From positions 1 to 61,938 of the forward strand of contig JWZX01003158.1 in the NCBI GenBank assembly GCA_001275005.1: DNA of 61,938 nucleotides. Reading direction: 5' to 3'. The stretch's first letter is position 1. Every line of letters begins with the position of its first letter. Under the pieces are notes generated by a model. The model saw nothing but the letters and a program-made list of their open reading frames with translations, did no database searches and was not told the DNA's origin. Below are positions 1 to 61,938 of the stretch, one piece after another. Origin of the DNA: Chrysochromulina tobinii (lineage: Eukaryota). Position numbers and translations under genes: made by a program.

Positions 1-255
1 CCTCGACCGCTGCCATCTCGGCTGCCGCCTTCTCAGCCGCCGCCGCCTCGGCCGCCGCCTTTTCGACCGCCGCCTTCTCGGCCGCCGCCGCCACAGCCGC
101 CGCCGCCTCTGCTGCTGCCTTCTCGGCTGCCGCCTTCTCAGCCGCCGCCGCCTCGGCCACCGCCTTTTCGACCGCTGCCTTCTCGGCCGCCGCCGCCACA
201 GCCGCCGCCGCCTCTGCCGCTGCCTTCTCGACAGCCGCCGCCTCCTCAGCCGCCT
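1..255 (-). repeat. Coding low-complexity repeat (AAAEK/AAVEK-type units)
   Basis: Reiterated gccgccttctc/gccgcctcg units translating to AAAEKAAVEK on the minus strand. Confidence 0.8.
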
Positions 256-3200
256 TGGCCTTTGCCTCCGCCTCCGCCTGTGCGCGCCGCCTCGCGGCGT
301 CTACGCGCAGCGCTTCCGCCCGGGCGGCCTCAGCAACCCTGAGCGCCTCGGCTGCCTCGGCGGCCTTGAGCGCCTCCGTCCTGGCAGCCTCAGCGGCCTT
401 GCGCGCCTCTGCCTGTTCGCTCATCGCCTGCAACTGCTGCCGCTCGAGGAGCGTTGAGCGGCGCACTGCTGCCGCATGGAGAGCCGCCGCCTGCCGCTTC
501 TCCTCTTCCGCCTTAGCAAGCGTATCCGCTGCAAAGTGACGCGGCTTCTCACACCGCTCGGCGCGCCGCTGGCGCACGTTTGTCTTGAGCACGAGCAGCA
601 CGAAGAGCCTCGAGGTGCGCCGCGCCGCACGCGGGAGCGCCGATGATGCGAGCAGCTGCGCGCGCGAGAAAGCTTCGGTGCGCGTGTGGCGCTCGTGTGC
701 GGTGCGATCGCGCGCTTGGCGCCTCTCGTTGACGTTGGCGCGCAGCATGGACCAGACCCAGAGGAGGCTCGGGCGGCGCGAATAGCTGCCCAGGCTGCGC
801 ATTAGCACCCGACGTGCCGCATGAGCCGCTGCAACCCGCGCCGCGTCCGCCTCACGTACCTGTTGTCGAGCCACGTACTCCTTGGCTTTCAGCCGATTGG
901 TCTCGTCGCGCAGGGCGGCCGTGAGCCGCGCTTGCTCGGCAAGCAAGCCACTTGTGAGCCGACGCTCGTCGAGCATCACGTGAGTGTGCTCCGCCTCGGC
1001 CGCCGCGAGCGCCGTCGCGAGCGCCTCCTCGCCGGAACGCACCAACCGGCGCAGCTCCGGCGCCGACGCCGTTGCGAGCGCCTCCTCGCTCGCTCGTGCG
1101 ATGGCATTGGCGCGGCTTGATGGTGCGGGCGCATTGTCGGCCGCACCATCGCCGAGGTGGCTCGGGCGGGCGGCGGCTATGCGACCGACTTCATCGTCAT
1201 CCGCATCCGCCCCCACGATGAAGTCGTCGCTGCCGCTGGCGACCGTATCGCCAGCCGCTTCATCGTAGTTGACCGCGTACGCGGGCGCATGGACCGTCGC
1301 TTCGTCGTAGTTGACCGCGTACGCGGGCGCAAGGACCGTCGCTTCGTCGTAGTTGACCGCGTACGCGGGCGCACTTGGGAGGGCCGATGGTGCGGTCGAT
1401 GTGGAGGCCGCTGGCGCGCGGGCCGAGGGTGGTGCGGAAGGAACGCTTGGGCCAGGAACTGCGATGCCCGGGAGCGCAATGGAAGGATACGCCATCTCGC
1501 GTTTCTTGTCTTTGGGCACCCGGGGGCGATGCATGCGACGATCGGCCTGCCCGACCGAGGGTGGTCCTGACGGCCCCCAGCGCGCCGACGGGGCCTGCAG
1601 CGCGCCAGCAGCGAGCATGGACGTCGCACCTGCACCAGCTTCGGGCGCTGGCGGCTTCGTTGGGCTGTGAAGGGCTGATGCGAGCGCCTTGGCCGCCTCG
1701 GCGGCGGACGAGGCGGCCGCAGCGGCCCCAACGGGCGTCATGTTGGGCACCATGGCAATGGCGCTAGCACCAGTCTCGAAGGGCCGAGTTGCTTCGAGGG
1801 GCGTGGCCGGGGGCGCTTCGTCAATTGCTTCGAGGGGCGTGGCCGGGGGCGCTTCGTCAATTGCTGCTCCAAGCAACGACTGGTCCGGGGGCGCTTCGTC
1901 AATTGCTTCGAGGGGCGTGGCCGGGGGCGCTTCGTCAATTGCTGCTCCAAGCAACGACTGGTCCGGGGGCGCGCGCTCAGGAGTCGATGGCTGCAGTGTG
2001 GCTGGCGACGTGGCGAGACGTGCCAGCGCCGCTGCCTCCGCCTCACGCGCGCGCTTTGCCTCCGCCTCGGCGTCCACCAGACGCGCCTCGAGCTTCGCGA
2101 TGGACGCGGCCGCCTCCGCCTGCATGGTCGTGACGGCCTCGGCCACCGCGGCGGCAACGGCAGCACGGAAGGCGGGCGTCGGCGTCGGCGTCGGCGAGGT
2201 TCCCCGCGAGGCATGATCAGAGGTGGCCACGGCCTCGGTCACCGCGGCGGCAACGGCAGCACGGAAGGCGGGCAGCGGCGTCGGCTGCGGCGAGGCTCCG
2301 GTGCCGACGGGTGACGGGCGGGTGGATACGTCGAGGGCGGCAAGGAAAGCGCCGGCTGCGTCGGCTTCCACTTCTGCTCGGAGTGCCGCCGCATCGGCCA
2401 CCAGCTCGGCCATCTCGGCTGACGGCGCGTCAGCTGACGGCACGTCGGCTGACGGCGCCGCGGCGGCTGGCGCCTCGACCTTAGGGGCCTTTTTAGCCTT
2501 CGGCGGCAACTTATACGCCCGTGGCACCTCGGCCACCGAATCCACCGTGGCCGCCGGCGCCGTCGCCTTCTCGCCTGCGCCGAAAAAGCGTTGGGAGAAC
2601 TGGATGGCGGCGTCGAACAGGAAAGGCAGCGGCGACGACGGCATTGGCGACGGCGGCGGGGGCTCAGCCACTTTCGCGTCCGCTGGCTCTTCGGCCTCTT
2701 CTTCGTCTTCAACGTCTGCCTCATCTGCCTCTTCGGCCTCTTCCACGTCTGCCCCATCTGCCCCGTCTGCCTCATCTGCCTCATCTGCCCCATCTGCCCC
2801 GTCTGCTTCATCTGCCTCATCTGCCTCTTCGGCCTTTGCCTCCGTGGCTGGCTCTGCTGGCTCTGCTAGCTCTGCAGGCTCTGCAGGCTCTGCAGGCGCT
2901 GCAGGCTCTGCAGGCGCTGCAGGCTCTGCTGGCTCTGCTGGCTCTGCTGGCTCTGCAAGCTCTGCAGGCTCTGCTGGCTCTGCAGGCTCTGCTGGCTCTG
3001 CAGGCTCTGCTAGCTCTGCAGGCTCTGCAGGCTCTGCTGGCTCTGCTGGCTCTGCCGCCTCGTTCAGCACGATGGGCGACTGCGGCTCTGCGCTCTCGAA
3101 CTCGCAGTGCACGGTGAGGACAGGCACCCCGATAGCTTTGCTGAGCTCTTCGGTGCTTGCGGCTTGCACGGCGCGCAGGAACGAAGCTGCTGAGAGCGGT

Positions 3201-6200
3201 TCATCTGCCGAGTGCATGACGGCCACCTCGAGGATCACCGAGCCCGCACGGCGCGAGAGCACCACGAGCTGCGATGGGTGCACGCCACCGTGGGCGGCCA
3301 GCCGGGCCAGTACCGTTTCCTCTGCCTGCGGGCTGAACTTGCCCAGCTGCCCCTCGAGCTTGAGTCTGAGAGTGCCAGCCTTCACGGTGGCCGTCAGTTC
3401 GGCCACCGGCGACTCGGGCTGCGCTGCATTCACAAGCACCAGCGATGGGGCCTCTGACGGCTGCCCCGGCTGCGCTGGAAGGGGGGCTGGTTGGGTGGCA
3501 GAAGGGGCGGGCGCCTTGGCGGCCGCACGTGCCTCCCACGCCTCCGCCTTGGCTGCCGCCTCCTCGGCTGCCGCCTTGGCCACCCTCGCAGCTTCGTCAG
3601 CCAAGCGCTGCTGTCTTAGCATGGCCACCTCGCTCAATCGCTGCTCACGAAGCTCCGCCACTTTGGCGCTGTTCACCGCCGCGGGCGGTGTGTACCCCTG
3701 TTTCGTGGCACGAACAGGTTTGATGGCTTCGACGGGTTCCGCGGCAACGATGGCGACACGAGCCGCATGGATCGCCACCGAACGCGTCGGCGAGGAGCGC
3801 GGGTTCTCAGGTTTGGCGAGCGTGGCGACAGCTGAACTGTCTGCGACGGCCTGCATGTAGCGTGATGCGATGGCTGGCGAGGAGCGGGAGGCGCCCAGAC
3901 GAGGGCGCTCATCCCCATCGCGTCTCTCTGGGCTCATTGGCGACGTGACGTTCGCATCGGGTGAGGTGATCGGGCGAGATCGGGCGAGATCGGGCGAGGT
4001 GACATTTGTCGAGCTCGCGGCGACCGCCTGCATGTACCGCGAAGTGATGGCCGCCCGGCGGTCTGCCTCCGCTTGCCCTGGCGTCGTGTCGGGCGTCGTC
4101 GGCTCACCGGGCGCCTTTGCTGGGGACTCGTGCACCGCCTGACCCGCCAACTTGGCCGCTTGGCGTGCCATCTCCGACTGGCCCGCCCGTTCCACCGCCG
4201 CTCGCGCGCGCTTCTGCTCCCGTGCCAGAGCGCGCGCCGCGGCGTCAGCGCGCACTTTGTCGGCGAGGGCAGCGGCCTCATCGTCACCCAACGCCGCATC
4301 AGCCTGCGCGCCGCCCGCGGGGCTCTGCACGGCATCGGCCGAGTCGGCTGCGAGCCAGCTCGCGAGCGTGACAGCCGGCGCCGGGGCCGGCGCGCGCAGT
4401 GCGAAGCGTACCCAGAGCTGCCAGAGGTGATAGATCTGTGCGCGCTCGAGGGCGCGCACGAGCATCGTACCTACGAGCGCCTGGCCGCGCCGGAGAAGGA
4501 ATGCAGCCTTGCGCTCGGCGAGGTCGAGCTTGGCCGCAGGCTTGCGCATCTGCTGCGACGTGAGCCGTGCCACCTCGGCCTCAAGCTTCTTTTCGCGCTC
4601 GGCCGCCGCCTCGACCTGGCGCGTGAGAGCGGCCATGCCTTCGGTGAGCTTGGGTGGCGGCGGCTTCGGCCCACGCACGCGCTCGAGGGTCGCTTCGGTG
4701 GCCGCTCGTTCGGCCGCCGCGTGCTCGTGCACCTCGAGCTGCGCACGGAGCGCCGCCTCCTGCCCCCTCGCGCCCGCAAGCGCGAGGCGCATCCTATCGA
4801 GCTCGGAGCGGAGCGAAGCACCCTGCTCACGCTCGGCGAGCAGCACCGCTGCGTCGATGGCCTCCGTTGGCGGCTCCGCAGCCTGGCCCACACGTGCAGC
4901 CTCGCGCTTCTCGTCCGTCACGCCCGCGCCGGAGGAGGAGGGCCGTGCAGCCTCGAGCTGCTCGTCCGCGTCACGCCGAGCTCGCTCGGCACGGCGCAGC
5001 TGCTCGCGCACCTTCTCGAGGTCGTCCTGGAGCGTCTGTACCTGCTCCTCCAGAGCTGCCTCGCGCAGCTGCGCAGCATGTCGCTCCATCGTATGCTCGA
5101 TGAGCTTCTCACTCAGACGCTCCTCGACCAGCCGCTCAAGCTCAAGCTCGAGGGCGCGCTCCGTCTCGGCATCCGCCTCCGACTGCGCCAGGTCCGCCCC
5201 TGGGTCCGCCTCTGGGTCCGCCTCCACGCCCGCCTCCTCGTACGCAACCGCCTCCGCCACCGCCTCCGCCACCGCCTCCTGCGCTTCCTCCGCCGGCGCA
5301 GACTCCTCATGCGATCGCTTCGGCACGGCTTCCAGCAGGGAGGCGTCCGCCATTGAGCCCGAGGCGGCCGCGCCGATGGCGGCGTCGAGGCGAGCGATCT
5401 CCTCTTGCTGCTGCGCCAGACGCTCTCGCCACGCGTCCTCGCTCGCCGGTAGACCCTCACCACCGAGTGGCACGCCACCGAGTGGTACGGCCTCCGCGGC
5501 AGGCATCGGCAGTGTGGCGAGGGTGGTGCCCGTGGCCACGTCCCGAAGCAGGACGCGCGCGGGCTCCGTGGCGGCGTCTTGGTGTTGAACTTCGCTCGGC
5601 TGGGGGTCAGTGGACGCATCCATCTGGGGCACAGTGCCACCGAGCGTCCTGGCCGTCTTCGCGGCCGCCTCCGCACGCGCCTCCGCCACCATCGCGCGCT
5701 CCTCGGCTCGCTGCACGCGCTCCTCGAGCTGAGCACGTGCCTGAAGCTCAGATTGGATCTCGGCGAGCGAGATTGGATCCGAGCCCAAGTCCCGGAGCCG
5801 TTCGGTCTCGACACGGCGCTCGACACGGCGCTCAGCGGCCTCGGCCTCATCGCGCCGTGCCGAGCGGTCCGAAGCGAGCGCCCCCTGCTGCGCGACCAGC
5901 GCGCCATTCTCCTCTTGCAGGCTCTCATGCGCCAGCACCAGTGCGGTGAACTTGGTCGCGAGGGACGTGTACTTGGCAATCTGCGCCTGATGCTTGCTGC
6001 TCAGCTCGTCGTGCAGGACGGCCAGCTCCTCGTGCGCGGTGCGCAGCGTCGCATGCTCGCCGCTCAGGCTCGCGTGGCTCGCGCGCAGCGTGGCCAACTC
6101 CTCCGTTGCGGCCGCCACGAGCACCTGCGCGCGCGGCTGTGCCTCACTCACACTCGCCAGGTGGCTCGCCGCCGCCGCCAGCTTCGCGTTGAGCTCTGCC

Positions 6201-9200
6201 TCCGCCTCCGCCGCCGCATCCTCCGCCTCGGCCAACTGACGGACATGCTCGCTCGCCATCTCGGGCTCGATCTGGCGCAGCTCGGCGAGCTTTGCCATGA
6301 GCTGCTGCTTCGCATGCCCGACACCCACCTGCAGCTCCGCCTCGTTCGCCGCCTGGGCGCGTAGCGTGAGAAGCTCCTCGCGCAGCGCGCGGCTCGCGTC
6401 GCGCTCGGCCTCCAGAGCCTTGAGGGCCGCGGCGAGCTCCTGCTTCGAGAGCACGAGCTGTTCGTGGGAGCGGCGTGCTACCGCCGTCGCACGCGAGGCC
6501 TCCTCGACGAGCACGCGCCGCTCCTCCGCACTCCCCTCGTCCGCGGCGTCGCCTCCGTGCAGCTTTGCGAGCAGCCGCGACTCTTCCGCGTCGGCCCGGC
6601 GTAACCGCTCCTCGTAACCGTCGGCCCGGCGTAACCGCTCCTCGTAACCGTCGGCCCGGCGTAACCGCTCCTCGAGCGCGCTCGCATGCGTGCGCGTGAT
6701 CCGCTCGATGCGTTCCTCGAGCGCCGCGCCCCCCGGCGCAACCAAGCCCTCTGGAGCAGCTTCGCTCGTCGGCGCCGCCTCGGCGAGCGGTGCGGCCGGT
6801 GCTGCGGCGGGTGCTGCGGCGGGTGCTGTGGCGGGCGCGGCTGAGGGCGCGCCCACGGCCCTGGCTGCAAGCTTCGCCCGAAGCTGCGCCTCAAGTCTCG
6901 TCACTTCCTCGAGCTGGGCCGCCGCCTCGGCCTGAGCGCACTCCAGAGCCGCGCGCTGGTCGGCCGCCGTGCCGCGCTCGTCGGCGCGCTCCCTGAGGAG
7001 CCTGTCGAGCTCGCGCTGCAGATACGCCTCGCGCTCCGTCGGGAGGGTGCGGGCCGCTGCCCTGTCCGCGATGGCCGCGGCCTGGTTGCTCGAGGCCGGC
7101 GTCTTCGCCTGCGCCGCCGACACGGCCTCGACCGCCATGGCCTCGGCCTGCGCCTGTGCCGCCTGTGCCGCCTGCGTCGCCTGCGCCGTCGCACGCAACG
7201 CCTCCGCCTCGGCCTGCCTCGCGCGGCGCAACTCGTCCGTTGCTCGGTGCGCCTCCTCCCTGGCGGCGGCCACCTCGGCCGCCGCAGCCGCCCGGACTGC
7301 CTCCACCTCGGCCGCCGCGGCCGCTCGAGCATCGGCCACCTCCTGGGCCGCCTCCTGCGCCGCCTCTATATTGGCCAGCTGCGCTGCATCGGCCGCCTCC
7401 TGTGCCGCCTGTGCCGCCGCCTGCCATGCACCTGCCGCCTCGGCGTGCGCCTCAGCCGCCTCTGCGCGCGCCTCAGCCGCCGCCACGTCGAGCCGGAGCG
7501 CTGCCGCCTGCTGCGCCGCCTCATGCGCGCGCGCCGCTTGGGCCGCTTGCGCCGCCTCCGCCGCGCGAGCCGCCAGGGTCGCCTGTGCCGCCGCACGAAA
7601 CGCCGCGATCTGTGCCGCCTGCGCGGCCTCCGCCTCGGCCTGCGCCCGCAGCGCCTCCGCCCGCGCCACTTCCGCCTGTGCCGCCTGCTCGACCTGAGCT
7701 TCCTCCGCCGCCTCGGCCGCTTCGGTCGCCTTTGCCGCAGCCTTCGCCGCCTGTTCCGCGGAGAGGGCGGCAGCCTCGGCCTCGGCGGCCCTCGCCGCCG
7801 CGGCGTCCGCCCCCTCTTTCGCCCTCGCCGCCGTGCCCACTACCTCAGCTTCCAATTCGGAGAGGGCCGCCGTCATCGCGCGCGCTGCGGCCTCTGCCTG
7901 CGCCACCGCCCTCGCATGGGACTGCGCCTGCGCCTTCGCGGCCTCGACGGCGACCGCACTTGCCGCCTGCGCCGCGCTCGCCGCCGCCTGCTGCACTGCC
8001 TCCTCGCTCCGCCGCTCCCGCTCTTCGAGACGAAAGGCGAGCTCCGCCTGGGCTGTGCGCGCCACGTGCGCTGCGCGCGCTGAGCCTTGCAGCTCGCTCA
8101 CCGAGCCTTTTAGCCGCTCGAGACGCGCGTGCAGCGCGTGCGAGTGCAACGCGTGCAAGCAGCGCCGAAGCAGATCATCCTCCTCTGTGCGTACCGTCAA
8201 GTCACCCAACGCGTCTGCCATCTGCTCCCAGCGCACCTCCCAGCGGCGCGTCACACTCTCTTGTTGCTCTCGCAGCTCGACGGTGCGGCGCACCACCGCG
8301 CGCCGCATGGCCTCGACGGTTGTACTGAGCTCCTCGATGCGCCCTCGCGCCGCGAGCAGCTCGGCCTTTGGCACGAGCGCCGCCGAGGCGCCTTCCGCGG
8401 CAGGCGCGGCAGGCGCGGCGGGTGCGGCGGGTGCGGCGGGCGCAGCGCGCGCTACCCTGCTCGGTACCCTGCTCTGTGGCTCGTCCTCGAGCGCGAGCTC
8501 AATCTCAGCCAACCTCGCCTCGGTGATCGCGTCGCGAGTGTCCTGCCGGGCGCCTCGCTCATCGGAGAGGCGCGCCACGCGCTCCTCGAGGTACACACGC
8601 CGCTGCCGTTCGGTGGCGAGTTCGGATGCGAGAACCGACTCCGCATCGGCGATGCTCTGCCGATGCTCGCGCAGCCTCGCGTCCGCCGCACGCGCAACCT
8701 TGACAGCCTCGGCCGACACGAGCTCAGCCTCCCTCTGACTTGACTCGGCTTGCTCATTCCACACCTCCTCGCGCGCCAGCAGCTCGTCGCGCTCGTCGGC
8801 CATCGCAGCCTCGGCCTCTTCGGCCGCCAACGCCCTCGCCTCGGCCGCCTGGGCGCGCGCCTAGGCGATCTGGATCGCCGCCTCGAGCTCGCGCAGCCGA
8901 AGCTGGTCGGCCGCGGCCAAGCCCTGCTCGGTGAAGGCGAAGCGCACCTCCATCTCGTGGACGACTCTCAAAGACTCTGACGCAATGCCACGATGCTCCG
9001 CGAGCTGTGAATGGAGCTCAGCCACCTCGCTCGCGTGCGCCTCCATGACTGACGCGAGCCGCGCTTGCTGCGCCTGTAGCGCGGCCGCCGCCTCCGCCTC
9101 GAGCAGCACCAGCTGCTCCGTGTGCTCGCGATCACGCTCGGAAAGCGAGGCCTGCAGCTCGAGCTTCTGCAACGCGGCCATCCGACCCGCGACCGCGTCC

Positions 9201-11770
9201 GCCTCCGAGCGCAAGCGGGCCGTGTCGGCGGGCGAGGCTGGGGCCCGTACGGGCGAGGCCGCGTCGAACACGTCGCGCTGCTCGGCCACGACGGCTGCTG
9301 CGGCCGCCGCGGCGGCATAGCTCGACTGCGCACGGCTCTCGGCCCTCGCCATCGCCTCGAGGGCGAGGGCATTGGCTGCCTCCGCCTCGGTCTGGGCCAG
9401 GGTGACCTGATGGCGCGATATCGCGGCGCCCGCGCGCATGCCCTCGTTCATGCTGGCCATCGCGCGCTCGTAGGCCACGCGCTGCTCGTCCAGCTGCTTC
9501 CGCTCTCGCACGCGAGCCTCCTCCGCGCTCGAGATGACGCGCGCCACCTGCTGCGACGCGGCACTCGCGCCCTCACGCATGCCCTCCCGCATGCTCGCGA
9601 ACGCCCGCTCGTACGCGACGCGCTGCTCGGTCAGCTGCGCCTGCGTCTGCGCGACGAGTGCCTCGCGTGCCGCCATGGCGCGCGCGCGCTCCTGGGCATG
9701 TGCATGCGCCGACGTCTCGGCGAGTTGGGTGAGCGCTGCCTCGTGGGAGGCGACGGAGTGCTGAGCTTGCATGAGCGCTTGCTCCGTGCGGCGCAGCGCC
9801 GATTCAAAGACGCCGAGCTCCAAGCGCAGCACGTTCGCCTCGGCGCGCTCCCGAGCCTCACGCTCCTCGCTCTCGTGCACGCGCGCCTCGGCGCGAAGCA
9901 GCCGCGCCTCGGTCTGCTGTTGACGAACCTCAGCCGCATGCAACCGCGCCTCGGTCTGCTGTTGACGAACCTCGGCCGCATGCAACGACACCTCGAGGGC
10001 GAGAGCGCGTCGCTCTGTGTCGGCTGTGTCGGCTGCGAGCGCCGTCGAGAGCGCCGTCGCGGACTCGAGGAGCCTCGCGGGAGCGTCGGCACTGGCGGGC
10101 ACAGTGGAGCGCAGCGAGAGCGCCGAGCTGAGCGGCTGCCCTTCGCCTCTGCCCAGATTCAGACGCGGCGGCAGCCCGGGCGACGCCGCTGCCGCCCATA
10201 CCACACGCTCCCTCAGCTCGTCTCGTGCAGTGGTGGCGAATGAAGAGGCAGCCGGCGAGCCCATCTCGGGCTGGCCGCTGAGCATCGCGTACGGCAGTGC
10301 GAAGGAGAGGGCGCGTGCCGCAATCTCCGCCGTGATCTCGATGGAGGCGAGCTCGGCGGAGAGCGTGGCCGCTGCGACCATCCCGGCGTGCTGCTCCTCG
10401 AGCACGAGCTCCGAAGTGGCCGCGTGCCCGGACGCCTGCCCGAGCGCGACCGCAAGCGCCGCCTCGCGCTGCGCCACCGCCGCGGCCGTGTGTGCGACGC
10501 TCGACGCGACGAGCGTGCGCTGCTCCTCGAGCTGAGCGCTCAGCTGCTCGTGGCTCGCCTTGTACTCCCTAATTAGGGAGGAGAGGCGCTCGATCTCGGA
10601 GGTCGAGCTCTCGAGACTCTGCAGGAGCTCCGGGCGCGACGCATCCCGACTCCGCAGCTGCTCCACTTCCTCGAGCAGTCGCTCGATTTGGCGATCCGCC
10701 GTCGCCTTGGCCGCGTCGGCCGCCTGCTGACCCACCGAGGCCGCGGTGAGAGCTGCCGACGCCGTCGCCTCCGCGGCGAGGAGCCGCTCGGTGAGGGCGG
10801 CGCGATCCTCCTGCACGGCACGCTCCTCCTGCTCGAACCGCTCGCGCATCTGGCGCACTGCCCTCTCCTGGCTCACCCACATCTTGAAGGCGCCGAAGCA
10901 CTGGCCGACGAGCCGACGGTACTGGGCGCGTGGCACGAGCATGGCAGCGGCTTGCTGCGCCCTCTGCGCGCGCCGCCACGTGCGGCGCGTGGCGGCCTCG
11001 TGCTCTGTGCGCAGCTCCTCGAGCTGCAGCTGGTGCTCCATGCGCATCTCCTTGAGCGTCCGATCGCGCGTCGCCTCCACTTCAAGCGCCATCGCCTCAG
11101 TCCGCTTCGCGAGGATCTGCTGAAGCTCACCCACGCGCGCCACGAGCGACTCGGAGCGCAGGCTGCGCTCCTCGAGCTCGTAGCCGCCCGCGCGCAGCTG
11201 CGACTCGAGCAGCTCCATCTGCCGCCGCTCCTTTCGCATGTGCTCCGCCAGTTGGTCGCGCTCGGCGCAGAAGCCCGCCGCGATCACCTTGAGTGCGGCA
11301 CTCACCCACCGCTGGAAGAGCCGCTCGAGGCGGGAGCGCTCGTTGCCATTCCAGAGCATGATCATGATTGCGCCGCGTGCCTTGCGCATCCCCTGCTGGC
11401 ACGCGTGAAGCGCTTGCTTCGCCTGCTGCTGCTCCTCGCGCAGCCCATGGATGAGCTCCTGCATGTCTGCGACCGAACGCGAGCGCCGGTCGGGCGCACC
11501 ACCGGTCGTCGAGGGCCGCTGCTCGTCGCGCATGCTCTGCACGGCGCGGCGCATCTCCTGCTCTGCGAGCTCCACCTTGAGCGTCGAGTCCTCCATCTGC
11601 GCCTTGACGGCCTCCAGGCGCGCTCGCCACGATGGAGAGTCGACCGATTTCATCCTCTGGTCGGCGACCTCCTGATCCTTGCGCACGCGCTCGCGCAGCT
11701 CCTCTCGCCAGGCTGCGCCCGGCTTGGCGATTGCCGACGTTGCCTTCGGAGGTCGGGCTGTGCTCGCCAT
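1..11770 (-). CDS. Giant Ala/Glu-rich coiled-coil protein, 3'-incomplete (runs off window), with a single in-frame TAG at 8861-8863
   Basis: ORF 8861..11836 (ATG at 11770, MASTARPP) ends IQIA*, but the same frame continues ARAQAAEARALAAEEAEAAM. Spot checks at about 6600, 800 and 1-20 are in this frame and give E/A/R/K-rich heptad-like sequence. The ORF track lists no stop-terminated ORF in this frame between 1 and 8860, consistent with it being open to the window edge. Confidence 0.8.
1257..1373 (-). repeat. 42-bp coding tandem repeat, about 2.8 copies (APAYAVNYDEATV[L/H])
   Basis: tcgtagttgaccgcgtacgcgggcgca starts at 1263, 1305 and 1347. Confidence 0.9.
1789..1972 (-). repeat. Coding tandem repeats (IDEAPPATPLEA / IDEAPPDQSLLGAA units)
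   Basis: Repeated gggggcgcttcgtcaattgct units with two alternating spacers. Confidence 0.85.
2690..3057 (-). repeat. Coding (AEP)n tract followed by acidic (DEA/DGA)n tract
   Basis: 9-bp ggctctgc[a/t] units at about 2850-3057 and catctgcc[t/c] units at about 2720-2830. Confidence 0.85.
6589..6674 (-). repeat. 30-bp coding tandem repeat, about 3 copies (EERLRRADGY)
   Basis: cgtcggcccggcgtaaccgctcctcgtaac repeated with period 30. Confidence 0.9.
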
Positions 11771-11901
11771 TGATGGGTGGTCGTCTGTGGCTTGATCGCA
11801 GCCGGTGGCCGGCCGAGCAATAGAGCAATAGAGCAACTTCGAGCAGAGGGGGTTCTTAAACGCTGTGAACGAAGGTAGAAAGTGTGAATATACAATTCCG
11901 C

Positions 11902-14900
11902 CTACACCCCGGTCACGCGCTCTCCAAACCTGTCGGGCTGCGGCAGGTAAAACTCGTCGTCGACGCCGTCGACGACGAGCGGCGCGTCAGGTGCGGATGC
12001 CTTGGCATAGACGTGTGTGACGAGGCGGCGGCCCTCGGGCGCGCCGGGCGCGACGTGCGCGTCGAAAAAGTGGAGCAGCTGCTCGCGCGTGACGCCGCGC
12101 AGCCGCTTCGCCGAGCGCCACGGACGGCCGTAGTCGTACCGGCGCGTGACGATCTCAGTCCAGAGACGGCTTGCCTGCTGGCCGAGCCGCTGGTCGACGT
12201 CGGTCACCTGCGAGGCTAGAGCCTCACGCACGGTCTTGAGTTCGCTCTCGGGCAGCTGCGCGAGCGTCGGTCGGAAGCTCTGGAGGAAGGCGTCGATGCG
12301 TCGCTCGACCTCGGGTGGAGGCTGGATGGCCGACTGCACGGAGAAGACGAGGGAGCGCACGCCCTCGGATTCGGACACAGACGACTGCACGATGTAGCCG
12401 AGCTGCTGCTTCGTGCGCAGCTCGCCGTACAATGGCTGCTCGATCAGCTGGCTGAGCACAGCGAGGCACAGCCAATTGTCGCCATCTTCCTTGCCGACCT
12501 GACAAAAGACCTCTGTGGCTGAGTTGGCTTCGGCCGCGTTGGGCGCCACGTACTGTCGCAGCGTGCGCCCCACCGGGACGATGCGCACGCGCCGGCGCGG
12601 GATGCGCTCGGGCGCGAGCGCGCTGCTCGCGGGCAGCGCGGCCGTCACCTTGGCGGTGATCGCCTCTGCGTCCGCTGCGTCCAGGTTGCCCGCGAAGAAG
12701 CACTCAAGGAGGCTCTCCGGGAGAAGAGCGCCTTGGAAGCGTCTCACGTCGTCGATGCTCGCCTTCGAGACGGCGGCCTGCTCGGACGGGTCGCAGATCT
12801 AGTCAGTGGCAACCAGAGTGGCACACAAGGCCAATCCGTGGCAATCAAGGACATCAGTGCGATCACCTGCAGCTGCTCGATGGGATAACGCGGGGTCTCG
12901 AGCGCGAGCTGCCGGTAGTACGAGCACAGCCCGACAGGCTGGCGCTTCTCGAAGTTGGCGAGCTCCTGTTGCAGCGCCTCGCGCGTGCGCTCGAAGACGC
13001 TCGGCTCGAGCGCGGCCGTCTTCACCTGCGCCGCCACGTACTGGAGCAGCTCGGGCAGGCGCGAGCTGTACCCGCTCGCTGTCAGGAAGAGTCCGTTGTA
13101 CTCGGCGCCTACGCCCGCCCCGAGACCCGCGAGGCCCGCTTGGTAGGTCGACTCCTGCAGCGTGTCGCCGAGTGTCGACTGGAAGAGCTGAGCGGTGATC
13201 GACGCCTCCGCCGATGCATAGAGGAGCGGTGAGCGGAAGAGGAAGAAGGCGAACGCGCGCGGCCGCTTGAACGTCGCATCCTGCAGAAAGTGGAGAGTGA
13301 GCCCAGGCCGGTTGGCAAGCACCGTCGGCGCCACCTCAGGGCGCGCCGGCTGGATGCACGCCGCCCTGGCGCCGCCGCATTTGAGCGCAAAGTCGGTCGG
13401 GATGAATGGGTTGGGGAGCGGCGGGCGGAGCTCGGCGGGCGAGATCGTGGCCTCCCAAGCCTCCACCTCGCGCGTGAGCGGCAGCGTGGCGTACTTGGTG
13501 CCGTAGATGGGCTCGGTCAGGCTTGCGGGCACCTCGAGCTGCTTGGCGACGAGCGTGATCAGCGCGTTGCGCGGCTGGCGTGTCCAGTCCAGCATGAAGG
13601 CCGCGCCCACTTCCGTGCCTGACCCGACCAGGTTGGGACCGCTGATCCAACGGTCGGGCTCGAAAAAGGGCAGGCTGCCGCTGATGTCGGTGGCGAAGTC
13701 GCTCGGGCGCGAGGGCTCTGCATACTCGAAGCCCGTCCGCGCCATCGTGCGGTACTCTTCCACTACGTACGGCGGCACGCCCGCCTCGCTCAGGGTACGC
13801 AGGTACGCGAAGAGCAGGCCGCTCACGTCACGCCACTTGGTCAGGCCGAGGGGCGTGAGGTCGATGGAGACCGAGAGGATGACGAAGGCGCGCGAGAACT
13901 CCTCGACGTTCGCATCGAGCCCGTTGGCGAGCCCCTTGCGCTTGAGCAGCGGCAGCAGCCCGCCCGGCCCGCGGTTGCGCACGAGCAGCGACCACACGCC
14001 CTCCGGCTTTGCGTCCAGCCACTCGTTCAGGTTGGTCACCGGAAGGCACCATGCGACCTTGAGCTCGCGCATCTCCTTGACGGGCACCATGAGCGTCGCC
14101 CTCGGCGGCTCGCGCGCCGGGTTGAACGGCAGCGGCAGCCCGTCGTACGCGCTTGAGGCGCCTGGCAGAGCAGGGCGCGCCGCGGGCACCGCCGCAAAGT
14201 GGCGCAACGCGAGGCTCTGGAGCTCATCGAGGGGTTGCGGACCGACGAGCGCGAGCGACATCTGGTCGGCCTGGTAGAAGCGCCGATGGAAGCTGAGCAG
14301 CGCGTCGCGTGTCGCGTCGTCGCCATCGTGCAGCGTGCGTCGGTTGCCCGTGCTGAACTTGGAGTACGGGTGGTTCGGGTCCGCGCGTAGCTTGAACAGC
14401 TCCTCGTACCGCCAAAAGTCCGACTGCAGGTTCTTCGAGTGCTCGGACTCGATGGCACTCACTTCGCGGCCGGTGGCCGCCGGCGTGAATAGCGGCGCAG
14501 TGAAGAAGCCAGCGAAGCGCTCGAGCGCGCCGGGCAGCCCCGAGCCCTGCACGTCGAAGAAGTAGTTGGTGTCCTCGCTCGCAGTGTATGCATTATTGGA
14601 GCCACCGTAGTTGGCGATGTACTGCTCAAACCCACCCTCTTCAGGGAAGGCTTTGGTGCCGAGAAAGAGCATGTGCTCGCAAAAGTGGGCAAGCCCGGGC
14701 AGCGAGGGGGGGTCACTCATGGAGCCGACCAGAACGTCCATCGACGCGGCACCCTTGGCGGCGTCCGGGTCCGAGGCGAGGAGCACGCGCAGGCCGTTGG
14801 CGAGCACGAGGCCGCGAAAGCTACGGCGGTCGAGTGCCGCTTTGGCGACCGAGTAGACGAGCGTTCCTGGCGGCCCGGCGGCCGCAACAGCGCCGCCAGC

Positions 14901-15071
14901 ACGCAGCACAGTCGGTGCGGCCGGAATCGTCGCCGTGAGGCCAAGGATTGCGGTGATAATGGCACGGCGTGTCACGGCATTCGAGGCCGCGGCGGAGGAG
15001 CCGGAGGCGGTTGTGGAAGACGCTGCGCGCCAGCCCACAGGAGGCAAGAGGCGCTGAGTTCGCACCCGCAT
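11902..15071 (-). CDS. M16A insulinase-family (insulin-degrading-enzyme-like) zinc metallopeptidase, 2 exons, about 1026 aa, N-terminal organellar targeting extension
   Basis: PGLAHFCEHMLFLGT (inverted HxxEH zinc motif), NAYT and ELRTKQQLGYIV. The GT-AG intron 12778-12866 joins ORF 12744..15071 in phase 0 to the frame of ORF 11902..12747. Confidence 0.92.
12778..12866 (-). other. 89-nt GT-AG intron containing decayed GATTGCCAC-type units
   Basis: CAG|GTGATC...TTGATTGCCACGGATTGG...GTTGCCACTGACT...CCGAGCAG|GCC; removal restores the frame. Confidence 0.85.
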
Positions 15072-15300
15072 CGACGACGATCGGACGCCGAAAATTCGTC
15101 AAAAGTTTGCGCGCGCTGGCGCGGCATCACTCAATGTCGCTGCGAGAAAGCATCTGTAAATGTAAACAAAAAGCTCCTGCCATTCGGACGGCGGTCAAGT
15201 TTGAAATTGTCCGAGATCCGAAGAGATATGAGACTCGTGTCCAAAAAAACCGAGGAAACGAATCCAAAATGGGTGGGCTCTGGCGCGGTCGGCACCGTCC

Positions 15301-16281
15301 ATGGGGGCGACACCCAACATAGAGCCGCTGAGCATCACCGTCGCGTCAGTGCTCGCTGCGCGCAACTACTTTGAGGTAATTGGCCTCGAGCCGTCGCGGT
15401 GCTGCGGCACCGAGCTCAAGAGCGCTTACAAGAAGACGGCGCTCAAGGTGCATCCCGATAAGTGCGAAGATTCTCGCGCGATTGAGGCCTTCCGCCGGCT
15501 GCAGGAGGCGTTCAAGGTCCTATCGGATCCGATGCTCCACGCGCGCTACACGCAGCACCTCGCGTCCGCGGAGACGCGCGCGGCCGCCGGCCGCGCCCAC
15601 GCCCGGAGCGCGGCATATGCGCAGCGCGCCAAGATGAGCAAGGACGAGCTCGAGCGGCAAGTGCGCGAGATGATGGCGCGGCAGAGCAAGCAGCAGCCGA
15701 TGGCAAGCAGTGAAGCAGCGCGCAAGGCCGCCGAGCAGCGCGTGGCACGCGAGCGCGAGCGGCAGCAGCGCCTCGAGAGGGAGGAGAAGCAGCGGCAGCA
15801 GGATGCGATGAAGCGGCGAGCAGAGGCGGAGAAGGCGCTGAACTCGGCGCGTAACCGCACGCCGCGCACGCCGAAGCCCAAGGCCGAGGAGGTGCTCGAC
15901 CCGGAGGCCATCAGGGTCGCCAAGGAGCGCGAGAGGCGGCGCGCGGCTTCGATGGGTTTCCTGTCCGACCAGATGGGGTGGGCACGCGCCACGAGCCGCG
16001 AGGATGCGGGCAGCGCACGCGGCAGCGGCCGGCAGGGCTCGACCCGACGCAGCAGCAGCCCCGGCAGCGACTCGGAGCGCAGCCCGGGCAGGCAACGGCC
16101 GAGCTCCGCGCGCAGCCCCGTCGCAGAATCGCCATTTGGCGAGCTGCGCTCCCTGCGCCGTGCGCAAACCGAGCGCGCACTCAACCGGCCGGTGCCGGCG
16201 TCATCCTACCTGCCGCGGTTCATGCACGCGAAGCCGACAAGTACGGTGACGGTGTCGGCGACCGTGTGCCAGCAGATATGA
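15301..16281 (+). CDS. J-domain (DnaJ class C) protein with charged coiled-coil C-terminus
   Basis: NYFEVIGL...LKSAYKKTALKVHPDK...AFRRLQEAFKVLSDP, a J-domain with the HPD motif. Confidence 0.9.
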   Translation: MGATPNIEPLSITVASVLAARNYFEVIGLEPSRCCGTELKSAYKKTALKVHPDKCEDSRAIEAFRRLQEAFKVLSDPMLHARYTQHLASAETRAAAGRAHARSAAYAQRAKMSKDELERQVREMMARQSKQQPMASSEAARKAAEQRVARERERQQRLEREEKQRQQDAMKRRAEAEKALNSARNRTPRTPKPKAEEVLDPEAIRVAKERERRRAASMGFLSDQMGWARATSREDAGSARGSGRQGSTRRSSSPGSDSERSPGRQRPSSARSPVAESPFGELRSLRRAQTERALNRPVPASSYLPRFMHAKPTSTVTVSATVCQQI

Positions 16282-16906
16282 GGCGACCGGCGGGCCGATC
16301 ACCAGGTAGGAGCCGCGCAGCCGCGGCAAGCGCGGCAGCAGCAGCAGCGGCGGCGCCCGGCGGGCGACGCCGAGATGGATCGAGATTGATTAGGTACAGG
16401 GCCACATCAGAGCCACGAAACTTCGGCATGGGCAGGAACGTATCATGGCACTGGTCATGGGCATGATGGTTTGCGTGAGGTCGTGGGGAGGCCGATGCAG
16501 GCGGCGGCACAGCGAAATCGCAAAGGTGGTGAGCGTCACTGGGGTGCATATGTCATCAGATTCGTGGTCGAGATCGGACCTGGCCCACATGTAAAGATGG
16601 GTGCACGTTGATGGGGCCGGTGTCTTGCTCTTGGAGTATCAGCTGCGATTGCGCGGTGTGGTGCGATTTATAACTTACCGCACATATTTAATAATTAAAT
16701 TATTAACATTTAATCCCGGATATTTGATATTACTTACCGCACTCGAGCCTCATCGGCTCATGCTAACAAAAGACAAAACGACACATTCCGTTCGATTTAA
16801 ATATGCTACGACTGTGTTTCATTTTGCTTCGAGTTGGAGTTCGCCTCTGGCGTACTCGCTTCCGCCGGGGCGCGCGCACACCCGCGTCGCAGAGCTCACA
16901 AAATCC

Positions 16907-18490
16907 TCAATACTCGGGCACCCACTCGCCCCTGTGGCGCAAGTATGCAGGCGGATCGACGGCGGCATCGATAAACGGCCCCGCTCCTCCGCCAAGGCCA
17001 CTCAGAGTACTCCCTAGCTTGCTCCTTGTTGCCTTCAACCCCTCACACTCGGCCCACAGCGTGGCGGGGGCCGGGCTGCTAGGGAGCATCAATGCTGCCG
17101 CTCCGCCCGGCATTTGAAGGATCAGGTCGACTGCCTCGCACCGTGACGCGCCACGCAAGTCGAGGCGCGCCGCCACGAGGGGTGTACTGCTGCTCCTCGC
17201 GCCACCGCCGTACACAGCGCGGATCGCTTCGCGTACTTGAAGGGAGCCGTTGAGATGCAGCCACAGACGCGAAAACCCCGACGGGGCTGGATGGAACCAG
17301 CTGTGGTCGGCCGCCCCCGGCAGCACTGACCGGTACGCGGAGCCCACAGGCGATGCGGCCACAGGGTACGTCGTCTCGAGCACTGCGGTTGAGTTGCGAA
17401 ACTGGTACCGGTACACGTGGCCGCCCACGGTGCGCGCACTGGCGCGGCTGTGGAACTTAAAGACGAAGGAGCGATACATGAGCTCGAGGAAGAGGACGTC
17501 GCCGCGTACGCAATGCTTGTACAGGTCGGCTGGCATGAGGAGGCTCAGCAGGACGGCGTCGGCAAAGGGGGCACGCCACGTGCCCTCGAGATGATTCCAC
17601 AGCTCGGCAAAGATACTCGCATTGAGGACGAGGAGAGGGTCGTCGGCAATGTCGCTGTCCGGTGCCGGCAGCAGCTCCTCCTTAGTGATCAGCTCCTCCC
17701 ACGCCTGCCAGTCGCGTCCGATTGCCATGCGCGGGCCGTGGGCCTCCCACGCCCCGATTTTCAACAGCTTGCTCACCCACGGATGCATCGAGCAGTAGGA
17801 GCGTGCTCGCGCATGCGTGTCGACGTGCGGCGAGCGCTCGATGTCGAGAGTCGGCGAGCGGCCGCGGTGGTCGGCGTACCAGAGCGTGTTGCTGCTCTGA
17901 ATGATGGCGCTCACGCTCACGTCTTTCCACACGAAGCCGTCCGCATCCGTAACCAGCACGTGAGATGCTCGCATTTCGTCTACGGCGATCGAGGCGCCAT
18001 ACGCACGCTTGATGGTGCGCCAGATGGCACCATAGCGCAAAAGATCTTCGACACTTGCAAAGGGCCGCGGTGCAAGGCAGCCAATGGCCTCGGGCATGCG
18101 GTGTACGTCTGCGAAGCTCGCGTTGGAACTGCGCTCGCGAAGGGCAGTGGCAAACGAACGCAGGAGCACCCCACCAACTTGCGGCTTGAGCGCTGCAAGC
18201 TCCGCATCATCGGTGGCCAGCAAGAGCACGCGTGCAGTTGCGTACAGTTCGGGAGCGTTGGTGATTAGCGAAGTTAGCAGCTGGATCGTCGGGCGAACGT
18301 CTACCTGGCGATCGCCTGCTGGCGGCCGAGTTGAGATGACTATTGCAAGTGCGGCAGCACCTCCATGATGGCGCACGCGCAGTGGCTGTCCTACGGGTGT
18401 GGGTGCGCACCTTTGTGCTACGAAAGTCTCAGCTTGCTGCGACATGTGTAGAATGCGTGAGCGAGCTCGGCGGCGACGCACGGTGGGCAT
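16907..18490 (-). CDS. Hypothetical protein, possibly glycosyltransferase-like (DxD motif)
   Basis: 527-aa ORF with globular composition and a hydrophobic strand plus DAD (VLVTDADGFVW). The family assignment is weak. Confidence 0.6.
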   Translation of the reverse strand: MPTVRRRRARSRILHMSQQAETFVAQRCAPTPVGQPLRVRHHGGAAALAIVISTRPPAGDRQVDVRPTIQLLTSLITNAPELYATARVLLLATDDAELAALKPQVGGVLLRSFATALRERSSNASFADVHRMPEAIGCLAPRPFASVEDLLRYGAIWRTIKRAYGASIAVDEMRASHVLVTDADGFVWKDVSVSAIIQSSNTLWYADHRGRSPTLDIERSPHVDTHARARSYCSMHPWVSKLLKIGAWEAHGPRMAIGRDWQAWEELITKEELLPAPDSDIADDPLLVLNASIFAELWNHLEGTWRAPFADAVLLSLLMPADLYKHCVRGDVLFLELMYRSFVFKFHSRASARTVGGHVYRYQFRNSTAVLETTYPVAASPVGSAYRSVLPGAADHSWFHPAPSGFSRLWLHLNGSLQVREAIRAVYGGGARSSSTPLVAARLDLRGASRCEAVDLILQMPGGAAALMLPSSPAPATLWAECEGLKATRSKLGSTLSGLGGGAGPFIDAAVDPPAYLRHRGEWVPEY

Positions 18491-18574
18491 GCATTGGAGT
18501 GGTTCGATTTGTCAAGTCTACAATTCTCCGAGGACACGTATGACAGCACTTATGACGTGACACCTCTAGGAAGA

Positions 18575-18645
18575 TCATCTCCGCCAACACCCTTCCACCA
18601 CAGCTGGCTTCCGGAGCACATTCGATAGTGACTTTGACTTGACTT
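18575..18645 (+). repeat. Dispersed repeat copy 1 (54-bp core followed by GACTT repeats)
   Basis: 18575-18628 matches 28617-28670 at 50 of 54 positions; both are followed by gacttgactt. Confidence 0.85.
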
Positions 18646-18770
18646 CAAGTTGCAGAACGCTACGCGGCCTAAATAGGCAAGTCAAATAGGAATTCACTGT
18701 TGGAGTCAAATCGGCATTGGTAGGCACCCTCATACTCCGAGTCCGCTGTCGTCTCACTCGTTAACTAACT

Positions 18771-20102
18771 ATGAAAAACTTTGAAATGCATGCAACCATG
18801 AAAATTGATGGGTTGGGTGCCTTGACCGGACCTCGCCGCCAACTGCGAATGATCGCCCATGAGAGCCTGCATCGCTTGGATTTCGCGGTGGAGCACTTGG
18901 CTGGAGCCTGGTCGCTGCGCAACGCGTGCGTTGTCTACCAAGCTCATGGCCGCCAATTGAGCGCCCAGTTCGTGAGCTTTGAAGGCCGCACAGCACACAT
19001 CCTGGCATTCTCAGAATACCGCTTCAGCTTTGTGCGTGTTTCGAATGTGCGAGCTGCGCGGAGCTCCGAGCGCGAGCGATACCGCCGCAGGTGTGCCGCA
19101 CGATCGTTGGGAATCGCCGCTCCGCTCCTGCAAAACAATCTCTTCCATGCCCTCTACCATGCAGTGCCTCTTCATTCAGACACAATCGGTCGCTCGGCGC
19201 TTGTAGAGGCGGCCACGTTCATCCCGCTGCTTGCGCACAAGGCCAGGATGCTTCCGAACTTAACATCTTCTTTTGAGTGGCGTGCATGGGAGCTGACGCT
19301 TCGTGCCTTGACGGCACGGACTGCATCGCAGATCGCGGCTGACGTGCGGAATCTGCTGCGCAACGAATGCACATGCTTCGACCTTGTTCTCGGATCGACT
19401 GGAGCCTTTGGGCCTGCGGCATCGAACGCAGCGCCTGCCATTCGCGCCTTTCGGGACGCTGCGGTGGCGCACGCTCGGGTCAGTTTGGGTCAGTTTGGGC
19501 AGTTTGGGAGCTCCCAGGGAGCTCGGGTCAGTTTGGGCAGCGCGCTCCCTGCCGCATGGGCACCACGACTCTCCTCCCGGTCTCCGCCGTTTGTCTTCAT
19601 TTGTCGATCGCAGACCCGCGTCCTCGTCAACCAAGATGAGCTTGTGGGCTTCCTTGGACCTGAGGTGGTGCAATCGGTGCAGATTGAGAGTTTGCCGCTC
19701 AGCCAGCAACTGACGCTCATTGCTGGAGCGAGTGGCATGGTGGGGGCGCATGGGCAAGCGATGGCGCTGCTCGTGTTCCTTCCTGCAGACTCTCGGCCCA
19801 CAGCCGTCATCGAGGTGCTTCCACCCCCACCGGAAACCGAGTCCGGCTTGCAGGTGAAGCCACCATACTGGCAGCTCTACTCGTCCTTGAGCCACGCCAT
19901 GGGAAACACGCACGTGCAATTCAGCGCAGCGCTTGCACCGCCGTGCTCGCGCTTCACTCATGTCGTAAACAAGGCGTTGGCGCCGCCAGATCGCATGCTG
20001 AGGTGCAACCTCTCGCTCGTAGGACACACTCGTCGGGAATTCCTCAGAAAGGTCCGTAGGCTTCATTATAGGCTTCACGCGAGCACGGCCAGCCTCAGTT
20101 AA
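18771..20102 (+). CDS. Glycosyltransferase family 61 (DUF563-type) protein
   Basis: NLFHALYH, RSQTRVLVNQDEL and ESLPLSQQLTLIAGASGMVGAHGQAMALLVFLP...AVIEV match the GT61 motif order. Confidence 0.8.
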   Translation: MKNFEMHATMKIDGLGALTGPRRQLRMIAHESLHRLDFAVEHLAGAWSLRNACVVYQAHGRQLSAQFVSFEGRTAHILAFSEYRFSFVRVSNVRAARSSERERYRRRCAARSLGIAAPLLQNNLFHALYHAVPLHSDTIGRSALVEAATFIPLLAHKARMLPNLTSSFEWRAWELTLRALTARTASQIAADVRNLLRNECTCFDLVLGSTGAFGPAASNAAPAIRAFRDAAVAHARVSLGQFGQFGSSQGARVSLGSALPAAWAPRLSSRSPPFVFICRSQTRVLVNQDELVGFLGPEVVQSVQIESLPLSQQLTLIAGASGMVGAHGQAMALLVFLPADSRPTAVIEVLPPPPETESGLQVKPPYWQLYSSLSHAMGNTHVQFSAALAPPCSRFTHVVNKALAPPDRMLRCNLSLVGHTRREFLRKVRRLHYRLHASTASLS

Positions 20103-20288
20103 GCTGACATGAGCCTCAAGATGAGCTACTCTCGGTCCCTCACTGCTCACACCTACTACAGTGGCCGAGCCGCGCTGGGGGTACCGAGTGTAAGGTGTCG
20201 CTGAGACTTGCAGAACCGGCTCCGACGTGCTGACTGTGTGACTCGGTGACCCCACAACTCCCCACCGTCTGAGCTCTAATGACCATTA

Positions 20289-20676
20289 GGGTTTGTGGGG
20301 TCCCATGATTTCGCAGGTGGGTGTGTGAAATCACAGGAACCTATGAATTCACGCCTACCCGCGATTTCACAGGGGAGTGCGATTTCACACTAAGGCCTGT
20401 GATTTCACAGGAGGGTGTGATTTCACGCCCGGGGGTGTGATTTCGCAGGGGGCTGTGATTTCACGCCCAGGGGTGTGATTTCGCGGGGGGCTGTGATTTC
20501 ACGCCCGGGGGTGTGATTTCGCAGGGGGCTGTGATTTCGCGTCCGGGGGCGTGATTTCACAGGGGGCCGTGATTTCACCCCCGGGGGTGTGATTTCATGG
20601 CTTCTCGAAATCACACCCCCCCCTGTGATTTCACACACTTCTGTGATTTCACACCCCAACCTACGAAAACGCACCC
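20289..20676. mobile_element. Putative non-autonomous DNA transposon (MITE-like) filled with TGTGATTTC[A/G]C repeats
   Basis: TA|GGGT...ACCC|TA ends and imperfect ~28-bp subterminal inverted repeats (tttcgcaggtgggtgtgtgaaatcacag versus the reverse complement of 20641-20668). Internal 19-20-bp units; no convincing coding capacity. Confidence 0.6.
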
Positions 20677-20926
20677 TACTGACGAATCGCATGGACCTCT
20701 GTCCGGCGGGGGTTTAAGTTAAAGTTATCTACTGGAGCGCCTTTTGCACCATGGAAGAAAATGGACATGTAGACTAGGGAGGGATTATATCACACATACC
20801 TTGATTTCAAACTGAGTGGTAGCCGATCAATTGATCATCAGTACCGTACGACACGTAACTCAATCGCGCCAAGCATATCGCCGCAACAACAACTGGGCTG
20901 CACCTCGAAATGAACGTCTTTACCAG

Positions 20927-20996
20927 TCTCACAGACCCACCTCCGAGGACGCGGAGGTGAATCTCACAGACCCACCTCCGAGGACGCGGAGGTGAA
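20927..20996. repeat. Perfect 35-bp tandem duplication spanning a stop codon; each unit holds an 8-bp-stem hairpin
   Basis: tctcacagacccacctccgaggacgcggaggtgaa at 20927 and 20962, with the inverted repeat CACCTCCG/CGGAGGTG inside each unit. Confidence 0.9.
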
Positions 20997-21389
20997 CATT
21001 GTTTTGTAGGCGCTGCTCACATCGAAGCGGGCGGGCGGAGCGGCCTCCGTGTGCCAGCGCTTGGAACCTTGCGACCCAAACCACGGCGTGCCTGGATTGT
21101 ACGTCTCCTTTTTGCTTGCCAGCTCCGAGTAGCGCGGGCCCGTGGCGGCGGACGCCACTTTGCCGCGCTGCAGATACGCCGGGCCAATGATGCGCTCGCG
21201 GCCTGTGGCTTCAAAAAAGGATCCCACTGGGGCGTTGTATGCGCCAGTGTGCGACATATTGCCTGCGGTGAAGCGATCACCGATCTCACCGATCGTGCCA
21301 CCAGGCTTATGCAGCAGGTGAGCATAGGGCCCGTTCGGCGAAGCCATGAGCTCCTGTCCGCCAGTCATCGAGCGCGTCTGGACCGGCAT
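20964..21389 (-). CDS. Small hypothetical protein (about 141 aa)
   Basis: ORF 20964..21455 with first ATG at 21389; protein-like composition; head-to-head with the SET gene. Confidence 0.6.
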   Translation of the reverse strand: MPVQTRSMTGGQELMASPNGPYAHLLHKPGGTIGEIGDRFTAGNMSHTGAYNAPVGSFFEATGRERIIGPAYLQRGKVASAATGPRYSELASKKETYNPGTPWFGSQGSKRWHTEAAPPARFDVSSAYKTMFTSASSEVGL

Positions 21390-21572
21390 GACTCCAGGTG
21401 GTGGCCTACCTTTTCGTACATGTATTTGGGGAACTTCTGGAAACTTCCAGAGCAAAAATTTTGAGGACTTGGTTCAGGAGGGGTAAAGAAGTGTCCTCTT
21501 TGCGCCGCTCGCTCGCTCTTCACGTGTCGCTGGAAAAAAGGAGCGTGTGAACCTGTGAAGGCTCGGAAAAAA

Positions 21573-22869
21573 ATGGCCGATGACCTCGTGGCCTGGCTGG
21601 CCGCACACGGTGGCAGCCTCCTCGACGACAATCTTCAAATAGGCGGAGAGCCGCGCGGCGTATACGCTCGCTCGCCCATTGCTGCGGGCGATGTGCTGCT
21701 CTCCGTGCCCGCAGCTTTGCTACTCACCGCCGGCGCTGCCGCACGAGCCTCTGCCACTTCGGAGACCAACGCCATCATCCTCATGCTCCTTGGAGAGCGC
21801 ACCCGCGGCAGCCAGTCTACTTGGGCGCCATGGATCGCTGCACTGCCCGGTTTCGACTCCTTCAAAGCGTGTCTACCTTTGCTCTGGGACGAGGCGCACA
21901 TTGCCGACCTCCTTCGCTGTCCAGCAGCAATCGTCCGTGCTCGTCTGCAGCGCACCAGGGTCCTTGCTCTCTTCGACGAACTGGTCGCACCGAGACCCAG
22001 CTGGGACGATTACCGGTGGGCGTATGCAATTGTCGAGAGCCGCGCCCTTTATCTGGAGGAGGCGTCGCTCGGTGCCGAGCGTCTGTGTATCGCACCGATG
22101 GGCGACATGTTTAATCACCACGCTTCGGACCCTTCGGTGATGGCTTCGTATGACATTGGCAGCGGCGCCTTCGTCTTCGTGGCCTCCCGCGCCGCCGCGG
22201 CCGGGGAGGAGCTGTGCCTGCAGTACGGCGCTCATGACAACACGACGCTGCTCCTGAGCTACGGCTTCGTCCTAGGCAAGAATCCACACGAGCGCAGCCC
22301 GCTCTGCTCGACGGAGGTGCCGGCCCTGAGCGAAGCGGACGCCGAGTGGCTGTGCGAGAACGACCTGGGCGATACGCACGAGCACGACCCGGAGCTCGCG
22401 GGCACATCATCGTACTGCCTCACGCCCGAGGGTGCGAGCTTCAACTTGCACGCGGCGCTCCGTCTCCATCATGCGACTGCAACGCAGCGCAGCACGGGCG
22501 CGTGCTTCAGCATCCCTAGAGGGCGAACCCGTGAGCGTGGAGAATGAGCAACTTGTGTGGCAGTCGATCCAGCAGCTGGCCACGAGCCGTATCGAAGCCC
22601 TCGCTGGTGCGCCAGTACCCAAGGCCGTGGACCCCAAACTTGACGAACCGGACCCCAAACTTGACGGGCAGGTCACGGCGGCTCGATGGCGAGCGGCCCA
22701 GATGAGTCTCCTCACAGCTGCTCGTACGTGCGCCGATAAGTCGCTTCGAAAGCTTGGTCGGGCGGCGCCCAAGTCTCCAGCAGCGGAGAGGGAGGCTTCG
22801 GCGGCGGCGCGACGTCAAGCTCGAGGTCGGCGGTCCTCTAAGCGCGCTCGAGAGTGCAGTGACGTGTAA
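21573..22869 (+). CDS. SET-domain protein-lysine methyltransferase (Rubisco LSMT/SETD3-like), +1 frameshift near 22514-22516
   Basis: RGVYARSPIAAGDVLLSVP, IAPMGDMFNH and GEELCLQYGAHDNTTLLLSYGF. The C-terminal PVSVENE motif lies in the frame of ORF 22432..22869, reached by removing one C from ATCCCTA. Confidence 0.85.
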
Positions 22870-23085
22870 CGGTACATGTAGCTTGTAGCGGAGCGTGTGC
22901 AGAGATGATCTAGAACGTCAACTTGCAGACTTGTGTATTTGCGGTTGATCGAAGTTTGTCATGCGTTCGGCGCCGGCGGTCCCTTTGCCGTTTCCGTTCG
23001 TTTTTGAGCGTCATTGAAACGAGAAGCGACGAAATAACGGTATTCGGTCAGCGTTCGGGAGTGACTCATCATTCCGATACCATGG

Positions 23086-24039
23086 TCATGCCGCCCTCCG
23101 TACTGTATACAGCAGCAAGCCGTCGTCCCACGTTGATGCGAGCCACCACTGAAACCGCACATGCAGGGGCTGCGAGGCACTCACCTGGCGCACGATTTCC
23201 TCGGGCAGGGGCTGCCGCTCTACAGCCAGGCCGAGGCGCGCGCAGCGCCTCTCGAATCGAAAGAGCGCCGGATCAAAGGTCACGCCGCCAATGTGCTGCA
23301 CACCCGCCGACCCCGCGAGCGCGCTCACCGCGCCGCCAGCGCACCTGTTAGTCAAGACCAGGTGAATGCTGAGCTTCGGGTTGACGGCCAGGAGGGCCGA
23401 CAGCGTAGCCTCGAGGCCGTCATGGTCATCATCGTCTGTCAAAGGCGAGCCCTCGAAGACGGGCGCGCTCACGAGGTCCGCGCCGATGACATGCGTCAGA
23501 CTAGCGGCATCCATGGGGAGACGCTTCACGGCTGAGAGCCCGCCCGCCGCATTCCACTTGCAGAATTTGAGAGGTAACTCTTCGTTGCTCGCGTGGGCCG
23601 CATTATGCTTCGCGTTGGCGAGTGCCGCATCACACACGTCGGAAGCGATAAATTGGGACGGCGCGCGTCCTCTTGCAACTGCGCACTGCTGCGCGGATAG
23701 AGCGCAACCAATAGAGGTCAAGCCGACACCTGATCCCACCTCGAGTACCGTCGCGTCCGTCAGTGGCACGCCGCCTGCGATCACCCACTGCAGCAGCGCC
23801 CGCCCTGCAGGCCAATCTACACAGCCCTGCCCAATTTCAGAAGCGCCGGCACGCACCTTTGAGCGGATGGAGACGCTGACGCTTATGTCAGGAGGGGCAG
23901 CGATGCGGTGGCACGTGGTCTTCCACTGGCGAAGGTGCAGCTTGTCGTCGGCGATGGCGAAAGTGAGAGCGCTCACGCCGCTTACGTATGCAACGACCGC
24001 CGTCGATGGAAGGCGCTTTCGGAGGGTGCTCCACGACAT
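23086..24039 (-). CDS. Family-16 (METTL21-like) seven-beta-strand protein methyltransferase
   Basis: GCVDWPAGRALLQW, VLEVGSGVGLTSI (motif I), IASD and VIGADLV. Confidence 0.85.
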   Translation of the reverse strand: MSWSTLRKRLPSTAVVAYVSGVSALTFAIADDKLHLRQWKTTCHRIAAPPDISVSVSIRSKVRAGASEIGQGCVDWPAGRALLQWVIAGGVPLTDATVLEVGSGVGLTSIGCALSAQQCAVARGRAPSQFIASDVCDAALANAKHNAAHASNEELPLKFCKWNAAGGLSAVKRLPMDAASLTHVIGADLVSAPVFEGSPLTDDDDHDGLEATLSALLAVNPKLSIHLVLTNRCAGGAVSALAGSAGVQHIGGVTFDPALFRFERRCARLGLAVERQPLPEEIVRQVSASQPLHVRFQWWLASTWDDGLLLYTVRRAA

Positions 24040-24252
24040 GCCGTCCCGTGCGCGGGGTTGCGAGCACACGTGCGAGTTTGCTTTCCACGCGTGGCCCTAA
24101 AGAAGGGTGCTTGAACTTTCCGGTCTCCACCAACAAAAATCTGAAATGCATTGAACGCGTGCTCGAACCGAACACTCGAAACACAAATCTGCGTCACGTG
24201 GGTCCCGCTATGAACAGCCAATTCACATCCTTGGACGGCGAGCAGGGGCGGA

Positions 24253-24942
24253 ATGTTTTCTTTCCAATCGCACGTGCCGCCGCCGCCGCCTCCGGAGCCT
24301 GGCTCGCTTCTGGATCATGTGGCTCGTGCGAAACGCCAGATGGCTGAGGCTGCGGCACGTGCGTACATATGGATCGCTCATCAGTCTCCATGGGTAGCCT
24401 CACGCATTGATGATACCGTGGCCATTGCGAGCGAAATGGAGAGGCGTGGGTGTACCAATCATCTCAATTTCAATGACTTCAATACGAGCCTGCTGCGGCC
24501 GCTGATGCAGGGCCTACCCGGTCTCGTGCGCTCGGTGAGGGCCACGGCAACGTGTCGACCAAATCAGGACATCATAGCTGCCTTTGAGATGTGGAACGTT
24601 CTGTGCTTCTGGCTCGCCGTGGCCATCATGCTGCTCAACCTGCTCTTGCCGTTTGGTGGAGCGCTGGGAGACCTCATCGGCGTTACGTTCCGCTACCTCG
24701 CGGCGTACACGCTTCACTTTGCGTTCGTGCGCGTCCCCACGCGCCGTTGGATGCTGATAGCTCTCATACTGCTCGCGCTGTACACGAGCATGTGCATCTT
24801 AGCCGTCTTTACCGTGCTGTTTCTCGTCACGGCGGTCACCTCCTTTGTGAGCGCCACCGCCAACGGCCTCCTCCTCTTCTACTCGTATCAGATCTACATG
24901 AGCCTCGAGGATGGCGCGGGTGCCACGATGGACATGCTCTGA
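24253..24942 (+). CDS. Multi-pass membrane protein, unknown function
   Basis: 229-aa ORF with about 4 hydrophobic segments in the C-terminal half. Confidence 0.7.
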   Translation: MFSFQSHVPPPPPPEPGSLLDHVARAKRQMAEAAARAYIWIAHQSPWVASRIDDTVAIASEMERRGCTNHLNFNDFNTSLLRPLMQGLPGLVRSVRATATCRPNQDIIAAFEMWNVLCFWLAVAIMLLNLLLPFGGALGDLIGVTFRYLAAYTLHFAFVRVPTRRWMLIALILLALYTSMCILAVFTVLFLVTAVTSFVSATANGLLLFYSYQIYMSLEDGAGATMDML

Positions 24943-25205
24943 GAGATTGAGACGAGAGTGCCGGGTGTATGCTCGGTGTGGCTTGGCCCCTGGTGGTTGG
25001 GCGACTCTGTATACGTATCTATGAAAGCCAAGACGTATTCGACACCCATTTCACACTGCTCGCTCTTCTTCACTCGTGAAGCCGACGTGAAGACGCGCGA
25101 TCTCCGACATCGGAACCGTCCGCGCACTGGATCGCGAACTCGTCCGCGCGCGCGTCGTCCGCGGGGGCGGAGGTGGATAGACAGACGCTCATTGTGCTAA
25201 CTAGG

Positions 25206-26714
25206 ATGCCGCGTCGGAACAGCGGCCTCGACCCATTTGGCGCTGCAAGCCATACAACGGCAGTCCGTGCGCCTCGCCGTGGCCTCGGGTACCTATTTTG
25301 CTGCGGTCGTTCGACGCGCGGCCTCGATGAGGACGTGAGTCCACCACTTTTGCGATCAAGAGTGCACAACCTGTGGCGTGAACAGCCTTACTCGAGCAGC
25401 AGCAGCGAGTTCTTTGTCATAGACGCCTCCTGGCAAGGCCACTTGCAAGCGAGCAGCGACGATGGTGCGGAGAGCAGCTGCCAGGGCAGCCAACCGCTCA
25501 ACACATTCGAGTGGTCAGCGTTGCCTCCGCACGTACGCTTTTCAGCGCCGCTGATCCGTGCCCACGAGGCCGGCTCTGAATTCGACGACAGCCCCGCGCC
25601 CAGCGTGTGGGTGCATGACATCTTCGTCTCCAAGGAAACCATTTTCGACCAGGTGAGCCGGGATTGGGCCGAGTATGACAAGTGGCACGCAGCCAGGCGA
25701 GCAGCACTCATGGATGCCAAGTGCCAGGCCACAGCGGCCGAGGTGGGTGCAGCGACCGTCTCCACGGCAGCCAGCGGAAGCAGCAGTGTCAGTATTCCCA
25801 ACGGGGCCAGCAGCAGCGGTTTCGGAGCCAGTGCCAGCGGCGGTAGCGGCGGCAGCAGCAGCAGCAGTGGCATCAGCAGCAGCAGTGGCATCAGCAGCCC
25901 TTGGCGCTTCCGACCGCTGCTATCGAGCGTACGATGGACGCCCCCGCCGCTGCCGTCCAGGGGCTCCTTGGCCAGCCTCGTCAATCGTAGCAGTGAAGGC
26001 GGTGGTGGCGGCGCTGGCAGCCGCGGCGGCCATACTGCTGGCGAGAGCATCGGAGCATCTGCGGGTGGCGCGACCGATGCAGCAGCCATGAGCGCACACG
26101 AGGGCGGCGGCTCACGAGAGGTAGCAGCGTCCAGCTCGAACACGTCCGCCGCCCAGGACGGCGCGGTGGGCGTGGCAACGCGTGCTGCCGCTGCTGCCGC
26201 TGCTTGCGCAGGGAGTCAGAGCGCGCCCGAGAATAGCGCCAGCAACAATGATACGAGCCTGTCCGAGGGCGATAGCTTGCTTCAGCGCTTGGGTGACTTC
26301 TTCAGCTTCGGAAGCAACAGCTTCCGCAGTGACCCTCCCCGAAGCACAGAAGATCTGGGAGGTGCTCTAGTGGCGGCGCAGCTGGCGGCGCAGCAGGCGG
26401 AGCAAGAGGCGGCGGAGGTCGACTTAGTTGTCGCAGGCATCATCACGGCGGCCGCGAGAAGCGCCGTACGCTCTCACCAAGGGAGTAAGGAGGCGGCGAT
26501 GGCCTGCCGTGCCGTGTCCACCGCAGACATGGCGCAAAGCGCGCCTGGCGGCGGTCTGGGCGACGCCGACTTGGCGCTGCAGCAGGCGGAAGGCACCTCT
26601 GCCGGAGCGGAAGGCACCTCTGCCGGAGGGGCCTCGTGCGAGGCGATCTCGCGATGGATCTCGCGAGGCCATCTCGCGCTGCCGGCAGGCGTGCAGCCTG
26701 CGCTCACCGCGTGA
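25206..26714 (+). CDS. Hypothetical Ser/Ala/Gly-rich protein
   Basis: Long ORF with a short globular-looking N-terminal block (WVHDIFVSKETIFDQVSRDW) followed by low complexity. Confidence 0.6.
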   Translation: MPRRNSGLDPFGAASHTTAVRAPRRGLGYLFCCGRSTRGLDEDVSPPLLRSRVHNLWREQPYSSSSSEFFVIDASWQGHLQASSDDGAESSCQGSQPLNTFEWSALPPHVRFSAPLIRAHEAGSEFDDSPAPSVWVHDIFVSKETIFDQVSRDWAEYDKWHAARRAALMDAKCQATAAEVGAATVSTAASGSSSVSIPNGASSSGFGASASGGSGGSSSSSGISSSSGISSPWRFRPLLSSVRWTPPPLPSRGSLASLVNRSSEGGGGGAGSRGGHTAGESIGASAGGATDAAAMSAHEGGGSREVAASSSNTSAAQDGAVGVATRAAAAAAACAGSQSAPENSASNNDTSLSEGDSLLQRLGDFFSFGSNSFRSDPPRSTEDLGGALVAAQLAAQQAEQEAAEVDLVVAGIITAAARSAVRSHQGSKEAAMACRAVSTADMAQSAPGGGLGDADLALQQAEGTSAGAEGTSAGGASCEAISRWISRGHLALPAGVQPALTA

Positions 26715-27357
26715 TGCACCTAAGAAAAGTGAAGCTTTCATGAGCGCCTCAGTGACGAGAGCACGAGACGAGAGTGCGCACGTACGGCTGGGGGCCGCCA
26801 CTGGGGACTGGGCGCCGCCCCCCCAGAGTGATGCATCGACGTCACGGATTCGTATGTTTATAGTCTTAGAGATTAGACCCTTAGAACATTATATGAGACC
26901 GGCGCGGGGGCTTTCGCTGTTGGCCATCGGTGGATGGACGAATGCGACTCGACACTCGACTCGCAGCGCGGTACCGCGTACGGTAGTATCTAGCGCCGCG
27001 GGCCGCGCTCATCGCGACTTTCCCCCCTCGCGCCGTCACAGCGATTTCAGCGTGTACAGGCAACTCCAGCCCAGAGCCCCCTACTCGCCCGCCCGTGGTC
27101 CCCGTTATTGCATCTGATCACTGATGCACTGCCCACTGCGGCCCTTCAGAATGAATCGACGCGCGGCTAAGGAGCAGTTCGAGGCACGTCTTCCATGAGC
27201 TCTTCATGTCCCACCCCTATCCGTGGCGAACCTATCCATCGACGCGATTGCCTACAGCTCACGTAGTTGAGAAGCCCTCCGAGAGATGCCGGAGATGCCC
27301 CATCCCACTGTCTGTGCAGGGGCGACTCGTTTAGTGTGGCATCTTCGCCTGTTCGCC

Positions 27358-28229
27358 TCACCGCGGGCTGGCACCCGGCCGAGCATACTTGACGCCGCCC
27401 AGCTTGTACGGGCCCGTGTGCGTGGCTGTCATCGCGTCGAAGACCGTCGAGGGCATCACCATCTGGGTGGCCAGCCCGTCGATGAACTCTGGCAGGTCGA
27501 GCCGCCCGTCCCGATTCTCGTCCATCGAATCGAAAAGCTCGTTGAGGGTCCCCTCTTTGGCTTTCACGTTGATCCGCTTGAGGGCCAGGGCGAGCTCGTC
27601 GCGCGAGAGTCGGCCAGAGCCGTCCGCGTCGATCTGCTCAAACGTCTTGGCGGCTTTGAGTCGCCTCGCCTCTGACCACGACGCGGTGCGCGCCTTCTCA
27701 ACGTCGCTGCAGAAGGTCTTCCAGTTGAACTTGCCGTCGCCGGTCACGTACTTGAACTGCAGTCAGCACGTACATGCACGCGTGAATCAAGGATGGCACA
27801 CAGGGACATCATGTCGGGTCTGGCGTTGTTGCGTCATGGCTGATGCGGGGGCAAGGGCAGTCTATAAGTGGCGATCCCCTTTGTGCATTGTGATCCCTCA
27901 CGCACCAGTGCATCGTTGAGTTGCTCCTTGGTGAGTTCCATGCCACCCGCCTTGAGCGTGCAGCCGACCATATGCCGTGAGATACAACCCTCGAGCCGCG
28001 GGTCGATGCGAATGAAGGCGTCGCGCATACGTACCATCTGATTGTGCAGCTCCTCTTTGACGAGCTCATTCTGTGAGGGGATGCCAGAAGCTAGCGCCTT
28101 CTTCGCCTGGCCGCGCGGCGAGTTGAGGATGGCCCACGCTGTGAGCGTCTCGCGCGTCGCCGCCCGGCTCTGATTCGCGCCGGCGACCCGGGAGAGGCGA
28201 GGGGATTGGACCAGTGGGCCGGTCTGCAT
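27358..28229 (-). CDS. EF-hand calcium-binding protein, 2 exons (intron 27757-27905)
   Basis: EF loops DADGSGRLSRDE and DENRDGRLDLPE. CTG|GTGCGT...CTGCAG|TTC joins ORFs 27834..28250 and 27358..27747 in phase 0. Confidence 0.85.
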
Positions 28230-28616
28230 TTGTATTGCAATTTGTGTCAAGACATCAACGAACGTTCAGCGATTTCTGTTGATTTGTAACGATCTGCGAT
28301 GCATGCATCGCTCGTCGCTGTCACCGAAAGACTCTGGCCGGTCGGTACATGTACACGAGTACGCGGTGCGGGGTGCGGACCGGTCGAGCACCGGATGAGC
28401 CAAAAGTCCATTTACATTGTATCAATTCCTCTGTCGCACAGATATAAATTGAGTACGAGTACATGTACATGAACAGCTCGAAAGTGAATGAGCTCGTGCA
28501 CAGATGACCGGATCGAGGTCCTTGTCGCGTTCCACCCAACGGCTACATTGTATAGGATTCCTTGTCTGATAAGACACCTATAAAAACTGGCCGCCATTCA
28601 GGAGGACTCGCTTCTG

Positions 28617-28716
28617 TCATCTCCGCCCACTCCCTTCCACCACTGCTGGCCTCCGGAGCACATTCGATAGGCTTCCGTACGGTTGTCTGTTGTTTATGTA
28701 TAGACTTGACTTGACT
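28617..28716 (+). repeat. Dispersed repeat copy 2 (54-bp core, GACTT repeats about 35 bp downstream)
   Basis: Matches 18575-18628. Confidence 0.85.
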
Positions 28717-28751
28717 TGCTTTGGTTTGCGCGCTTCGCTACCGGCGATCAC

Positions 28752-29372
28752 ATGTTGAATCAGCTTATCATGGCACTGTCATTCACGCAGCCACCATTTG
28801 CCGTGCGGCGGTCGCTTCCGCTGCCCCCTCGTAGCAACGAGCCCAGCGCCGGGGTTTTCGGCGCAGCAGCGGCTGCTCTGCTCTTGGGCACCGCCGTTGT
28901 CACAGGTGACCGCAATGTGTCAACGAAGGCACCCGTGGCGGACACTTCGAGCTTCCCAGACGACTCGGTGGTCGACAAGATCAGTGCTCGGATGGTATCG
29001 CTCGATAAAATTTCGCTCGATACGATTTCGCTCAGCGTGGCTCCGAAGCCCAGCACCGTTGCCAACATGGCGCCCTCCCTGCCATCGCCGGCGCTCCCAT
29101 CGCCACCGCCTACGATGGATGGCAGTTTGCTCGAGGAGCGGCTTGCCGTCATACTGGACGTTCGCGAAAGGGTCGTGGCGGCGCTGCGCGAGACGACCGA
29201 GACGAATACCAAGCTACGCGCGGAACTCGAGAGCTTGTACGCTCAGAATGCGGGACTGAGCTACACCGTCGACTCACGCGTCTTTGTGGGACTCAAGCAG
29301 GCTGTCAAGGCCCTGCGCAGGTCGAGCGCCACGGGTGCGGAGCAGGCCTCTGCGGCCAAGCAGGCCTTCTAA
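28752..29372 (+). CDS. Hypothetical protein with targeting-like N-terminus and C-terminal coiled coil
   Basis: ORF 28716..29372, first ATG at 28752; hydrophobic segment and heptad LEERLAVILDVRERVVAALRE. Confidence 0.6.
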   Translation: MLNQLIMALSFTQPPFAVRRSLPLPPRSNEPSAGVFGAAAAALLLGTAVVTGDRNVSTKAPVADTSSFPDDSVVDKISARMVSLDKISLDTISLSVAPKPSTVANMAPSLPSPALPSPPPTMDGSLLEERLAVILDVRERVVAALRETTETNTKLRAELESLYAQNAGLSYTVDSRVFVGLKQAVKALRRSSATGAEQASAAKQAF

Positions 29373-29649
29373 CGCCACGCATAAAAAAAGGACTAGGAAG
29401 CTGCGTCTATCGAGTATCAGACGCCGCAGTCTCGCCCGCTTGAGCCCAGCGGGTTCGCCATGTCGCGGCGCTGCCTCAGTCGTTGGACGTTGGTCGGGCG
29501 GCCTTGCGCGTGTTACATACAACTAACTTATCCACCCTTAAACATCAACACATAAACACAGTGCCTATCGTCTCGATACGTTGGGTGTTCAAAATTGTGT
29601 TTCCCCTCCCACGCCTCCCTCCCTTCCCGCGCTCCGACCGATTTACGAT

Positions 29650-30123
29650 TTACTGCATGTGGATGCGCAGCACGCAGCCTGGTGCGGAGAGCGTGTGGGT
29701 GCCGGGGGCGGAGAGCTGAAGACGCTGGCCCTGATGCTCCACGACGGCCGTGCGGAGAGGCGCTTGCGCTCCGCGGCTGCAGGGCTGACACGGGTTGACA
29801 CGTGTGCCCCAGGTTGACACGCCTCGCAATGCCCGCGCCGCACTGGGGTGGAAGGCAATGTCGACCTTGCCTGCAGCCAGCGTGATCACCCGAGCATCGA
29901 GCGGTCCGACGGCGCCCCCTCGTATGTACTCCGAGGTCGCTATCTCCGAGGTCGCCTGAATCCCAATGCTCCTTGTGCTGCGTCTCGGCACGGGCGCCTG
30001 CGCAGTGTCTGATGACGAGGTGCCACGAGGTGTGGGCGCGAGATCGCTCAAATGCGCACCTTCCTGGTGGCCGCCGTCATCGTCGCTGCTGCTGCTGCGG
30101 TCGCCGCCGGCACCGGCGTCACG

Positions 30124-30154
<31 letters not shown>

Positions 30155-30253
30155 CTCCGGCTGCGAGCAACAGCCAAATCGTTCGTCAAACCGACGGCTG
30201 CGCCCTCATGGGCTGTAACCGTCGTCTCTTCTTCCTCGGCTTCCGGGGTCCTG

Positions 30254-30288
<35 letters not shown>

Positions 30289-32648
30289 ACGGCGCAAGCC
30301 GATGGCCGAGGCAGCCGAGGACGACGTTGCGCAGGGCATCGCGTCAGAGGGAGTGGGTACAGTCGGAGCGCCGGCGGAGGTCACGGGCTGGTTCGCGGAC
30401 GTCGTCGGCGCGCGAATGGTGAGGAGCTCCGTCCATGGCCTTCGTTTTCGAAGCTCGGCGGTCGCGGAGTGTGCACGGCCCGTTCGTTGGCGGCCGGCCT
30501 GTTCGAATGCATCGCTCTCTCGACTTGCCAAATTAGGAAGTTCCGCTCCCGAGGCACTGTGCCTTAGCGCGTCGGCGCCCCCTCCCAACTGCTGCATCGC
30601 CGCCGCAAGGACGGCGAGCTGCGCGTCGTCCATCGGGCGAGCATGCAGCGCCGCTGCAAGGGCATCCTCAAGTGCCGCAGCCCCCGCATCGAGCGCCGCC
30701 TGATGTTCAAGCTTGAGGCGCGTCACCTGTGGGGAGAGGGGCGGGGCGCTGTGGTGAGCCCTTGCATGCGCGGCTCCCGCATCGAGCGCCGCCTGATGTT
30801 CGAGCTTGAGGCGCGTCACCTCCGCCAATCAGAGGCAATCAGAGGCAATCAGAGGCAATCAACGAGACTCACCTCCGCCTCGTGGCGCTCCTTGAGCTCC
30901 TTGAGCTCCTGCTGACGTTCCCATTCGAGCTGTGCTCGTATCTCAGCCTCGGCGCTCGCTTGCGTGTGGGAGCGCTTCATCAATCGCACCGCCTCCGCCT
31001 CGATCTCTGCGTGGTCGAGCATCGCAGCCGCGCGGGCGGCGGCCACCTCCTCGTGGCGCTGGAGCATTGATTCGCCCTCGACCCGCGCGCGGTCGAGGGC
31101 CTCCTCCACCAGGTTGTGCCGCAGCTCCTCGAGCGTGCTTGCATGCGCAGCCGCATGCCGCATGGTCGACTCCTCAGCCATCCCTGATTTGGTCATCCCA
31201 GCGAGCGTGCTTCCTAATTTGGCACGCGCAGCCCCAGTTTGGGTGACCATGCTTCGCGGAATGACGAGGCCGCTCGCCGCCGCGACGGCGCCCAGTAGCG
31301 TTGGGGTTGACGAACCTCCGAGCCACTGCCGAGCAGAGGACGGCTGCGCTCCGGCCGAAAACCCTGTGGCGGTCGCCGTGTTGGGCGCCGTGATGGGCGC
31401 TTCCTCCCTCGCCTTCGCCCTTGCGAGGGCGTCGAATCCCGTCGGTCTCTGATTGGCATGTGATTGCCTCTGATCGCCTCTGATTGCAACGGCGTCGAAT
31501 CCCGTCGGCCTCGCAGGCTGGCTACTAGTTTGGATAGCGGCTCTCAGGCCAGAGGGGCCTCCAGCGGCCGCCGCGGGCACAGCGCTGAGCACAGCGCCCA
31601 TAGGTGCGGGTGCTGGTGCGCGCTCGTTCAATGGCGGCCGCCCTGGCAGAGCTTCAGCAGCCATCGAACGTGCGTCCTCGGCGGGCATCGTGCGCAGCAC
31701 GATGAGGCTGAGGGCGGCCGACTCGCTGCTGCCACGTGAGTCGAGAGGACGGCGGGCCTCCCCTAGAACGTACTTGGCCAGCGCCGGGGAGAGCAGCTTG
31801 CCCGTTACTCCAATGATCGCATCACCCACACGGAGCTGGTGCTCGGGCGGGCTCGGCGCGCCCGCGGCTTCGCCGCCGCCGATTCGGAAGCGAGAGGGCG
31901 ACCCGAGCGGCGCACCGGACCGAAAGGCACTCGTGTTGCGCATTGCATCTTCCCAAGGGAGAGTGGAGCCGTTGCTTGGGATGTCCGCCGCCTCTGAGTA
32001 GACGACGAGCAAGTCGCCCGCGAGGGGCATGCGCCGCTTCTCGAGGCACGAGGCGACCGACTCGTGCGAGTCCCGCCGAATCTGCAGGCCCTCGACAAGC
32101 GCCTCGGCCAGCCCGATTTCGACGCCGGCCAGGCTCGCCGAGGGTAGCGTGATGACTCTCGTGAAGGGCGTGTCGGCGTGCCCAAAGCCGCGAGCAGCCG
32201 ATCCGGCGAGCTCGTTGGCGAGCAGCATGTGGACCGCCTTCCACGCTGCAAGGCCACCGTCTTCGCGCTCGAGTGAGCCTCGCCCGAGCAGGGCTGGGAG
32301 TAAGAGGCTGATCATCAGGGCGCTCCGAGGAGCGTCGCTAGCCGAAGGCGCGACGAGGGTGAAGAAGCTCTCGAGAAGGTGCGCCTTGAGCGGCGTGACG
32401 GAGCGCATCACACCGGAGACGCGCGTCTGTGCGGAGGTCAGACCATCAGATGGCGTGACTGCAATCAGCGACGCGGATGCCGCCTTGTCGAGCACAGGAT
32501 CCGTTTCGCAGTCCTGCAGGGTACTCAGGAGGGATGCCGCCGCCTGCGTACGGCCGAGCAGATTTACATGCAGCCCGCTGCTGATGTGCTCATCAACCGC
32601 GGCCGCGAGCAGTGTGGATGAGCTGGACGAGCGTACAAAATCGGGCAT
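29650..32648 (-). CDS. Hypothetical protein with a PDZ-like segment, coiled coil and poly-Ser tail; intron 30727-30872 and probable intron near 31449-31511
   Basis: ORFs 30849..32711 and 29650..30828 join in phase 0 (ERHEAE|VTRLKL). QLRVGDAIIGVTG...LSLIVLR resembles a PDZ C-terminal half. The 3' end is uncertain. Confidence 0.65.
30727..30872 (-). other. 146-nt composite intron: donor module + copy of the exon-exon junction + acceptor module
   Basis: GTGAGTCTCGTT(GATTGCCTCT)3GATT-GGCGGAG/GTGACG...GCCGCG-CATGCAAGGGCTCACCACAGCGCCCCGCCCCTCTCCCCACAG. Confidence 0.85.
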
Positions 32649-32848
32649 GAAGATCGCTGCCTCGCCGCAGCCTCTCTCAAAAGACCGTCCATCCGCCCTT
32701 TTCACATTCACAGTTCAAAGCTACAAAAGCTACAAAAGCTACAAAAGCAAACAAAAGTACCCACGCACGCAAGCCAACAGTCAGCATACAGCTCACATTC
32801 CAAAAATGGGACAGAGAGGGTCTGTATTCCTGTGAGTTCTGTATTGGA

Positions 32849-35119
32849 ATGCGAGGAATCCTTTTGTGGCTCGCGGCTGGTGCCGTCGCCATCTTGCCTG
32901 AGCTGGGAGCGACGCCTTTCGAGGCGCTCTTTGTGGGATCGCTGCTGGTCGCGGCGTGGATCCTGAGCAATATCACACCCAAGCAGCTCATCATCTCCAT
33001 TACCCTGTCCATTATCGAAATCTTCTTCCGCGAGATGGGCGCGCGCAACCAGTTTAAGGTGCCCGGGCCCAATATGCCCACGATCTTCATGTGCGCGCCT
33101 CACGCCAACCAGTTCCTCGACCCGTTTGTGGTGATCAGCGCGGTGGGGCGCACCGACGTGTGCTACCTCGCAGCGGCCAAGTCGATGCGGCTGCGCTTTG
33201 TCGGGCTCATGGCGCGCCTGCTCGATTCGATCCCAGTCGAGCGCGCCGACGACGTCGCCTTCCAGGGACGCGGCACCGTGTGGATCTCGCCCGAGGACGG
33301 CATGACGGTGCTCGGCCGCGGCACCGACTTCACGCAGGCGCTCAAGCCTGGGGACGCCATCGTCGTCGAGGGGCGCGATGGGCCGCTCGCCATCAGGCAG
33401 GTGGTGTCTGACGAGGAGCTGCTCCTCAAGAGGCCAGCGCCGCCGCTGCCCGCCTCCGCCGACGAGGCGGAGTCAGGGGTGGCCGAGTCAGGGGTGGCGG
33501 CCGCGGCCGTGACGGCGGCAGCTCCTGCTGAAGCCGGGGGCTACACACCGTACCGCGTCAACCCGCATGTCGACCAATCGGCCATGTTCGATTCGGTGCA
33601 CGAGGCGCTCAATGCTGGCAAGGCGATCGGCATCTTTCCTGAAGGGGGCAGCCACGATCGACCGGGGCTGCTGCCGTTGAAGGCGGGCGTCGCGATCATG
33701 GCGCTGGGTGCGCTCACCAAGTACCCGCACATGCCTCTCCGCCTCGTGCCCGTTGGCCTGAACTACTTTTCGGGCCATCGCTTCCGCTCTCGAGTCTTTG
33801 TCGACATTGGCGAGCCTCTGACAGTGCCCTCGGAGCTCCTGCCTCGGTACATGCAGGGCGGCGAGGAGAAGCGCGCCGCGACGAGCGAGTTGATGGCGAT
33901 GCTCAACGCGGCACTCTCGGCGATCACCATCTCGGCGCCCGACTATGACACCCTCGAGTTCTTTTGGACGCTGCGGCGCTTGATCAAGTCATCGTCGCAT
34001 GGCCCGATGTCCATCACCGAACAGACCGAGCTCGCACGCCGTTTCGCTGCGGGCTATGAGCGGGTGCTGCCCGACGGCCGTCTATGGCGTGAGACGGAGC
34101 GAGTGCGTAGCGCACGTGAGCGCTGCGCTGAGTACAATCGACAGCTGAAGAGCCTCATGCTGCGCGACTATCAAGTGCACCATGTTCTCACTCACATGAC
34201 GCGCGACAAGGCGCTCTGCCTCTTCCTATGGCGCGCCCTCATGCTACTCGCGGCGACGGTACTCTGGTTGCCTATGACGCTGCTCTCGCTGCCTGTGCTC
34301 ATCTTGACGCGCCTCGTCTCGGCGAGCAAGGCGCGCCAGGCCGTCGTCAAATCGTCCGTCAAGATTCATGGGCGCGACGTCGCCGCCACGTGGAAGGTGC
34401 TCGTGGCACTTGTATTATTGCCTGTGCTTTGGGTGACGTACACGTGGCTGTCGGGCGAGCTCGTTCGGGAGCTCTACCGACGCGGCGGCAGCGGCGGCAG
34501 CAGCAGCGGCGCCGACGACAAGTCCGGGAGCGCCGTGTCCGGGAGCGCCGGTCCGCTCGAGAGGGACACGGGCGCGGCCGTGAATCTCGCGCGGCTGCTC
34601 ACCTTCTTCCTCCTCCCCGTATTCGCGTACGCCTTCATCCTACTCTCCGAACAGATGCTCGCCATCATGCGCTCGTTGCTGCCGCTGCTCGTCATCGCGG
34701 TCTCGCCCGCCAAGGCGCAGCAGATCATTGCGGAGCGCACCAAGCTGCAGCAGGACATGCGCACCCTCGTTGATGATTTGGGTTGGCGGCAAGATTCGTT
34801 CACCGACCTCACCCCGCGCCACACTTCAACCCCCTCCAAGGATCAGCGCTGTGACGAGCGCTGGCCGATGCAGCCATCATCGCAAGGCAACGCGCCTGCC
34901 TTCCCCGCATCGCCAGCTGCCTTGTCCGCCACCGCCTCGACCTCGCAAGGCCACGCGGCTTCCTTACCCCCGTCTCCAGCTGCCTCGACCTCGCCCGTCG
35001 ATGAAGCGCATTCCACAGCGGCGCCGGGGCGCTCGGCGACAGCGGGGTTCAGCGTATCCGTGCCGAGTCCGACTAGGTCACCGACCAGCACGCAGCGAGG
35101 GACGCCGGCACTCTTGTGA
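32849..35119 (+). CDS. Glycerol-3-phosphate O-acyltransferase, Gpt2/Sct1-like, membrane bound
   Basis: CAPHANQFLDP (HxxxxD block I), GIFPEGGSHDR (block III), VPVGLNYF, GRDVAATWKVLV and C-terminal TM segments. Confidence 0.9.
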   Translation: MRGILLWLAAGAVAILPELGATPFEALFVGSLLVAAWILSNITPKQLIISITLSIIEIFFREMGARNQFKVPGPNMPTIFMCAPHANQFLDPFVVISAVGRTDVCYLAAAKSMRLRFVGLMARLLDSIPVERADDVAFQGRGTVWISPEDGMTVLGRGTDFTQALKPGDAIVVEGRDGPLAIRQVVSDEELLLKRPAPPLPASADEAESGVAESGVAAAAVTAAAPAEAGGYTPYRVNPHVDQSAMFDSVHEALNAGKAIGIFPEGGSHDRPGLLPLKAGVAIMALGALTKYPHMPLRLVPVGLNYFSGHRFRSRVFVDIGEPLTVPSELLPRYMQGGEEKRAATSELMAMLNAALSAITISAPDYDTLEFFWTLRRLIKSSSHGPMSITEQTELARRFAAGYERVLPDGRLWRETERVRSARERCAEYNRQLKSLMLRDYQVHHVLTHMTRDKALCLFLWRALMLLAATVLWLPMTLLSLPVLILTRLVSASKARQAVVKSSVKIHGRDVAATWKVLVALVLLPVLWVTYTWLSGELVRELYRRGGSGGSSSGADDKSGSAVSGSAGPLERDTGAAVNLARLLTFFLLPVFAYAFILLSEQMLAIMRSLLPLLVIAVSPAKAQQIIAERTKLQQDMRTLVDDLGWRQDSFTDLTPRHTSTPSKDQRCDERWPMQPSSQGNAPAFPASPAALSATASTSQGHAASLPPSPAASTSPVDEAHSTAAPGRSATAGFSVSVPSPTRSPTSTQRGTPALL

Positions 35120-35345
35120 CTACCGTGGGTGAGCTGGCACACCGAGCATTTGCCGAGATCCTGAAGCGTCCTCGAACGCGCTCGAATTCCTTGGACCCAT
35201 CCGGACTTGAACGCGGGTGTGTAATCCGCGAAAGAGAAGGAGGCTCACCAAGTTGGGTTGACGTCGTCGTCGTGAAGGCCGTACACGTCGCGTACGGTAT
35301 CGCATGGGGATAGTTGTCTACAGCGCGTATCTGATGTGTCTATTT

Positions 35346-35575
35346 CACTGAGTTCAAAATCAGGTGGTGAGGATAGTGTGTGAATCCAGAAAGAATACCC
35401 TCCCCTACCCCTTTGGGTCAACCACTGAGTTCAAAATCAGGTGGTGGGGATAGTGTGTGAATCCAGAAAGAATACCCTCCCCTAGCCCTTTGGGTCAACC
35501 ACTGAGTTCAAGATCAGGTGGTGGGGATAGTGTGTGAATCCAGAAAGAATACCCTCCCCTACCCCTTTGGGTCAA
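35346..35575. repeat. 77-bp tandem repeat, 3 near-identical copies
   Basis: cactgagttcaa...tttgggtcaac starts at 35346, 35423 and 35500. Confidence 0.92.
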
Positions 35576-35826
35576 GTTTTAACATTCATAACTGAAGAAG
35601 GAATTGAGAAACCAAACGAGACCGCGAGGGGCTCGACGGCAGGGTTCGGGAGGGGGCACTGGAGTGTGCGTGGGGGTGCGTTTTGTGAGCCTGCCAAGCG
35701 GGAGGGCGCGAGGATTCAATGGCGTGACGAATGGTAGACCGAACTGAAGTGTGAAGACATGTCCTCCGTGTGACTGTGAAGAGCATGGTGAACCTCTTTA
35801 AGTCTTTATTTTCCGAATGATCCATC

Positions 35827-37600
35827 TCATGGGTGGGCTGGTAAAGTGCTCGACCGGGCAACCGCCACTCTCTCTGTGTGCATTCTGCGCTGTGTGAGTG
35901 TGAGAGGCGTGAGCCACTCGACGGTCCGATTGAGTTGCGCTGCCCCGTGGAGTCGTGAGACAGTTTCTGCGGTGTCGGTGCCATTGATGAAGTACAGATT
36001 TGGCGGGAGGAATGCGTCATCAGCGGAGTAGAACATCCAAAACTCGGCCGGCGTGAGAAAGCGACGCGAGATGGCCACCAACGTCAGCCGTTGCTCTGCC
36101 TCACGCAGATAGGCAGCGAGATACGAAAGGGAGGAGGGCGCCATCACGAAGATATCGGCGTCCACGAAGCGCCTGAGGTCGTCGAGCAGGGCGCCAGACT
36201 GAACGCGGCACTTTGTTCTCGACCCATTCGGCAGGTCACTGGGACACCCATGCGTCCACACATCGTTCGGGTCATCGATTGCCTGTGCCTCTCTGGCCGT
36301 GAGATGGAGCAACACCCCCTTCGTCCCTCGGTTAATATGCTCTTGAGCTGGGCTTCGCACCCCTGACGCAACAGCGAGGCTTTGCTCGGCTCCTTCGTGG
36401 GGACCTCCAAGAGTGTCCAGATCTGCGGTCAGAGCTCCTGCACGCAGAGCTGCGGCGGCGCCGTGATGGGCGCGTCGCCCTGAGGCCAACGGCAACGCGC
36501 CCATCACGGCGCCTCGCGTCCTGTTGCGGAGGTCGCTTGGCTTGCGCGCGGTCTCCGTGCATACAGTCGCGTCAAGCACCGTCTCTTGCATGTCCCCGCC
36601 AGCCTCGACCAAGGCACGCCCCAAGTGCCAGATGGTCGCCGCGACCACAGAGGTGTCCTTGCCATGGTGCACGTCTTGCTTCCAGTCGATAGACGTCTTG
36701 GTGCCATCGCGATGCTTCGTAGGATCGGAGCGACGAGCATGGAGCACGACGGAGATGCGCTGGCGTGAGGCCTCAGATCCGTGCGGCGAGTGTGCAGGGG
36801 AGGAGCCTCGATCAGATGCGATTTCAAATCTCGTCCGGAGGCCGGCTCGCAACGCCCTCGTCACCGCAGCGTAGACTCCACTGTCGGACCATCCCGTACA
36901 GCTCCCACGAGCGATAGTGGTGCAGCATGACGCGAACTGAGCCCTGGCAGACGATGCACATTGGCCCGCTCTCACGCTCCGTCTTGCGACGCATGTACGA
37001 CACTGTTTTCGCCCAGCTCGGTTCGCCGGTCCACCCAAACACATGTCGAAATGAGATGATGGTCCAGTTGCGCGGACAAGCTCCAGCCGACTCCCAAGCG
37101 GATGATGACTCGCCGTGAAGCGAGAGGTTAGGCTTCAAATGCCTGAAGTCAAACACCTTCCACAAATCGAGAGAGTCCCGCCCAGGTGGGATATAGCTCC
37201 AGTTCATCGCACCGGCAATCAGCAGCGCGGACGCCACATCTAGCATGGCATGCCCCAGCTTTGCACCCGTCGTACGCTTTACGACGACTGCAGCACTTGG
37301 CGAAAGTCCGGTAAGCCACGGTGGCGCTTGTTGTGGCGCGGGCGGCAGCGCGAGCTCCTTAGCTCGCTCGAGGTCGGCGTAGCGCATGACATGAGTGTCG
37401 GGGCCGAGAAAAGAGTTCACGTCGCTGGTCGTGTTGCATGGTCGTGTAACGTCAAAACCGTTCGCAGCATCGAGATCGATGCATGCGCGAGGGGACTCGA
37501 GACTCACTTGAGACACTTGACCTAGGGCCGCCGTCCGGTGTGCCTCGCGGCACGCACACGCGCCACTTCTCTCGCTCAATGACGCTGAAGACTTAAACAT
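35827..37600 (-). CDS. Fucosyltransferase-like (GT-B; GT11/GT23-like motifs) protein with a +1 frameshift near 36886-36887
   Basis: KLGHAMLD near the N-terminus, ISVVLHARRSD (HxRRxD-like) and DADIFVMAPSSLSYLAAYL. ORFs 36824..37600 and 35827..37044 join as GMVDSGVY if one base of the doubled C is removed. Confidence 0.6.
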
Positions 37601-37754
37601 ACAAGGTCACATGAAACGAACGATTTGTTGTCTCAAGCCGGTCTCTTGCGGTCACGCAGCGACCGCAGCTGGGCATGCGCAACTATAGCAGAGGACCCAC
37701 CTCGTGTCCTTTTCTGTGCGGGCCGTAGGGCGCAGCACCCTCCGCAGAGCGAAT

Positions 37755-38134
37755 TTACTTCTTGATGGGGCCGCGAGCCGGTTTGTCCGAGACCTCTGAG
37801 TACGGGAAGGTGGCACCCTTGTCGCAGGGCTTTTCCACCTGCGAACAGCAGTAGACGCACGTTTCAGCGCAGGATTTCCCCAGTGCTACGGTTCAAGGAA
37901 AATGCTACTCACGTTGCAGCCCTTGGCCACGGCAGGGACCTTCTCCGTCATGCCAGCAATGCCCGGACGAATGGCCCAGACCGCCTTCGCCTCCGCAGCG
38001 TTCGCCGCGACGGCGCCGAGAACCAGCGGGCTGGCAGCAAGCGCGCTGAAGACGTCGCGGCGCGTACGCGGCGCCCCGAGCTGCAGTGAGCTGGCGAAGG
38101 CGCAGAGGAGAGCGATCAAGAGGACTCGAAACAT
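37755..38134 (-). CDS. Small nucleus-encoded thylakoid-lumen protein (101 aa, 2 exons; intron 37839-37912)
   Basis: Signal peptide MFRVLLIALLCAFASS, then twin-arginine RRD, a hydrophobic core and ANA. AAC|GTGAGT...TTCGCAG|GTG gives exon 2 VEKPCDKGATFPYSEVSDKPARGPIKK*. Confidence 0.75.
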
Positions 38135-38232
38135 GGGTTTCGACTTTCGAGGTCAGCGAGATGCGTCAATGAATCGTCAAAGTGCAGCGAAGATTACTTG
38201 GAGATTCTTTGTCCCTACACTTTTGGCCTCTA

Positions 38233-41200
38233 TCAAGCTTTCAACAAGGCATCGGGCGGAGCAACATGTGAAAAGGCGATGATTTTTCCATCGGAACGCC
38301 CTCGCAGACGAGAGTCGGGAGCGTGCGAACGAGAGTCATCAATGGGCGAGGCGCTGCGGCTGCCCCCGCTTCTGGTGAGGCCCTCAACCCCGCTGCTGCC
38401 GCTGTGGATGCTGGAGGAGTCATCTTCCTCCATAATGCCCTCCAGCTTGGCCGTTGCCCGCAAGAATGTGGCACGCAGTCTGGACTGATGTGAACTGCTG
38501 CTAGTGTGCCGCAAGTACCGCGCGAGCTCAATGCAGGTGTTGAGCTCGGCCATGTATTCCTCGCCCATTCGCACCAAGACCGGGTTCGAGACCGGCGGCG
38601 TCGTCACGAGCTGACCAGTATCTGAAGCCGCCTTGCGCCTAAGTAGGTCCCAACCTGCTTTGTCAGCCAGTTTGGGCCATTTGTTCCTTGTTCTGGTGAG
38701 CTTGCGGACGACCCAATCAATGCCAGAAAGCCGAGTATCAATCTTGCGGTGATTGGGCACCAGATTACGGGCCTTGGCTGCCATCGCGCTCCTCGCGGCG
38801 GCCGCAGCCGCTCGTCGAGCCTCGAGGATTTCATCCTTAAACTTCGTGTCGTGCTTGAGCGCATCGTCAATGGTTTCGACGTCGAGGGTAGTCAAATCGC
38901 AGTAGGTCACCGCCTTGGCCGTCTGCGTGCAGCGCGGCTGCATCTTGGCAACGCAGCTGGCATAGTAATCGTTGAAACCGAAGTTGTCCGTGTTGGTGAG
39001 GTTCGTTTGCATCCCGTCGTGCGTGGAGGTCTGAACTATGCCCTTGTTGATGAAGAAGCAGGCGGTGAGCGGCGTGCCCTGCATAGTGATAAGTTGATCC
39101 GGGATATAGACGCAAGCCTTGAACTCGGCGATGAGCGCAACGAGCGACGCATTCGACACGTTGTGGAAGAAGGGACATCTGGACGTGAGTCGACGGGAGG
39201 TGACGAGGTCCAGTTGCGCCGAGAGGTTGAGGGGCAGCTGATCAAACATGTTCATGTCCTGCAACGCGGCCGAGGAGGTGAGGAGGTATTCGTAGTACTC
39301 CATGATACGTGCGCGCAAGGCGGGCGGGACGGCCTTGAGCACGAGGTACGTCTTGATCGAATCGAGCTGCTTGCCCGTGAGCTGTCTTTTCGCATTCATC
39401 GCGGCGAGCGCTTGGTTGAGCGTAGAGATGATGTAGGCGTTGAGCAGCAGGCCGATGAACATGCATGCGGTCGTCAGGAGCGACTCCGTCACGGTCAACG
39501 GCTCAATGTCGCGTGGCATCAGCGAGGTCACCATACCAGCTCCCCAAGCGAAAGAGTACGTGTACTTCATCGTGACCGATGCGTCGTTCCTAAGCCAGTG
39601 GGGTGGTTGCCAGTTGTTCTCGCCCGCGTGCCACGGCGAGGCCAACCACGATCCTGGCTCAGGGCCCAACTCCTCCTCTGACCTCTCGATGTCAGCGACC
39701 ATCCACCAGAGACAGCCGAGCAGATGGCAGCAGAAGACGACGAGGGACAGCAATTTCACCACGGTAATCGCGTTGGGGTCCAAACCCAAATCTTCCAACG
39801 CTTCCAAGGACTTTGCGAGCCTCCGCATGCGAAAAAGCTTTGTGAGCTTTGCCATCCGCACGAGCCGCAGCATGCGGTTGGCGCGCGCGGCGTCCGCACC
39901 GCCCGACTGGGCTTGCTGCATTTCGGCTATCTGCGCATCACCGTAGGGATTGTCGGGATTCGTAAGCATGGTCACGATGTTGATCGGGAAGGAGCCGATC
40001 GCGTCCATCACAAAGGAACCATGCACGTATGCCTTGGCCACCTCCCAATCATCGGCGACGAGATGACCTTCGCGCATGAAACCTGTGCGGAAGTTGAGGA
40101 CAATGTCGATGATGAAAAACAGGTCGACCAACGCGTTGCCCCAATACCATTGCAGGTAGGAGATGCAATTTCCGCGAAACGAGATCGGGCCGTAGGGGTC
40201 CTTAGGATTTGTGCACATGGCTTGGACCATGTCCGGCTCGAATGCAATCTCGAGGGGAACGGCGATGCCGCAATAGAGGATGCCGATGGCGAGCAACACG
40301 TTCCAACGGGAGCGGAAGGGTGATTCAGGGGGGAGCACTTTGAAGCAGCAGACGCTACAGCAGCCACGAAAGGTCTTGAACTGCTCGGGGATGTACCAGA
40401 GGAGCGGCTGGACAACGTACTTGTTAATGTACGAGTTGCGCCACGTGGAATCGCCCGTGCCGCCTACTCTGCCTCTGGATTGCCGCCCCGCCCGAGTCCT
40501 GGTCTTTTGGTTGTTCTGACGCTGATCGTCTAGACCCTCCGGCTCCCACCACAGCTGAATGCGCACCTCGCCTTGCGTGTCGAGGACCACGGTCATGTCG
40601 CGGCGCACCTCGTTGCAGTATGTGTGGTCGGCCAGCTCAACGTCGGCGCGGCCAAGGAAATCATCTTTAGAGCCGCCGAGCCGATACAGATCGAAATCCC
40701 ACACCGATAGCTTAAGGGGGTCGGCAATAAGCTGGCCGAGGACGCCAGAGAAGGCAAAGACTTCGTCGACCCACACGGGGTTGAGAGTCTTAAGCTTCTT
40801 GCGTGATCGCTGCTGCTGCTGTCCCAATGCTAGCTTGACATCTGGACACGCGGTGGACGAGAGAATCGAAACACAGGTCGTGCGCACGTGAGCAAACCAG
40901 AGGGCGGATGAGCGAGGGCGCTGTTCGACTGTGAGATTAGTACAAGGGTCCGAAAGGCCGTTGGCGTCAGCCGAGCAGAGGCCCTTTGCTGAGAGAAGCT
41001 GCAAGTAAAGCGTGCCCTCCGACTCAAGGTCGGCGATTGTGGGCACCTTCCGCCTGTTATTGTTGACATACTCGGTAAGCTTGCCACGCACATCTTTGAT
41101 GAGGGCTTTGACGTTCGGATCGCCCTCGAGCATCTCCCAGGTATAAGTTCCGTCGAGCGGCGATTCAGCAGACTTTTCATCAGCGTTGAGTTCAGCGGAC

Positions 41201-41760
41201 GGCGCAGCAGCAGCAGCAGCAGAAGCCACAACCATGTTCATGATGGATTTCTTTCTTGAGAGGCCCCATGCTGGCGTCTTTGTGGGACTCGATTCTTCGA
41301 ATAAGCTGGGCGAGCTCGGGAGCGAATGGACTGAAGGATCTGGCGACGCAGTTGGGAACACGGCGATACAGCCGTCTTTGCCGCCCATAGCGTTTTCCAG
41401 GCGCGCAACATCCCTCCGCAAGTCGCCTGTGACGATTGCATGTTCGCGGAGCGTCTCACCGAGCTGCTCCTGTTGCGCGGACATCGTGGCCCATGTCAAC
41501 GCCAGGCGCTCCTCCAATTTTTGAGTCGCCGCCAGCGCGGCAAGCACACGCGCCTCATAGTTGGAGTCCATCACAACCCCGCGCGCCGCAGCGCCGGGCG
41601 CCGCAGCAGTGGAGCGTGCTGAGGAGGAAGAGGAGCTGGTTGAGGTCAGTGAATCGTTGACCATCTGCCCTAGCTGCTTATGCGCTCCCTCGAGGATCTG
41701 ATGGTCGACCTCCAGCCGCCTATGAAAGTCGTGCATCCGTTTCCGCAGTTCCAACTCCAT
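38233..41760 (-). CDS. C2-domain + 6TM cyclic-nucleotide-binding-domain (KCNH/HCN/CNG superfamily) ion channel; in-frame intron 40842-40943
   Basis: C2: DANGLSDP|YVKL after splicing, KTLNPVW and LSVWDFD...DDFLG. Channel: VDLFFIIDIVLNFRTG, S4 RMLRLVRMAKLTKLFR, C-linker VPPALRARIMEYYEY and a CNBD-like region. The start codon is uncertain (the ORF is open to 41916). Confidence 0.88.
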   Translation of the reverse strand: MELELRKRMHDFHRRLEVDHQILEGAHKQLGQMVNDSLTSTSSSSSSARSTAAAPGAAARGVVMDSNYEARVLAALAATQKLEERLALTWATMSAQQEQLGETLREHAIVTGDLRRDVARLENAMGGKDGCIAVFPTASPDPSVHSLPSSPSLFEESSPTKTPAWGLSRKKSIMNMVVASAAAAAAPSAELNADEKSAESPLDGTYTWEMLEGDPNVKALIKDVRGKLTEYVNNNRRKVPTIADLESEGTLYLQLLSAKGLCSADANGLSDPCTNLTVEQRPRSSALWFAHVRTTCVSILSSTACPDVKLALGQQQQRSRKKLKTLNPVWVDEVFAFSGVLGQLIADPLKLSVWDFDLYRLGGSKDDFLGRADVELADHTYCNEVRRDMTVVLDTQGEVRIQLWWEPEGLDDQRQNNQKTRTRAGRQSRGRVGGTGDSTWRNSYINKYVVQPLLWYIPEQFKTFRGCCSVCCFKVLPPESPFRSRWNVLLAIGILYCGIAVPLEIAFEPDMVQAMCTNPKDPYGPISFRGNCISYLQWYWGNALVDLFFIIDIVLNFRTGFMREGHLVADDWEVAKAYVHGSFVMDAIGSFPINIVTMLTNPDNPYGDAQIAEMQQAQSGGADAARANRMLRLVRMAKLTKLFRMRRLAKSLEALEDLGLDPNAITVVKLLSLVVFCCHLLGCLWWMVADIERSEEELGPEPGSWLASPWHAGENNWQPPHWLRNDASVTMKYTYSFAWGAGMVTSLMPRDIEPLTVTESLLTTACMFIGLLLNAYIISTLNQALAAMNAKRQLTGKQLDSIKTYLVLKAVPPALRARIMEYYEYLLTSSAALQDMNMFDQLPLNLSAQLDLVTSRRLTSRCPFFHNVSNASLVALIAEFKACVYIPDQLITMQGTPLTACFFINKGIVQTSTHDGMQTNLTNTDNFGFNDYYASCVAKMQPRCTQTAKAVTYCDLTTLDVETIDDALKHDTKFKDEILEARRAAAAAARSAMAAKARNLVPNHRKIDTRLSGIDWVVRKLTRTRNKWPKLADKAGWDLLRRKAASDTGQLVTTPPVSNPVLVRMGEEYMAELNTCIELARYLRHTSSSSHQSRLRATFLRATAKLEGIMEEDDSSSIHSGSSGVEGLTRSGGSRSASPIDDSRSHAPDSRLRGRSDGKIIAFSHVAPPDALLKA

Positions 41761-42388
41761 CTTCGCGCGGGTTCCTGGGTGCACGACGGAGAATTGGGTC
41801 TCGAGGCGACAAACGCGCCGCGCGTTTCTTCGGAAGATGCGTTTTCGTCGATGAGGCGAACAATCAAGAACTTCACGTACACGTTTACTTGCTCGTCCAC
41901 CGTCCCCCGGAGACACTTGATTGTGGTCTCTGAAGTGTCTCGAGATCCTCGAGGTATGAGGAGGCAGGCAGTCAGTCAGTCGGTCATGTCGGATGACGCG
42001 GCCACACGCCCGCGCTCACCAAACCTCCGTCTCAAAGCACAAAATAAAGGACGGCTCCGCTGGGCTGCCCCCCCCGGTCACCCACAAGTAGAAGTACTGA
42101 GTACCTCCAACCTCGCTCGCGTTTAATATTACACAGCCCAACACAGCCCCGGAGTGCGGAGAGCCCGCAGCCCCCCGCAGCCCCGCACCCCGCAGGGCTG
42201 TGTTTATATAGCGGAGTCAGTCGACGACCGCTGCCATCTATCCGTGGGATGGAAAGTGTGTGTCCTGATCGCTATATTTATCCCATAAACTCTTCCGCCA
42301 TAGGTCTCTTTGAACCGCCGTGCTAGACGAGGGCGAGCAGGGCCCATGGCGAGGGGCGGCGCGCAGCCAATGTCACTGTTGTGTCGTG

Positions 42389-43006
42389 TCACTTACAGAA
42401 ACGATCCGCTTTCTCCTTCTCCCGTCGCCGCAGCATGTCCTCGCGGCTCACGCCTGGGCCTACCCGTTCTGTCACTGTCTGCAGAGTCTTCCACGTGCCA
42501 GCGCCCTGCGAGGGCTTTAGCTTTTGGTAGGTGAGCATCTCGCCATCCTCCTCGGCCTGCCTCTGCCGCTTGCGCTCCTCGCACTTGGCCGCACGGAGCG
42601 CCTCGAGGTCGGGCGCCTTTTTGTGCACGAGGAAGACGCTCGGCGTGGTGATGTCGCATGTGAAGGGTGCGGTGATGTTCAGCGATGCTTTGCCGAGCAC
42701 CATGTTTACCACGCGCACCTCGTCCGTCTGCAGGTTGCGGAAGCGGTCGGACACGCTCACGAAGAGCGAGTCGCCTACAGCTACCTGCGCGACAAAGTCG
42801 GTGTCCACGCCCATGACGACCACACCGGAGGTCGTCAGCCTGCCCACGCCGGGCACCTCGGTTGGCTGATTGTCTGGCAGTGCGAGCTCGCTCTCGGGGA
42901 TTTCATCATCGTGGCCATCACGGCCACGCTTCTTCCTCTTCTTCTTCTCCTTGTCGCCTCTGAACGAGAGCTTTCCGCCCACCACCAACCCAAAGCTCGA
43001 GCTCAT
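42389..43006 (-). CDS. Conserved-looking uncharacterised basic protein with NLS (205 aa)
   Basis: GGKLSFRGDKEKKKRKKR N-terminus, beta-rich middle, C-terminal REDMLRRREKEKADRFCK. Confidence 0.75.
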   Translation of the reverse strand: MSSSFGLVVGGKLSFRGDKEKKKRKKRGRDGHDDEIPESELALPDNQPTEVPGVGRLTTSGVVVMGVDTDFVAQVAVGDSLFVSVSDRFRNLQTDEVRVVNMVLGKASLNITAPFTCDITTPSVFLVHKKAPDLEALRAAKCEERKRQRQAEEDGEMLTYQKLKPSQGAGTWKTLQTVTERVGPGVSREDMLRRREKEKADRFCK

Positions 43007-43930
43007 GGGGAACCCCGAACCGACCGTCCGGCAACTCGGAATGCCTCGACAAAGAACACCGATGAGTTCGCCCGCGATGCCTCTACACAGCTCCCTCATT
43101 CATAGACACACGGAAACAGCATTTCACAGCAGGAGCGAGATGCTGCGAAGGACCCTCGAAATGAGACACATGCAGACGGAGAGCTGAGAACCAGCCAAAA
43201 TAAGAGAGTGCGGCGAGACCCATGTATGAACTCGTGAGGGAGGACGCCCGCCGACGTGGGCGGTGAACCCCCAGATGGGCGAGCCAAGGGGCAACGAGCA
43301 TTGTTTCGCGACCCACTGCGATGGACGAGCCAAGGGGTAACGAGCTCTGTTTCGCGGGAGACACCCAAACCCCCAATAACGGCGCCGGGGCAAACGCGAA
43401 ACGGCGGATCGCAATCTGAATCTCCAGGGTGAATCTCGTCTCTGCCTCCCCGCTCGTCTCTGCCCCCCCGACTGGGGCACTGGGCCTATGATGCGTACCT
43501 TCACGTTAGTTAGCCGAGCCGTTTAACTTTTGGGGCGTCACGCGGCGAAGTTGCGGCGGGCACGTACAACGTGGCGCTCATTGAAGCGCGCCCTCGCGGG
43601 CTCGCGGGCGGCGTTAAACGCGCCCGCATCATCAAGCATCATTCTCTGATCATTCTGTGGATCTGAAAAGCTACACGCCCGCGGATTCTGCGATTCAACG
43701 TTGATCGTATCGAGAAAAATATCACCGCCCGACGCCTTTTATTGCCTGGGTACCCCGCGCCCGCCTCGCCACGTGGTGTGCGCCGCTGCCGTCAGGACGG
43801 CGTGTTTTGCATGCGTGTTTTACTTACTTCGACTACTCGACTAAACATAACCGGGGTTCCGCACCGCACTATACAGCGGCGCTCATGCAAGTCTGCCACC
43901 ACCGCTCAAATATCTAGATTCCATGGGCCT

Positions 43931-44464
43931 TCACGGCAGCAGCTTCACCTTTGCGCGCTGTATGGCGCGCTCCGCAGAAGTGGGCAGGGCGATATCGCCT
44001 TGGCGCCAGTGGCGCGCCGCCTGCACCTGCGCCCGCGCTGCGTCCGCCATTGACGCCGCGCGGCGTGCGTCCTCCGAAGCTGCCGCAGCACGCAGCGACG
44101 CCTTGGCCGCCTCATGCGACGCGCGCTGCGCCGGGTGCGCGCGCACCGCGGCAGCGGCCGCAATCTGGTTGGCGGCCAGGGTGAGCCCGTAGGCAGATTG
44201 CGTGTCGCTGCCGCGCCGCTGCGTGGGTGACACGACGGCCGCCGCGTCGCCAAATGACCTCATGAGCTCCTCGTTCGAGAGTATTTCGAGCTGCAGATCG
44301 GCCCGCCAGTCTTCGAGCTCGACGCCCAGATCGAGGCCACCCGGCTCCGCGAGGCGAAAGGGCACTCTTTCGGAACGGCGCGTGGACGCCGCCGCAGTGG
44401 ACGCTGGCGCACCGCCGCCGGCCGCAGTGGACGCTGGCGCACCGCCGCCGCCGCCACCACCGCC

Positions 44465-44501
<37 letters not shown>

Positions 44502-47095
44502 CCGCTGCCGCCGCCGCTAAACGCCGCTAACTTACACCGCCTCGCGCCGCAATTCACCGGGTCGCGCGCCGTATCGAGCGTATGCATGCCGCCGCCATTC
44601 GCCTGGGTGAGTGACCGGAGTGCTGATGGGCGGGATGCCAGCTCGGTGGCGGCGGCGGCGGCGGCGGCGAGTGCGACCGGATAGCCCACCGGATAGCCGT
44701 TGCGCCGCGCATCCGCCTCGTCACTCCCACGGGTGATCGAGGCGACCCCGTCTTTCCTGGTCACGTTGCTGCGGCGTGGCACAGGCGCATGCATCGGCGG
44801 CACAGGCGCATGCATCGTGGCGTGCGGCGCGCCGAGCGCCGGAGCGGTCACAATCGGCGCCAGCTCCTGGAAGGGCATCGAGATCCGCCGAAGCACCGCA
44901 CGACTGCCTGCCCGCGTCTTGAAGGTGAGCGAGAGCAGACCTGCTTTGCTCGAGCTCCTCTCGACCTTGTGCCGAGCACGCCCTTCAGCGGCAGCGGCGG
45001 CGGCGTCGCCGCCGCTGACATCGCCTGTGCTCGGGTCGTTCTCCGCGCCGTCATCAGCTTCGTCAAACTGCGTGGGTGAGGGGAGTTCAGCACGTAAGAA
45101 CTCGTGCCACTGCTCCACATCCACGCCTTCCTTGTTGGCCTCGTCGTAGAGCTCATCGATGAAGACGTTCTCGATCTCGTACCCGCGCGAGGCGAGAGCG
45201 AGCTTACGCGCCATGGCGAGCTCGTGGAATCGTACGTACCGCTTGGCCGCTTCAGAGAATCGTCCGCGGCCCAGGCCCGCACCGCCGCCGCCGCTGCCGC
45301 TAACGCCGCCGCCTCCTCCACCTCCGCCGCCGCCTCCGCGCAGCACCTGGTTCCGCTGAGTGATGCGAGCTAACAGGCCGGCACCGTCGTCGGTGCTGCT
45401 AAAGCCGCCGTCGTCGCCGCCGCCGCCGTCGTCGCCGCCGCCGCTGCCAAAACTCATCTGGATCGTACGAGAGAGCTCCTCCTGCTCCTCCGACGCTGCG
45501 CGTAGCTGCTCCACGCGAGCATGAGGCAATCAGTGGCAATCAATTGCAATCAGAGGCAATCAACGACACTCACCTGCTCCGCGCGAGTCGCGAGCATGAG
45601 GCAGTCAGTGGCAATCAGTGGCAATAACGACACTCACCTGCTCCGCGCGAGTCGCGAGCATGAGGCGTTGCCACACGGTGGTGACCCGGAGCGTGCGGTT
45701 GCGGTTGCGCAGCGTCGTGTTCTCGGCTTCGAGCTCGGCGATGCGCTGAGCCATCGGCCCACCGCCGAGTGCGCTCACCACTTGCTGTATGTGGCTCGGG
45801 TGGTCCAGACCCTGGCCATCCCGCGCATGTACCTCCTTCCTGAGCCGATCGATCAGCAGCCGCGCCGCGCTCGCCTCCTCGCGAGCGAACGCGAGCTCGC
45901 TCTCGAGGTGCGAGGCGTCCAGTCGACCGAGGAAGGAATGAGGGCGCACCACCACGCTCACCGCCTTGGCCCGCACGGCAAACCGGAGCGTGCCGATCGT
46001 CTCGTCGAGGTTGGCACTCTCCGTGCGCAGCGTGACCACGACGGCGCTCGCCGTATTGCCGCCGAGCGACTCCTGCAGCAGGCGGGTGAGTTTGCTGTCG
46101 CGGTAGGGCACGTGCGCGGCGCCCTGGGCCATGCAGCGCACGCGACGTGGCCGCCAGCCGCTCGATGACGGTGCCGAGGGCGAAGAGGGACGTGTTGATG
46201 TTCCGCGCCTCTTCACGCCGCTGCGGCGCCGACGAAGGGCCTCTGACCGACTCGACATAGTACGACTTCTTGGAACTCTCCATCCCTGCGAGGTCGACCA
46301 ACGAGAGCTTGCCACTTTCCGCGCCGCCACTGTCCTGGCCACTGCTCACGTCGTGCAGCTCGAGCACAAAGAGTGCGTGCGAGCGCGACGAGCGAGCATT
46401 CATCTTCATCGCGGCGACCACACGCAGCTCGTTGCCAACGCCGCAGGCAGTCCATGACCTCCGTCTCGGAGGTGACGACCTCGCGAACGAGGCCTTCCAC
46501 CACGACACGCCGCTGTGCTGTCTCGCGCAGCACGAGGCCCTTGCGCCCACCCAATAGATCGTTGCACTGGTCATTGTACACCTCGACGTACGAGGCCATG
46601 ACGACGAACTGGGACGCCTTCGGCGCGCTGCGCAGCGAGGCGAAGATGTCGGCGATCGCACGCGGTGCGAGCCCGTGCAGCGTTACGTCCGACCCGCTCC
46701 AGTCGCGTATGACCTCCTCTGGACCGAACATCGTGTACGTCTTGCCGCTGCCTGCCGGAACGAGAGAGGCCGCAGAGCAGTGGCGCGTGTGTGGGGTCAC
46801 CGAGACAGAGGCGAGAGGCGGTCGCACGTAGCGTACCTGTCTGCCCGTATGCGATGATGCACAGATTGTAGCCATGCATAACGCGCGCGACGCGCTCGCG
46901 GCCCAAGATCTCATAGACTTCCTCTTGTGCTGCATCCGCATCCCACACCCAGTCCAGAGAGAACTCGAGGTTGCGCACCTGCACAGTCCGCTGCTGATCG
47001 AAGCGCTTCTTGACGATGATTGAGTCGTCGCGAGGCGCGGATGAGTCGAGGTCGGGGCGCAGCCGCGCGTACACGCCCACTGCTTCTTGGGCCAT
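43931..47095 (-). CDS. Kinesin motor protein with long low-complexity tail; introns 46752-46836 and 45506-45637; two +1 frameshifts (about 46437 and about 46125)
   Basis: VYARLRP, YGQTG|SGKTYTM (P-loop split by an intron), SYVEVYND, NARSSRSH, VDLAGME, INTSL and HVPYRDSKLTRLLQESLGGN are distributed over three frames. Confidence 0.9.
45506..45637 (-). other. 132-nt intron made of two stacked units (donor module + copy of upstream exon end)
   Basis: The exon end GCCTCATGCTCGCGACTCGCGCGGAGCAG (45638-45666) is copied exactly at 45574-45602 and partly at 45506-45527. Each copy is preceded by GTGAGTGTCGTT plus GATTGCC repeats. Confidence 0.88.
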
Positions 47096-47289
47096 GCTCG
47101 GGCGTGGAGGGAGGGGTCCAGCGCAGGCCCGCCAAAGGGACTATGTCCCCATTGGTCAAGCTCGACTTTTGTCGTGAAAGCGTCGAAATGTGCACAACAT
47201 GTAAAGACCTCTTTCTACATGTAGACTGAAGTGACTTGTCTCCCTCGCAAGTTCGGAAAATCCTGAACCTCAGGCACGAGCATCGTCGA

Positions 47290-48039
47290 ATGCAGGGATT
47301 GCGACACACAGCGTTCGCCGTCCTTTCTTTCGCGGCTGCGACAGAAGGCTGGCAGGCGCCCGGCAGCCCGCTGCACCGCACGGGGCCTCCGCCGCAGTCG
47401 GTGCAGCCCGCGCTGCTGCGCTCCGCGTCCCCAGCCATGATGCCCATCGGCGTGCCTAAGGTCGCCTACCGCGTGCCCGGCGCAACTTCGGCGGACTGGG
47501 TGGACATCTACAACCGGCTGTACCGCGAGCGCATCATCTTCCTCGGGCAGGAGATCGATGACGAGATCTGCAACCAGATCATCGCCGTCATGCTCTTCTC
47601 CGACTCGGAGGACCAGGAGAAGCCGATGTATCTGTACATCAACTCGCCTGGCGGCTCAGTCATCGCTGGGCTCGCGCTGTACGACACGATCCAGCACATC
47701 GCGTCGCCGGTGATCACGGCCAATATCGGCATGGCGGCATCGATGGCGTCCTTCATTCTCGGCGCGGGCGAGCGCGGCAAGCGCGTGGCGCTGCCCAACT
47801 CGCGTGTCATGATCCACCAGCCGATGGGTGGCTCAGAGGGACAGGCTGAGGACATTCGCGTGGAGGCGGAGCAGATCCTCAAGATCAAGGGCACGCTCGT
47901 TACCATGTACGCGCAGATGACCGGCAACTCGCGCGAGCAGATCATGAAGGATCTCGACAGAGACAACTACATGTCGGCGCAGCAGGCTCTCGACTACGGG
48001 CTCATCGACAAGATCGTAACCTCGGTCAACGGCCCGTGA
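47290..48039 (+). CDS. clpP: ATP-dependent Clp protease proteolytic subunit, plastid-targeted
   Basis: Signal/transit extension, then [23 protein letters not shown] (catalytic Ser), MIHQP (His) and DRDNYM (Asp). Confidence 0.95.
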
Positions 48040-48329
48040 GGGCGCGCGCATCATCTGCGACGGAGCAGAGCCTCGGAGCCCACGCGGCGAGGCGGCTACG
48101 AGCGGACTCGGCTTCGCCTTCCTGAGCATGCGACACACGCGGTGATGACTGATGTAGGGACGGCGTCGGCGCGCGCGCGGTGCCGGGAGGTGTTTACTCA
48201 GAATACTTCTCTCTTGAGAGCGCGGCCGGACCTCAAAGCTCAATCCTGTCGAGCACGCATTCTTTAATGACCCGCACGGACACTTGTAATTTAAGTATTA
48301 GTTGAAAATCGGATTTATTCATCTGCCCT

Positions 48330-48924
48330 TCAGTCGGTCTTCTTGCCCTCAGCCGCCGACGGCTCTTCGTCAATAGGCTCGTTGAAAGCGTAGATCAGGA
48401 AGCCGATGACAACGAACTGCACGGAAGCGATGCCAGCGATACCGGCGTATACCATCTTCTCGCCAGCCTTTTCGAATGTAAAGAGCTGATCGAGGACCAC
48501 GCCGTAAGCAAACATCATGACGATCGCAGGCACGCCAAACATGAACATCGTAGTGCGTATGAGCACCCGCAGTGCCGATACATTTGCACCCGATCTGCGG
48601 ACAGCACCAACGCGGTCAGACTGCATGCATTGAGGGATGTGCTGGGCGAGATGCGATGCACCGAAGCATTTGTATCAGCGCCAGGCTGCCGCCACCCTGA
48701 TTCCATCGCTTCGCGGCATCCGCCATGATCGGAATGGATGCGGTCCACTCGGGGTCTGAGCCAGTCGAGAGCGGCTGGCCTGAGTCCTCTGCATCTGCAG
48801 AGGACGGCAATGTCGAGGCTAGTCCGACTGGCGGCGGCGGCGTGGCAGCTGGAGTTGGGGCTGTAGCCACTGGCTCAGTCGCGGGTGCGGCGGCAGCCTT
48901 TTCCTTGGTCTGCTCCTGGCCCAT
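48330..48924 (-). CDS. VMA21: VMA21-like V-ATPase assembly factor (175 aa, intron 48595-48661)
   Basis: Two TM helices (TTMFMFGVPAIVMMFAY; VYAGIAGIASVQFVVIGFLIYAFNE) and a C-terminal KKTD ER-retrieval motif. CG|GTGCAT...CCGCAG|A restores the frame. Confidence 0.75.
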
Positions 48925-49143
48925 GGCAACGTAGCGCGCACGTAAGCTGGAAGCCGTCGAGCGGCCACGAGCGACGATCGTCCGGCGGGGCGACTCTGAA
49001 AACTAGAACATCTGCTGTGAATTACAACCATCGGCTGTGAAAGCGAACCCCCTCTTTCTTCGTCGCCTGTTCGCGGCGCTTTTCTGTACAATCGCGACGC
49101 GGCGCGCACGCGCCGCGTCTCCTAAGCGCGTCCGCGCACAATA

Positions 49144-49943
49144 ATGGTGCCGCCGAAGGTCGCGGTGTGCTTCGCGGGCGCGTGGCGCGACTGGCCTGGC
49201 GCATGGAGACACATACAGCCCAACATCATCGAGTCGCTGGGTGATGTGGACATCTTTGCCGTCTCAGATAGCATTCCTGCCGGCGCGCATGGCATGGGTG
49301 ATGTGAGCTTCACCGTTGCACGCATGCGGGAGGCATTCGGCGCGCGCTTCAAAGGTGGCGAGCACCTGTCGGCGCGTCATTTGGAAAACGTGTCGGCCCA
49401 TACGTGGCCCTCAATCACCGCTACCCAAGCGGCGCTGCCCAAGCATTCGACCGTGTTTGCTTATCTGTACAAGATTTGGCGCTGCGGCCAACTCATCCAC
49501 AAAAGTGGCGTTATGTACGATGTCATCGTTCGGCTGCGCCCAGACCTGTGGCCAACGCAACCATTCCACATCGTTCGTATCGGCCGTGGCGACGGAGCAG
49601 TGTACGAGTTGCAAGTTGGAGGACGATGCGTCCAGTTTGGGTCGCGCACTGTCGTCATCCACGCCTACACCAACTTCTGCGCCAACGACTGGCTTGCGAT
49701 TGGTAGTGCGAAAGCCATGACTGTGACCATGGATTTGCTACGCTTCTGGTCGCCCGCTTCTCGCTTCCTATCGCCCGACGAAGCGATGGACTCGCTCTTC
49801 TCGAAGAGCGTCGAACTGGCTCACAATTGGCTCTGGTGGCGCACAGGCACTGCAGTGGTCCGTCAGCCACTGTTTATTGAACTCGCCCGACGCCGATGCT
49901 CGCGTCCAAATTGCCTCAGAATGCCAGCATGGCAGATCATGCG

Positions 49944-49985
<42 letters not shown>

Positions 49986-52014
49986 AGGAGAGCAGGAGCC
50001 GCAACGGCCGCATGAGCTTGGGATGGCTGCCTTGGCAGCATCGTCAGTATTGAACGATACTTTTGCAGCGGGTACGTGCATTGTCCATGCCGCTGCACCT
50101 CGACCATCCATCGGCACAATGCAGCCCGGGCGCCATGGCCTCGTCAACGACTGCGGTGACGCTGATGGTTCCATACAGGACCTCGAGTGGTTCACGGGAC
50201 CGATTCCAGCAAGCTCGACGTCACGAACAGCAGCGGACATGGCCTTGGCATCCCAACCTGTGGTCTCACGCTCCGCTCGCGGTCGTGCCAAACGTGCAAA
50301 GGGTTTTATCGAACCACCACGTGTCTTGCCGATTTCCGAAGACAAGCTAGCATGGACCCGGCCAGCTTGCACTGACGTCGAAGACCTGTCGGTCATGGAT
50401 CCGCTTGTGCCGTGCAAGAAGCTGTCGGGCGATGAGCTATCCTACAAGCCTCTTGCCCATCGGCCTAGTGTCCTTCGCGGCTACGGCGTGCCCTTGTGCT
50501 TTCAATGTGATGGCTCCTCGCTGCCTTCTCGTTCAAAGGAGGCAGGATCGCTGCCAACGGGCGGGCCATTGGAAAATGCCATGCTCACAGCGGCACGTGC
50601 TGGCTATCAAGCTGTAGTTGAAGAGCTAGAGCACATTTCCGTCAGCCCTGAAGGTGCGCGCGCGCACGTCGGAGACGTAGCACGGCTTCGCTGGACTCTC
50701 GGTCGCTGCCTGAATCCACTGCACACGCCCGGGTCTCCTCGACCAGACGTACGCGTGCTTGTCGTTGGGTGCTCCATGACCCAGGGCTTCATGAATTGTG
50801 GCACGACACTGGCAGGCAAACAATGTTCCGTTCCTTGCGACAGCCTCTCGTGGTACCGCGTGCTTGGTGGTCTGCTGCAACAAGCGCTACCAGGGTGCAC
50901 CGTCGTAGCTCTACGCTCAACAAGCCGTGGTGGTCGCTCGGTCACGACTGCCCAGCGCTACGACACTCGCGTGCGCCGCTTCCAACCACACGTGATCCTA
51001 ACCGACCTGACCGTGTGCGATCTGCGCGGGATCACTTCGAGCCTCGACGAGGTGCGCGTGCAAGCAGGGATGGAGACGCTCGTACGGCGTGCGTTGGCCG
51101 ATGCAAGTTTTCCCGCACTCATACATGTGGAGTCGTGGTCTGAGCTCAATCCCATGGGCAAGTGCAAGAACGTGTCGGCGCACAGAGTGCACTTGCCAGT
51201 GGCAGCGCACTACAACGTGCCCACCTTGAGTTTCATGCTCGGCGTGTGCGCTGTCGCCCCGGAGAGCGCCCTGAGGCGACATTGGCGTGGAGGCTGTTCA
51301 GCTAACGCCAGCACGTGCCAGGCGCTCGACACCGAGGGCCAAGAGTGCGAGCCGCACCCCGGCCCACACACACATCGGGTGTTTGCGCTCCTGGCAGCGG
51401 AGCTCATGCTCGCTGAGGCAGTGCGTGCTGGCGTCCTGCTGGCAAGCGCCAAAGCGCGCTCGGGGTTGCCTCGCCCGGTACCGCTCGACGAGAGTGCGAC
51501 ACGCACACTCCTCCCAAGTGCCGCCCTCAGCAGCCTTGCAGCATGCCGAGCCCATCATGGCACCGGGACACCCCTCGAGACGCTTGATTTTGCGGAGGGT
51601 GCTTGCGGAACGCCAACGCGAGGCGAGGGGTGGCGCTGCTATGCCGACCGCCCCGGCAAACCGGGGTGGATTCGCGAGGTCTCTGACGAGCTCGCAGGCA
51701 CTGGCTTGGGCGACGATCCTCCTTTATCCTTCTCCGTGCCCCTGGCCACCAGCAAGCTGACTGTGGGGTTTCTGCGAAGCTACGATGCTCGCATGGGGAC
51801 TGCACGCGTCTGGCTCGACGACGACGTTGACTCTGCCGTGCTGCTCAACGGCTCGTGGGCGTCGCAGACATCGCAGACCGATCTCGCCGTCGTGCGCGCC
51901 GCCGAGCTGTGCCGTCGCACGTGCCTCAGCAAGCCACGCAATGCTAGGCATCAGGTGCACGTGCAGCGGGTGAGCGGACAAAAGTTCAAGCTTCTATCGA
52001 TCGAGCTGTGTTGA
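49144..52014 (+). CDS. Two-module protein: N-terminal glycosyltransferase-like domain, poly-Q linker, C-terminal SGNH hydrolase-like domain
   Basis: VAVCFAGAWRD...YDVIVRLRPDL...NDWLAIG, then Q12 at 49948-49983, then VLVVGCSMTQG (block I) and PHPGPHTHRVFA (block V-like). Confidence 0.7.
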
Positions 52015-52533
52015 CTGGATGAGTGAACGCTTTACAGTACCGTCATGTGCGACTAGCCACTACCTTAGTCCTTACTGTAAGAGTGCGGTGTACGACGACC
52101 TACGTAGAACTACTACGGCTGTCGTGTGTAGCTCGTTGCGAGTACAAGCACCCGACCTGGAGACCTGGTACGAGTCGAGTATAGCTTTTTTGTACAGCGT
52201 CTTTTGCATGGTCTTTTGACGTGAGTCTTGTATCAATGTCGCGCTTGAGGTTCGATTGTGCTATTACAGTATAGTACCTAATGTACGTAGCAGCTGCTCT
52301 CCCTCTCGCCGCGGCCGCTGCGCCAGCACCACCGCCATGACCACCGCTAAGCGCCACGCGCCCAGGCAGTGGCAGAGGACGAGCCGCCACGCGCCGACAG
52401 TGCCCGCCTGTCTCGTCGTATAGGCCCGGGGCTCACGCCACTCGACACAAGCGCCGCATTTCCTGCGTTCGAAAATTCAAAGGAGCACCATGGGGAGTGG
52501 TCGCAAAGCACCGATCAGCTCGTGCCCAACCTC

Positions 52534-53595
52534 TCAAGCCGCAGGAAAGGTGCCGTCGAGGCGGACGGCAAGGTGACGGTCTGCAAAGGCACCCCTCGCG
52601 AAACTTGTGCCGCGGAACCCCGTGTCTAGGTCTCCTGGGATGAAGTGAAAGGCGACGCGCTCCGAAGCAGGCAGGCCACCATCGCGCAGATTCGCATTCG
52701 CAGAGTGAAGCAGATTCGCATCGAAGAGCACGACGGACCCAGACGTAACGGCAAGGTCCAACGGCGCGCGCTGCTTGCCATCTGGGCCCACGGCGAGCGT
52801 GCTCAGGATGGTCTCCTCGGAGATATACTCGCCCACTTGCTGTAGCGACGGCTGATACAGGTGCGCCCGCGCGCTCCCCACGGTAGAGTCGCGGTGAGAG
52901 CCCGGGAGCACTCGCAGGCAACCCGACTTGACATCGATGGTGCGCAGGTACACGACACACGAGATCGTGTCGGAGCGCGTCGTTCCGAAGTAGTAGTTGT
53001 CGTCGTGCCAGCTTACCGAGCCTGGAGATCCCGCCTGGACAGGAAAATACTTGGTCCCAAAGGCGTCAACCTCGGAGCGCTCGACGCTGGCGATCGCCGA
53101 GCTGTCGCTTGTACGGAGCCCACGACGAACAAGCGAGGCGGCGGTTTGGGCTATCGGTGGAAAGCGGACGAGCTCGAGCACTGTCCGGCTCTTCAGACCG
53201 ATCCCTTGGGCCTTGTGGATTGTTGGGGGCTTCTCCAACTTACCATTAGCATCCATGGCAAAAGAAAAATTGCACTGGGTACTGCTAGCGCCAGACGATT
53301 CCGAATCCCATGCTACAGATGATTTGGACAGGTCGGCATCTGCGGCTCGCTCAGCGTCGGCTTGAATCCCATGCAGCTCCTCGAGAACCCGGGCGATCAT
53401 CGCCGGTGGCACGATTCCAGGCAGAAGGATATAGCCGTTGCGTTCATAGCTGTCGAGCTGGCTATCAGTGAGATTGTGCACGTGCGGGAAAAGATGGCCG
53501 CTGCCAAGAAGCAGTTGCGGATTCTCCAGCAGCACACATACGATAGGCAGGATGACAGCGATGCCGACAGCCAGACGGGCACGGGGGACGCACAT
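52534..53595 (-). CDS. Phytanoyl-CoA dioxygenase (PhyH)-family Fe(II)/2-oxoglutarate dioxygenase with N-terminal signal anchor
   Basis: YERNGYILLPGIV, WHDD (HxD), GCLRVLPGSH and GSVVLFDANLLHSANAN...R. Confidence 0.88.
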   Translation of the reverse strand: MCVPRARLAVGIAVILPIVCVLLENPQLLLGSGHLFPHVHNLTDSQLDSYERNGYILLPGIVPPAMIARVLEELHGIQADAERAADADLSKSSVAWDSESSGASSTQCNFSFAMDANGKLEKPPTIHKAQGIGLKSRTVLELVRFPPIAQTAASLVRRGLRTSDSSAIASVERSEVDAFGTKYFPVQAGSPGSVSWHDDNYYFGTTRSDTISCVVYLRTIDVKSGCLRVLPGSHRDSTVGSARAHLYQPSLQQVGEYISEETILSTLAVGPDGKQRAPLDLAVTSGSVVLFDANLLHSANANLRDGGLPASERVAFHFIPGDLDTGFRGTSFARGAFADRHLAVRLDGTFPAA

Positions 53596-54238
53596 CGTCA
53601 CCAGGGATTGGACCGGGGCGTGCCGGCGGCCGGGACGGATCGACGGAAGGGCCCGACAGGGCTATGAAGGGCAACCAATGGGCGGCAGCTGAGCACCCAC
53701 CTTCGGACCCGCGGGGCCCCGACCAACCCGACGGGCGGGCGCAGACCGCGCCCGCCCCTCGGCCGGTCCCCCCCCGCTCAGACGCGCGGCACCCGCGACT
53801 GGTCCGACCCGGATCGACCGCTGGAGCTAGCGCCGCCGCGGCGATTCCACACCGAACCATGCATGCATGCGCGAGACCCGTCTCGCGCCCGCCCCCCCCG
53901 GGGGGAGACTCACGCCCCCTTACCAGGGCCCCCCGCATCCGCGCTGAGACGAGCGCGACCTCCGCCGAGCGACGGCGGACGCGCCCCAGAGAGCCCCCAT
54001 TCACACGCCTCGCGCCGGTCCGACTCCCCTGTGAGGAAAACGGAGAGGATTGGCCATGACGCGTTATTCCTTTTCGACCTCGGAGATGAGCCGAGATCGC
54101 ACCCGCGACCCGGTCTCGCTCCGGTGTACAATGTAACCCGAGTTGTAACTGAAAAGACTTGACTTGTCTGAGACCCGTTGTGCTGTTGGCGGACAGCGAT
54201 CTTCCGAAAAATAACTCTGGGAGCTTAATAAGCGAGGC

Positions 54239-54967
54239 TCAATTGGTGGCTGCTTCGCCACCTTCCATGCCACCAACTCGGGCCCACGCGGGCGTGTTGA
54301 ATTCCAGAATCGAGCAACGCTTCTCCTTCCATTTTAGCGCGTCACTTCTCACAAGGAACTCGTCATCGTGCCGGAACGCGAGCTGCCGGGTTCCAGGAAG
54401 TAGCTGGCCCAGCCGCTCGAGGAAGGCGCCCCGCCCTGAGCGCACATGGCTCCCAACGACAACCCAGGAGCCGCGCTTGGCTGCCTCAGCGACGCGCTGT
54501 GCCACGAGGCGACCGAGCCTTTCCTCGTAGAAGAGGTCGGCAAATATGCACAGGTCCGCGGCCGGCAATGCGGTTTTCGCGCCGAGGTCAAAGCGAAGTG
54601 TCGAGACGGCCGTTAGATGTTGTGCAGCAGCAGCCTGCGCCGTCATCTCGAGTGCAAGCGGCGAGATGTCAGATGCGATGACGGTTGGTACGCCACGAGC
54701 TGCGAGCGTGATAGCGACCAGCCCATTGCCGCAGCAGCAATCAAGCGCGCTACCCACACTCTCCCAGCCATCTGCCGGCAGGTTGCTCAGATGTTCGGCC
54801 ACGCCGAGGGCTGCAGGCCATAGCTTGGCGCCGAATGGATTGCTGCCTTCCATCTTGGACTGCTGCGCCCACCAGTCGCGATCAGCGACCTCCAGCACGC
54901 TCAGATGGAGCGGGGGTTCGCCGGCAAGCGAGAAGGCCACCAGATGACATGCCGGTAAGGCGAGCAT
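54239..54967 (-). CDS. Family-16 protein methyltransferase (second in window)
   Basis: NPFGAKLWPAALGVAEHL, ALDCCCGNGL, VIASD and IFADLFYE. Confidence 0.85.
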   Translation of the reverse strand: MLALPACHLVAFSLAGEPPLHLSVLEVADRDWWAQQSKMEGSNPFGAKLWPAALGVAEHLSNLPADGWESVGSALDCCCGNGLVAITLAARGVPTVIASDISPLALEMTAQAAAAQHLTAVSTLRFDLGAKTALPAADLCIFADLFYEERLGRLVAQRVAEAAKRGSWVVVGSHVRSGRGAFLERLGQLLPGTRQLAFRHDDEFLVRSDALKWKEKRCSILEFNTPAWARVGGMEGGEAATN

Positions 54968-55111
54968 TTTTCGAGGTTCGTAACATTGAAACGTCCGTGC
55001 ACCAAAACGATCGGTCCAAGATGGGCCACGCACACTTCCTCAAACGAGGCCTCCTTGGGAACGAACTTCTACTTTAATGGGCTCTGCAATCCCAGCAGAA
55101 GCGCGTGCTCG

Positions 55112-56170
55112 ATGCGAAGAGCTCTTGACCGCTTGTCGTCGCTGCCGTCGCTCCGGTCGTCCTTGCTGCCTTCGCAATCGTTGCTTCGTCCATCCATCTT
55201 TCCGCCGCTGCTGCAGTCGTCGCGTTTCGCGACCGCGGCGATCAACGTGCCACGGTCCAAACGCTTTGAGCTGAGCGTGAAAGAGGGCACGCTGCCGATT
55301 GCGGCACTCAAAAAGTTCAACCCTGTGACCCCGGGCACGCGCCATCGTATCGTCATAGACAAATCACAGCTATGGCCCGGTCGGTCCGAGCCCAAGCTCA
55401 CGAAGCGCATCAAGTCGCATGCGGGTCGCAATCACACTGGACAGATTACCATCCGTGGCCGATGTGCGCCAAAGCATAGGCGCAAGTACCGTATCATCGA
55501 CTTCAAGCGGAGTCGCACCGACCCGGCCATCGTGCAGCGCTTCGAGTACGACCCCAATCGATCCACCTTCATCGCCCTGATCAAGTACGAGTCCGACGGT
55601 GAGCTCTCGTACATCCTGGCCCCACGCGATCTCGCTGTCGGCGCGACGGTGGCCTCGGGCGACGAGGCCTCTTTCGCGCCAGGCAACGCGATGGCCCTGG
55701 GCTCGATCCCTGACGGCACGGAGGTGCACAACATCGAGATGCTCCCGGGCAAGGGCGGTGAGATCGTGCGCTCCGCAGGCGCGGCGGCGCGGATCATCTC
55801 GAAAGACGACAAGTACGCCATCCTAAAGTTACCGTCGTCTGAGATTCGAAAGATGCCGATCGGGTGCATGGCGACGATCGGCGTGCTCAGCAACGACCAG
55901 TGGCGCAACCGGCGGCTCGGCAAGGCGGGCGCTTCCTGGTGGGTCGGCCGGCGGCCCCAGGTGCGCGGTGTCGCTATGAACCCAGTCGACCACCCGATGG
56001 GTGGAGGCGAGGGTAAGAGCTCGGGCGGCCGCGTCTCATGCTCACCGTGGGGCTGGTACACGAAGGGTCTGCGCACTCGCAATCGTAAGCAGTTCTCGAG
56101 CAAGCTCATCCTGCGCCGACGCAACCACGAGAAGCTCGGCCTCGCGTCGATCAATACGGGCGGCTGGTAA
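55112..56170 (+). CDS. MRPL2: Ribosomal protein uL2, nucleus-encoded, probably mitochondrial
   Basis: GRNHTGQITIR, EYDPNRS, VHNIEMLPGKGG and RPQVRGVAMNPVDHPMGGGEG; Arg/Ser/Leu-rich presequence without a signal peptide. Confidence 0.93.
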   Translation: MRRALDRLSSLPSLRSSLLPSQSLLRPSIFPPLLQSSRFATAAINVPRSKRFELSVKEGTLPIAALKKFNPVTPGTRHRIVIDKSQLWPGRSEPKLTKRIKSHAGRNHTGQITIRGRCAPKHRRKYRIIDFKRSRTDPAIVQRFEYDPNRSTFIALIKYESDGELSYILAPRDLAVGATVASGDEASFAPGNAMALGSIPDGTEVHNIEMLPGKGGEIVRSAGAAARIISKDDKYAILKLPSSEIRKMPIGCMATIGVLSNDQWRNRRLGKAGASWWVGRRPQVRGVAMNPVDHPMGGGEGKSSGGRVSCSPWGWYTKGLRTRNRKQFSSKLILRRRNHEKLGLASINTGGW

Positions 56171-56548
56171 GGGCCCTCGGCCCGACTGCCCTCGGGCGCG
56201 GGGGGCAATTACTCGCCACTGGTGCGTAGTTGTGGCGAAACCTGGTACCACTGGTACGTACCGGTAGCTTATGAAACGTGTACCGGTACCTGTAACCCGT
56301 CGGTATAACCACGGTACCCGCACAAACCCGCACGCCGTTAGCGTTACAGGGACCGGGCGCCCCCGCCCCGGAGTCAAACACCGTTATCACGGGCCTACCC
56401 TGTCTCTCACACTCGCTCTGTGCGTCCTGTTTCTAGGTACCGGTACTGTACACAACTCGCGGCGTCGGAAGAAGACGAAAACCGCGCGGTCCGCGGTGTG
56501 GGAAGGTTTGTAGAGTTTGCCTCCGGACGCGCGGGCCGCAGTTTCAGA

Positions 56549-58891
56549 ATGCAGTGCGACCCAGTTGCGTTGTTGGCGCTCAACAGCCGCAAAATACAGG
56601 TTCAGAAAAGCTTGCGGGAGCAGGTGCGCGCCGGTCCTCTGGCTAGTTCATGCGCCCTGTCCCAGAAGCACCGCTCTGTCGAGTGTCGTGCTCACATGTT
56701 GTGCATGGCTCATCGTGCTGCGCAGTGTCCAAATCTGTACAAGCCTATCTCAAAGGAGCAATTCGTCCAGATAGTCGTGGATGCGTCGGAGAAGCGAGAA
56801 GCGCGTATGCCTCCGCAGGTCAACAATATTGGAGCGGTGAACGCTCCGTTGCGGAGTAGCTCAAGGCCAACGAGCGGTTTACCACCCCCTGAAATGATGC
56901 AGAGGCTGCCAACCCCTGAATTGATGCAGAGGCTTCGCAACCCGAACACCTCGGATCATGATCGACGCCTTCTACTCCAACATGACAAGAAGACTCGACC
57001 GAGGCCTGCTGCAGGCGTCGACCATTCGGCGGCCATCAATTGTCCTTCGCATGAACGCACAACAGAAGAGTTGGGCACTGCCGCTGCTCACATCTTTGAT
57101 CACATCTCGCGCGCCGGACACCGTGGTAGCGGAGTGGTGACCGTGCGAGAAGCGATCTCATATTTTCGCTTTGGACACGGATCCGCTGCTGGCGAACCGA
57201 GACCATTGTCACCAGTCTCACTATTGACCTCTTCCGATGCATCCCTCTCTGATCGCCGTGCTGCTCTCGCCTACGATGACCCTCCAGCGGGAGGAGCGAT
57301 CTTGGGCCGCCCGTCTACGCGCAAACATGTCCTGGAGCCGCTTGCCAGTGCGTCATCTATTTCAGCTAGCAGCTGGATTGAATTTGCGCCCGCTTCTCGC
57401 CTTCACTCTGCGGAAGTTGCCACCTGGGGCGATGACGACCTGAGGCGCTCTTCCCTCACTGGAATTCGACATACCGCATCAGCGCCCAACGGCATAGCAC
57501 TCACTGAGACTCGCCACACCGCATCGGCGCCCGACGCCATGGCATTGAAACGGCACCGCCGTTCAGGAACACAGCCTCCGAAAGCCGTACTCCGTATGCT
57601 CGGTGCACGGTTTGGCAAGATGCGCAGGCGCGTCGGAGCAGCTATGGAGGCGCTCCACGACGGCCGCGGGGGCTGCAACCTCGATGCGCTGATTGACACG
57701 CTCTCTGAACTCGGTGCAGAGGCATTGCCGCCGCTCATCCTCTCGACGGATGAAGTACGTGCTCTCGCTGAACTGTACGTCGTTTCTAGAGATCCCATCC
57801 CCGAAGGTGAAATGCCAGCAACAGTCGGTCTGCGCGACTTTCTACGCGACCTTTGGAGCGGTACGTTGACCCATGCTGCCAAGGTGCCGCTGAGGAGCCT
57901 GTACATTGCTGAAAGCAGGAACTTGAAGAGTGCTGGGAGCGATGCTCTGAATGAGCAATGCGACTCACAGGTACAACGTAGCGACTCACCCACAGCGGAG
58001 AGTCAGGGCACTCAGGACTCACGGCAGCAGGCAGGGGCGACGGATGAGGCAGATGGGCGACCAAAATCCAAGCAAGGCAAGTGGGGGATGCTATTGCGCC
58101 GTCCTACCAAACCGAATGTTATGTTGCGCGAGGTTGACTGGTGGCGGACGGCTGGCAGCAACGGCAGCAACAGTAGCGATGCGCAACGTGCTGCGACGAC
58201 GCTTGTCGAGAAAATCAAAGAAGTCGCGGATGAGAAGGGCTACGTGACCCTGCCCAAGTTCAGATCGGTCATGTGGACCCTCGGCGTGATAAAATCAAGT
58301 ATCGAAGATGCGGACGGCGTTTTCGGCTCGATTGATCTGAATGGCAATGGAAAGGTCACATTCGAGGAGCTCAAAATGGCGATTGATTGTGTCATCAACG
58401 AGGACACCGAAGCAAAGATCGAGCGCTTGGTGCGTGCTGATCAGGAAATGGAAGCTGCCGCAGTTCAACGCCTTCGCGACAGGCTTGCATCTCAGGCTGC
58501 TCGAGTTCTGGATCTCTTTCGCCAGTGGGACGTGGATGGCGATGGCACGGTGACTCGTGAAGAGTTTCGCAAAGCGATGCTTGGACCTGAGCTTGGATTC
58601 AACGACGCCTCACCTGAGAACATTAATGGCCTTTTTAATGCGTTCGATAAAGATGGGGAGGGCCAGATTTCCTTTCGAGAGCTGCATAGGATGCTGCGCA
58701 CGGTGAAAAGGGCGGAAAAGAAGATAAAGGTGGTTGCTCCAACAGAGCCTCCATGCGACATGGCTGCGCTCCGCTTACAAATGCGCAAGGATCTTGAAGA
58801 GATGGCCAATCAGAACGAGAAGAATGAGCGTGAGCTAGCCGCCGTCATGAATGCGCGAATTCCATCTCGCGAGAGGGTTTCTTCTCAATAG
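56549..58891 (+). CDS. Multi-EF-hand calcium-binding protein; probable in-frame intron 56624-56725
   Basis: EF loops DLNGNGKVTFEE, DVDGDGTVTREE and DKDGEGQISFRE; CAG|GTGCGC...GCGCAG|TGT (102 nt). Confidence 0.82.
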   Translation: MQCDPVALLALNSRKIQVQKSLREQVRAGPLASSCALSQKHRSVECRAHMLCMAHRAAQCPNLYKPISKEQFVQIVVDASEKREARMPPQVNNIGAVNAPLRSSSRPTSGLPPPEMMQRLPTPELMQRLRNPNTSDHDRRLLLQHDKKTRPRPAAGVDHSAAINCPSHERTTEELGTAAAHIFDHISRAGHRGSGVVTVREAISYFRFGHGSAAGEPRPLSPVSLLTSSDASLSDRRAALAYDDPPAGGAILGRPSTRKHVLEPLASASSISASSWIEFAPASRLHSAEVATWGDDDLRRSSLTGIRHTASAPNGIALTETRHTASAPDAMALKRHRRSGTQPPKAVLRMLGARFGKMRRRVGAAMEALHDGRGGCNLDALIDTLSELGAEALPPLILSTDEVRALAELYVVSRDPIPEGEMPATVGLRDFLRDLWSGTLTHAAKVPLRSLYIAESRNLKSAGSDALNEQCDSQVQRSDSPTAESQGTQDSRQQAGATDEADGRPKSKQGKWGMLLRRPTKPNVMLREVDWWRTAGSNGSNSSDAQRAATTLVEKIKEVADEKGYVTLPKFRSVMWTLGVIKSSIEDADGVFGSIDLNGNGKVTFEELKMAIDCVINEDTEAKIERLVRADQEMEAAAVQRLRDRLASQAARVLDLFRQWDVDGDGTVTREEFRKAMLGPELGFNDASPENINGLFNAFDKDGEGQISFRELHRMLRTVKRAEKKIKVVAPTEPPCDMAALRLQMRKDLEEMANQNEKNERELAAVMNARIPSRERVSSQ

Positions 58892-59470
58892 CCAGGCTGA
58901 GAACCGCGCCAGGCAAAACATGGGCCTCAGTGAACGCACCATGAAGGCTAACCACAGCCTCCAGGGACGGGGAGTCGTCCCAGCCCCACGGACAATGGTG
59001 ATCAACATGGCCTAGAGCATGGCACTTTAATGCGCAGGATGCGTGTGGTGACTAAAGGATTGGATGAAGCGCGTGATGGCGCGTCTGCTCGAGTAGACAG
59101 ACCGGGGAAATACGCCTTGTCCTGAGCGGTGCTGCGGACCAATGTGCTTGCCTATGGGAAGTTTGCTGCACATGTGCTCGAGTAACGAGTATAGTCGATT
59201 CGACGCGAAATTCGCGCGTGATATCGACTTCAGGAGGAAATAGTTCTGTCCGGATTCGTAACCGCGGTAACATGTGTTGACAGATGTCGTCTCGGACAGC
59301 GTAGCTACTGGAATAACTGCACGTCTACATTCTACAAGCAGTGTCAAGCTCGTGTGTGATACGCCATTTATCATCGGTTCCACTTGCCACTTCCAGGCAG
59401 CCTGGCAGCTCGGCTGGCAGCGGCAGGCACGCAACGCCGAACACAGCACACGGGTGCACACAGCCTTTCT

Positions 59471-60715
59471 CTACGCACGGAACTGCTCCAAGAACGGCTC
59501 CCATGACTCGCCCTCAGCAGGAGGATCAACGGCCGCCTTGGAGACCAGCTTCGCCTTCGACATCTTGGCGCCCACCCACGCCTCGGTCCACCGCCACAGC
59601 GCGTCGGCCGCGGCGCTGTCCTTGGCCGCGGGAGCCACGTCGGTAAGCTCCATGTCAGAGAGGTACGAGCCGCTGGGTAGCCCGGGGGCGAGCAGCGCAT
59701 ACACGAGTGTGCGGCACCCATCCTCAGGCTTCTTGAACACAAGGCCCACCGCCGGGTTGTCCAGGATCGCCTTCCCCGCGGACGCTACTGCCGAGTCAAA
59801 CGACGGGCCGCCCAAGCCGCCAGGTGGCAGTGGGATGGGCGGCAGCGGGATCGGCAGCTGAGCAGCCGAGGGCTTGAACTCGCGGAAGAGGCTCGTGGCC
59901 ACGACGCCTGGGTGCACTGCGAGCGACGTGAGGCGCGTGGGCGGGTAGCGCTGCGCCAGCGCGCGTGCGAAGAGCACGTTCGCAAGCTTCGACTCTCCAT
60001 AAGCACTCGAGGAGTCCCACACGGTCGCATCGCTGGCGGGCTGCTCGATACGGCGCAGATCGAGCCCATCGGCAAGTGCATGCGCCGACGAGGCGGTGGT
60101 CACAATGCGCGCGCCGTCGGCGACCATGTGCGGCAGCAAAAGCTCTGCCAGCGCAAAGTGCGACACGTGGTTGACTTGAAACCCGACCTCGAGACCGTCG
60201 GCCGTCATCCTGCGCTCGGTCGGCCACACACCTGCGTTGAGCAAGAGGCCGCCCAAAGGGGCCCCGAGCCTTTCAGAGGCTGCCCGAATGTCGGCTGCGG
60301 CCTGCTCCACACTCTCGAATGCAGACAGGTCGAGGTCTACGGTCGCCACCACGGCACCGCTTCCAGCTTTCACCTTGATGTAGTCCACTGCCGCCCGAGC
60401 CTTTGTGGCGTCGCGGGCGCACAGAATGGTGGCGTAGCCAAACGTGGCAAGCGCGGCAGCCGCCTCGAGCCCAATGCCTTCGGTCGCCCCAGTGATAGCA
60501 ATCGCACACTCCTTGGAGATGGCAAAGTCGGAAGAAGGCAGCCGAGAGAGAGGGTCAGCGGCATCGGCGATACGCTGGCGTACGCGTCGAAGGAAGGTCT
60601 CGCGCTCGCGATCCAACTGAAAGCTGAGGCGCTCGATGCGGCTAATCGTTGTAGCAAGTGTCGACATGCTCATTGCACCCTCGGCGAACAATGCTAGCAA
60701 GAGGAAAGCCCGCAT
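59471..60715 (-). CDS. Short-chain dehydrogenase/reductase (retinol dehydrogenase/WWOX/POR-like clade) with signal peptide
   Basis: ITGATEGIG, LLNAG, FQVNHVSHF, YGESKLAN (YxxxK) and VHPGVVAT. Confidence 0.9.
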   Translation of the reverse strand: MRAFLLLALFAEGAMSMSTLATTISRIERLSFQLDRERETFLRRVRQRIADAADPLSRLPSSDFAISKECAIAITGATEGIGLEAAAALATFGYATILCARDATKARAAVDYIKVKAGSGAVVATVDLDLSAFESVEQAAADIRAASERLGAPLGGLLLNAGVWPTERRMTADGLEVGFQVNHVSHFALAELLLPHMVADGARIVTTASSAHALADGLDLRRIEQPASDATVWDSSSAYGESKLANVLFARALAQRYPPTRLTSLAVHPGVVATSLFREFKPSAAQLPIPLPPIPLPPGGLGGPSFDSAVASAGKAILDNPAVGLVFKKPEDGCRTLVYALLAPGLPSGSYLSDMELTDVAPAAKDSAAADALWRWTEAWVGAKMSKAKLVSKAAVDPPAEGESWEPFLEQFRA

Positions 60716-60891
60716 CACGACAGAGGATCGTTCTCGGTGGTTTCCAGGAAACCAAGGGCCGTTGAGGAAACCAAGCTCATCACGCCGAGAAGCGGGGATG
60801 AGGCCCACGCCCCTCCTCAACACCTAACCTGTACCGTAGGCGGCCGAGCGTAACAGCCCGTTCACTCGAAGAAGTGGAATTGCACGATAAC

Positions 60892-61677
60892 ATGGGCGCC
60901 ATGATTGCACGCGACGCGCCTCCAGCGCTGCAGACGCTCGTCTCCGCGCTGCTGCGAACCAAACTCGAGCTGGCCATCGCCGGGCTGGACAGTTGTGGCA
61001 AGACGACGCTTTGCGCGACGCTGCCGCATGCAAGCGCCGCTGGGCCGATGATGGCGCCCATGCAGACCGCGCCGACAATAGGATTGGTGGTGCAGCGCGC
61101 GCGCACTCGCGGCATCGACCTGATGCTGTGGGACCTAGGCGGCCATCATCGATTCCGCGACGATTGGAAGCGGCATGCGCGTGGTTGCGGCGCGCTCATC
61201 TTCGTGGTGGACTGCGCAAACGAGTCACGCTTGGTTGAGGCGCGGCAGGCACTCCAGCGGTTGCTCGAGGACCCGATCGTGGGCGGGTTGCCGCTGCTCG
61301 TGCTGGCCAACAAGGTGGACCTGCTGACGCCGGCCGACCGCGCGCGCGAGGAGGTGAGCGGCTGGCGCGCGCTCGTCGAGCAGCTCAATCTCGGTGGAGA
61401 GGTCTCGGGCTCGTCATCACGACAGTGGAGCGTGCTGGGCGTGAGTGCGACGCGTGGCACCAACCTCGACAAGGTGGTGCGGTGGCTCGTGCTGCAAGCG
61501 CACGGCGCAGGCCCGGCGCCGAGCGTCGACACCGACGACGGGCCGTCGGGCCACAGCCGGCTCAGCTGGCAATCGGTGTCCACCGCGGTGAGTAGCGCCA
61601 AGCGGCGGTGGACGAAGAGCGGACGGTACACGTCGGTCCTCGCCGACGCGTCACGCTCGCTCATATTTTCCGAGTAG
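60892..61677 (+). CDS. Arf/Arl-family small GTPase with C-terminal extension
   Basis: MGA start, GLDSCGKTT, PTIG, WDLGGH, ANKVD and SAT. Confidence 0.9.
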   Translation: MGAMIARDAPPALQTLVSALLRTKLELAIAGLDSCGKTTLCATLPHASAAGPMMAPMQTAPTIGLVVQRARTRGIDLMLWDLGGHHRFRDDWKRHARGCGALIFVVDCANESRLVEARQALQRLLEDPIVGGLPLLVLANKVDLLTPADRAREEVSGWRALVEQLNLGGEVSGSSSRQWSVLGVSATRGTNLDKVVRWLVLQAHGAGPAPSVDTDDGPSGHSRLSWQSVSTAVSSAKRRWTKSGRYTSVLADASRSLIFSE

Positions 61678-61938
61678 GAAATAGATGAAGGTTGGGGGTC
61701 GAGCTGATTGATGACGTCGACAATCAAAAAAGTGATCGACGCTCCCCCGACGCAAAACTAAGGGGGTAGGTCAGAGGGAGGCCCCGGCCCATGCTCGGGT
61801 CCGTCGGACTTTTGGCGAGGCGCTCGGGGGGCGATGGGGTTGCGCATGCTGCCTCCCGAAACCCAGGGCGGGTCACCCAAGACCCCAGGTAAGGCGCCGC
61901 GGCCAACTTTGACAAGATCGAGCGCAACCGCGCCTGGG

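What the first reader, a model, noticed from the sequence alone, without database searches (positions are those of the whole stretch)
30676..30879. Intron containing a copy of its own spliced junction, flanked by separate donor and acceptor modules
Seen in the sequence: the intron begins with essentially the same module as the kinesin intron 15 kb away (GTGAGTCTCGTT + GATTGCCTCT x3). It then carries GGCGGAG|GTGACG..., which is 7 nt of the upstream exon joined to 51 nt of the downstream exon, as in the spliced mRNA or the pre-insertion allele. It ends in a distinct module, CATGCAAGGGCTCACCACAGCGCCCCGCCCCTCTCCCCACAG. Inference: two complementary half-intron cassettes hit one AG|GT site. One supplies GT and borrows AG from a duplicated upstream exon; the other supplies AG and borrows GT from a duplicated downstream exon.
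Basis: partly seen in the sequence, partly recalled or inferred. Interest (0 to 1): 0.85.

Follow-up and report, generated by a model that had tools for sequence, protein, structure and literature searches.

The report
Half-introns stacked at one splice junction
In a freshwater haptophyte alga, one intron consists of two half-introns, each a copy of a repeated intron end paired with a duplicated piece of the neighbouring exon, and many other introns in related DNA are built the same way, which likely reveals a route to new introns that standard transposon searches miss.

Summary
Confirmed. The 146-nt minus-strand intron (30872-30727) is a donor module, a 7+51-nt copy of its own spliced junction, and an acceptor module. 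It is not a haplotype join: one DNA contig spans the duplication, and 23 of 25 informative homologous ORFs carry both exon copies.

In 173 kb of related DNA both modules are families. An upstream-exon copy follows 9 of 18 donor modules (0 of 306 controls). A downstream-exon copy precedes 9 of 17 acceptor modules (1 of 272) and 13 of 19 modules of a second acceptor type. Copies are 7-51 nt, with no fixed duplication length and no shared terminal inverted repeats. At least five other introns also hold their own junction.

A 63-nt filler-plus-duplication in this gene is absent from 9 of 9 more distant alleles. In another gene, a 46-nt filler matches the end of an intron 1.67 kb upstream.

Best reading (0.55): intron ends are copied in by template-switching repair with target duplication, twice at this junction. 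Order and template (DNA or RNA) are unknown. The scan earlier reported an acceptor-type family on another piece of this genome (e1-2577349). A published introner survey lists C. tobinii with zero families.

The parts
30873..32648 (-). Exon 1 of the host gene (hypothetical protein; NCBI model Ctob_000860 = P0002; no Pfam hit at E<=0.1)
   Evidence: RNA contig X12-1 matches 32639-30869 without gaps
30873..30879 (-). Last 7 nt of exon 1, the source of the upstream-exon copy
30827..30872 (-). Donor module: GT donor plus a 10-nt repeat tract with stop codons in all three frames; member of a family
   Evidence: read-through into it is seen in all 10 non-model homologues
30820..30826 (-). Copy of the last 7 nt of exon 1; supplies an internal AG (end of a possible 53-nt intron)
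   Evidence: used by the C. parva gene model P0048
30769..30819 (-). Copy of the first 51 nt of exon 2 (3 mismatches); supplies an internal GT
30727..30768 (-). Acceptor module: conserved core with a branch-point-like pentamer, pyrimidine-rich tail and terminal CAG; member of a family
   Evidence: summed DNA depth 883 against about 46 in the flanks
30676..30726 (-). Start of exon 2, the source of the downstream-exon copy
   Evidence: junction 30873>30726 is used by P0002 and inferred for RNA contig X12-1
31428..31508 (+). Same kind of mutation in exon 1: 45 nt of repeat filler, antisense to the gene, between two 18-nt direct repeats; in frame and polymorphic
   Evidence: retained in RNA contigs X12-1, X13-7 and X15-14
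45506..45637 (-). Kinesin-gene intron: two stacked units of donor module plus upstream-exon copy (64 + 68 nt)

Best explanation
The intron is two stacked half-introns, each a copy of a repeated intron end next to a duplicated piece of exon, and each was likely made by a break-repair or template-switch event that copied the end of another intron while duplicating the target. In a donor-type event, synthesis would leave the gene at an AG|GT-like site, copy an intron 5' end with its 10-nt repeats, and rejoin a few to tens of bases upstream, so the exon copy supplies the AG. An acceptor-type event is the mirror image, and the exon copy supplies the GT. Short homology between template and target splice-site sequence would steer new events to existing junctions, so layers pile up and the intron ends up holding its own spliced junction. 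Only spliceable or in-frame products would persist. SHOWN: the anatomy, both families, their link to exon copies, variable lengths, one polymorphic filler-plus-duplication with single-copy alleles, and one filler matching a nearby intron end. INFERRED: two events at this site, repair or template switching as the cause, homology guidance, a DNA template, and selection. Order unknown.
For: Donor modules with an anchored upstream-exon copy (score>=10): 9 of 18 against 0 of 306 cross-site controls. Acceptor modules of this type: 9 of 17 against 1 of 272. Repeat-tract acceptor type: 13 of 19 against 2 of 328. Copy lengths are 7-51 nt with 18 distinct values in 25 hand-picked clean introns. All 17 acceptor-type copies start GT or GC, 15 of 17 follow a G and 11 of 17 follow AG. 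The 63-nt insertion at 31428-31508 is absent from P0003-P0011 (9 of 9, including the most divergent), which have one copy of the repeat; it is antisense, so it cannot be a remnant of an intron at that site. In L009 a filler is 45/46 identical to the 3' end of an intron 1.67 kb upstream on the same strand, includes that intron's own exon copy and ends at its AG; lake allele L010 has the source intron but not this copy. By hand count, 6 of 22 acceptor-type introns outside the window start at or across a different, earlier insertion; 2.4 are expected if AGGT sites were hit at random (P=0.027) and 0.66 for GGT sites (P=4e-5). At L026 ~18212 an exact 46-nt copy plus acceptor module follows an older intron that keeps its own AG.
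Against: No intron-free or acceptor-only allele of this site was found, so two events are not directly shown. Whole introns with donor and acceptor modules joined and no exon copy between them exist (L009 ~1402 and ~10841), which fits a single intron patched once. Repeat type did not cluster significantly by locus (18 pairs against 13.7 shuffled; 629 of 5000), so local copying is not shown as the rule. Repeat tracts are strongly one-stranded within loci (L031 32:1, L009 4:64, L026 6:87), which DNA repair with free filler orientation would not predict. The loci were chosen by the donor motif and the chance background is crude. No enzyme or template was identified.
Confidence: 0.55

Rival explanations
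1. Same two-layer history, but the template is RNA: excised or partly spliced intron RNA is reverse-transcribed into a nick (target-primed, LINE-like) or used as a repair patch, giving variable duplications and fillers truncated at one end.
For: Fillers keep one exact intron end and vary at the other. The L009 filler stops exactly at its source intron's 3' splice site. Tracts are strand-biased within loci. Duplication lengths vary.
Against: The 31428-31508 filler is antisense and has no splice-site end. Donor-type fillers keep the 5' end, not the 3' end where priming would occur. Selection for splicing and homology-guided DNA switching also explain exact ends and strand. No reverse transcriptase was looked for, because no genome is held for this window.
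Confidence: 0.2
2. One whole donor-plus-acceptor intron came first, and a break inside it was patched once with spliced cDNA or an intron-free allele (incomplete intron loss). Half-introns elsewhere would be the one-sided outcomes of the same process.
For: The internal junction copy is contiguous and exact. Whole donor-acceptor introns exist. In L009 ~10000 the junction is AG|GG, so its acceptor half could not stand alone. It needs one event rather than two.
Against: It cannot give the antisense 63-nt gain, the filler copied from a different intron, or a downstream-exon copy placed after an intact older acceptor (L026 ~18212, L009 ~9867, L026 ~13048). In L009 ~10000 the upstream part of the junction copy is diverged (4 mismatches in 22 nt) while the 20-nt downstream part is exact, which suggests two dates.
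Confidence: 0.13
3. Two independent DNA-transposon introners (MITE-like), one carrying the 5' and one the 3' splice site, inserted at the same AG|GT.
For: Both polarities are described for introners, including a 5'-site carrier without inverted repeats in a marine Chrysochromulina (bioRxiv 10.1101/2022.06.06.494994, passages).
Against: Described families have short duplications of 3-8 nt fixed per class. Here copies are 7-51 nt, fillers vary at one end, and inverted repeats of 6 nt or more occur in only 4 of 25 fillers (max 7; 3 and 2 nt for this intron's halves).
Confidence: 0.05
4. Plain tandem duplications by slippage across the splice sites of an ordinary old intron, followed by loss of internal parts.
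For: Simple duplications across splice sites are common in these loci (kinesin; L019 three units; L013 against L012; L009 ~10921).
Against: A contiguous spliced junction inside the intron cannot arise from duplication of an intron-bearing allele without an extra precise deletion, and each module is present only once here.
Confidence: 0.05
5. Assembly artefact: two haplotypes joined.
For: DNA run X9 may be the source of the window and so may not be independent.
Against: X9 contig 21 spans 30300-30853 with 0 differences at depth 45, like its flanks. 23 of 25 informative ORFs, down to 89% identity and from JGI and ENA assemblies, have both copies. C. tobinii is reported as probably haploid (PMC4580454, passages).
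Confidence: 0.02

Closest known systems
[quoted passage not shown]
   Same: Repeated intron sequences supply one splice site and the duplicated exon supplies the other; the mRNA is unchanged; both polarities occur.
   Different: Their duplications are 3-8 nt and fixed per class, and introns resemble each other at both ends. Here copies are 7-51 nt, similarity is at one end only, the filler is repeat-rich, and layers stack at one junction. The 2025 survey lists C. tobinii with 0 introner families (PMC12130899 supplement file 7); the 2022 pipeline requires similarity at both ends and removes low-complexity families.
[quoted passage not shown]
   Same: Direct repeats left by staggered breaks, and repeated gains at one site (parallel gains in 43 of 90 new Daphnia introns).
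   Different: In Daphnia, parallel gains are separate alleles with unrelated inserts (criteria seen). Here the fillers form recognisable families of intron ends, one is traceable to a neighbouring intron, and the layers sit in one allele.
Intron gain by tandem genomic duplication of AGGT (review PMC3443670, passages)
   Same: A duplicated exon segment provides splice sites; some local cases take both sites from the duplication (L009 ~8800).
   Different: Here a filler derived from other introns lies between the copies and carries one of the two sites.
Earlier scan note e1-2577349 (same genome, another piece)
   Same: A 66-nt intron with a 15-nt exon copy supplying GT, reported as part of a repeated family in lake metagenomes.
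   Different: That note covers the acceptor polarity only. Its sequence was not shown, so identity with this acceptor family is untested. The donor polarity, stacking, the copy from a neighbouring intron and the allele data are added here.

Membership tests
Introner (transposon-derived intron family) | Multiple introns with related sequence at unrelated gene positions | tested here: met
   8 algal donor-motif sites among the 39 loci; 18 acceptor profile hits at E<=0.05 in 9 representative loci plus the window
Introner (transposon-derived intron family) | Similarity between introns reaches both intron ends (operational definition) | tested here: not met
   One end of most copies is locus-specific exon copy
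DNA-transposon (MITE-like) introner | Short target-site duplication of fixed length | tested here: not met
   7-51 nt, 18 distinct lengths in 25 introns
DNA-transposon (MITE-like) introner | Terminal inverted repeats | tested here: not met
   6 nt or more in 4 of 25 fillers, max 7; 3 and 2 nt in this intron's halves
DNA-transposon (MITE-like) introner | Autonomous partner element with a transposase | not testable with these tools
   No whole genome is held for this window
Intron gain by break repair with filler | Direct repeats flanking the insert, with single-copy alleles lacking it | tested here: inconclusive
   Met for the 63-nt insertion in the same gene (9 of 9 more distant alleles lack it); not met for this intron, where no intron-free allele was found
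Intron gain by break repair with filler | Filler templated from nearby DNA with microhomology at the joints | tested here: inconclusive
   One clear case in the same gene (45/46 nt); shared bases at joints seen but not tested against a null; locus clustering not significant
Non-LTR retrotransposon or SINE insertion (target-primed reverse transcription) | Variable duplication, fixed 3' end and truncated 5' end (features recalled, not from a call) | tested here: inconclusive
   Fits acceptor types; donor types keep the 5' end; the antisense insertion has neither end
Non-LTR retrotransposon or SINE insertion (target-primed reverse transcription) | Partner reverse transcriptase and its RNA | not tested
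   No genome held; not searched
Spliceosomal GT-AG intron | Removed from mRNA | tested here: met
   Indirect: RNA contig X12-1 stops matching at 30869 with 461 letters left; X12 depth is 7.52 (that contig's depth) at 30523 and 0 at 30742.
Twintron or alternative 3' splice-site intron | The internal splice sites (53-nt or 93-nt introns) are used in RNA | tested here: inconclusive
   Gene models disagree (P0002 146 nt; P0048 53 nt). X13 and X15 depth at 30742 (10.5, 40.7) may come from other module copies.

The most novel reading that the evidence does not exclude
These algae make new introns without any transposon: the two ends of existing introns spread separately, copied (possibly from intron RNA) onto sequences that look like splice junctions, each time duplicating tens of bases of exon. 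Introns thus breed introns, preferentially at junctions already in use, and the class is invisible to introner searches that need both ends to match.
Probability: 0.3. Interest if true: 0.85.

Novelty: new variant of a known kind. Interest (0 to 1): 0.68.

Why it matters
Where new spliceosomal introns come from is a long-standing question, and most recent answers invoke transposon-like introners found by requiring similarity at both intron ends. Here, introns are similar at one end only and carry long, variable exon copies, in a lineage whose reference genome that survey scored as having no introners. The footprints are fresh: polymorphic insertions, exact copies, and one filler traceable to its source intron. 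The species is cultured and reported as probably haploid, and many lake alleles are public. So the break-repair and intron-copying models, mostly inferred from scattered cases, become testable at scale. In practice the internal junction copies also mislead gene models (two annotations pick different acceptors here) and can be collapsed by assemblers.

Tried and rejected
No whole genome is held, so module copies could not be counted genome-wide; all counts come from 173 kb of non-redundant DNA (7 representative loci plus the window; the profile search used 9 loci plus the window), chosen by the donor motif. Donor motif in viral contigs: 0 matches. Host-protein scans of GTDB genomes and viral contigs: no relative confirmed. 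Two of the 10 sites among the 39 metagenome loci (L008/L038, L014) have no repeat tract after the motif and were set aside as unrelated. Clustering of repeat type by locus: not significant. The first control for the repeat-tract acceptor type gave 14 of 21 against 14 of 400; two rows whose 'exon' was itself repeat tract were dropped, giving 13 of 19 against 2 of 328. For the stacking count, L009 ~6813 was added by hand (anchored score 8, because of a 7-nt indel), L026 ~18650 was left out, and same-module tandem duplications were not counted as stacked. A first probe for the L009 copy was mis-placed and found nothing; the alignment replaced it. P0030 as the ancestral donor-only state was not accepted: two-copy P0036 and P0037 lie outside the clade holding it (99/96, midpoint root, bootstrap not settled), its cluster mate P0039 has both copies, only protein was seen, and assembly collapse is possible. 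Copy length and filler length are negatively correlated (rho -0.50, p 0.010, n 25), as a minimum intron size would give, but the rows were hand-picked, so it is not relied on. Pfam: no family for P0002 or P0048. Earlier-finding look-ups by sequence and by place: nothing. Eight literature searches listed no paper that, by title or abstract start, describes this architecture in haptophytes; the library lacks most subscription papers.

Full report
Observation. Exon 1 ends at 30873. A 46-nt donor module follows (GT start, 10-nt repeats), then a 7-nt copy of the exon-1 end, a 51-nt copy of the exon-2 start with 3 mismatches, and a 42-nt acceptor module ending at 30727. The whole intron (146 nt), the donor half (53 nt) and the acceptor half (93 nt) are all GT..AG. 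Removing 146 or 53 nt leaves an open frame of 950 or 981 aa; unspliced RNA stops at aa 599, and the donor half has stops in all three frames. The donor start shares four further bases with the exon-2 start, so that duplication can be read as 11 nt spanning the junction.

Organism and gene. The best named match is the NCBI model Ctob_000860 of Chrysochromulina tobinii (P0002), which uses the 146-nt intron. A C. parva model (P0048) uses the 53-nt intron and reads the acceptor half as 31 extra residues. Neither has a Pfam hit.

Not an artefact; spliced. In DNA run X9 one contig covers 30300-30853 with no differences at depth 45, and the next covers 30836-35400 at depth 46.5; X9 may be the window's source. 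Independently, 27 proteins matched the exon-2 frame, 25 are informative, and 23 carry both exon-2 copies, down to 89% identity. Three of the 23 are window-encoded and many are near-identical, so these are not 23 independent lineages. RNA contig X12-1 matches 32639-30869 and has 461 letters left; X12 depth is 7.52 (that contig's depth) at 30523 and 0 at 30742, which implies the 146-nt splice (indirect, as the joint row was among 82 not displayed). X13 and X15 have depth at 30742, but this may come from other copies of the module. Use of the inner splice sites is therefore open.

Both modules are families tied to exon copies. A metagenome scan with the donor motif gave 39 loci at 10 distinct sites: 8 algal (one is the window's kinesin intron) and 2 set aside as unrelated. 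In 7 representative loci plus the window (173 kb), 9 of 18 first-in-array donor modules have an anchored upstream-exon copy scoring 10 or more, against 0 of 306 cross-site controls; at a threshold of 7, which includes this intron, it is 11 of 18 against 11 of 306. The acceptor module has many relatives in the flanks: 18 profile hits, 17 with a YAG, 9 of 17 with an anchored downstream-exon copy, against 1 of 272 controls. Summed X9 depth over it is 883 against about 46 (not a copy number). A third module, the 10-nt repeat tract ending in a short acceptor, behaves the same way: 13 of 19 against 2 of 328 after dropping two rows whose 'exon' was repeat tract (14 of 21 against 14 of 400 before). 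Among 25 hand-picked clean introns, copies are 7-51 nt (18 distinct lengths, median 27), fillers 28-151 nt, and terminal inverted repeats of 6 nt or more occur in 4. All 17 acceptor-type copies begin GT or GC; 7 of 8 donor-type copies end AG.

Stacking is regular. Other introns hold their own junction: L009 ~6813, ~10180 and ~10689, L031 ~13741 and L002 ~12289 (by eye). By hand count, 6 of 22 acceptor-type introns outside the window begin at or across a different, earlier insertion; a crude background expects 2.4 (AGGT sites, P=0.027) or 0.66 (GGT sites, P=4e-5). Simple tandem duplications across splice sites also occur (kinesin, L019, L013 against L012) and were not counted. Whole introns with donor and acceptor modules directly joined exist too (L009 ~1402, ~10841), so the halves look like ends of ordinary members of one intron pool, not self-contained cassettes.

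Direction and template. In exon 1 of this same gene, 45 nt of repeat filler lies antisense between 18-nt direct repeats (31428-31508). It is present in the window, P0001 and six cluster members, and absent from P0003-P0011 (9 of 9), which have one copy of the repeat and include the most divergent alleles. RNA contigs retain it. This is most simply a gain of filler plus duplication at a site that had no intron. In L009, a filler is 45/46 identical to the 3' end of an intron 1.67 kb upstream on the same strand, includes that intron's own exon copy and stops at its AG; lake allele L010 has the source intron but only repeat tract at the recipient site. Against a general rule of local copying, repeat type does not cluster significantly by locus (629 of 5000 shuffles). 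Repeat tracts are strongly one-stranded within several loci, which fits homology-guided switching, an RNA template, or selection.

History of this site. All 10 non-model exon-1 homologues read into the donor module; no intron-free allele was seen. One allele, P0030, appears from its protein to have the donor half only, but it nests among two-copy alleles (99/96, midpoint root, rough support) and its cluster mate has both copies. It is more likely a loss by recombination between the repeats, or an assembly collapse. P0032 and P0040 have a frameshifted acceptor half, so that frame is not always kept. The order of events is not determined.

Mechanism. I commit to two layered events of templated break repair or template switching, each copying an intron end and duplicating the target, steered to splice-junction-like sequence by short homology (0.55). 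Rivals: the same with an RNA template (0.2); one whole intron patched once by a spliced or intron-free template (0.13); two DNA-transposon introners (0.05); slippage alone (0.05); artefact (0.02). The likeness to polymerase-theta templated insertions and to target-primed reverse transcription is recalled; PMC5730883 and PMC8355091 were seen as search listings only.

Comparison with what is known. Introners that carry one splice site and take the other from the duplication are described in dinoflagellates, with 3-8-nt duplications fixed per class (bioRxiv 10.1101/2020.10.14.339549; parts 1-2 of 4 read), and in a marine Chrysochromulina with 4 nt and no inverted repeats (bioRxiv 10.1101/2022.06.06.494994; passages). 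That pipeline needs similarity at both intron ends and removes low-complexity families (passages). C. tobinii appears in its supplement only in the list of genomes (PMC9860276; supplement search, file cut when stored) and has 0 families in the 2025 update (PMC12130899; passages; supplement search, files 13-14 not searched). Introner consensus sequences were not seen, so a relation to the marine Chrysochromulina families is untested. Break-repair gain with direct repeats and parallel gains at one site is described in Daphnia (PMC4202315; passages), and the standard mechanisms are reviewed in PMC3443670 (passages). PMC8469720 proposes intron RNA as repair filler but reports no flanking duplications (passages). 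PMC11282704 (passages) does not mention haptophytes. PMC4580454 (passages) suggests that C. tobinii is haploid. It works like a one-splice-site introner but fails the introner tests of both-end similarity, fixed duplication and inverted repeats. Searches listed no description of it.

Verdict. Real; a new variant of a known kind; interest 0.68. Limits: 173 kb of ascertained DNA, hand classification, contigs rather than raw reads, protein-only allele data at this site, and no identified enzyme.

Noticed in passing
window 35346-35576: Three copies of a 77-nt unit next to the end of a gene; summed DNA depth in this bin is about 10,000 against about 46, so it is a high-copy repeat.
   Followed up: no
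window 20306-20668: Array of alternating 18- and 20-nt units (38-nt period) with inverted arms of 44-52 nt.
   Followed up: no
window 43150-43430: Multi-copy stretch (bin depth about 1,220 in X9, loose ends in RNA and DNA runs) with a 37-nt direct repeat at offset 46.
   Followed up: no
window 46126 and 44390: All four laid runs lack one base at 46126 in the kinesin gene (likely an error in the window's assembly); X9 has 30 extra bases behind 44390.
   Followed up: no
window about 12868-12777 (minus): Another GT..AG stretch with degenerate 10-nt repeats and a weak upstream-exon likeness near its 3' end.
   Followed up: no
window about 37836-37909 and 40842-40943 (minus): Two RNA-supported introns (74 and 102 nt) with no repeat tract or exon copy visible by eye, so not all introns here are of this kind.
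   Followed up: partly
L009 minus-strand offsets 8813-8858 and 10481-10526; L010: 46-nt piece of one intron, including its exon copy, reappears inside another intron 1.67 kb downstream; absent at that site in the lake allele.
   Followed up: yes
P0013-P0037 N-termini: The translation of the intronic exon-2 copy plus acceptor module is nearly invariant across alleles (one change among 23) while the true exon copy varies at three positions; could reflect coding use of the short-intron form, gene conversion or chance.
   Followed up: partly
L012 vs L013; L019/L028; L009 ~4522: Units of donor module plus exon copy form tandem arrays of 1-3 and differ between alleles, as unequal crossing-over between the exon copies would give.
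   Followed up: partly
L009, L026, L002, L031 versus the window: Repeat-tract introns crowd into some stretches (9-14 sites per 20 kb strand in L002, L009, L026) while the 62-kb window has few; the loci were selected by the donor motif.
   Followed up: partly

What the first reader, a model, noticed from the sequence alone, without database searches (positions are those of the whole stretch)
45506..45666. Intron built from a repeat 'donor module' plus a duplicated exon end, stacked twice (kinesin gene)
Seen in the sequence, on the minus strand: the exon ends ...GCCTCATGCTCGCGACTCGCGCGGAGCAG. The intron reads GTGAGTGTCGTT, GATTGCCACT-type repeats and an exact 29-nt copy of that exon end. It then repeats GTGAGTGTCGTT, GATTGCC repeats and a shortened copy ending GGAGCAG. 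The 3' splice site is therefore supplied by duplicated exon sequence, and splicing restores the frame exactly (TRAEQ|LRAAS). The repeat unit GATTGCCTCT shares GCCTC with the start of the exon copy, a microhomology junction. Inference: intron gain by adding a short templated repeat cassette at an exonic CAG, then re-annealing upstream by microhomology. This differs from TIR/TSD-type Introner transposons. Introner-type intron gain is known in algae, so novelty must be checked.
Basis: partly seen in the sequence, partly recalled or inferred. Interest (0 to 1): 0.85.

Follow-up and report, generated by a model that had tools for sequence, protein, structure and literature searches.

The report
Introns that copy half of themselves
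This spliced intron in an algal kinesin gene belongs to a family of introns built from a shared repeat-rich front end plus a duplicated piece of the host gene, and they likely arise when a broken gene copies half of an existing intron, which would let introns breed new introns without an ordinary transposon.

Summary
A 132-nt intron (45506-45637, minus strand) consists of two stacked units, each a GTGAGTGTCGTT/decamer-repeat module followed by a copy of the exon end. An RNA contig splices exactly there (1 of 4 runs), other assemblies carry the stack, and a sister lineage's kinesin reads through without it. It is a family: 17 of 19 module sites carry an upstream-end copy versus 1 of 338 mismatched pairs (copies 5-40 nt), and one site has an empty allele. 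Both junctions show microhomology. Four units carry fragments of another locus's duplicated exon, so the donors are existing introns, not a fixed small-RNA or telomerase-like template. A mirror class copies intron 3' ends; the scan noted that class earlier in this genome (e1-2577349). One array sits antisense and in frame, so insertion looks strand-blind. Best reading: template-switch copying during DNA break repair, filtered by splicing (0.55); retroposition of intron RNA is the main rival (0.3). No enzyme was identified and no whole genome was available. New variant of introner-type intron gain; not found described in ten literature searches.

The parts
45638..45666 (-). Last 29 nt of the kinesin exon; the segment that is duplicated (left copy of the target-site duplication)
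45574..45637 (-). Unit 1 (64 nt): 5' splice site, short decamer array, exact 29-nt exon copy ending CAG directly before the GT of unit 2. Likely the younger insertion; in allele L016 its module shares a 39-nt prefix with a module in another gene but only 12 nt with unit 2
45506..45573 (-). Unit 2 (68 nt): 5' splice site, decamer array with branch-point-like CTRAY motifs, shortened 22-nt exon copy whose AG is the 3' splice site used
43931..47140 (-). Host kinesin gene (approximate limits): motor domain, an ordinary 85-nt intron at 46752-46836, the module intron, and a long last exon. Two 1-nt window errors at 46126 and 46437
30820..30872 (-). Second donor-type unit in the window (53 nt): same module, 7-nt exon copy ending GAG, next bases GTGA. 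Splicing not seen among the listed RNA joints
30727..30819 (-). Acceptor-side unit (93 nt): starts with a copy of the downstream exon start (29 nt at 97%) and ends in a pyrimidine tract and CAG; no decamer array; appears absent in allele L009
31421..31512 (+). Decamer array in antisense orientation to the 621-aa minus-strand ORF, flanked by a 29-nt direct repeat (90%), period 63 nt, in frame and stop-free, spanned without a gap by RNA contigs

Best explanation
The kinesin intron is a spliced, twice-stacked member of an intron family whose units likely form when a broken gene end copies one half of an existing intron and then re-anneals a few dozen bases back on its own gene. Inferred steps: (1) a nick or staggered break leaves a 3' end, typically after CAG or just inside an existing GT; (2) this end primes on another intron's exon/intron junction through 3-7 nt of homology; (3) synthesis runs through the 5' splice site and the decamer array, sometimes on into the donor's own exon copy; (4) the strand slips off and re-anneals upstream of the break by 2-7 nt of microhomology, and fill-in duplicates 5-40 nt of the target; (5) selection keeps products that splice, because the array supplies branch-point-like motifs and the duplicate supplies the AG, or that happen to be in frame. 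The same event on the other strand gives the mirror acceptor class, and repeated events at a junction give stacks. Shown: the anatomy, splicing at this site, an empty allele, microhomology at both junctions and captured donor fragments. Inferred: breaks, a DNA rather than RNA template, the polymerase, and the order of steps.
For: Family anatomy: 17 of 19 sites score >=10 for an upstream-end copy versus 1 of 338 mismatched pairs; lengths 5-40, median 23. Empty allele: L007 has one copy of 23 nt and no module where L030/L053 have the 75-nt unit. Precision: the flanking halves map to adjacent positions of conserved proteins, IFT140 1232-1291 then 1292-1353 and P5CS profile 558-606 then 607-676. 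Ragged junction: overlap >=3 nt in 9 of the 12 rows without filler (20 rows, 18 sites) versus 0.11 expected. Precise junction: 8 of 12 CAG sites continue with G (background 26% of 246 coding CAG) and 3 of 12 with GT (5%); the 3 non-CAG sites examined share 3-7 nt with the module start. Donors are existing introns: of 342 ordered pairs, 5 share >=9 nt (0.9 expected) and 2 share >=11 nt (0.03 expected) between one unit's junction and another locus's exon end, each starting at the donor's own repeat junction. Mirror class: 8 of 19 loosely chosen 3' ends carry a downstream-exon copy versus 0 of 320. Strand-blind insertion: antisense in-frame array at 31421-31512. Insertion at existing 5' splice sites (L024/L041, L026) and stacks at 5 of 19 sites. 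Each of 12 units examined has 2-7 CTRAY motifs, the nearest 10-47 nt from the 3' end.
Against: Nothing here separates a DNA template from intron RNA; a circular or unspliced intron RNA would give the same junctions. Homology of exon ends beyond CAG, which a genomic template might favour, is seen in only 1 of 5 candidate donor-recipient pairs (L033/L008, 8 nt). No polymerase or repair gene was tested and no whole genome was held. The 19 sites were selected by one exact 24-nt pattern and the representatives were picked by hand; 2 of 19 (W30, L010) score within the null range. The single empty allele could be a precise loss between the direct repeats or an assembly collapse. The splice joint was listed in only 1 of 4 RNA runs, and none was listed for the 30872 unit. 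The antisense case is one locus, has no empty allele, lies in an ORF with no Pfam match, and RNA libraries can hold DNA. Other arrays cluster near modules and all on the same strand (23 in 40.8 kb of flanks versus 4 in the 62-kb window by the same script); random breaks alone do not explain this clustering.
Confidence: 0.55

Rival explanations
1. Target-primed reverse transcription of intron RNA (excised, circular or unspliced) by a LINE- or Penelope-type enzyme acting in trans. The nicked strand primes inside the decamer array (donor class) or at the terminal CAG (acceptor class), and the second nick sets a variable target-site duplication.
For: Variable 5-40-nt duplications with microhomology are typical of non-LTR retroposition (established knowledge, not tested). 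The fixed ends coincide with intron RNA ends. It also explains captured donor fragments and either orientation. Full-length intron circles exist in yeast and human cells (PMC10996645 passages). About 5% of classified introners are non-LTR derived (PMC12130899). Exon homology beyond CAG is absent in 4 of 5 candidate pairs.
Against: No poly(A) or other constant tail in the units read. The antisense insert has both ends inside the array. No reverse transcriptase among the 41 of 102 window ORFs scanned, which is weak evidence for one 62-kb window.
Confidence: 0.3
2. Spliceosome-guided half reverse splicing: a foreign lariat's 5' end is joined to an exon end in RNA or in R-loop DNA, then fixed by repair.
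For: The precise end is a splice junction; several insertions hit existing 5' splice sites, including a non-AG one (L024/L041); arrays cluster within genes on the sense strand. Proposed in general form in PMC10996645 and PMC3443670.
Against: It predicts whole introns, sense orientation only and no target duplication. Here half-introns with 5-40-nt duplications are the rule and one array is antisense. Homology to GTGAGTG explains the hits at existing splice sites more simply.
Confidence: 0.06
3. Plain tandem duplication of exon sequence makes the intron (Rogers model), and the repeat array is added later by conversion or microsatellite growth.
For: Tandem duplication is an accepted route (PMC3443670). 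Some stacks vary in copy number with identical units (1, 3 or 4 at the L006 site), which fits unequal exchange.
Against: It needs AG|GT in the duplicated segment, but 9 of 12 CAG sites lack GT next. The empty allele lacks both duplicate and module. It does not explain captured fragments of other genes.
Confidence: 0.04
4. A fixed small-RNA or telomerase-like template adds the cassette de novo, or a classical MITE-type Introner inserts it.
For: The first 16-24 nt are constant among the sampled sites, though that was the search pattern. Marine Chrysochromulina MAGs have Introners that carry the 5' site and co-opt the 3' site.
Against: Captured exon fragments from other loci, variable repeat number and variants, several different 5' ends, no inverted repeat, and variable rather than fixed duplication length. 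No Rfam match in the window.
Confidence: 0.05

Closest known systems
Introners that carry one splice site and co-opt the other from a target-site duplication: Chrysochromulina MAG family (Gozashti 2022, passages); Symbiodinium and Polarella classes (Roy 2020, 10.1101/2020.10.14.339549, parts 1-2 of 4)
   Same: A family of similar short introns at unrelated exonic sites; precise splicing; one splice site taken from duplicated target sequence.
   Different: Published duplications are fixed per class (3, 4, 5 or 8 nt) and the elements have two defined ends, often with inverted repeats. Here the duplication is 5-40 nt, one end is ragged, there are no inverted repeats, both junctions show microhomology, donor exon fragments are captured, and a mirror class and stacks exist.
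Unclassified Emiliania huxleyi introner families in Gozashti 2025 (PMC12130899 supplement file 8): fam11 (carry 5', co-opt 3') and fam24 (co-opt 5', carry 3', noted '10bp terminal direct repeats')
   Same: Haptophyte, both polarities, short, mechanism listed as unknown.
   Different: Only 5-6 copies each and no mechanism given; I did not see their sequences, so kinship is untested. The same survey lists 0 families for Chrysochromulina tobinii.
Intron gain by staggered double-strand-break repair in Daphnia (Li 2014, PMC4202315 passages; reviewed in PMC3443670)
   Same: New introns with a direct repeat of the adjacent exon end at the far end; break repair inferred.
   Different: The repeats there are 4-12 bp (33 cases), and the passages read name no donor family. 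Here the insert is traceably copied from other introns and forms a self-propagating family.
Templated insertions of alternative end joining (SD-MMEJ, polymerase theta) and patch-mediated duplications in rice (PMC7407515 passages)
   Same: A templated insert with microhomology, tandem duplication, and sometimes ectopic or multiple donors.
   Different: Described as mutational scars, not as a source of an intron family; the enzyme is untested here.
Intron gain by tandem genomic duplication (Rogers model; PMC3443670)
   Same: Duplicated exon sequence provides a splice site.
   Different: It needs AGGT and has no foreign insert; here the other splice site and the branch-like motifs are imported.

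Membership tests
Introner (functional definition) | Family of sequence-similar introns at unrelated loci | tested here: met
   19 distinct sites from 55 loci, in unrelated genes such as kinesin, IFT140 and P5CS
Introner (functional definition) | Precisely spliced out | tested here: met
   RNA joint 45505/45638 in 1 of 4 runs; contiguous protein positions at two other sites
Introner (functional definition) | Recent gain shown by empty sites | tested here: met
   L007 versus L030/L053; read-through kinesins on 5.9-30 kb contigs of a sister lineage. Direction (gain or loss) is inferred
Introner (functional definition) | A transposable element with two defined ends and near full-length similarity among copies | tested here: not met
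   The 3' end is ragged and 5-40 nt of each unit is locus-specific
MITE/DNA-transposon Introners | Terminal inverted repeats | tested here: not met
   0 inverted pairs in 45490-45680
MITE/DNA-transposon Introners | Fixed short target-site duplication (2-9 nt) | tested here: not met
   5-40 nt, median 23
Non-LTR (SINE-like) retroposed elements | Variable target-site duplication with microhomology at the 3' junction | tested here: met
Non-LTR (SINE-like) retroposed elements | Constant 3' tail shared with a partner LINE, and a reverse transcriptase in the genome | tested here: inconclusive
   No poly(A) in the units; the decamer array could serve as a tail; no RT in 41 window ORFs; whole genome not held
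Reverse-splicing intron transposition (fungal ILE type) | Whole intron inserted seamlessly, no duplication, sense only | tested here: not met
   Half introns with duplications; one antisense array
Tandem genomic duplication (Rogers) | Duplicated AG|GT supplies both splice sites, no foreign sequence | tested here: not met
   GT follows only 3 of 12 CAG sites; a foreign module is present
Break-repair templated insertion | Microhomology at both junctions and an identifiable template | tested here: met
Break-repair templated insertion | Dependence on a repair polymerase and DNA breaks | not testable with these tools
   Needs genetics or induced breaks

The most novel reading that the evidence does not exclude
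Introns in this alga reproduce with no transposon at all. Host repair synthesis copies half of an existing intron into a break, the decamer array acts both as the slippage and landing pad and as a branch-point array, and the duplicated target completes the intron. Each new intron becomes a donor, leaving a readable chain of descent in captured exon fragments. This would be a self-templating route to genome-wide intron gain that whole-length similarity screens for Introners miss.
Probability: 0.45. Interest if true: 0.88.

Novelty: new variant of a known kind. Interest (0 to 1): 0.72.

Why it matters
How new introns arise in bulk is a long-standing question, and the leading survey calls Introner transposons the only mechanism able to explain bursts, with about 72% of families unclassified (PMC12130899). 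This family spreads by copying half-introns, records donor-to-recipient chains in its junctions, is polymorphic among strains, and occurs in an organism with RNA data from mixed cultures. That makes 'DNA repair versus RNA retroposition' directly testable from one good genome plus population data. It may also explain repeat-filled haptophyte introns (recalled for Emiliania, not verified here) and why similarity-based screens could miss such families.

Tried and rejected
No whole genome was held and metagenome contigs could not be opened by handle, so there is no genome-wide count. Pattern scans of viral contigs and prokaryote genomes found nothing. Laying three environmental DNA runs that hold almost none of the stretch, plus one culture run, gave no empty kinesin allele; those tables were swamped by GCC and decamer repeats, and I do not use the summed depth there as a copy number. 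No RNA joint for a recursive intermediate (unit 1 removed alone) was listed. No Rfam family in the window. No reverse transcriptase or transposase among the 41 of 102 ORFs scanned. Hairpin potential of 15 reconstructed empty sites did not stand out (mean -10.0 versus -8.9, sd 3.9, GC not matched). The first null contained same-locus pairs and was replaced after collapsing 21 rows to 19 sites (L009 with L001, L039 with L022). The flanking-repeat scan of all arrays had a noisy null and is used only descriptively. One of four exon halves tested against NCBIfam gave no match and its partner only weak ones (L020). The species could not be named: the nearest named proteins are haptophyte. Misassembly was rejected. 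Local duplication as the origin of the kinesin stack is judged less likely than two insertions, though low-complexity sequence weakens that test. PMC2784329 and PMC4580454 passages say nothing on repeat-bearing nuclear introns; the Emiliania genome paper was not held.

Full report
1. Observation. The minus-strand sequence is as described. The exon ends at 45638 and is followed by a 132-nt GT..AG intron (45637-45506) made of unit 1 (64 nt: module plus an exact 29-nt exon copy) and unit 2 (68 nt: module plus a shortened 22-nt copy). There is a perfect 41-nt direct repeat at spacing 64 and no inverted repeat. One RNA contig (run X16) skips exactly these 132 bases; the other three RNA runs show no such row among those listed. 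Three other assemblies are identical over 1648 bases including the stack, and a diverged allele (L016) is stacked too. The two frameshifts in the window's kinesin are window errors. The host is a haptophyte-type alga by its nearest named proteins (Prymnesium, Diacronema, Emiliania, Calcidiscus).

2. Is the intron recent? A kinesin 94% identical over the queried part (P0002) reads TRAEQLRAAS without a break. Eleven of the 13 members of its cluster read through; the other two end in the translated module. Eight of the read-through proteins are about 1000 aa and lie on contigs of 5.9-30 kb. The longest-contig lengths 30,390 and 29,901 recur for the neighbouring gene, and 30,390 also for ClpP, which suggests genomic contigs. 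One member has a non-native N-terminal extension typical of plain ORF calling. More distant orthologues also read through. I infer an intron-less site in the sister lineage and outgroups, but I could not fetch that DNA, so spliced gene models are not strictly excluded.

3. It is a family. One metagenome scan with a 24-nt module pattern returned 55 loci, which collapse to 19 insertion sites (two allele rows merged). Seventeen of 19 carry a copy of the sequence just upstream of the GT at the far end of the unit, scoring 10 or more, against 1 of 338 mismatched pairs. Copies are 5-40 nt, median 23, and 15 of 19 sites follow CAG. Units fall between codons of conserved proteins with nothing gained or lost: IFT140 1232-1291 then 1292-1353, P5CS profile 558-606 then 607-676. 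L007 holds an empty site with a single 23-nt copy where L030 and L053 hold a 75-nt unit; loss or assembly collapse cannot be excluded for one case. Each of 12 units examined has 2-7 CTRAY motifs, the nearest 10-47 nt from the 3' end, and the reading frames listed hit a stop within 7 codons if unspliced. The array therefore plausibly supplies the branch point (inferred).

4. Junctions. At the ragged junction the repeat overlaps the start of the copy by 3 or more bases in 9 of the 12 rows without filler (20 rows for 18 sites, L010 left out), against 11% by simulation. At the precise junction 8 of 12 CAG sites continue with G and 3 of 12 with GT, versus 26% and 5% for 246 coding CAG, and the three non-CAG sites examined match the module start by 4, 7 and 3 bases (15 sites examined). 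Both ends therefore look primed by microhomology, although selection for a good splice site could also favour G after AG.

5. The donors are existing introns. Several units have filler between the repeat and the copy, and the filler matches the duplicated exon of another locus. L045 carries 13 exact bases of the IFT140 exon end plus the donor allele's repeat variant; L035 carries 11 from L030b; L030b carries 9 from L005 (which L035 inherits); L020 carries 9 from L011/L034. Of 342 ordered pairs, 5 reach 9 nt (0.9 expected), 2 reach 11 (0.03) and 1 reaches 13; the 9-nt cases alone are weaker. This gives a chain L005 to L030b to L035, possibly through unsampled intermediates, and rules out one fixed template. 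In the kinesin stack, unit 1 of allele L016 shares a 39-nt prefix with a module of another gene but only 12 nt with unit 2, which favours two independent insertions that re-annealed at the same GCCTC. Other stacks have identical units in 1, 3 or 4 copies and may have grown by unequal exchange. Five of 19 sites are stacked, and at least two more units (L024/L041, L026) sit exactly at an older intron's 5' end.

6. Mirror and antisense forms. In the flanks, arrays ending in a fixed ...CATCAG-type 3' end are preceded by a copy of the downstream exon start: 8 of 19 loosely chosen candidates versus 0 of 320 mismatched pairs (examples). In the window, 31421-31512 holds an array antisense to a 621-aa ORF, between 29-nt direct repeats 63 nt apart, in frame and stop-free, and RNA contigs span it without a gap. 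This is the product expected if insertion ignores strand and selection does the rest, but it is a single case with no empty allele. Against pure randomness, other arrays cluster near modules: 23 in 40.8 kb of flanks, all on the same strand, versus 4 in the window by the same script, which missed the antisense array. The three other RNA-supported introns of the laid stretch have no module and, by eye, no exon copy.

7. Mechanism. The best-supported model is copy-and-re-anneal. A free 3' end primes on another intron's splice junction, copies through the decamer array, slips off and re-anneals behind the break, duplicating the target; splicing-competent or in-frame products survive. I give 0.55 to a DNA template during break repair, because the process is mirror-symmetric, appears strand-blind, has no constant tail and can have both ends inside the array. 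I give 0.3 to target-primed reverse transcription of intron RNA, which would leave nearly the same footprint; exon homology beyond CAG appears in only 1 of 5 candidate pairs, which does not favour DNA. Reverse splicing (0.06), plain tandem duplication (0.04) and a fixed template or MITE (0.05) each fail a tested feature. That new units are copied from existing introns with a target duplication holds under both leading models.

8. Comparison. Known Introners that co-opt a splice site have fixed duplications: 4 nt in a Chrysochromulina MAG (10.1101/2022.06.06.494994, passages) and 3-8 nt per class in dinoflagellates (10.1101/2020.10.14.339549, parts 1-2 of 4). The 2025 survey (PMC12130899, parts 1-2 of 7; 12 of 14 supplements searched) lists no family for C. 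tobinii and two tiny unclassified Emiliania families of opposite polarity, one with 10-bp terminal direct repeats. The decamer was not found in the supplements searched (the 2022 file was cut when stored), and the two unsearched files or uncut data might hold it. Daphnia neointrons have 4-12-bp exon repeats attributed to staggered breaks (PMC4202315, passages). Templated insertions with duplications are known repair scars (PMC7407515, passages). Reviews and related papers were read in part (PMC3443670 parts 1-2 of 6; PMC11282704; PMC10996645; PMC8469720). Ten full-text searches listed no paper describing half-intron copying with variable duplications and captured donor flanks; I saw most results only as listings, and subscription journals are not covered.

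9. Verdict. A real, spliced, probably recent intron and a clear example of a self-propagating intron family. It works like an Introner but fails the tested features of DNA-transposon Introners, reverse-splicing elements and plain tandem duplication. New variant of a known kind, interest 0.72. The boldest reading, transposon-free intron reproduction by host repair, has probability about 0.45.

Noticed in passing
window 46126 and 46437: Single extra bases that break the kinesin frame are window assembly errors; they are absent from 4 RNA runs and 3 other assemblies.
   Followed up: yes
protein P0136 (kinesin cluster): It lacks the first intron but ends in the translation of unit 2's module, so it is either a one-unit allele or a recursive-splicing intermediate.
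   Followed up: partly
window 12778-12866 (-): A likely 89-nt intron in an M16 peptidase gene with a decayed decamer array and a possible remnant of an exon copy; perhaps an older family member.
   Followed up: no
L006:1500-1680: A donor stack whose last copy ends in the acceptor-class 3' end, followed in this allele alone by a further acceptor unit; both classes accumulate at one junction.
   Followed up: partly
L005, L013, L040 flanks: Some genes hold several repeat introns within 3 kb, including stacked acceptor units and other 5' variants of the module.
   Followed up: partly
window 31422-31515: The target of the antisense insert contains a 13-nt imperfect inverted repeat; hairpins were not enriched at 15 other empty sites.
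   Followed up: partly
window 20363-20650: A 38-nt tandem array of GTGATTTCAC-type units in an apparently intergenic stretch, unrelated to the decamer family.
   Followed up: no
window 35346-35575: Three near-perfect 77-nt tandem copies; RNA contigs show loose ends here.
   Followed up: no
window 2-8860 (-): An open frame of at least 2953 codons, rich in alanine repeats, with no Pfam match, running off the window end.
   Followed up: no
window 38236-42015 (-): A cyclic-nucleotide-gated-type ion channel with a C2 domain and an RNA-supported 102-nt intron at 40842-40943.
   Followed up: no
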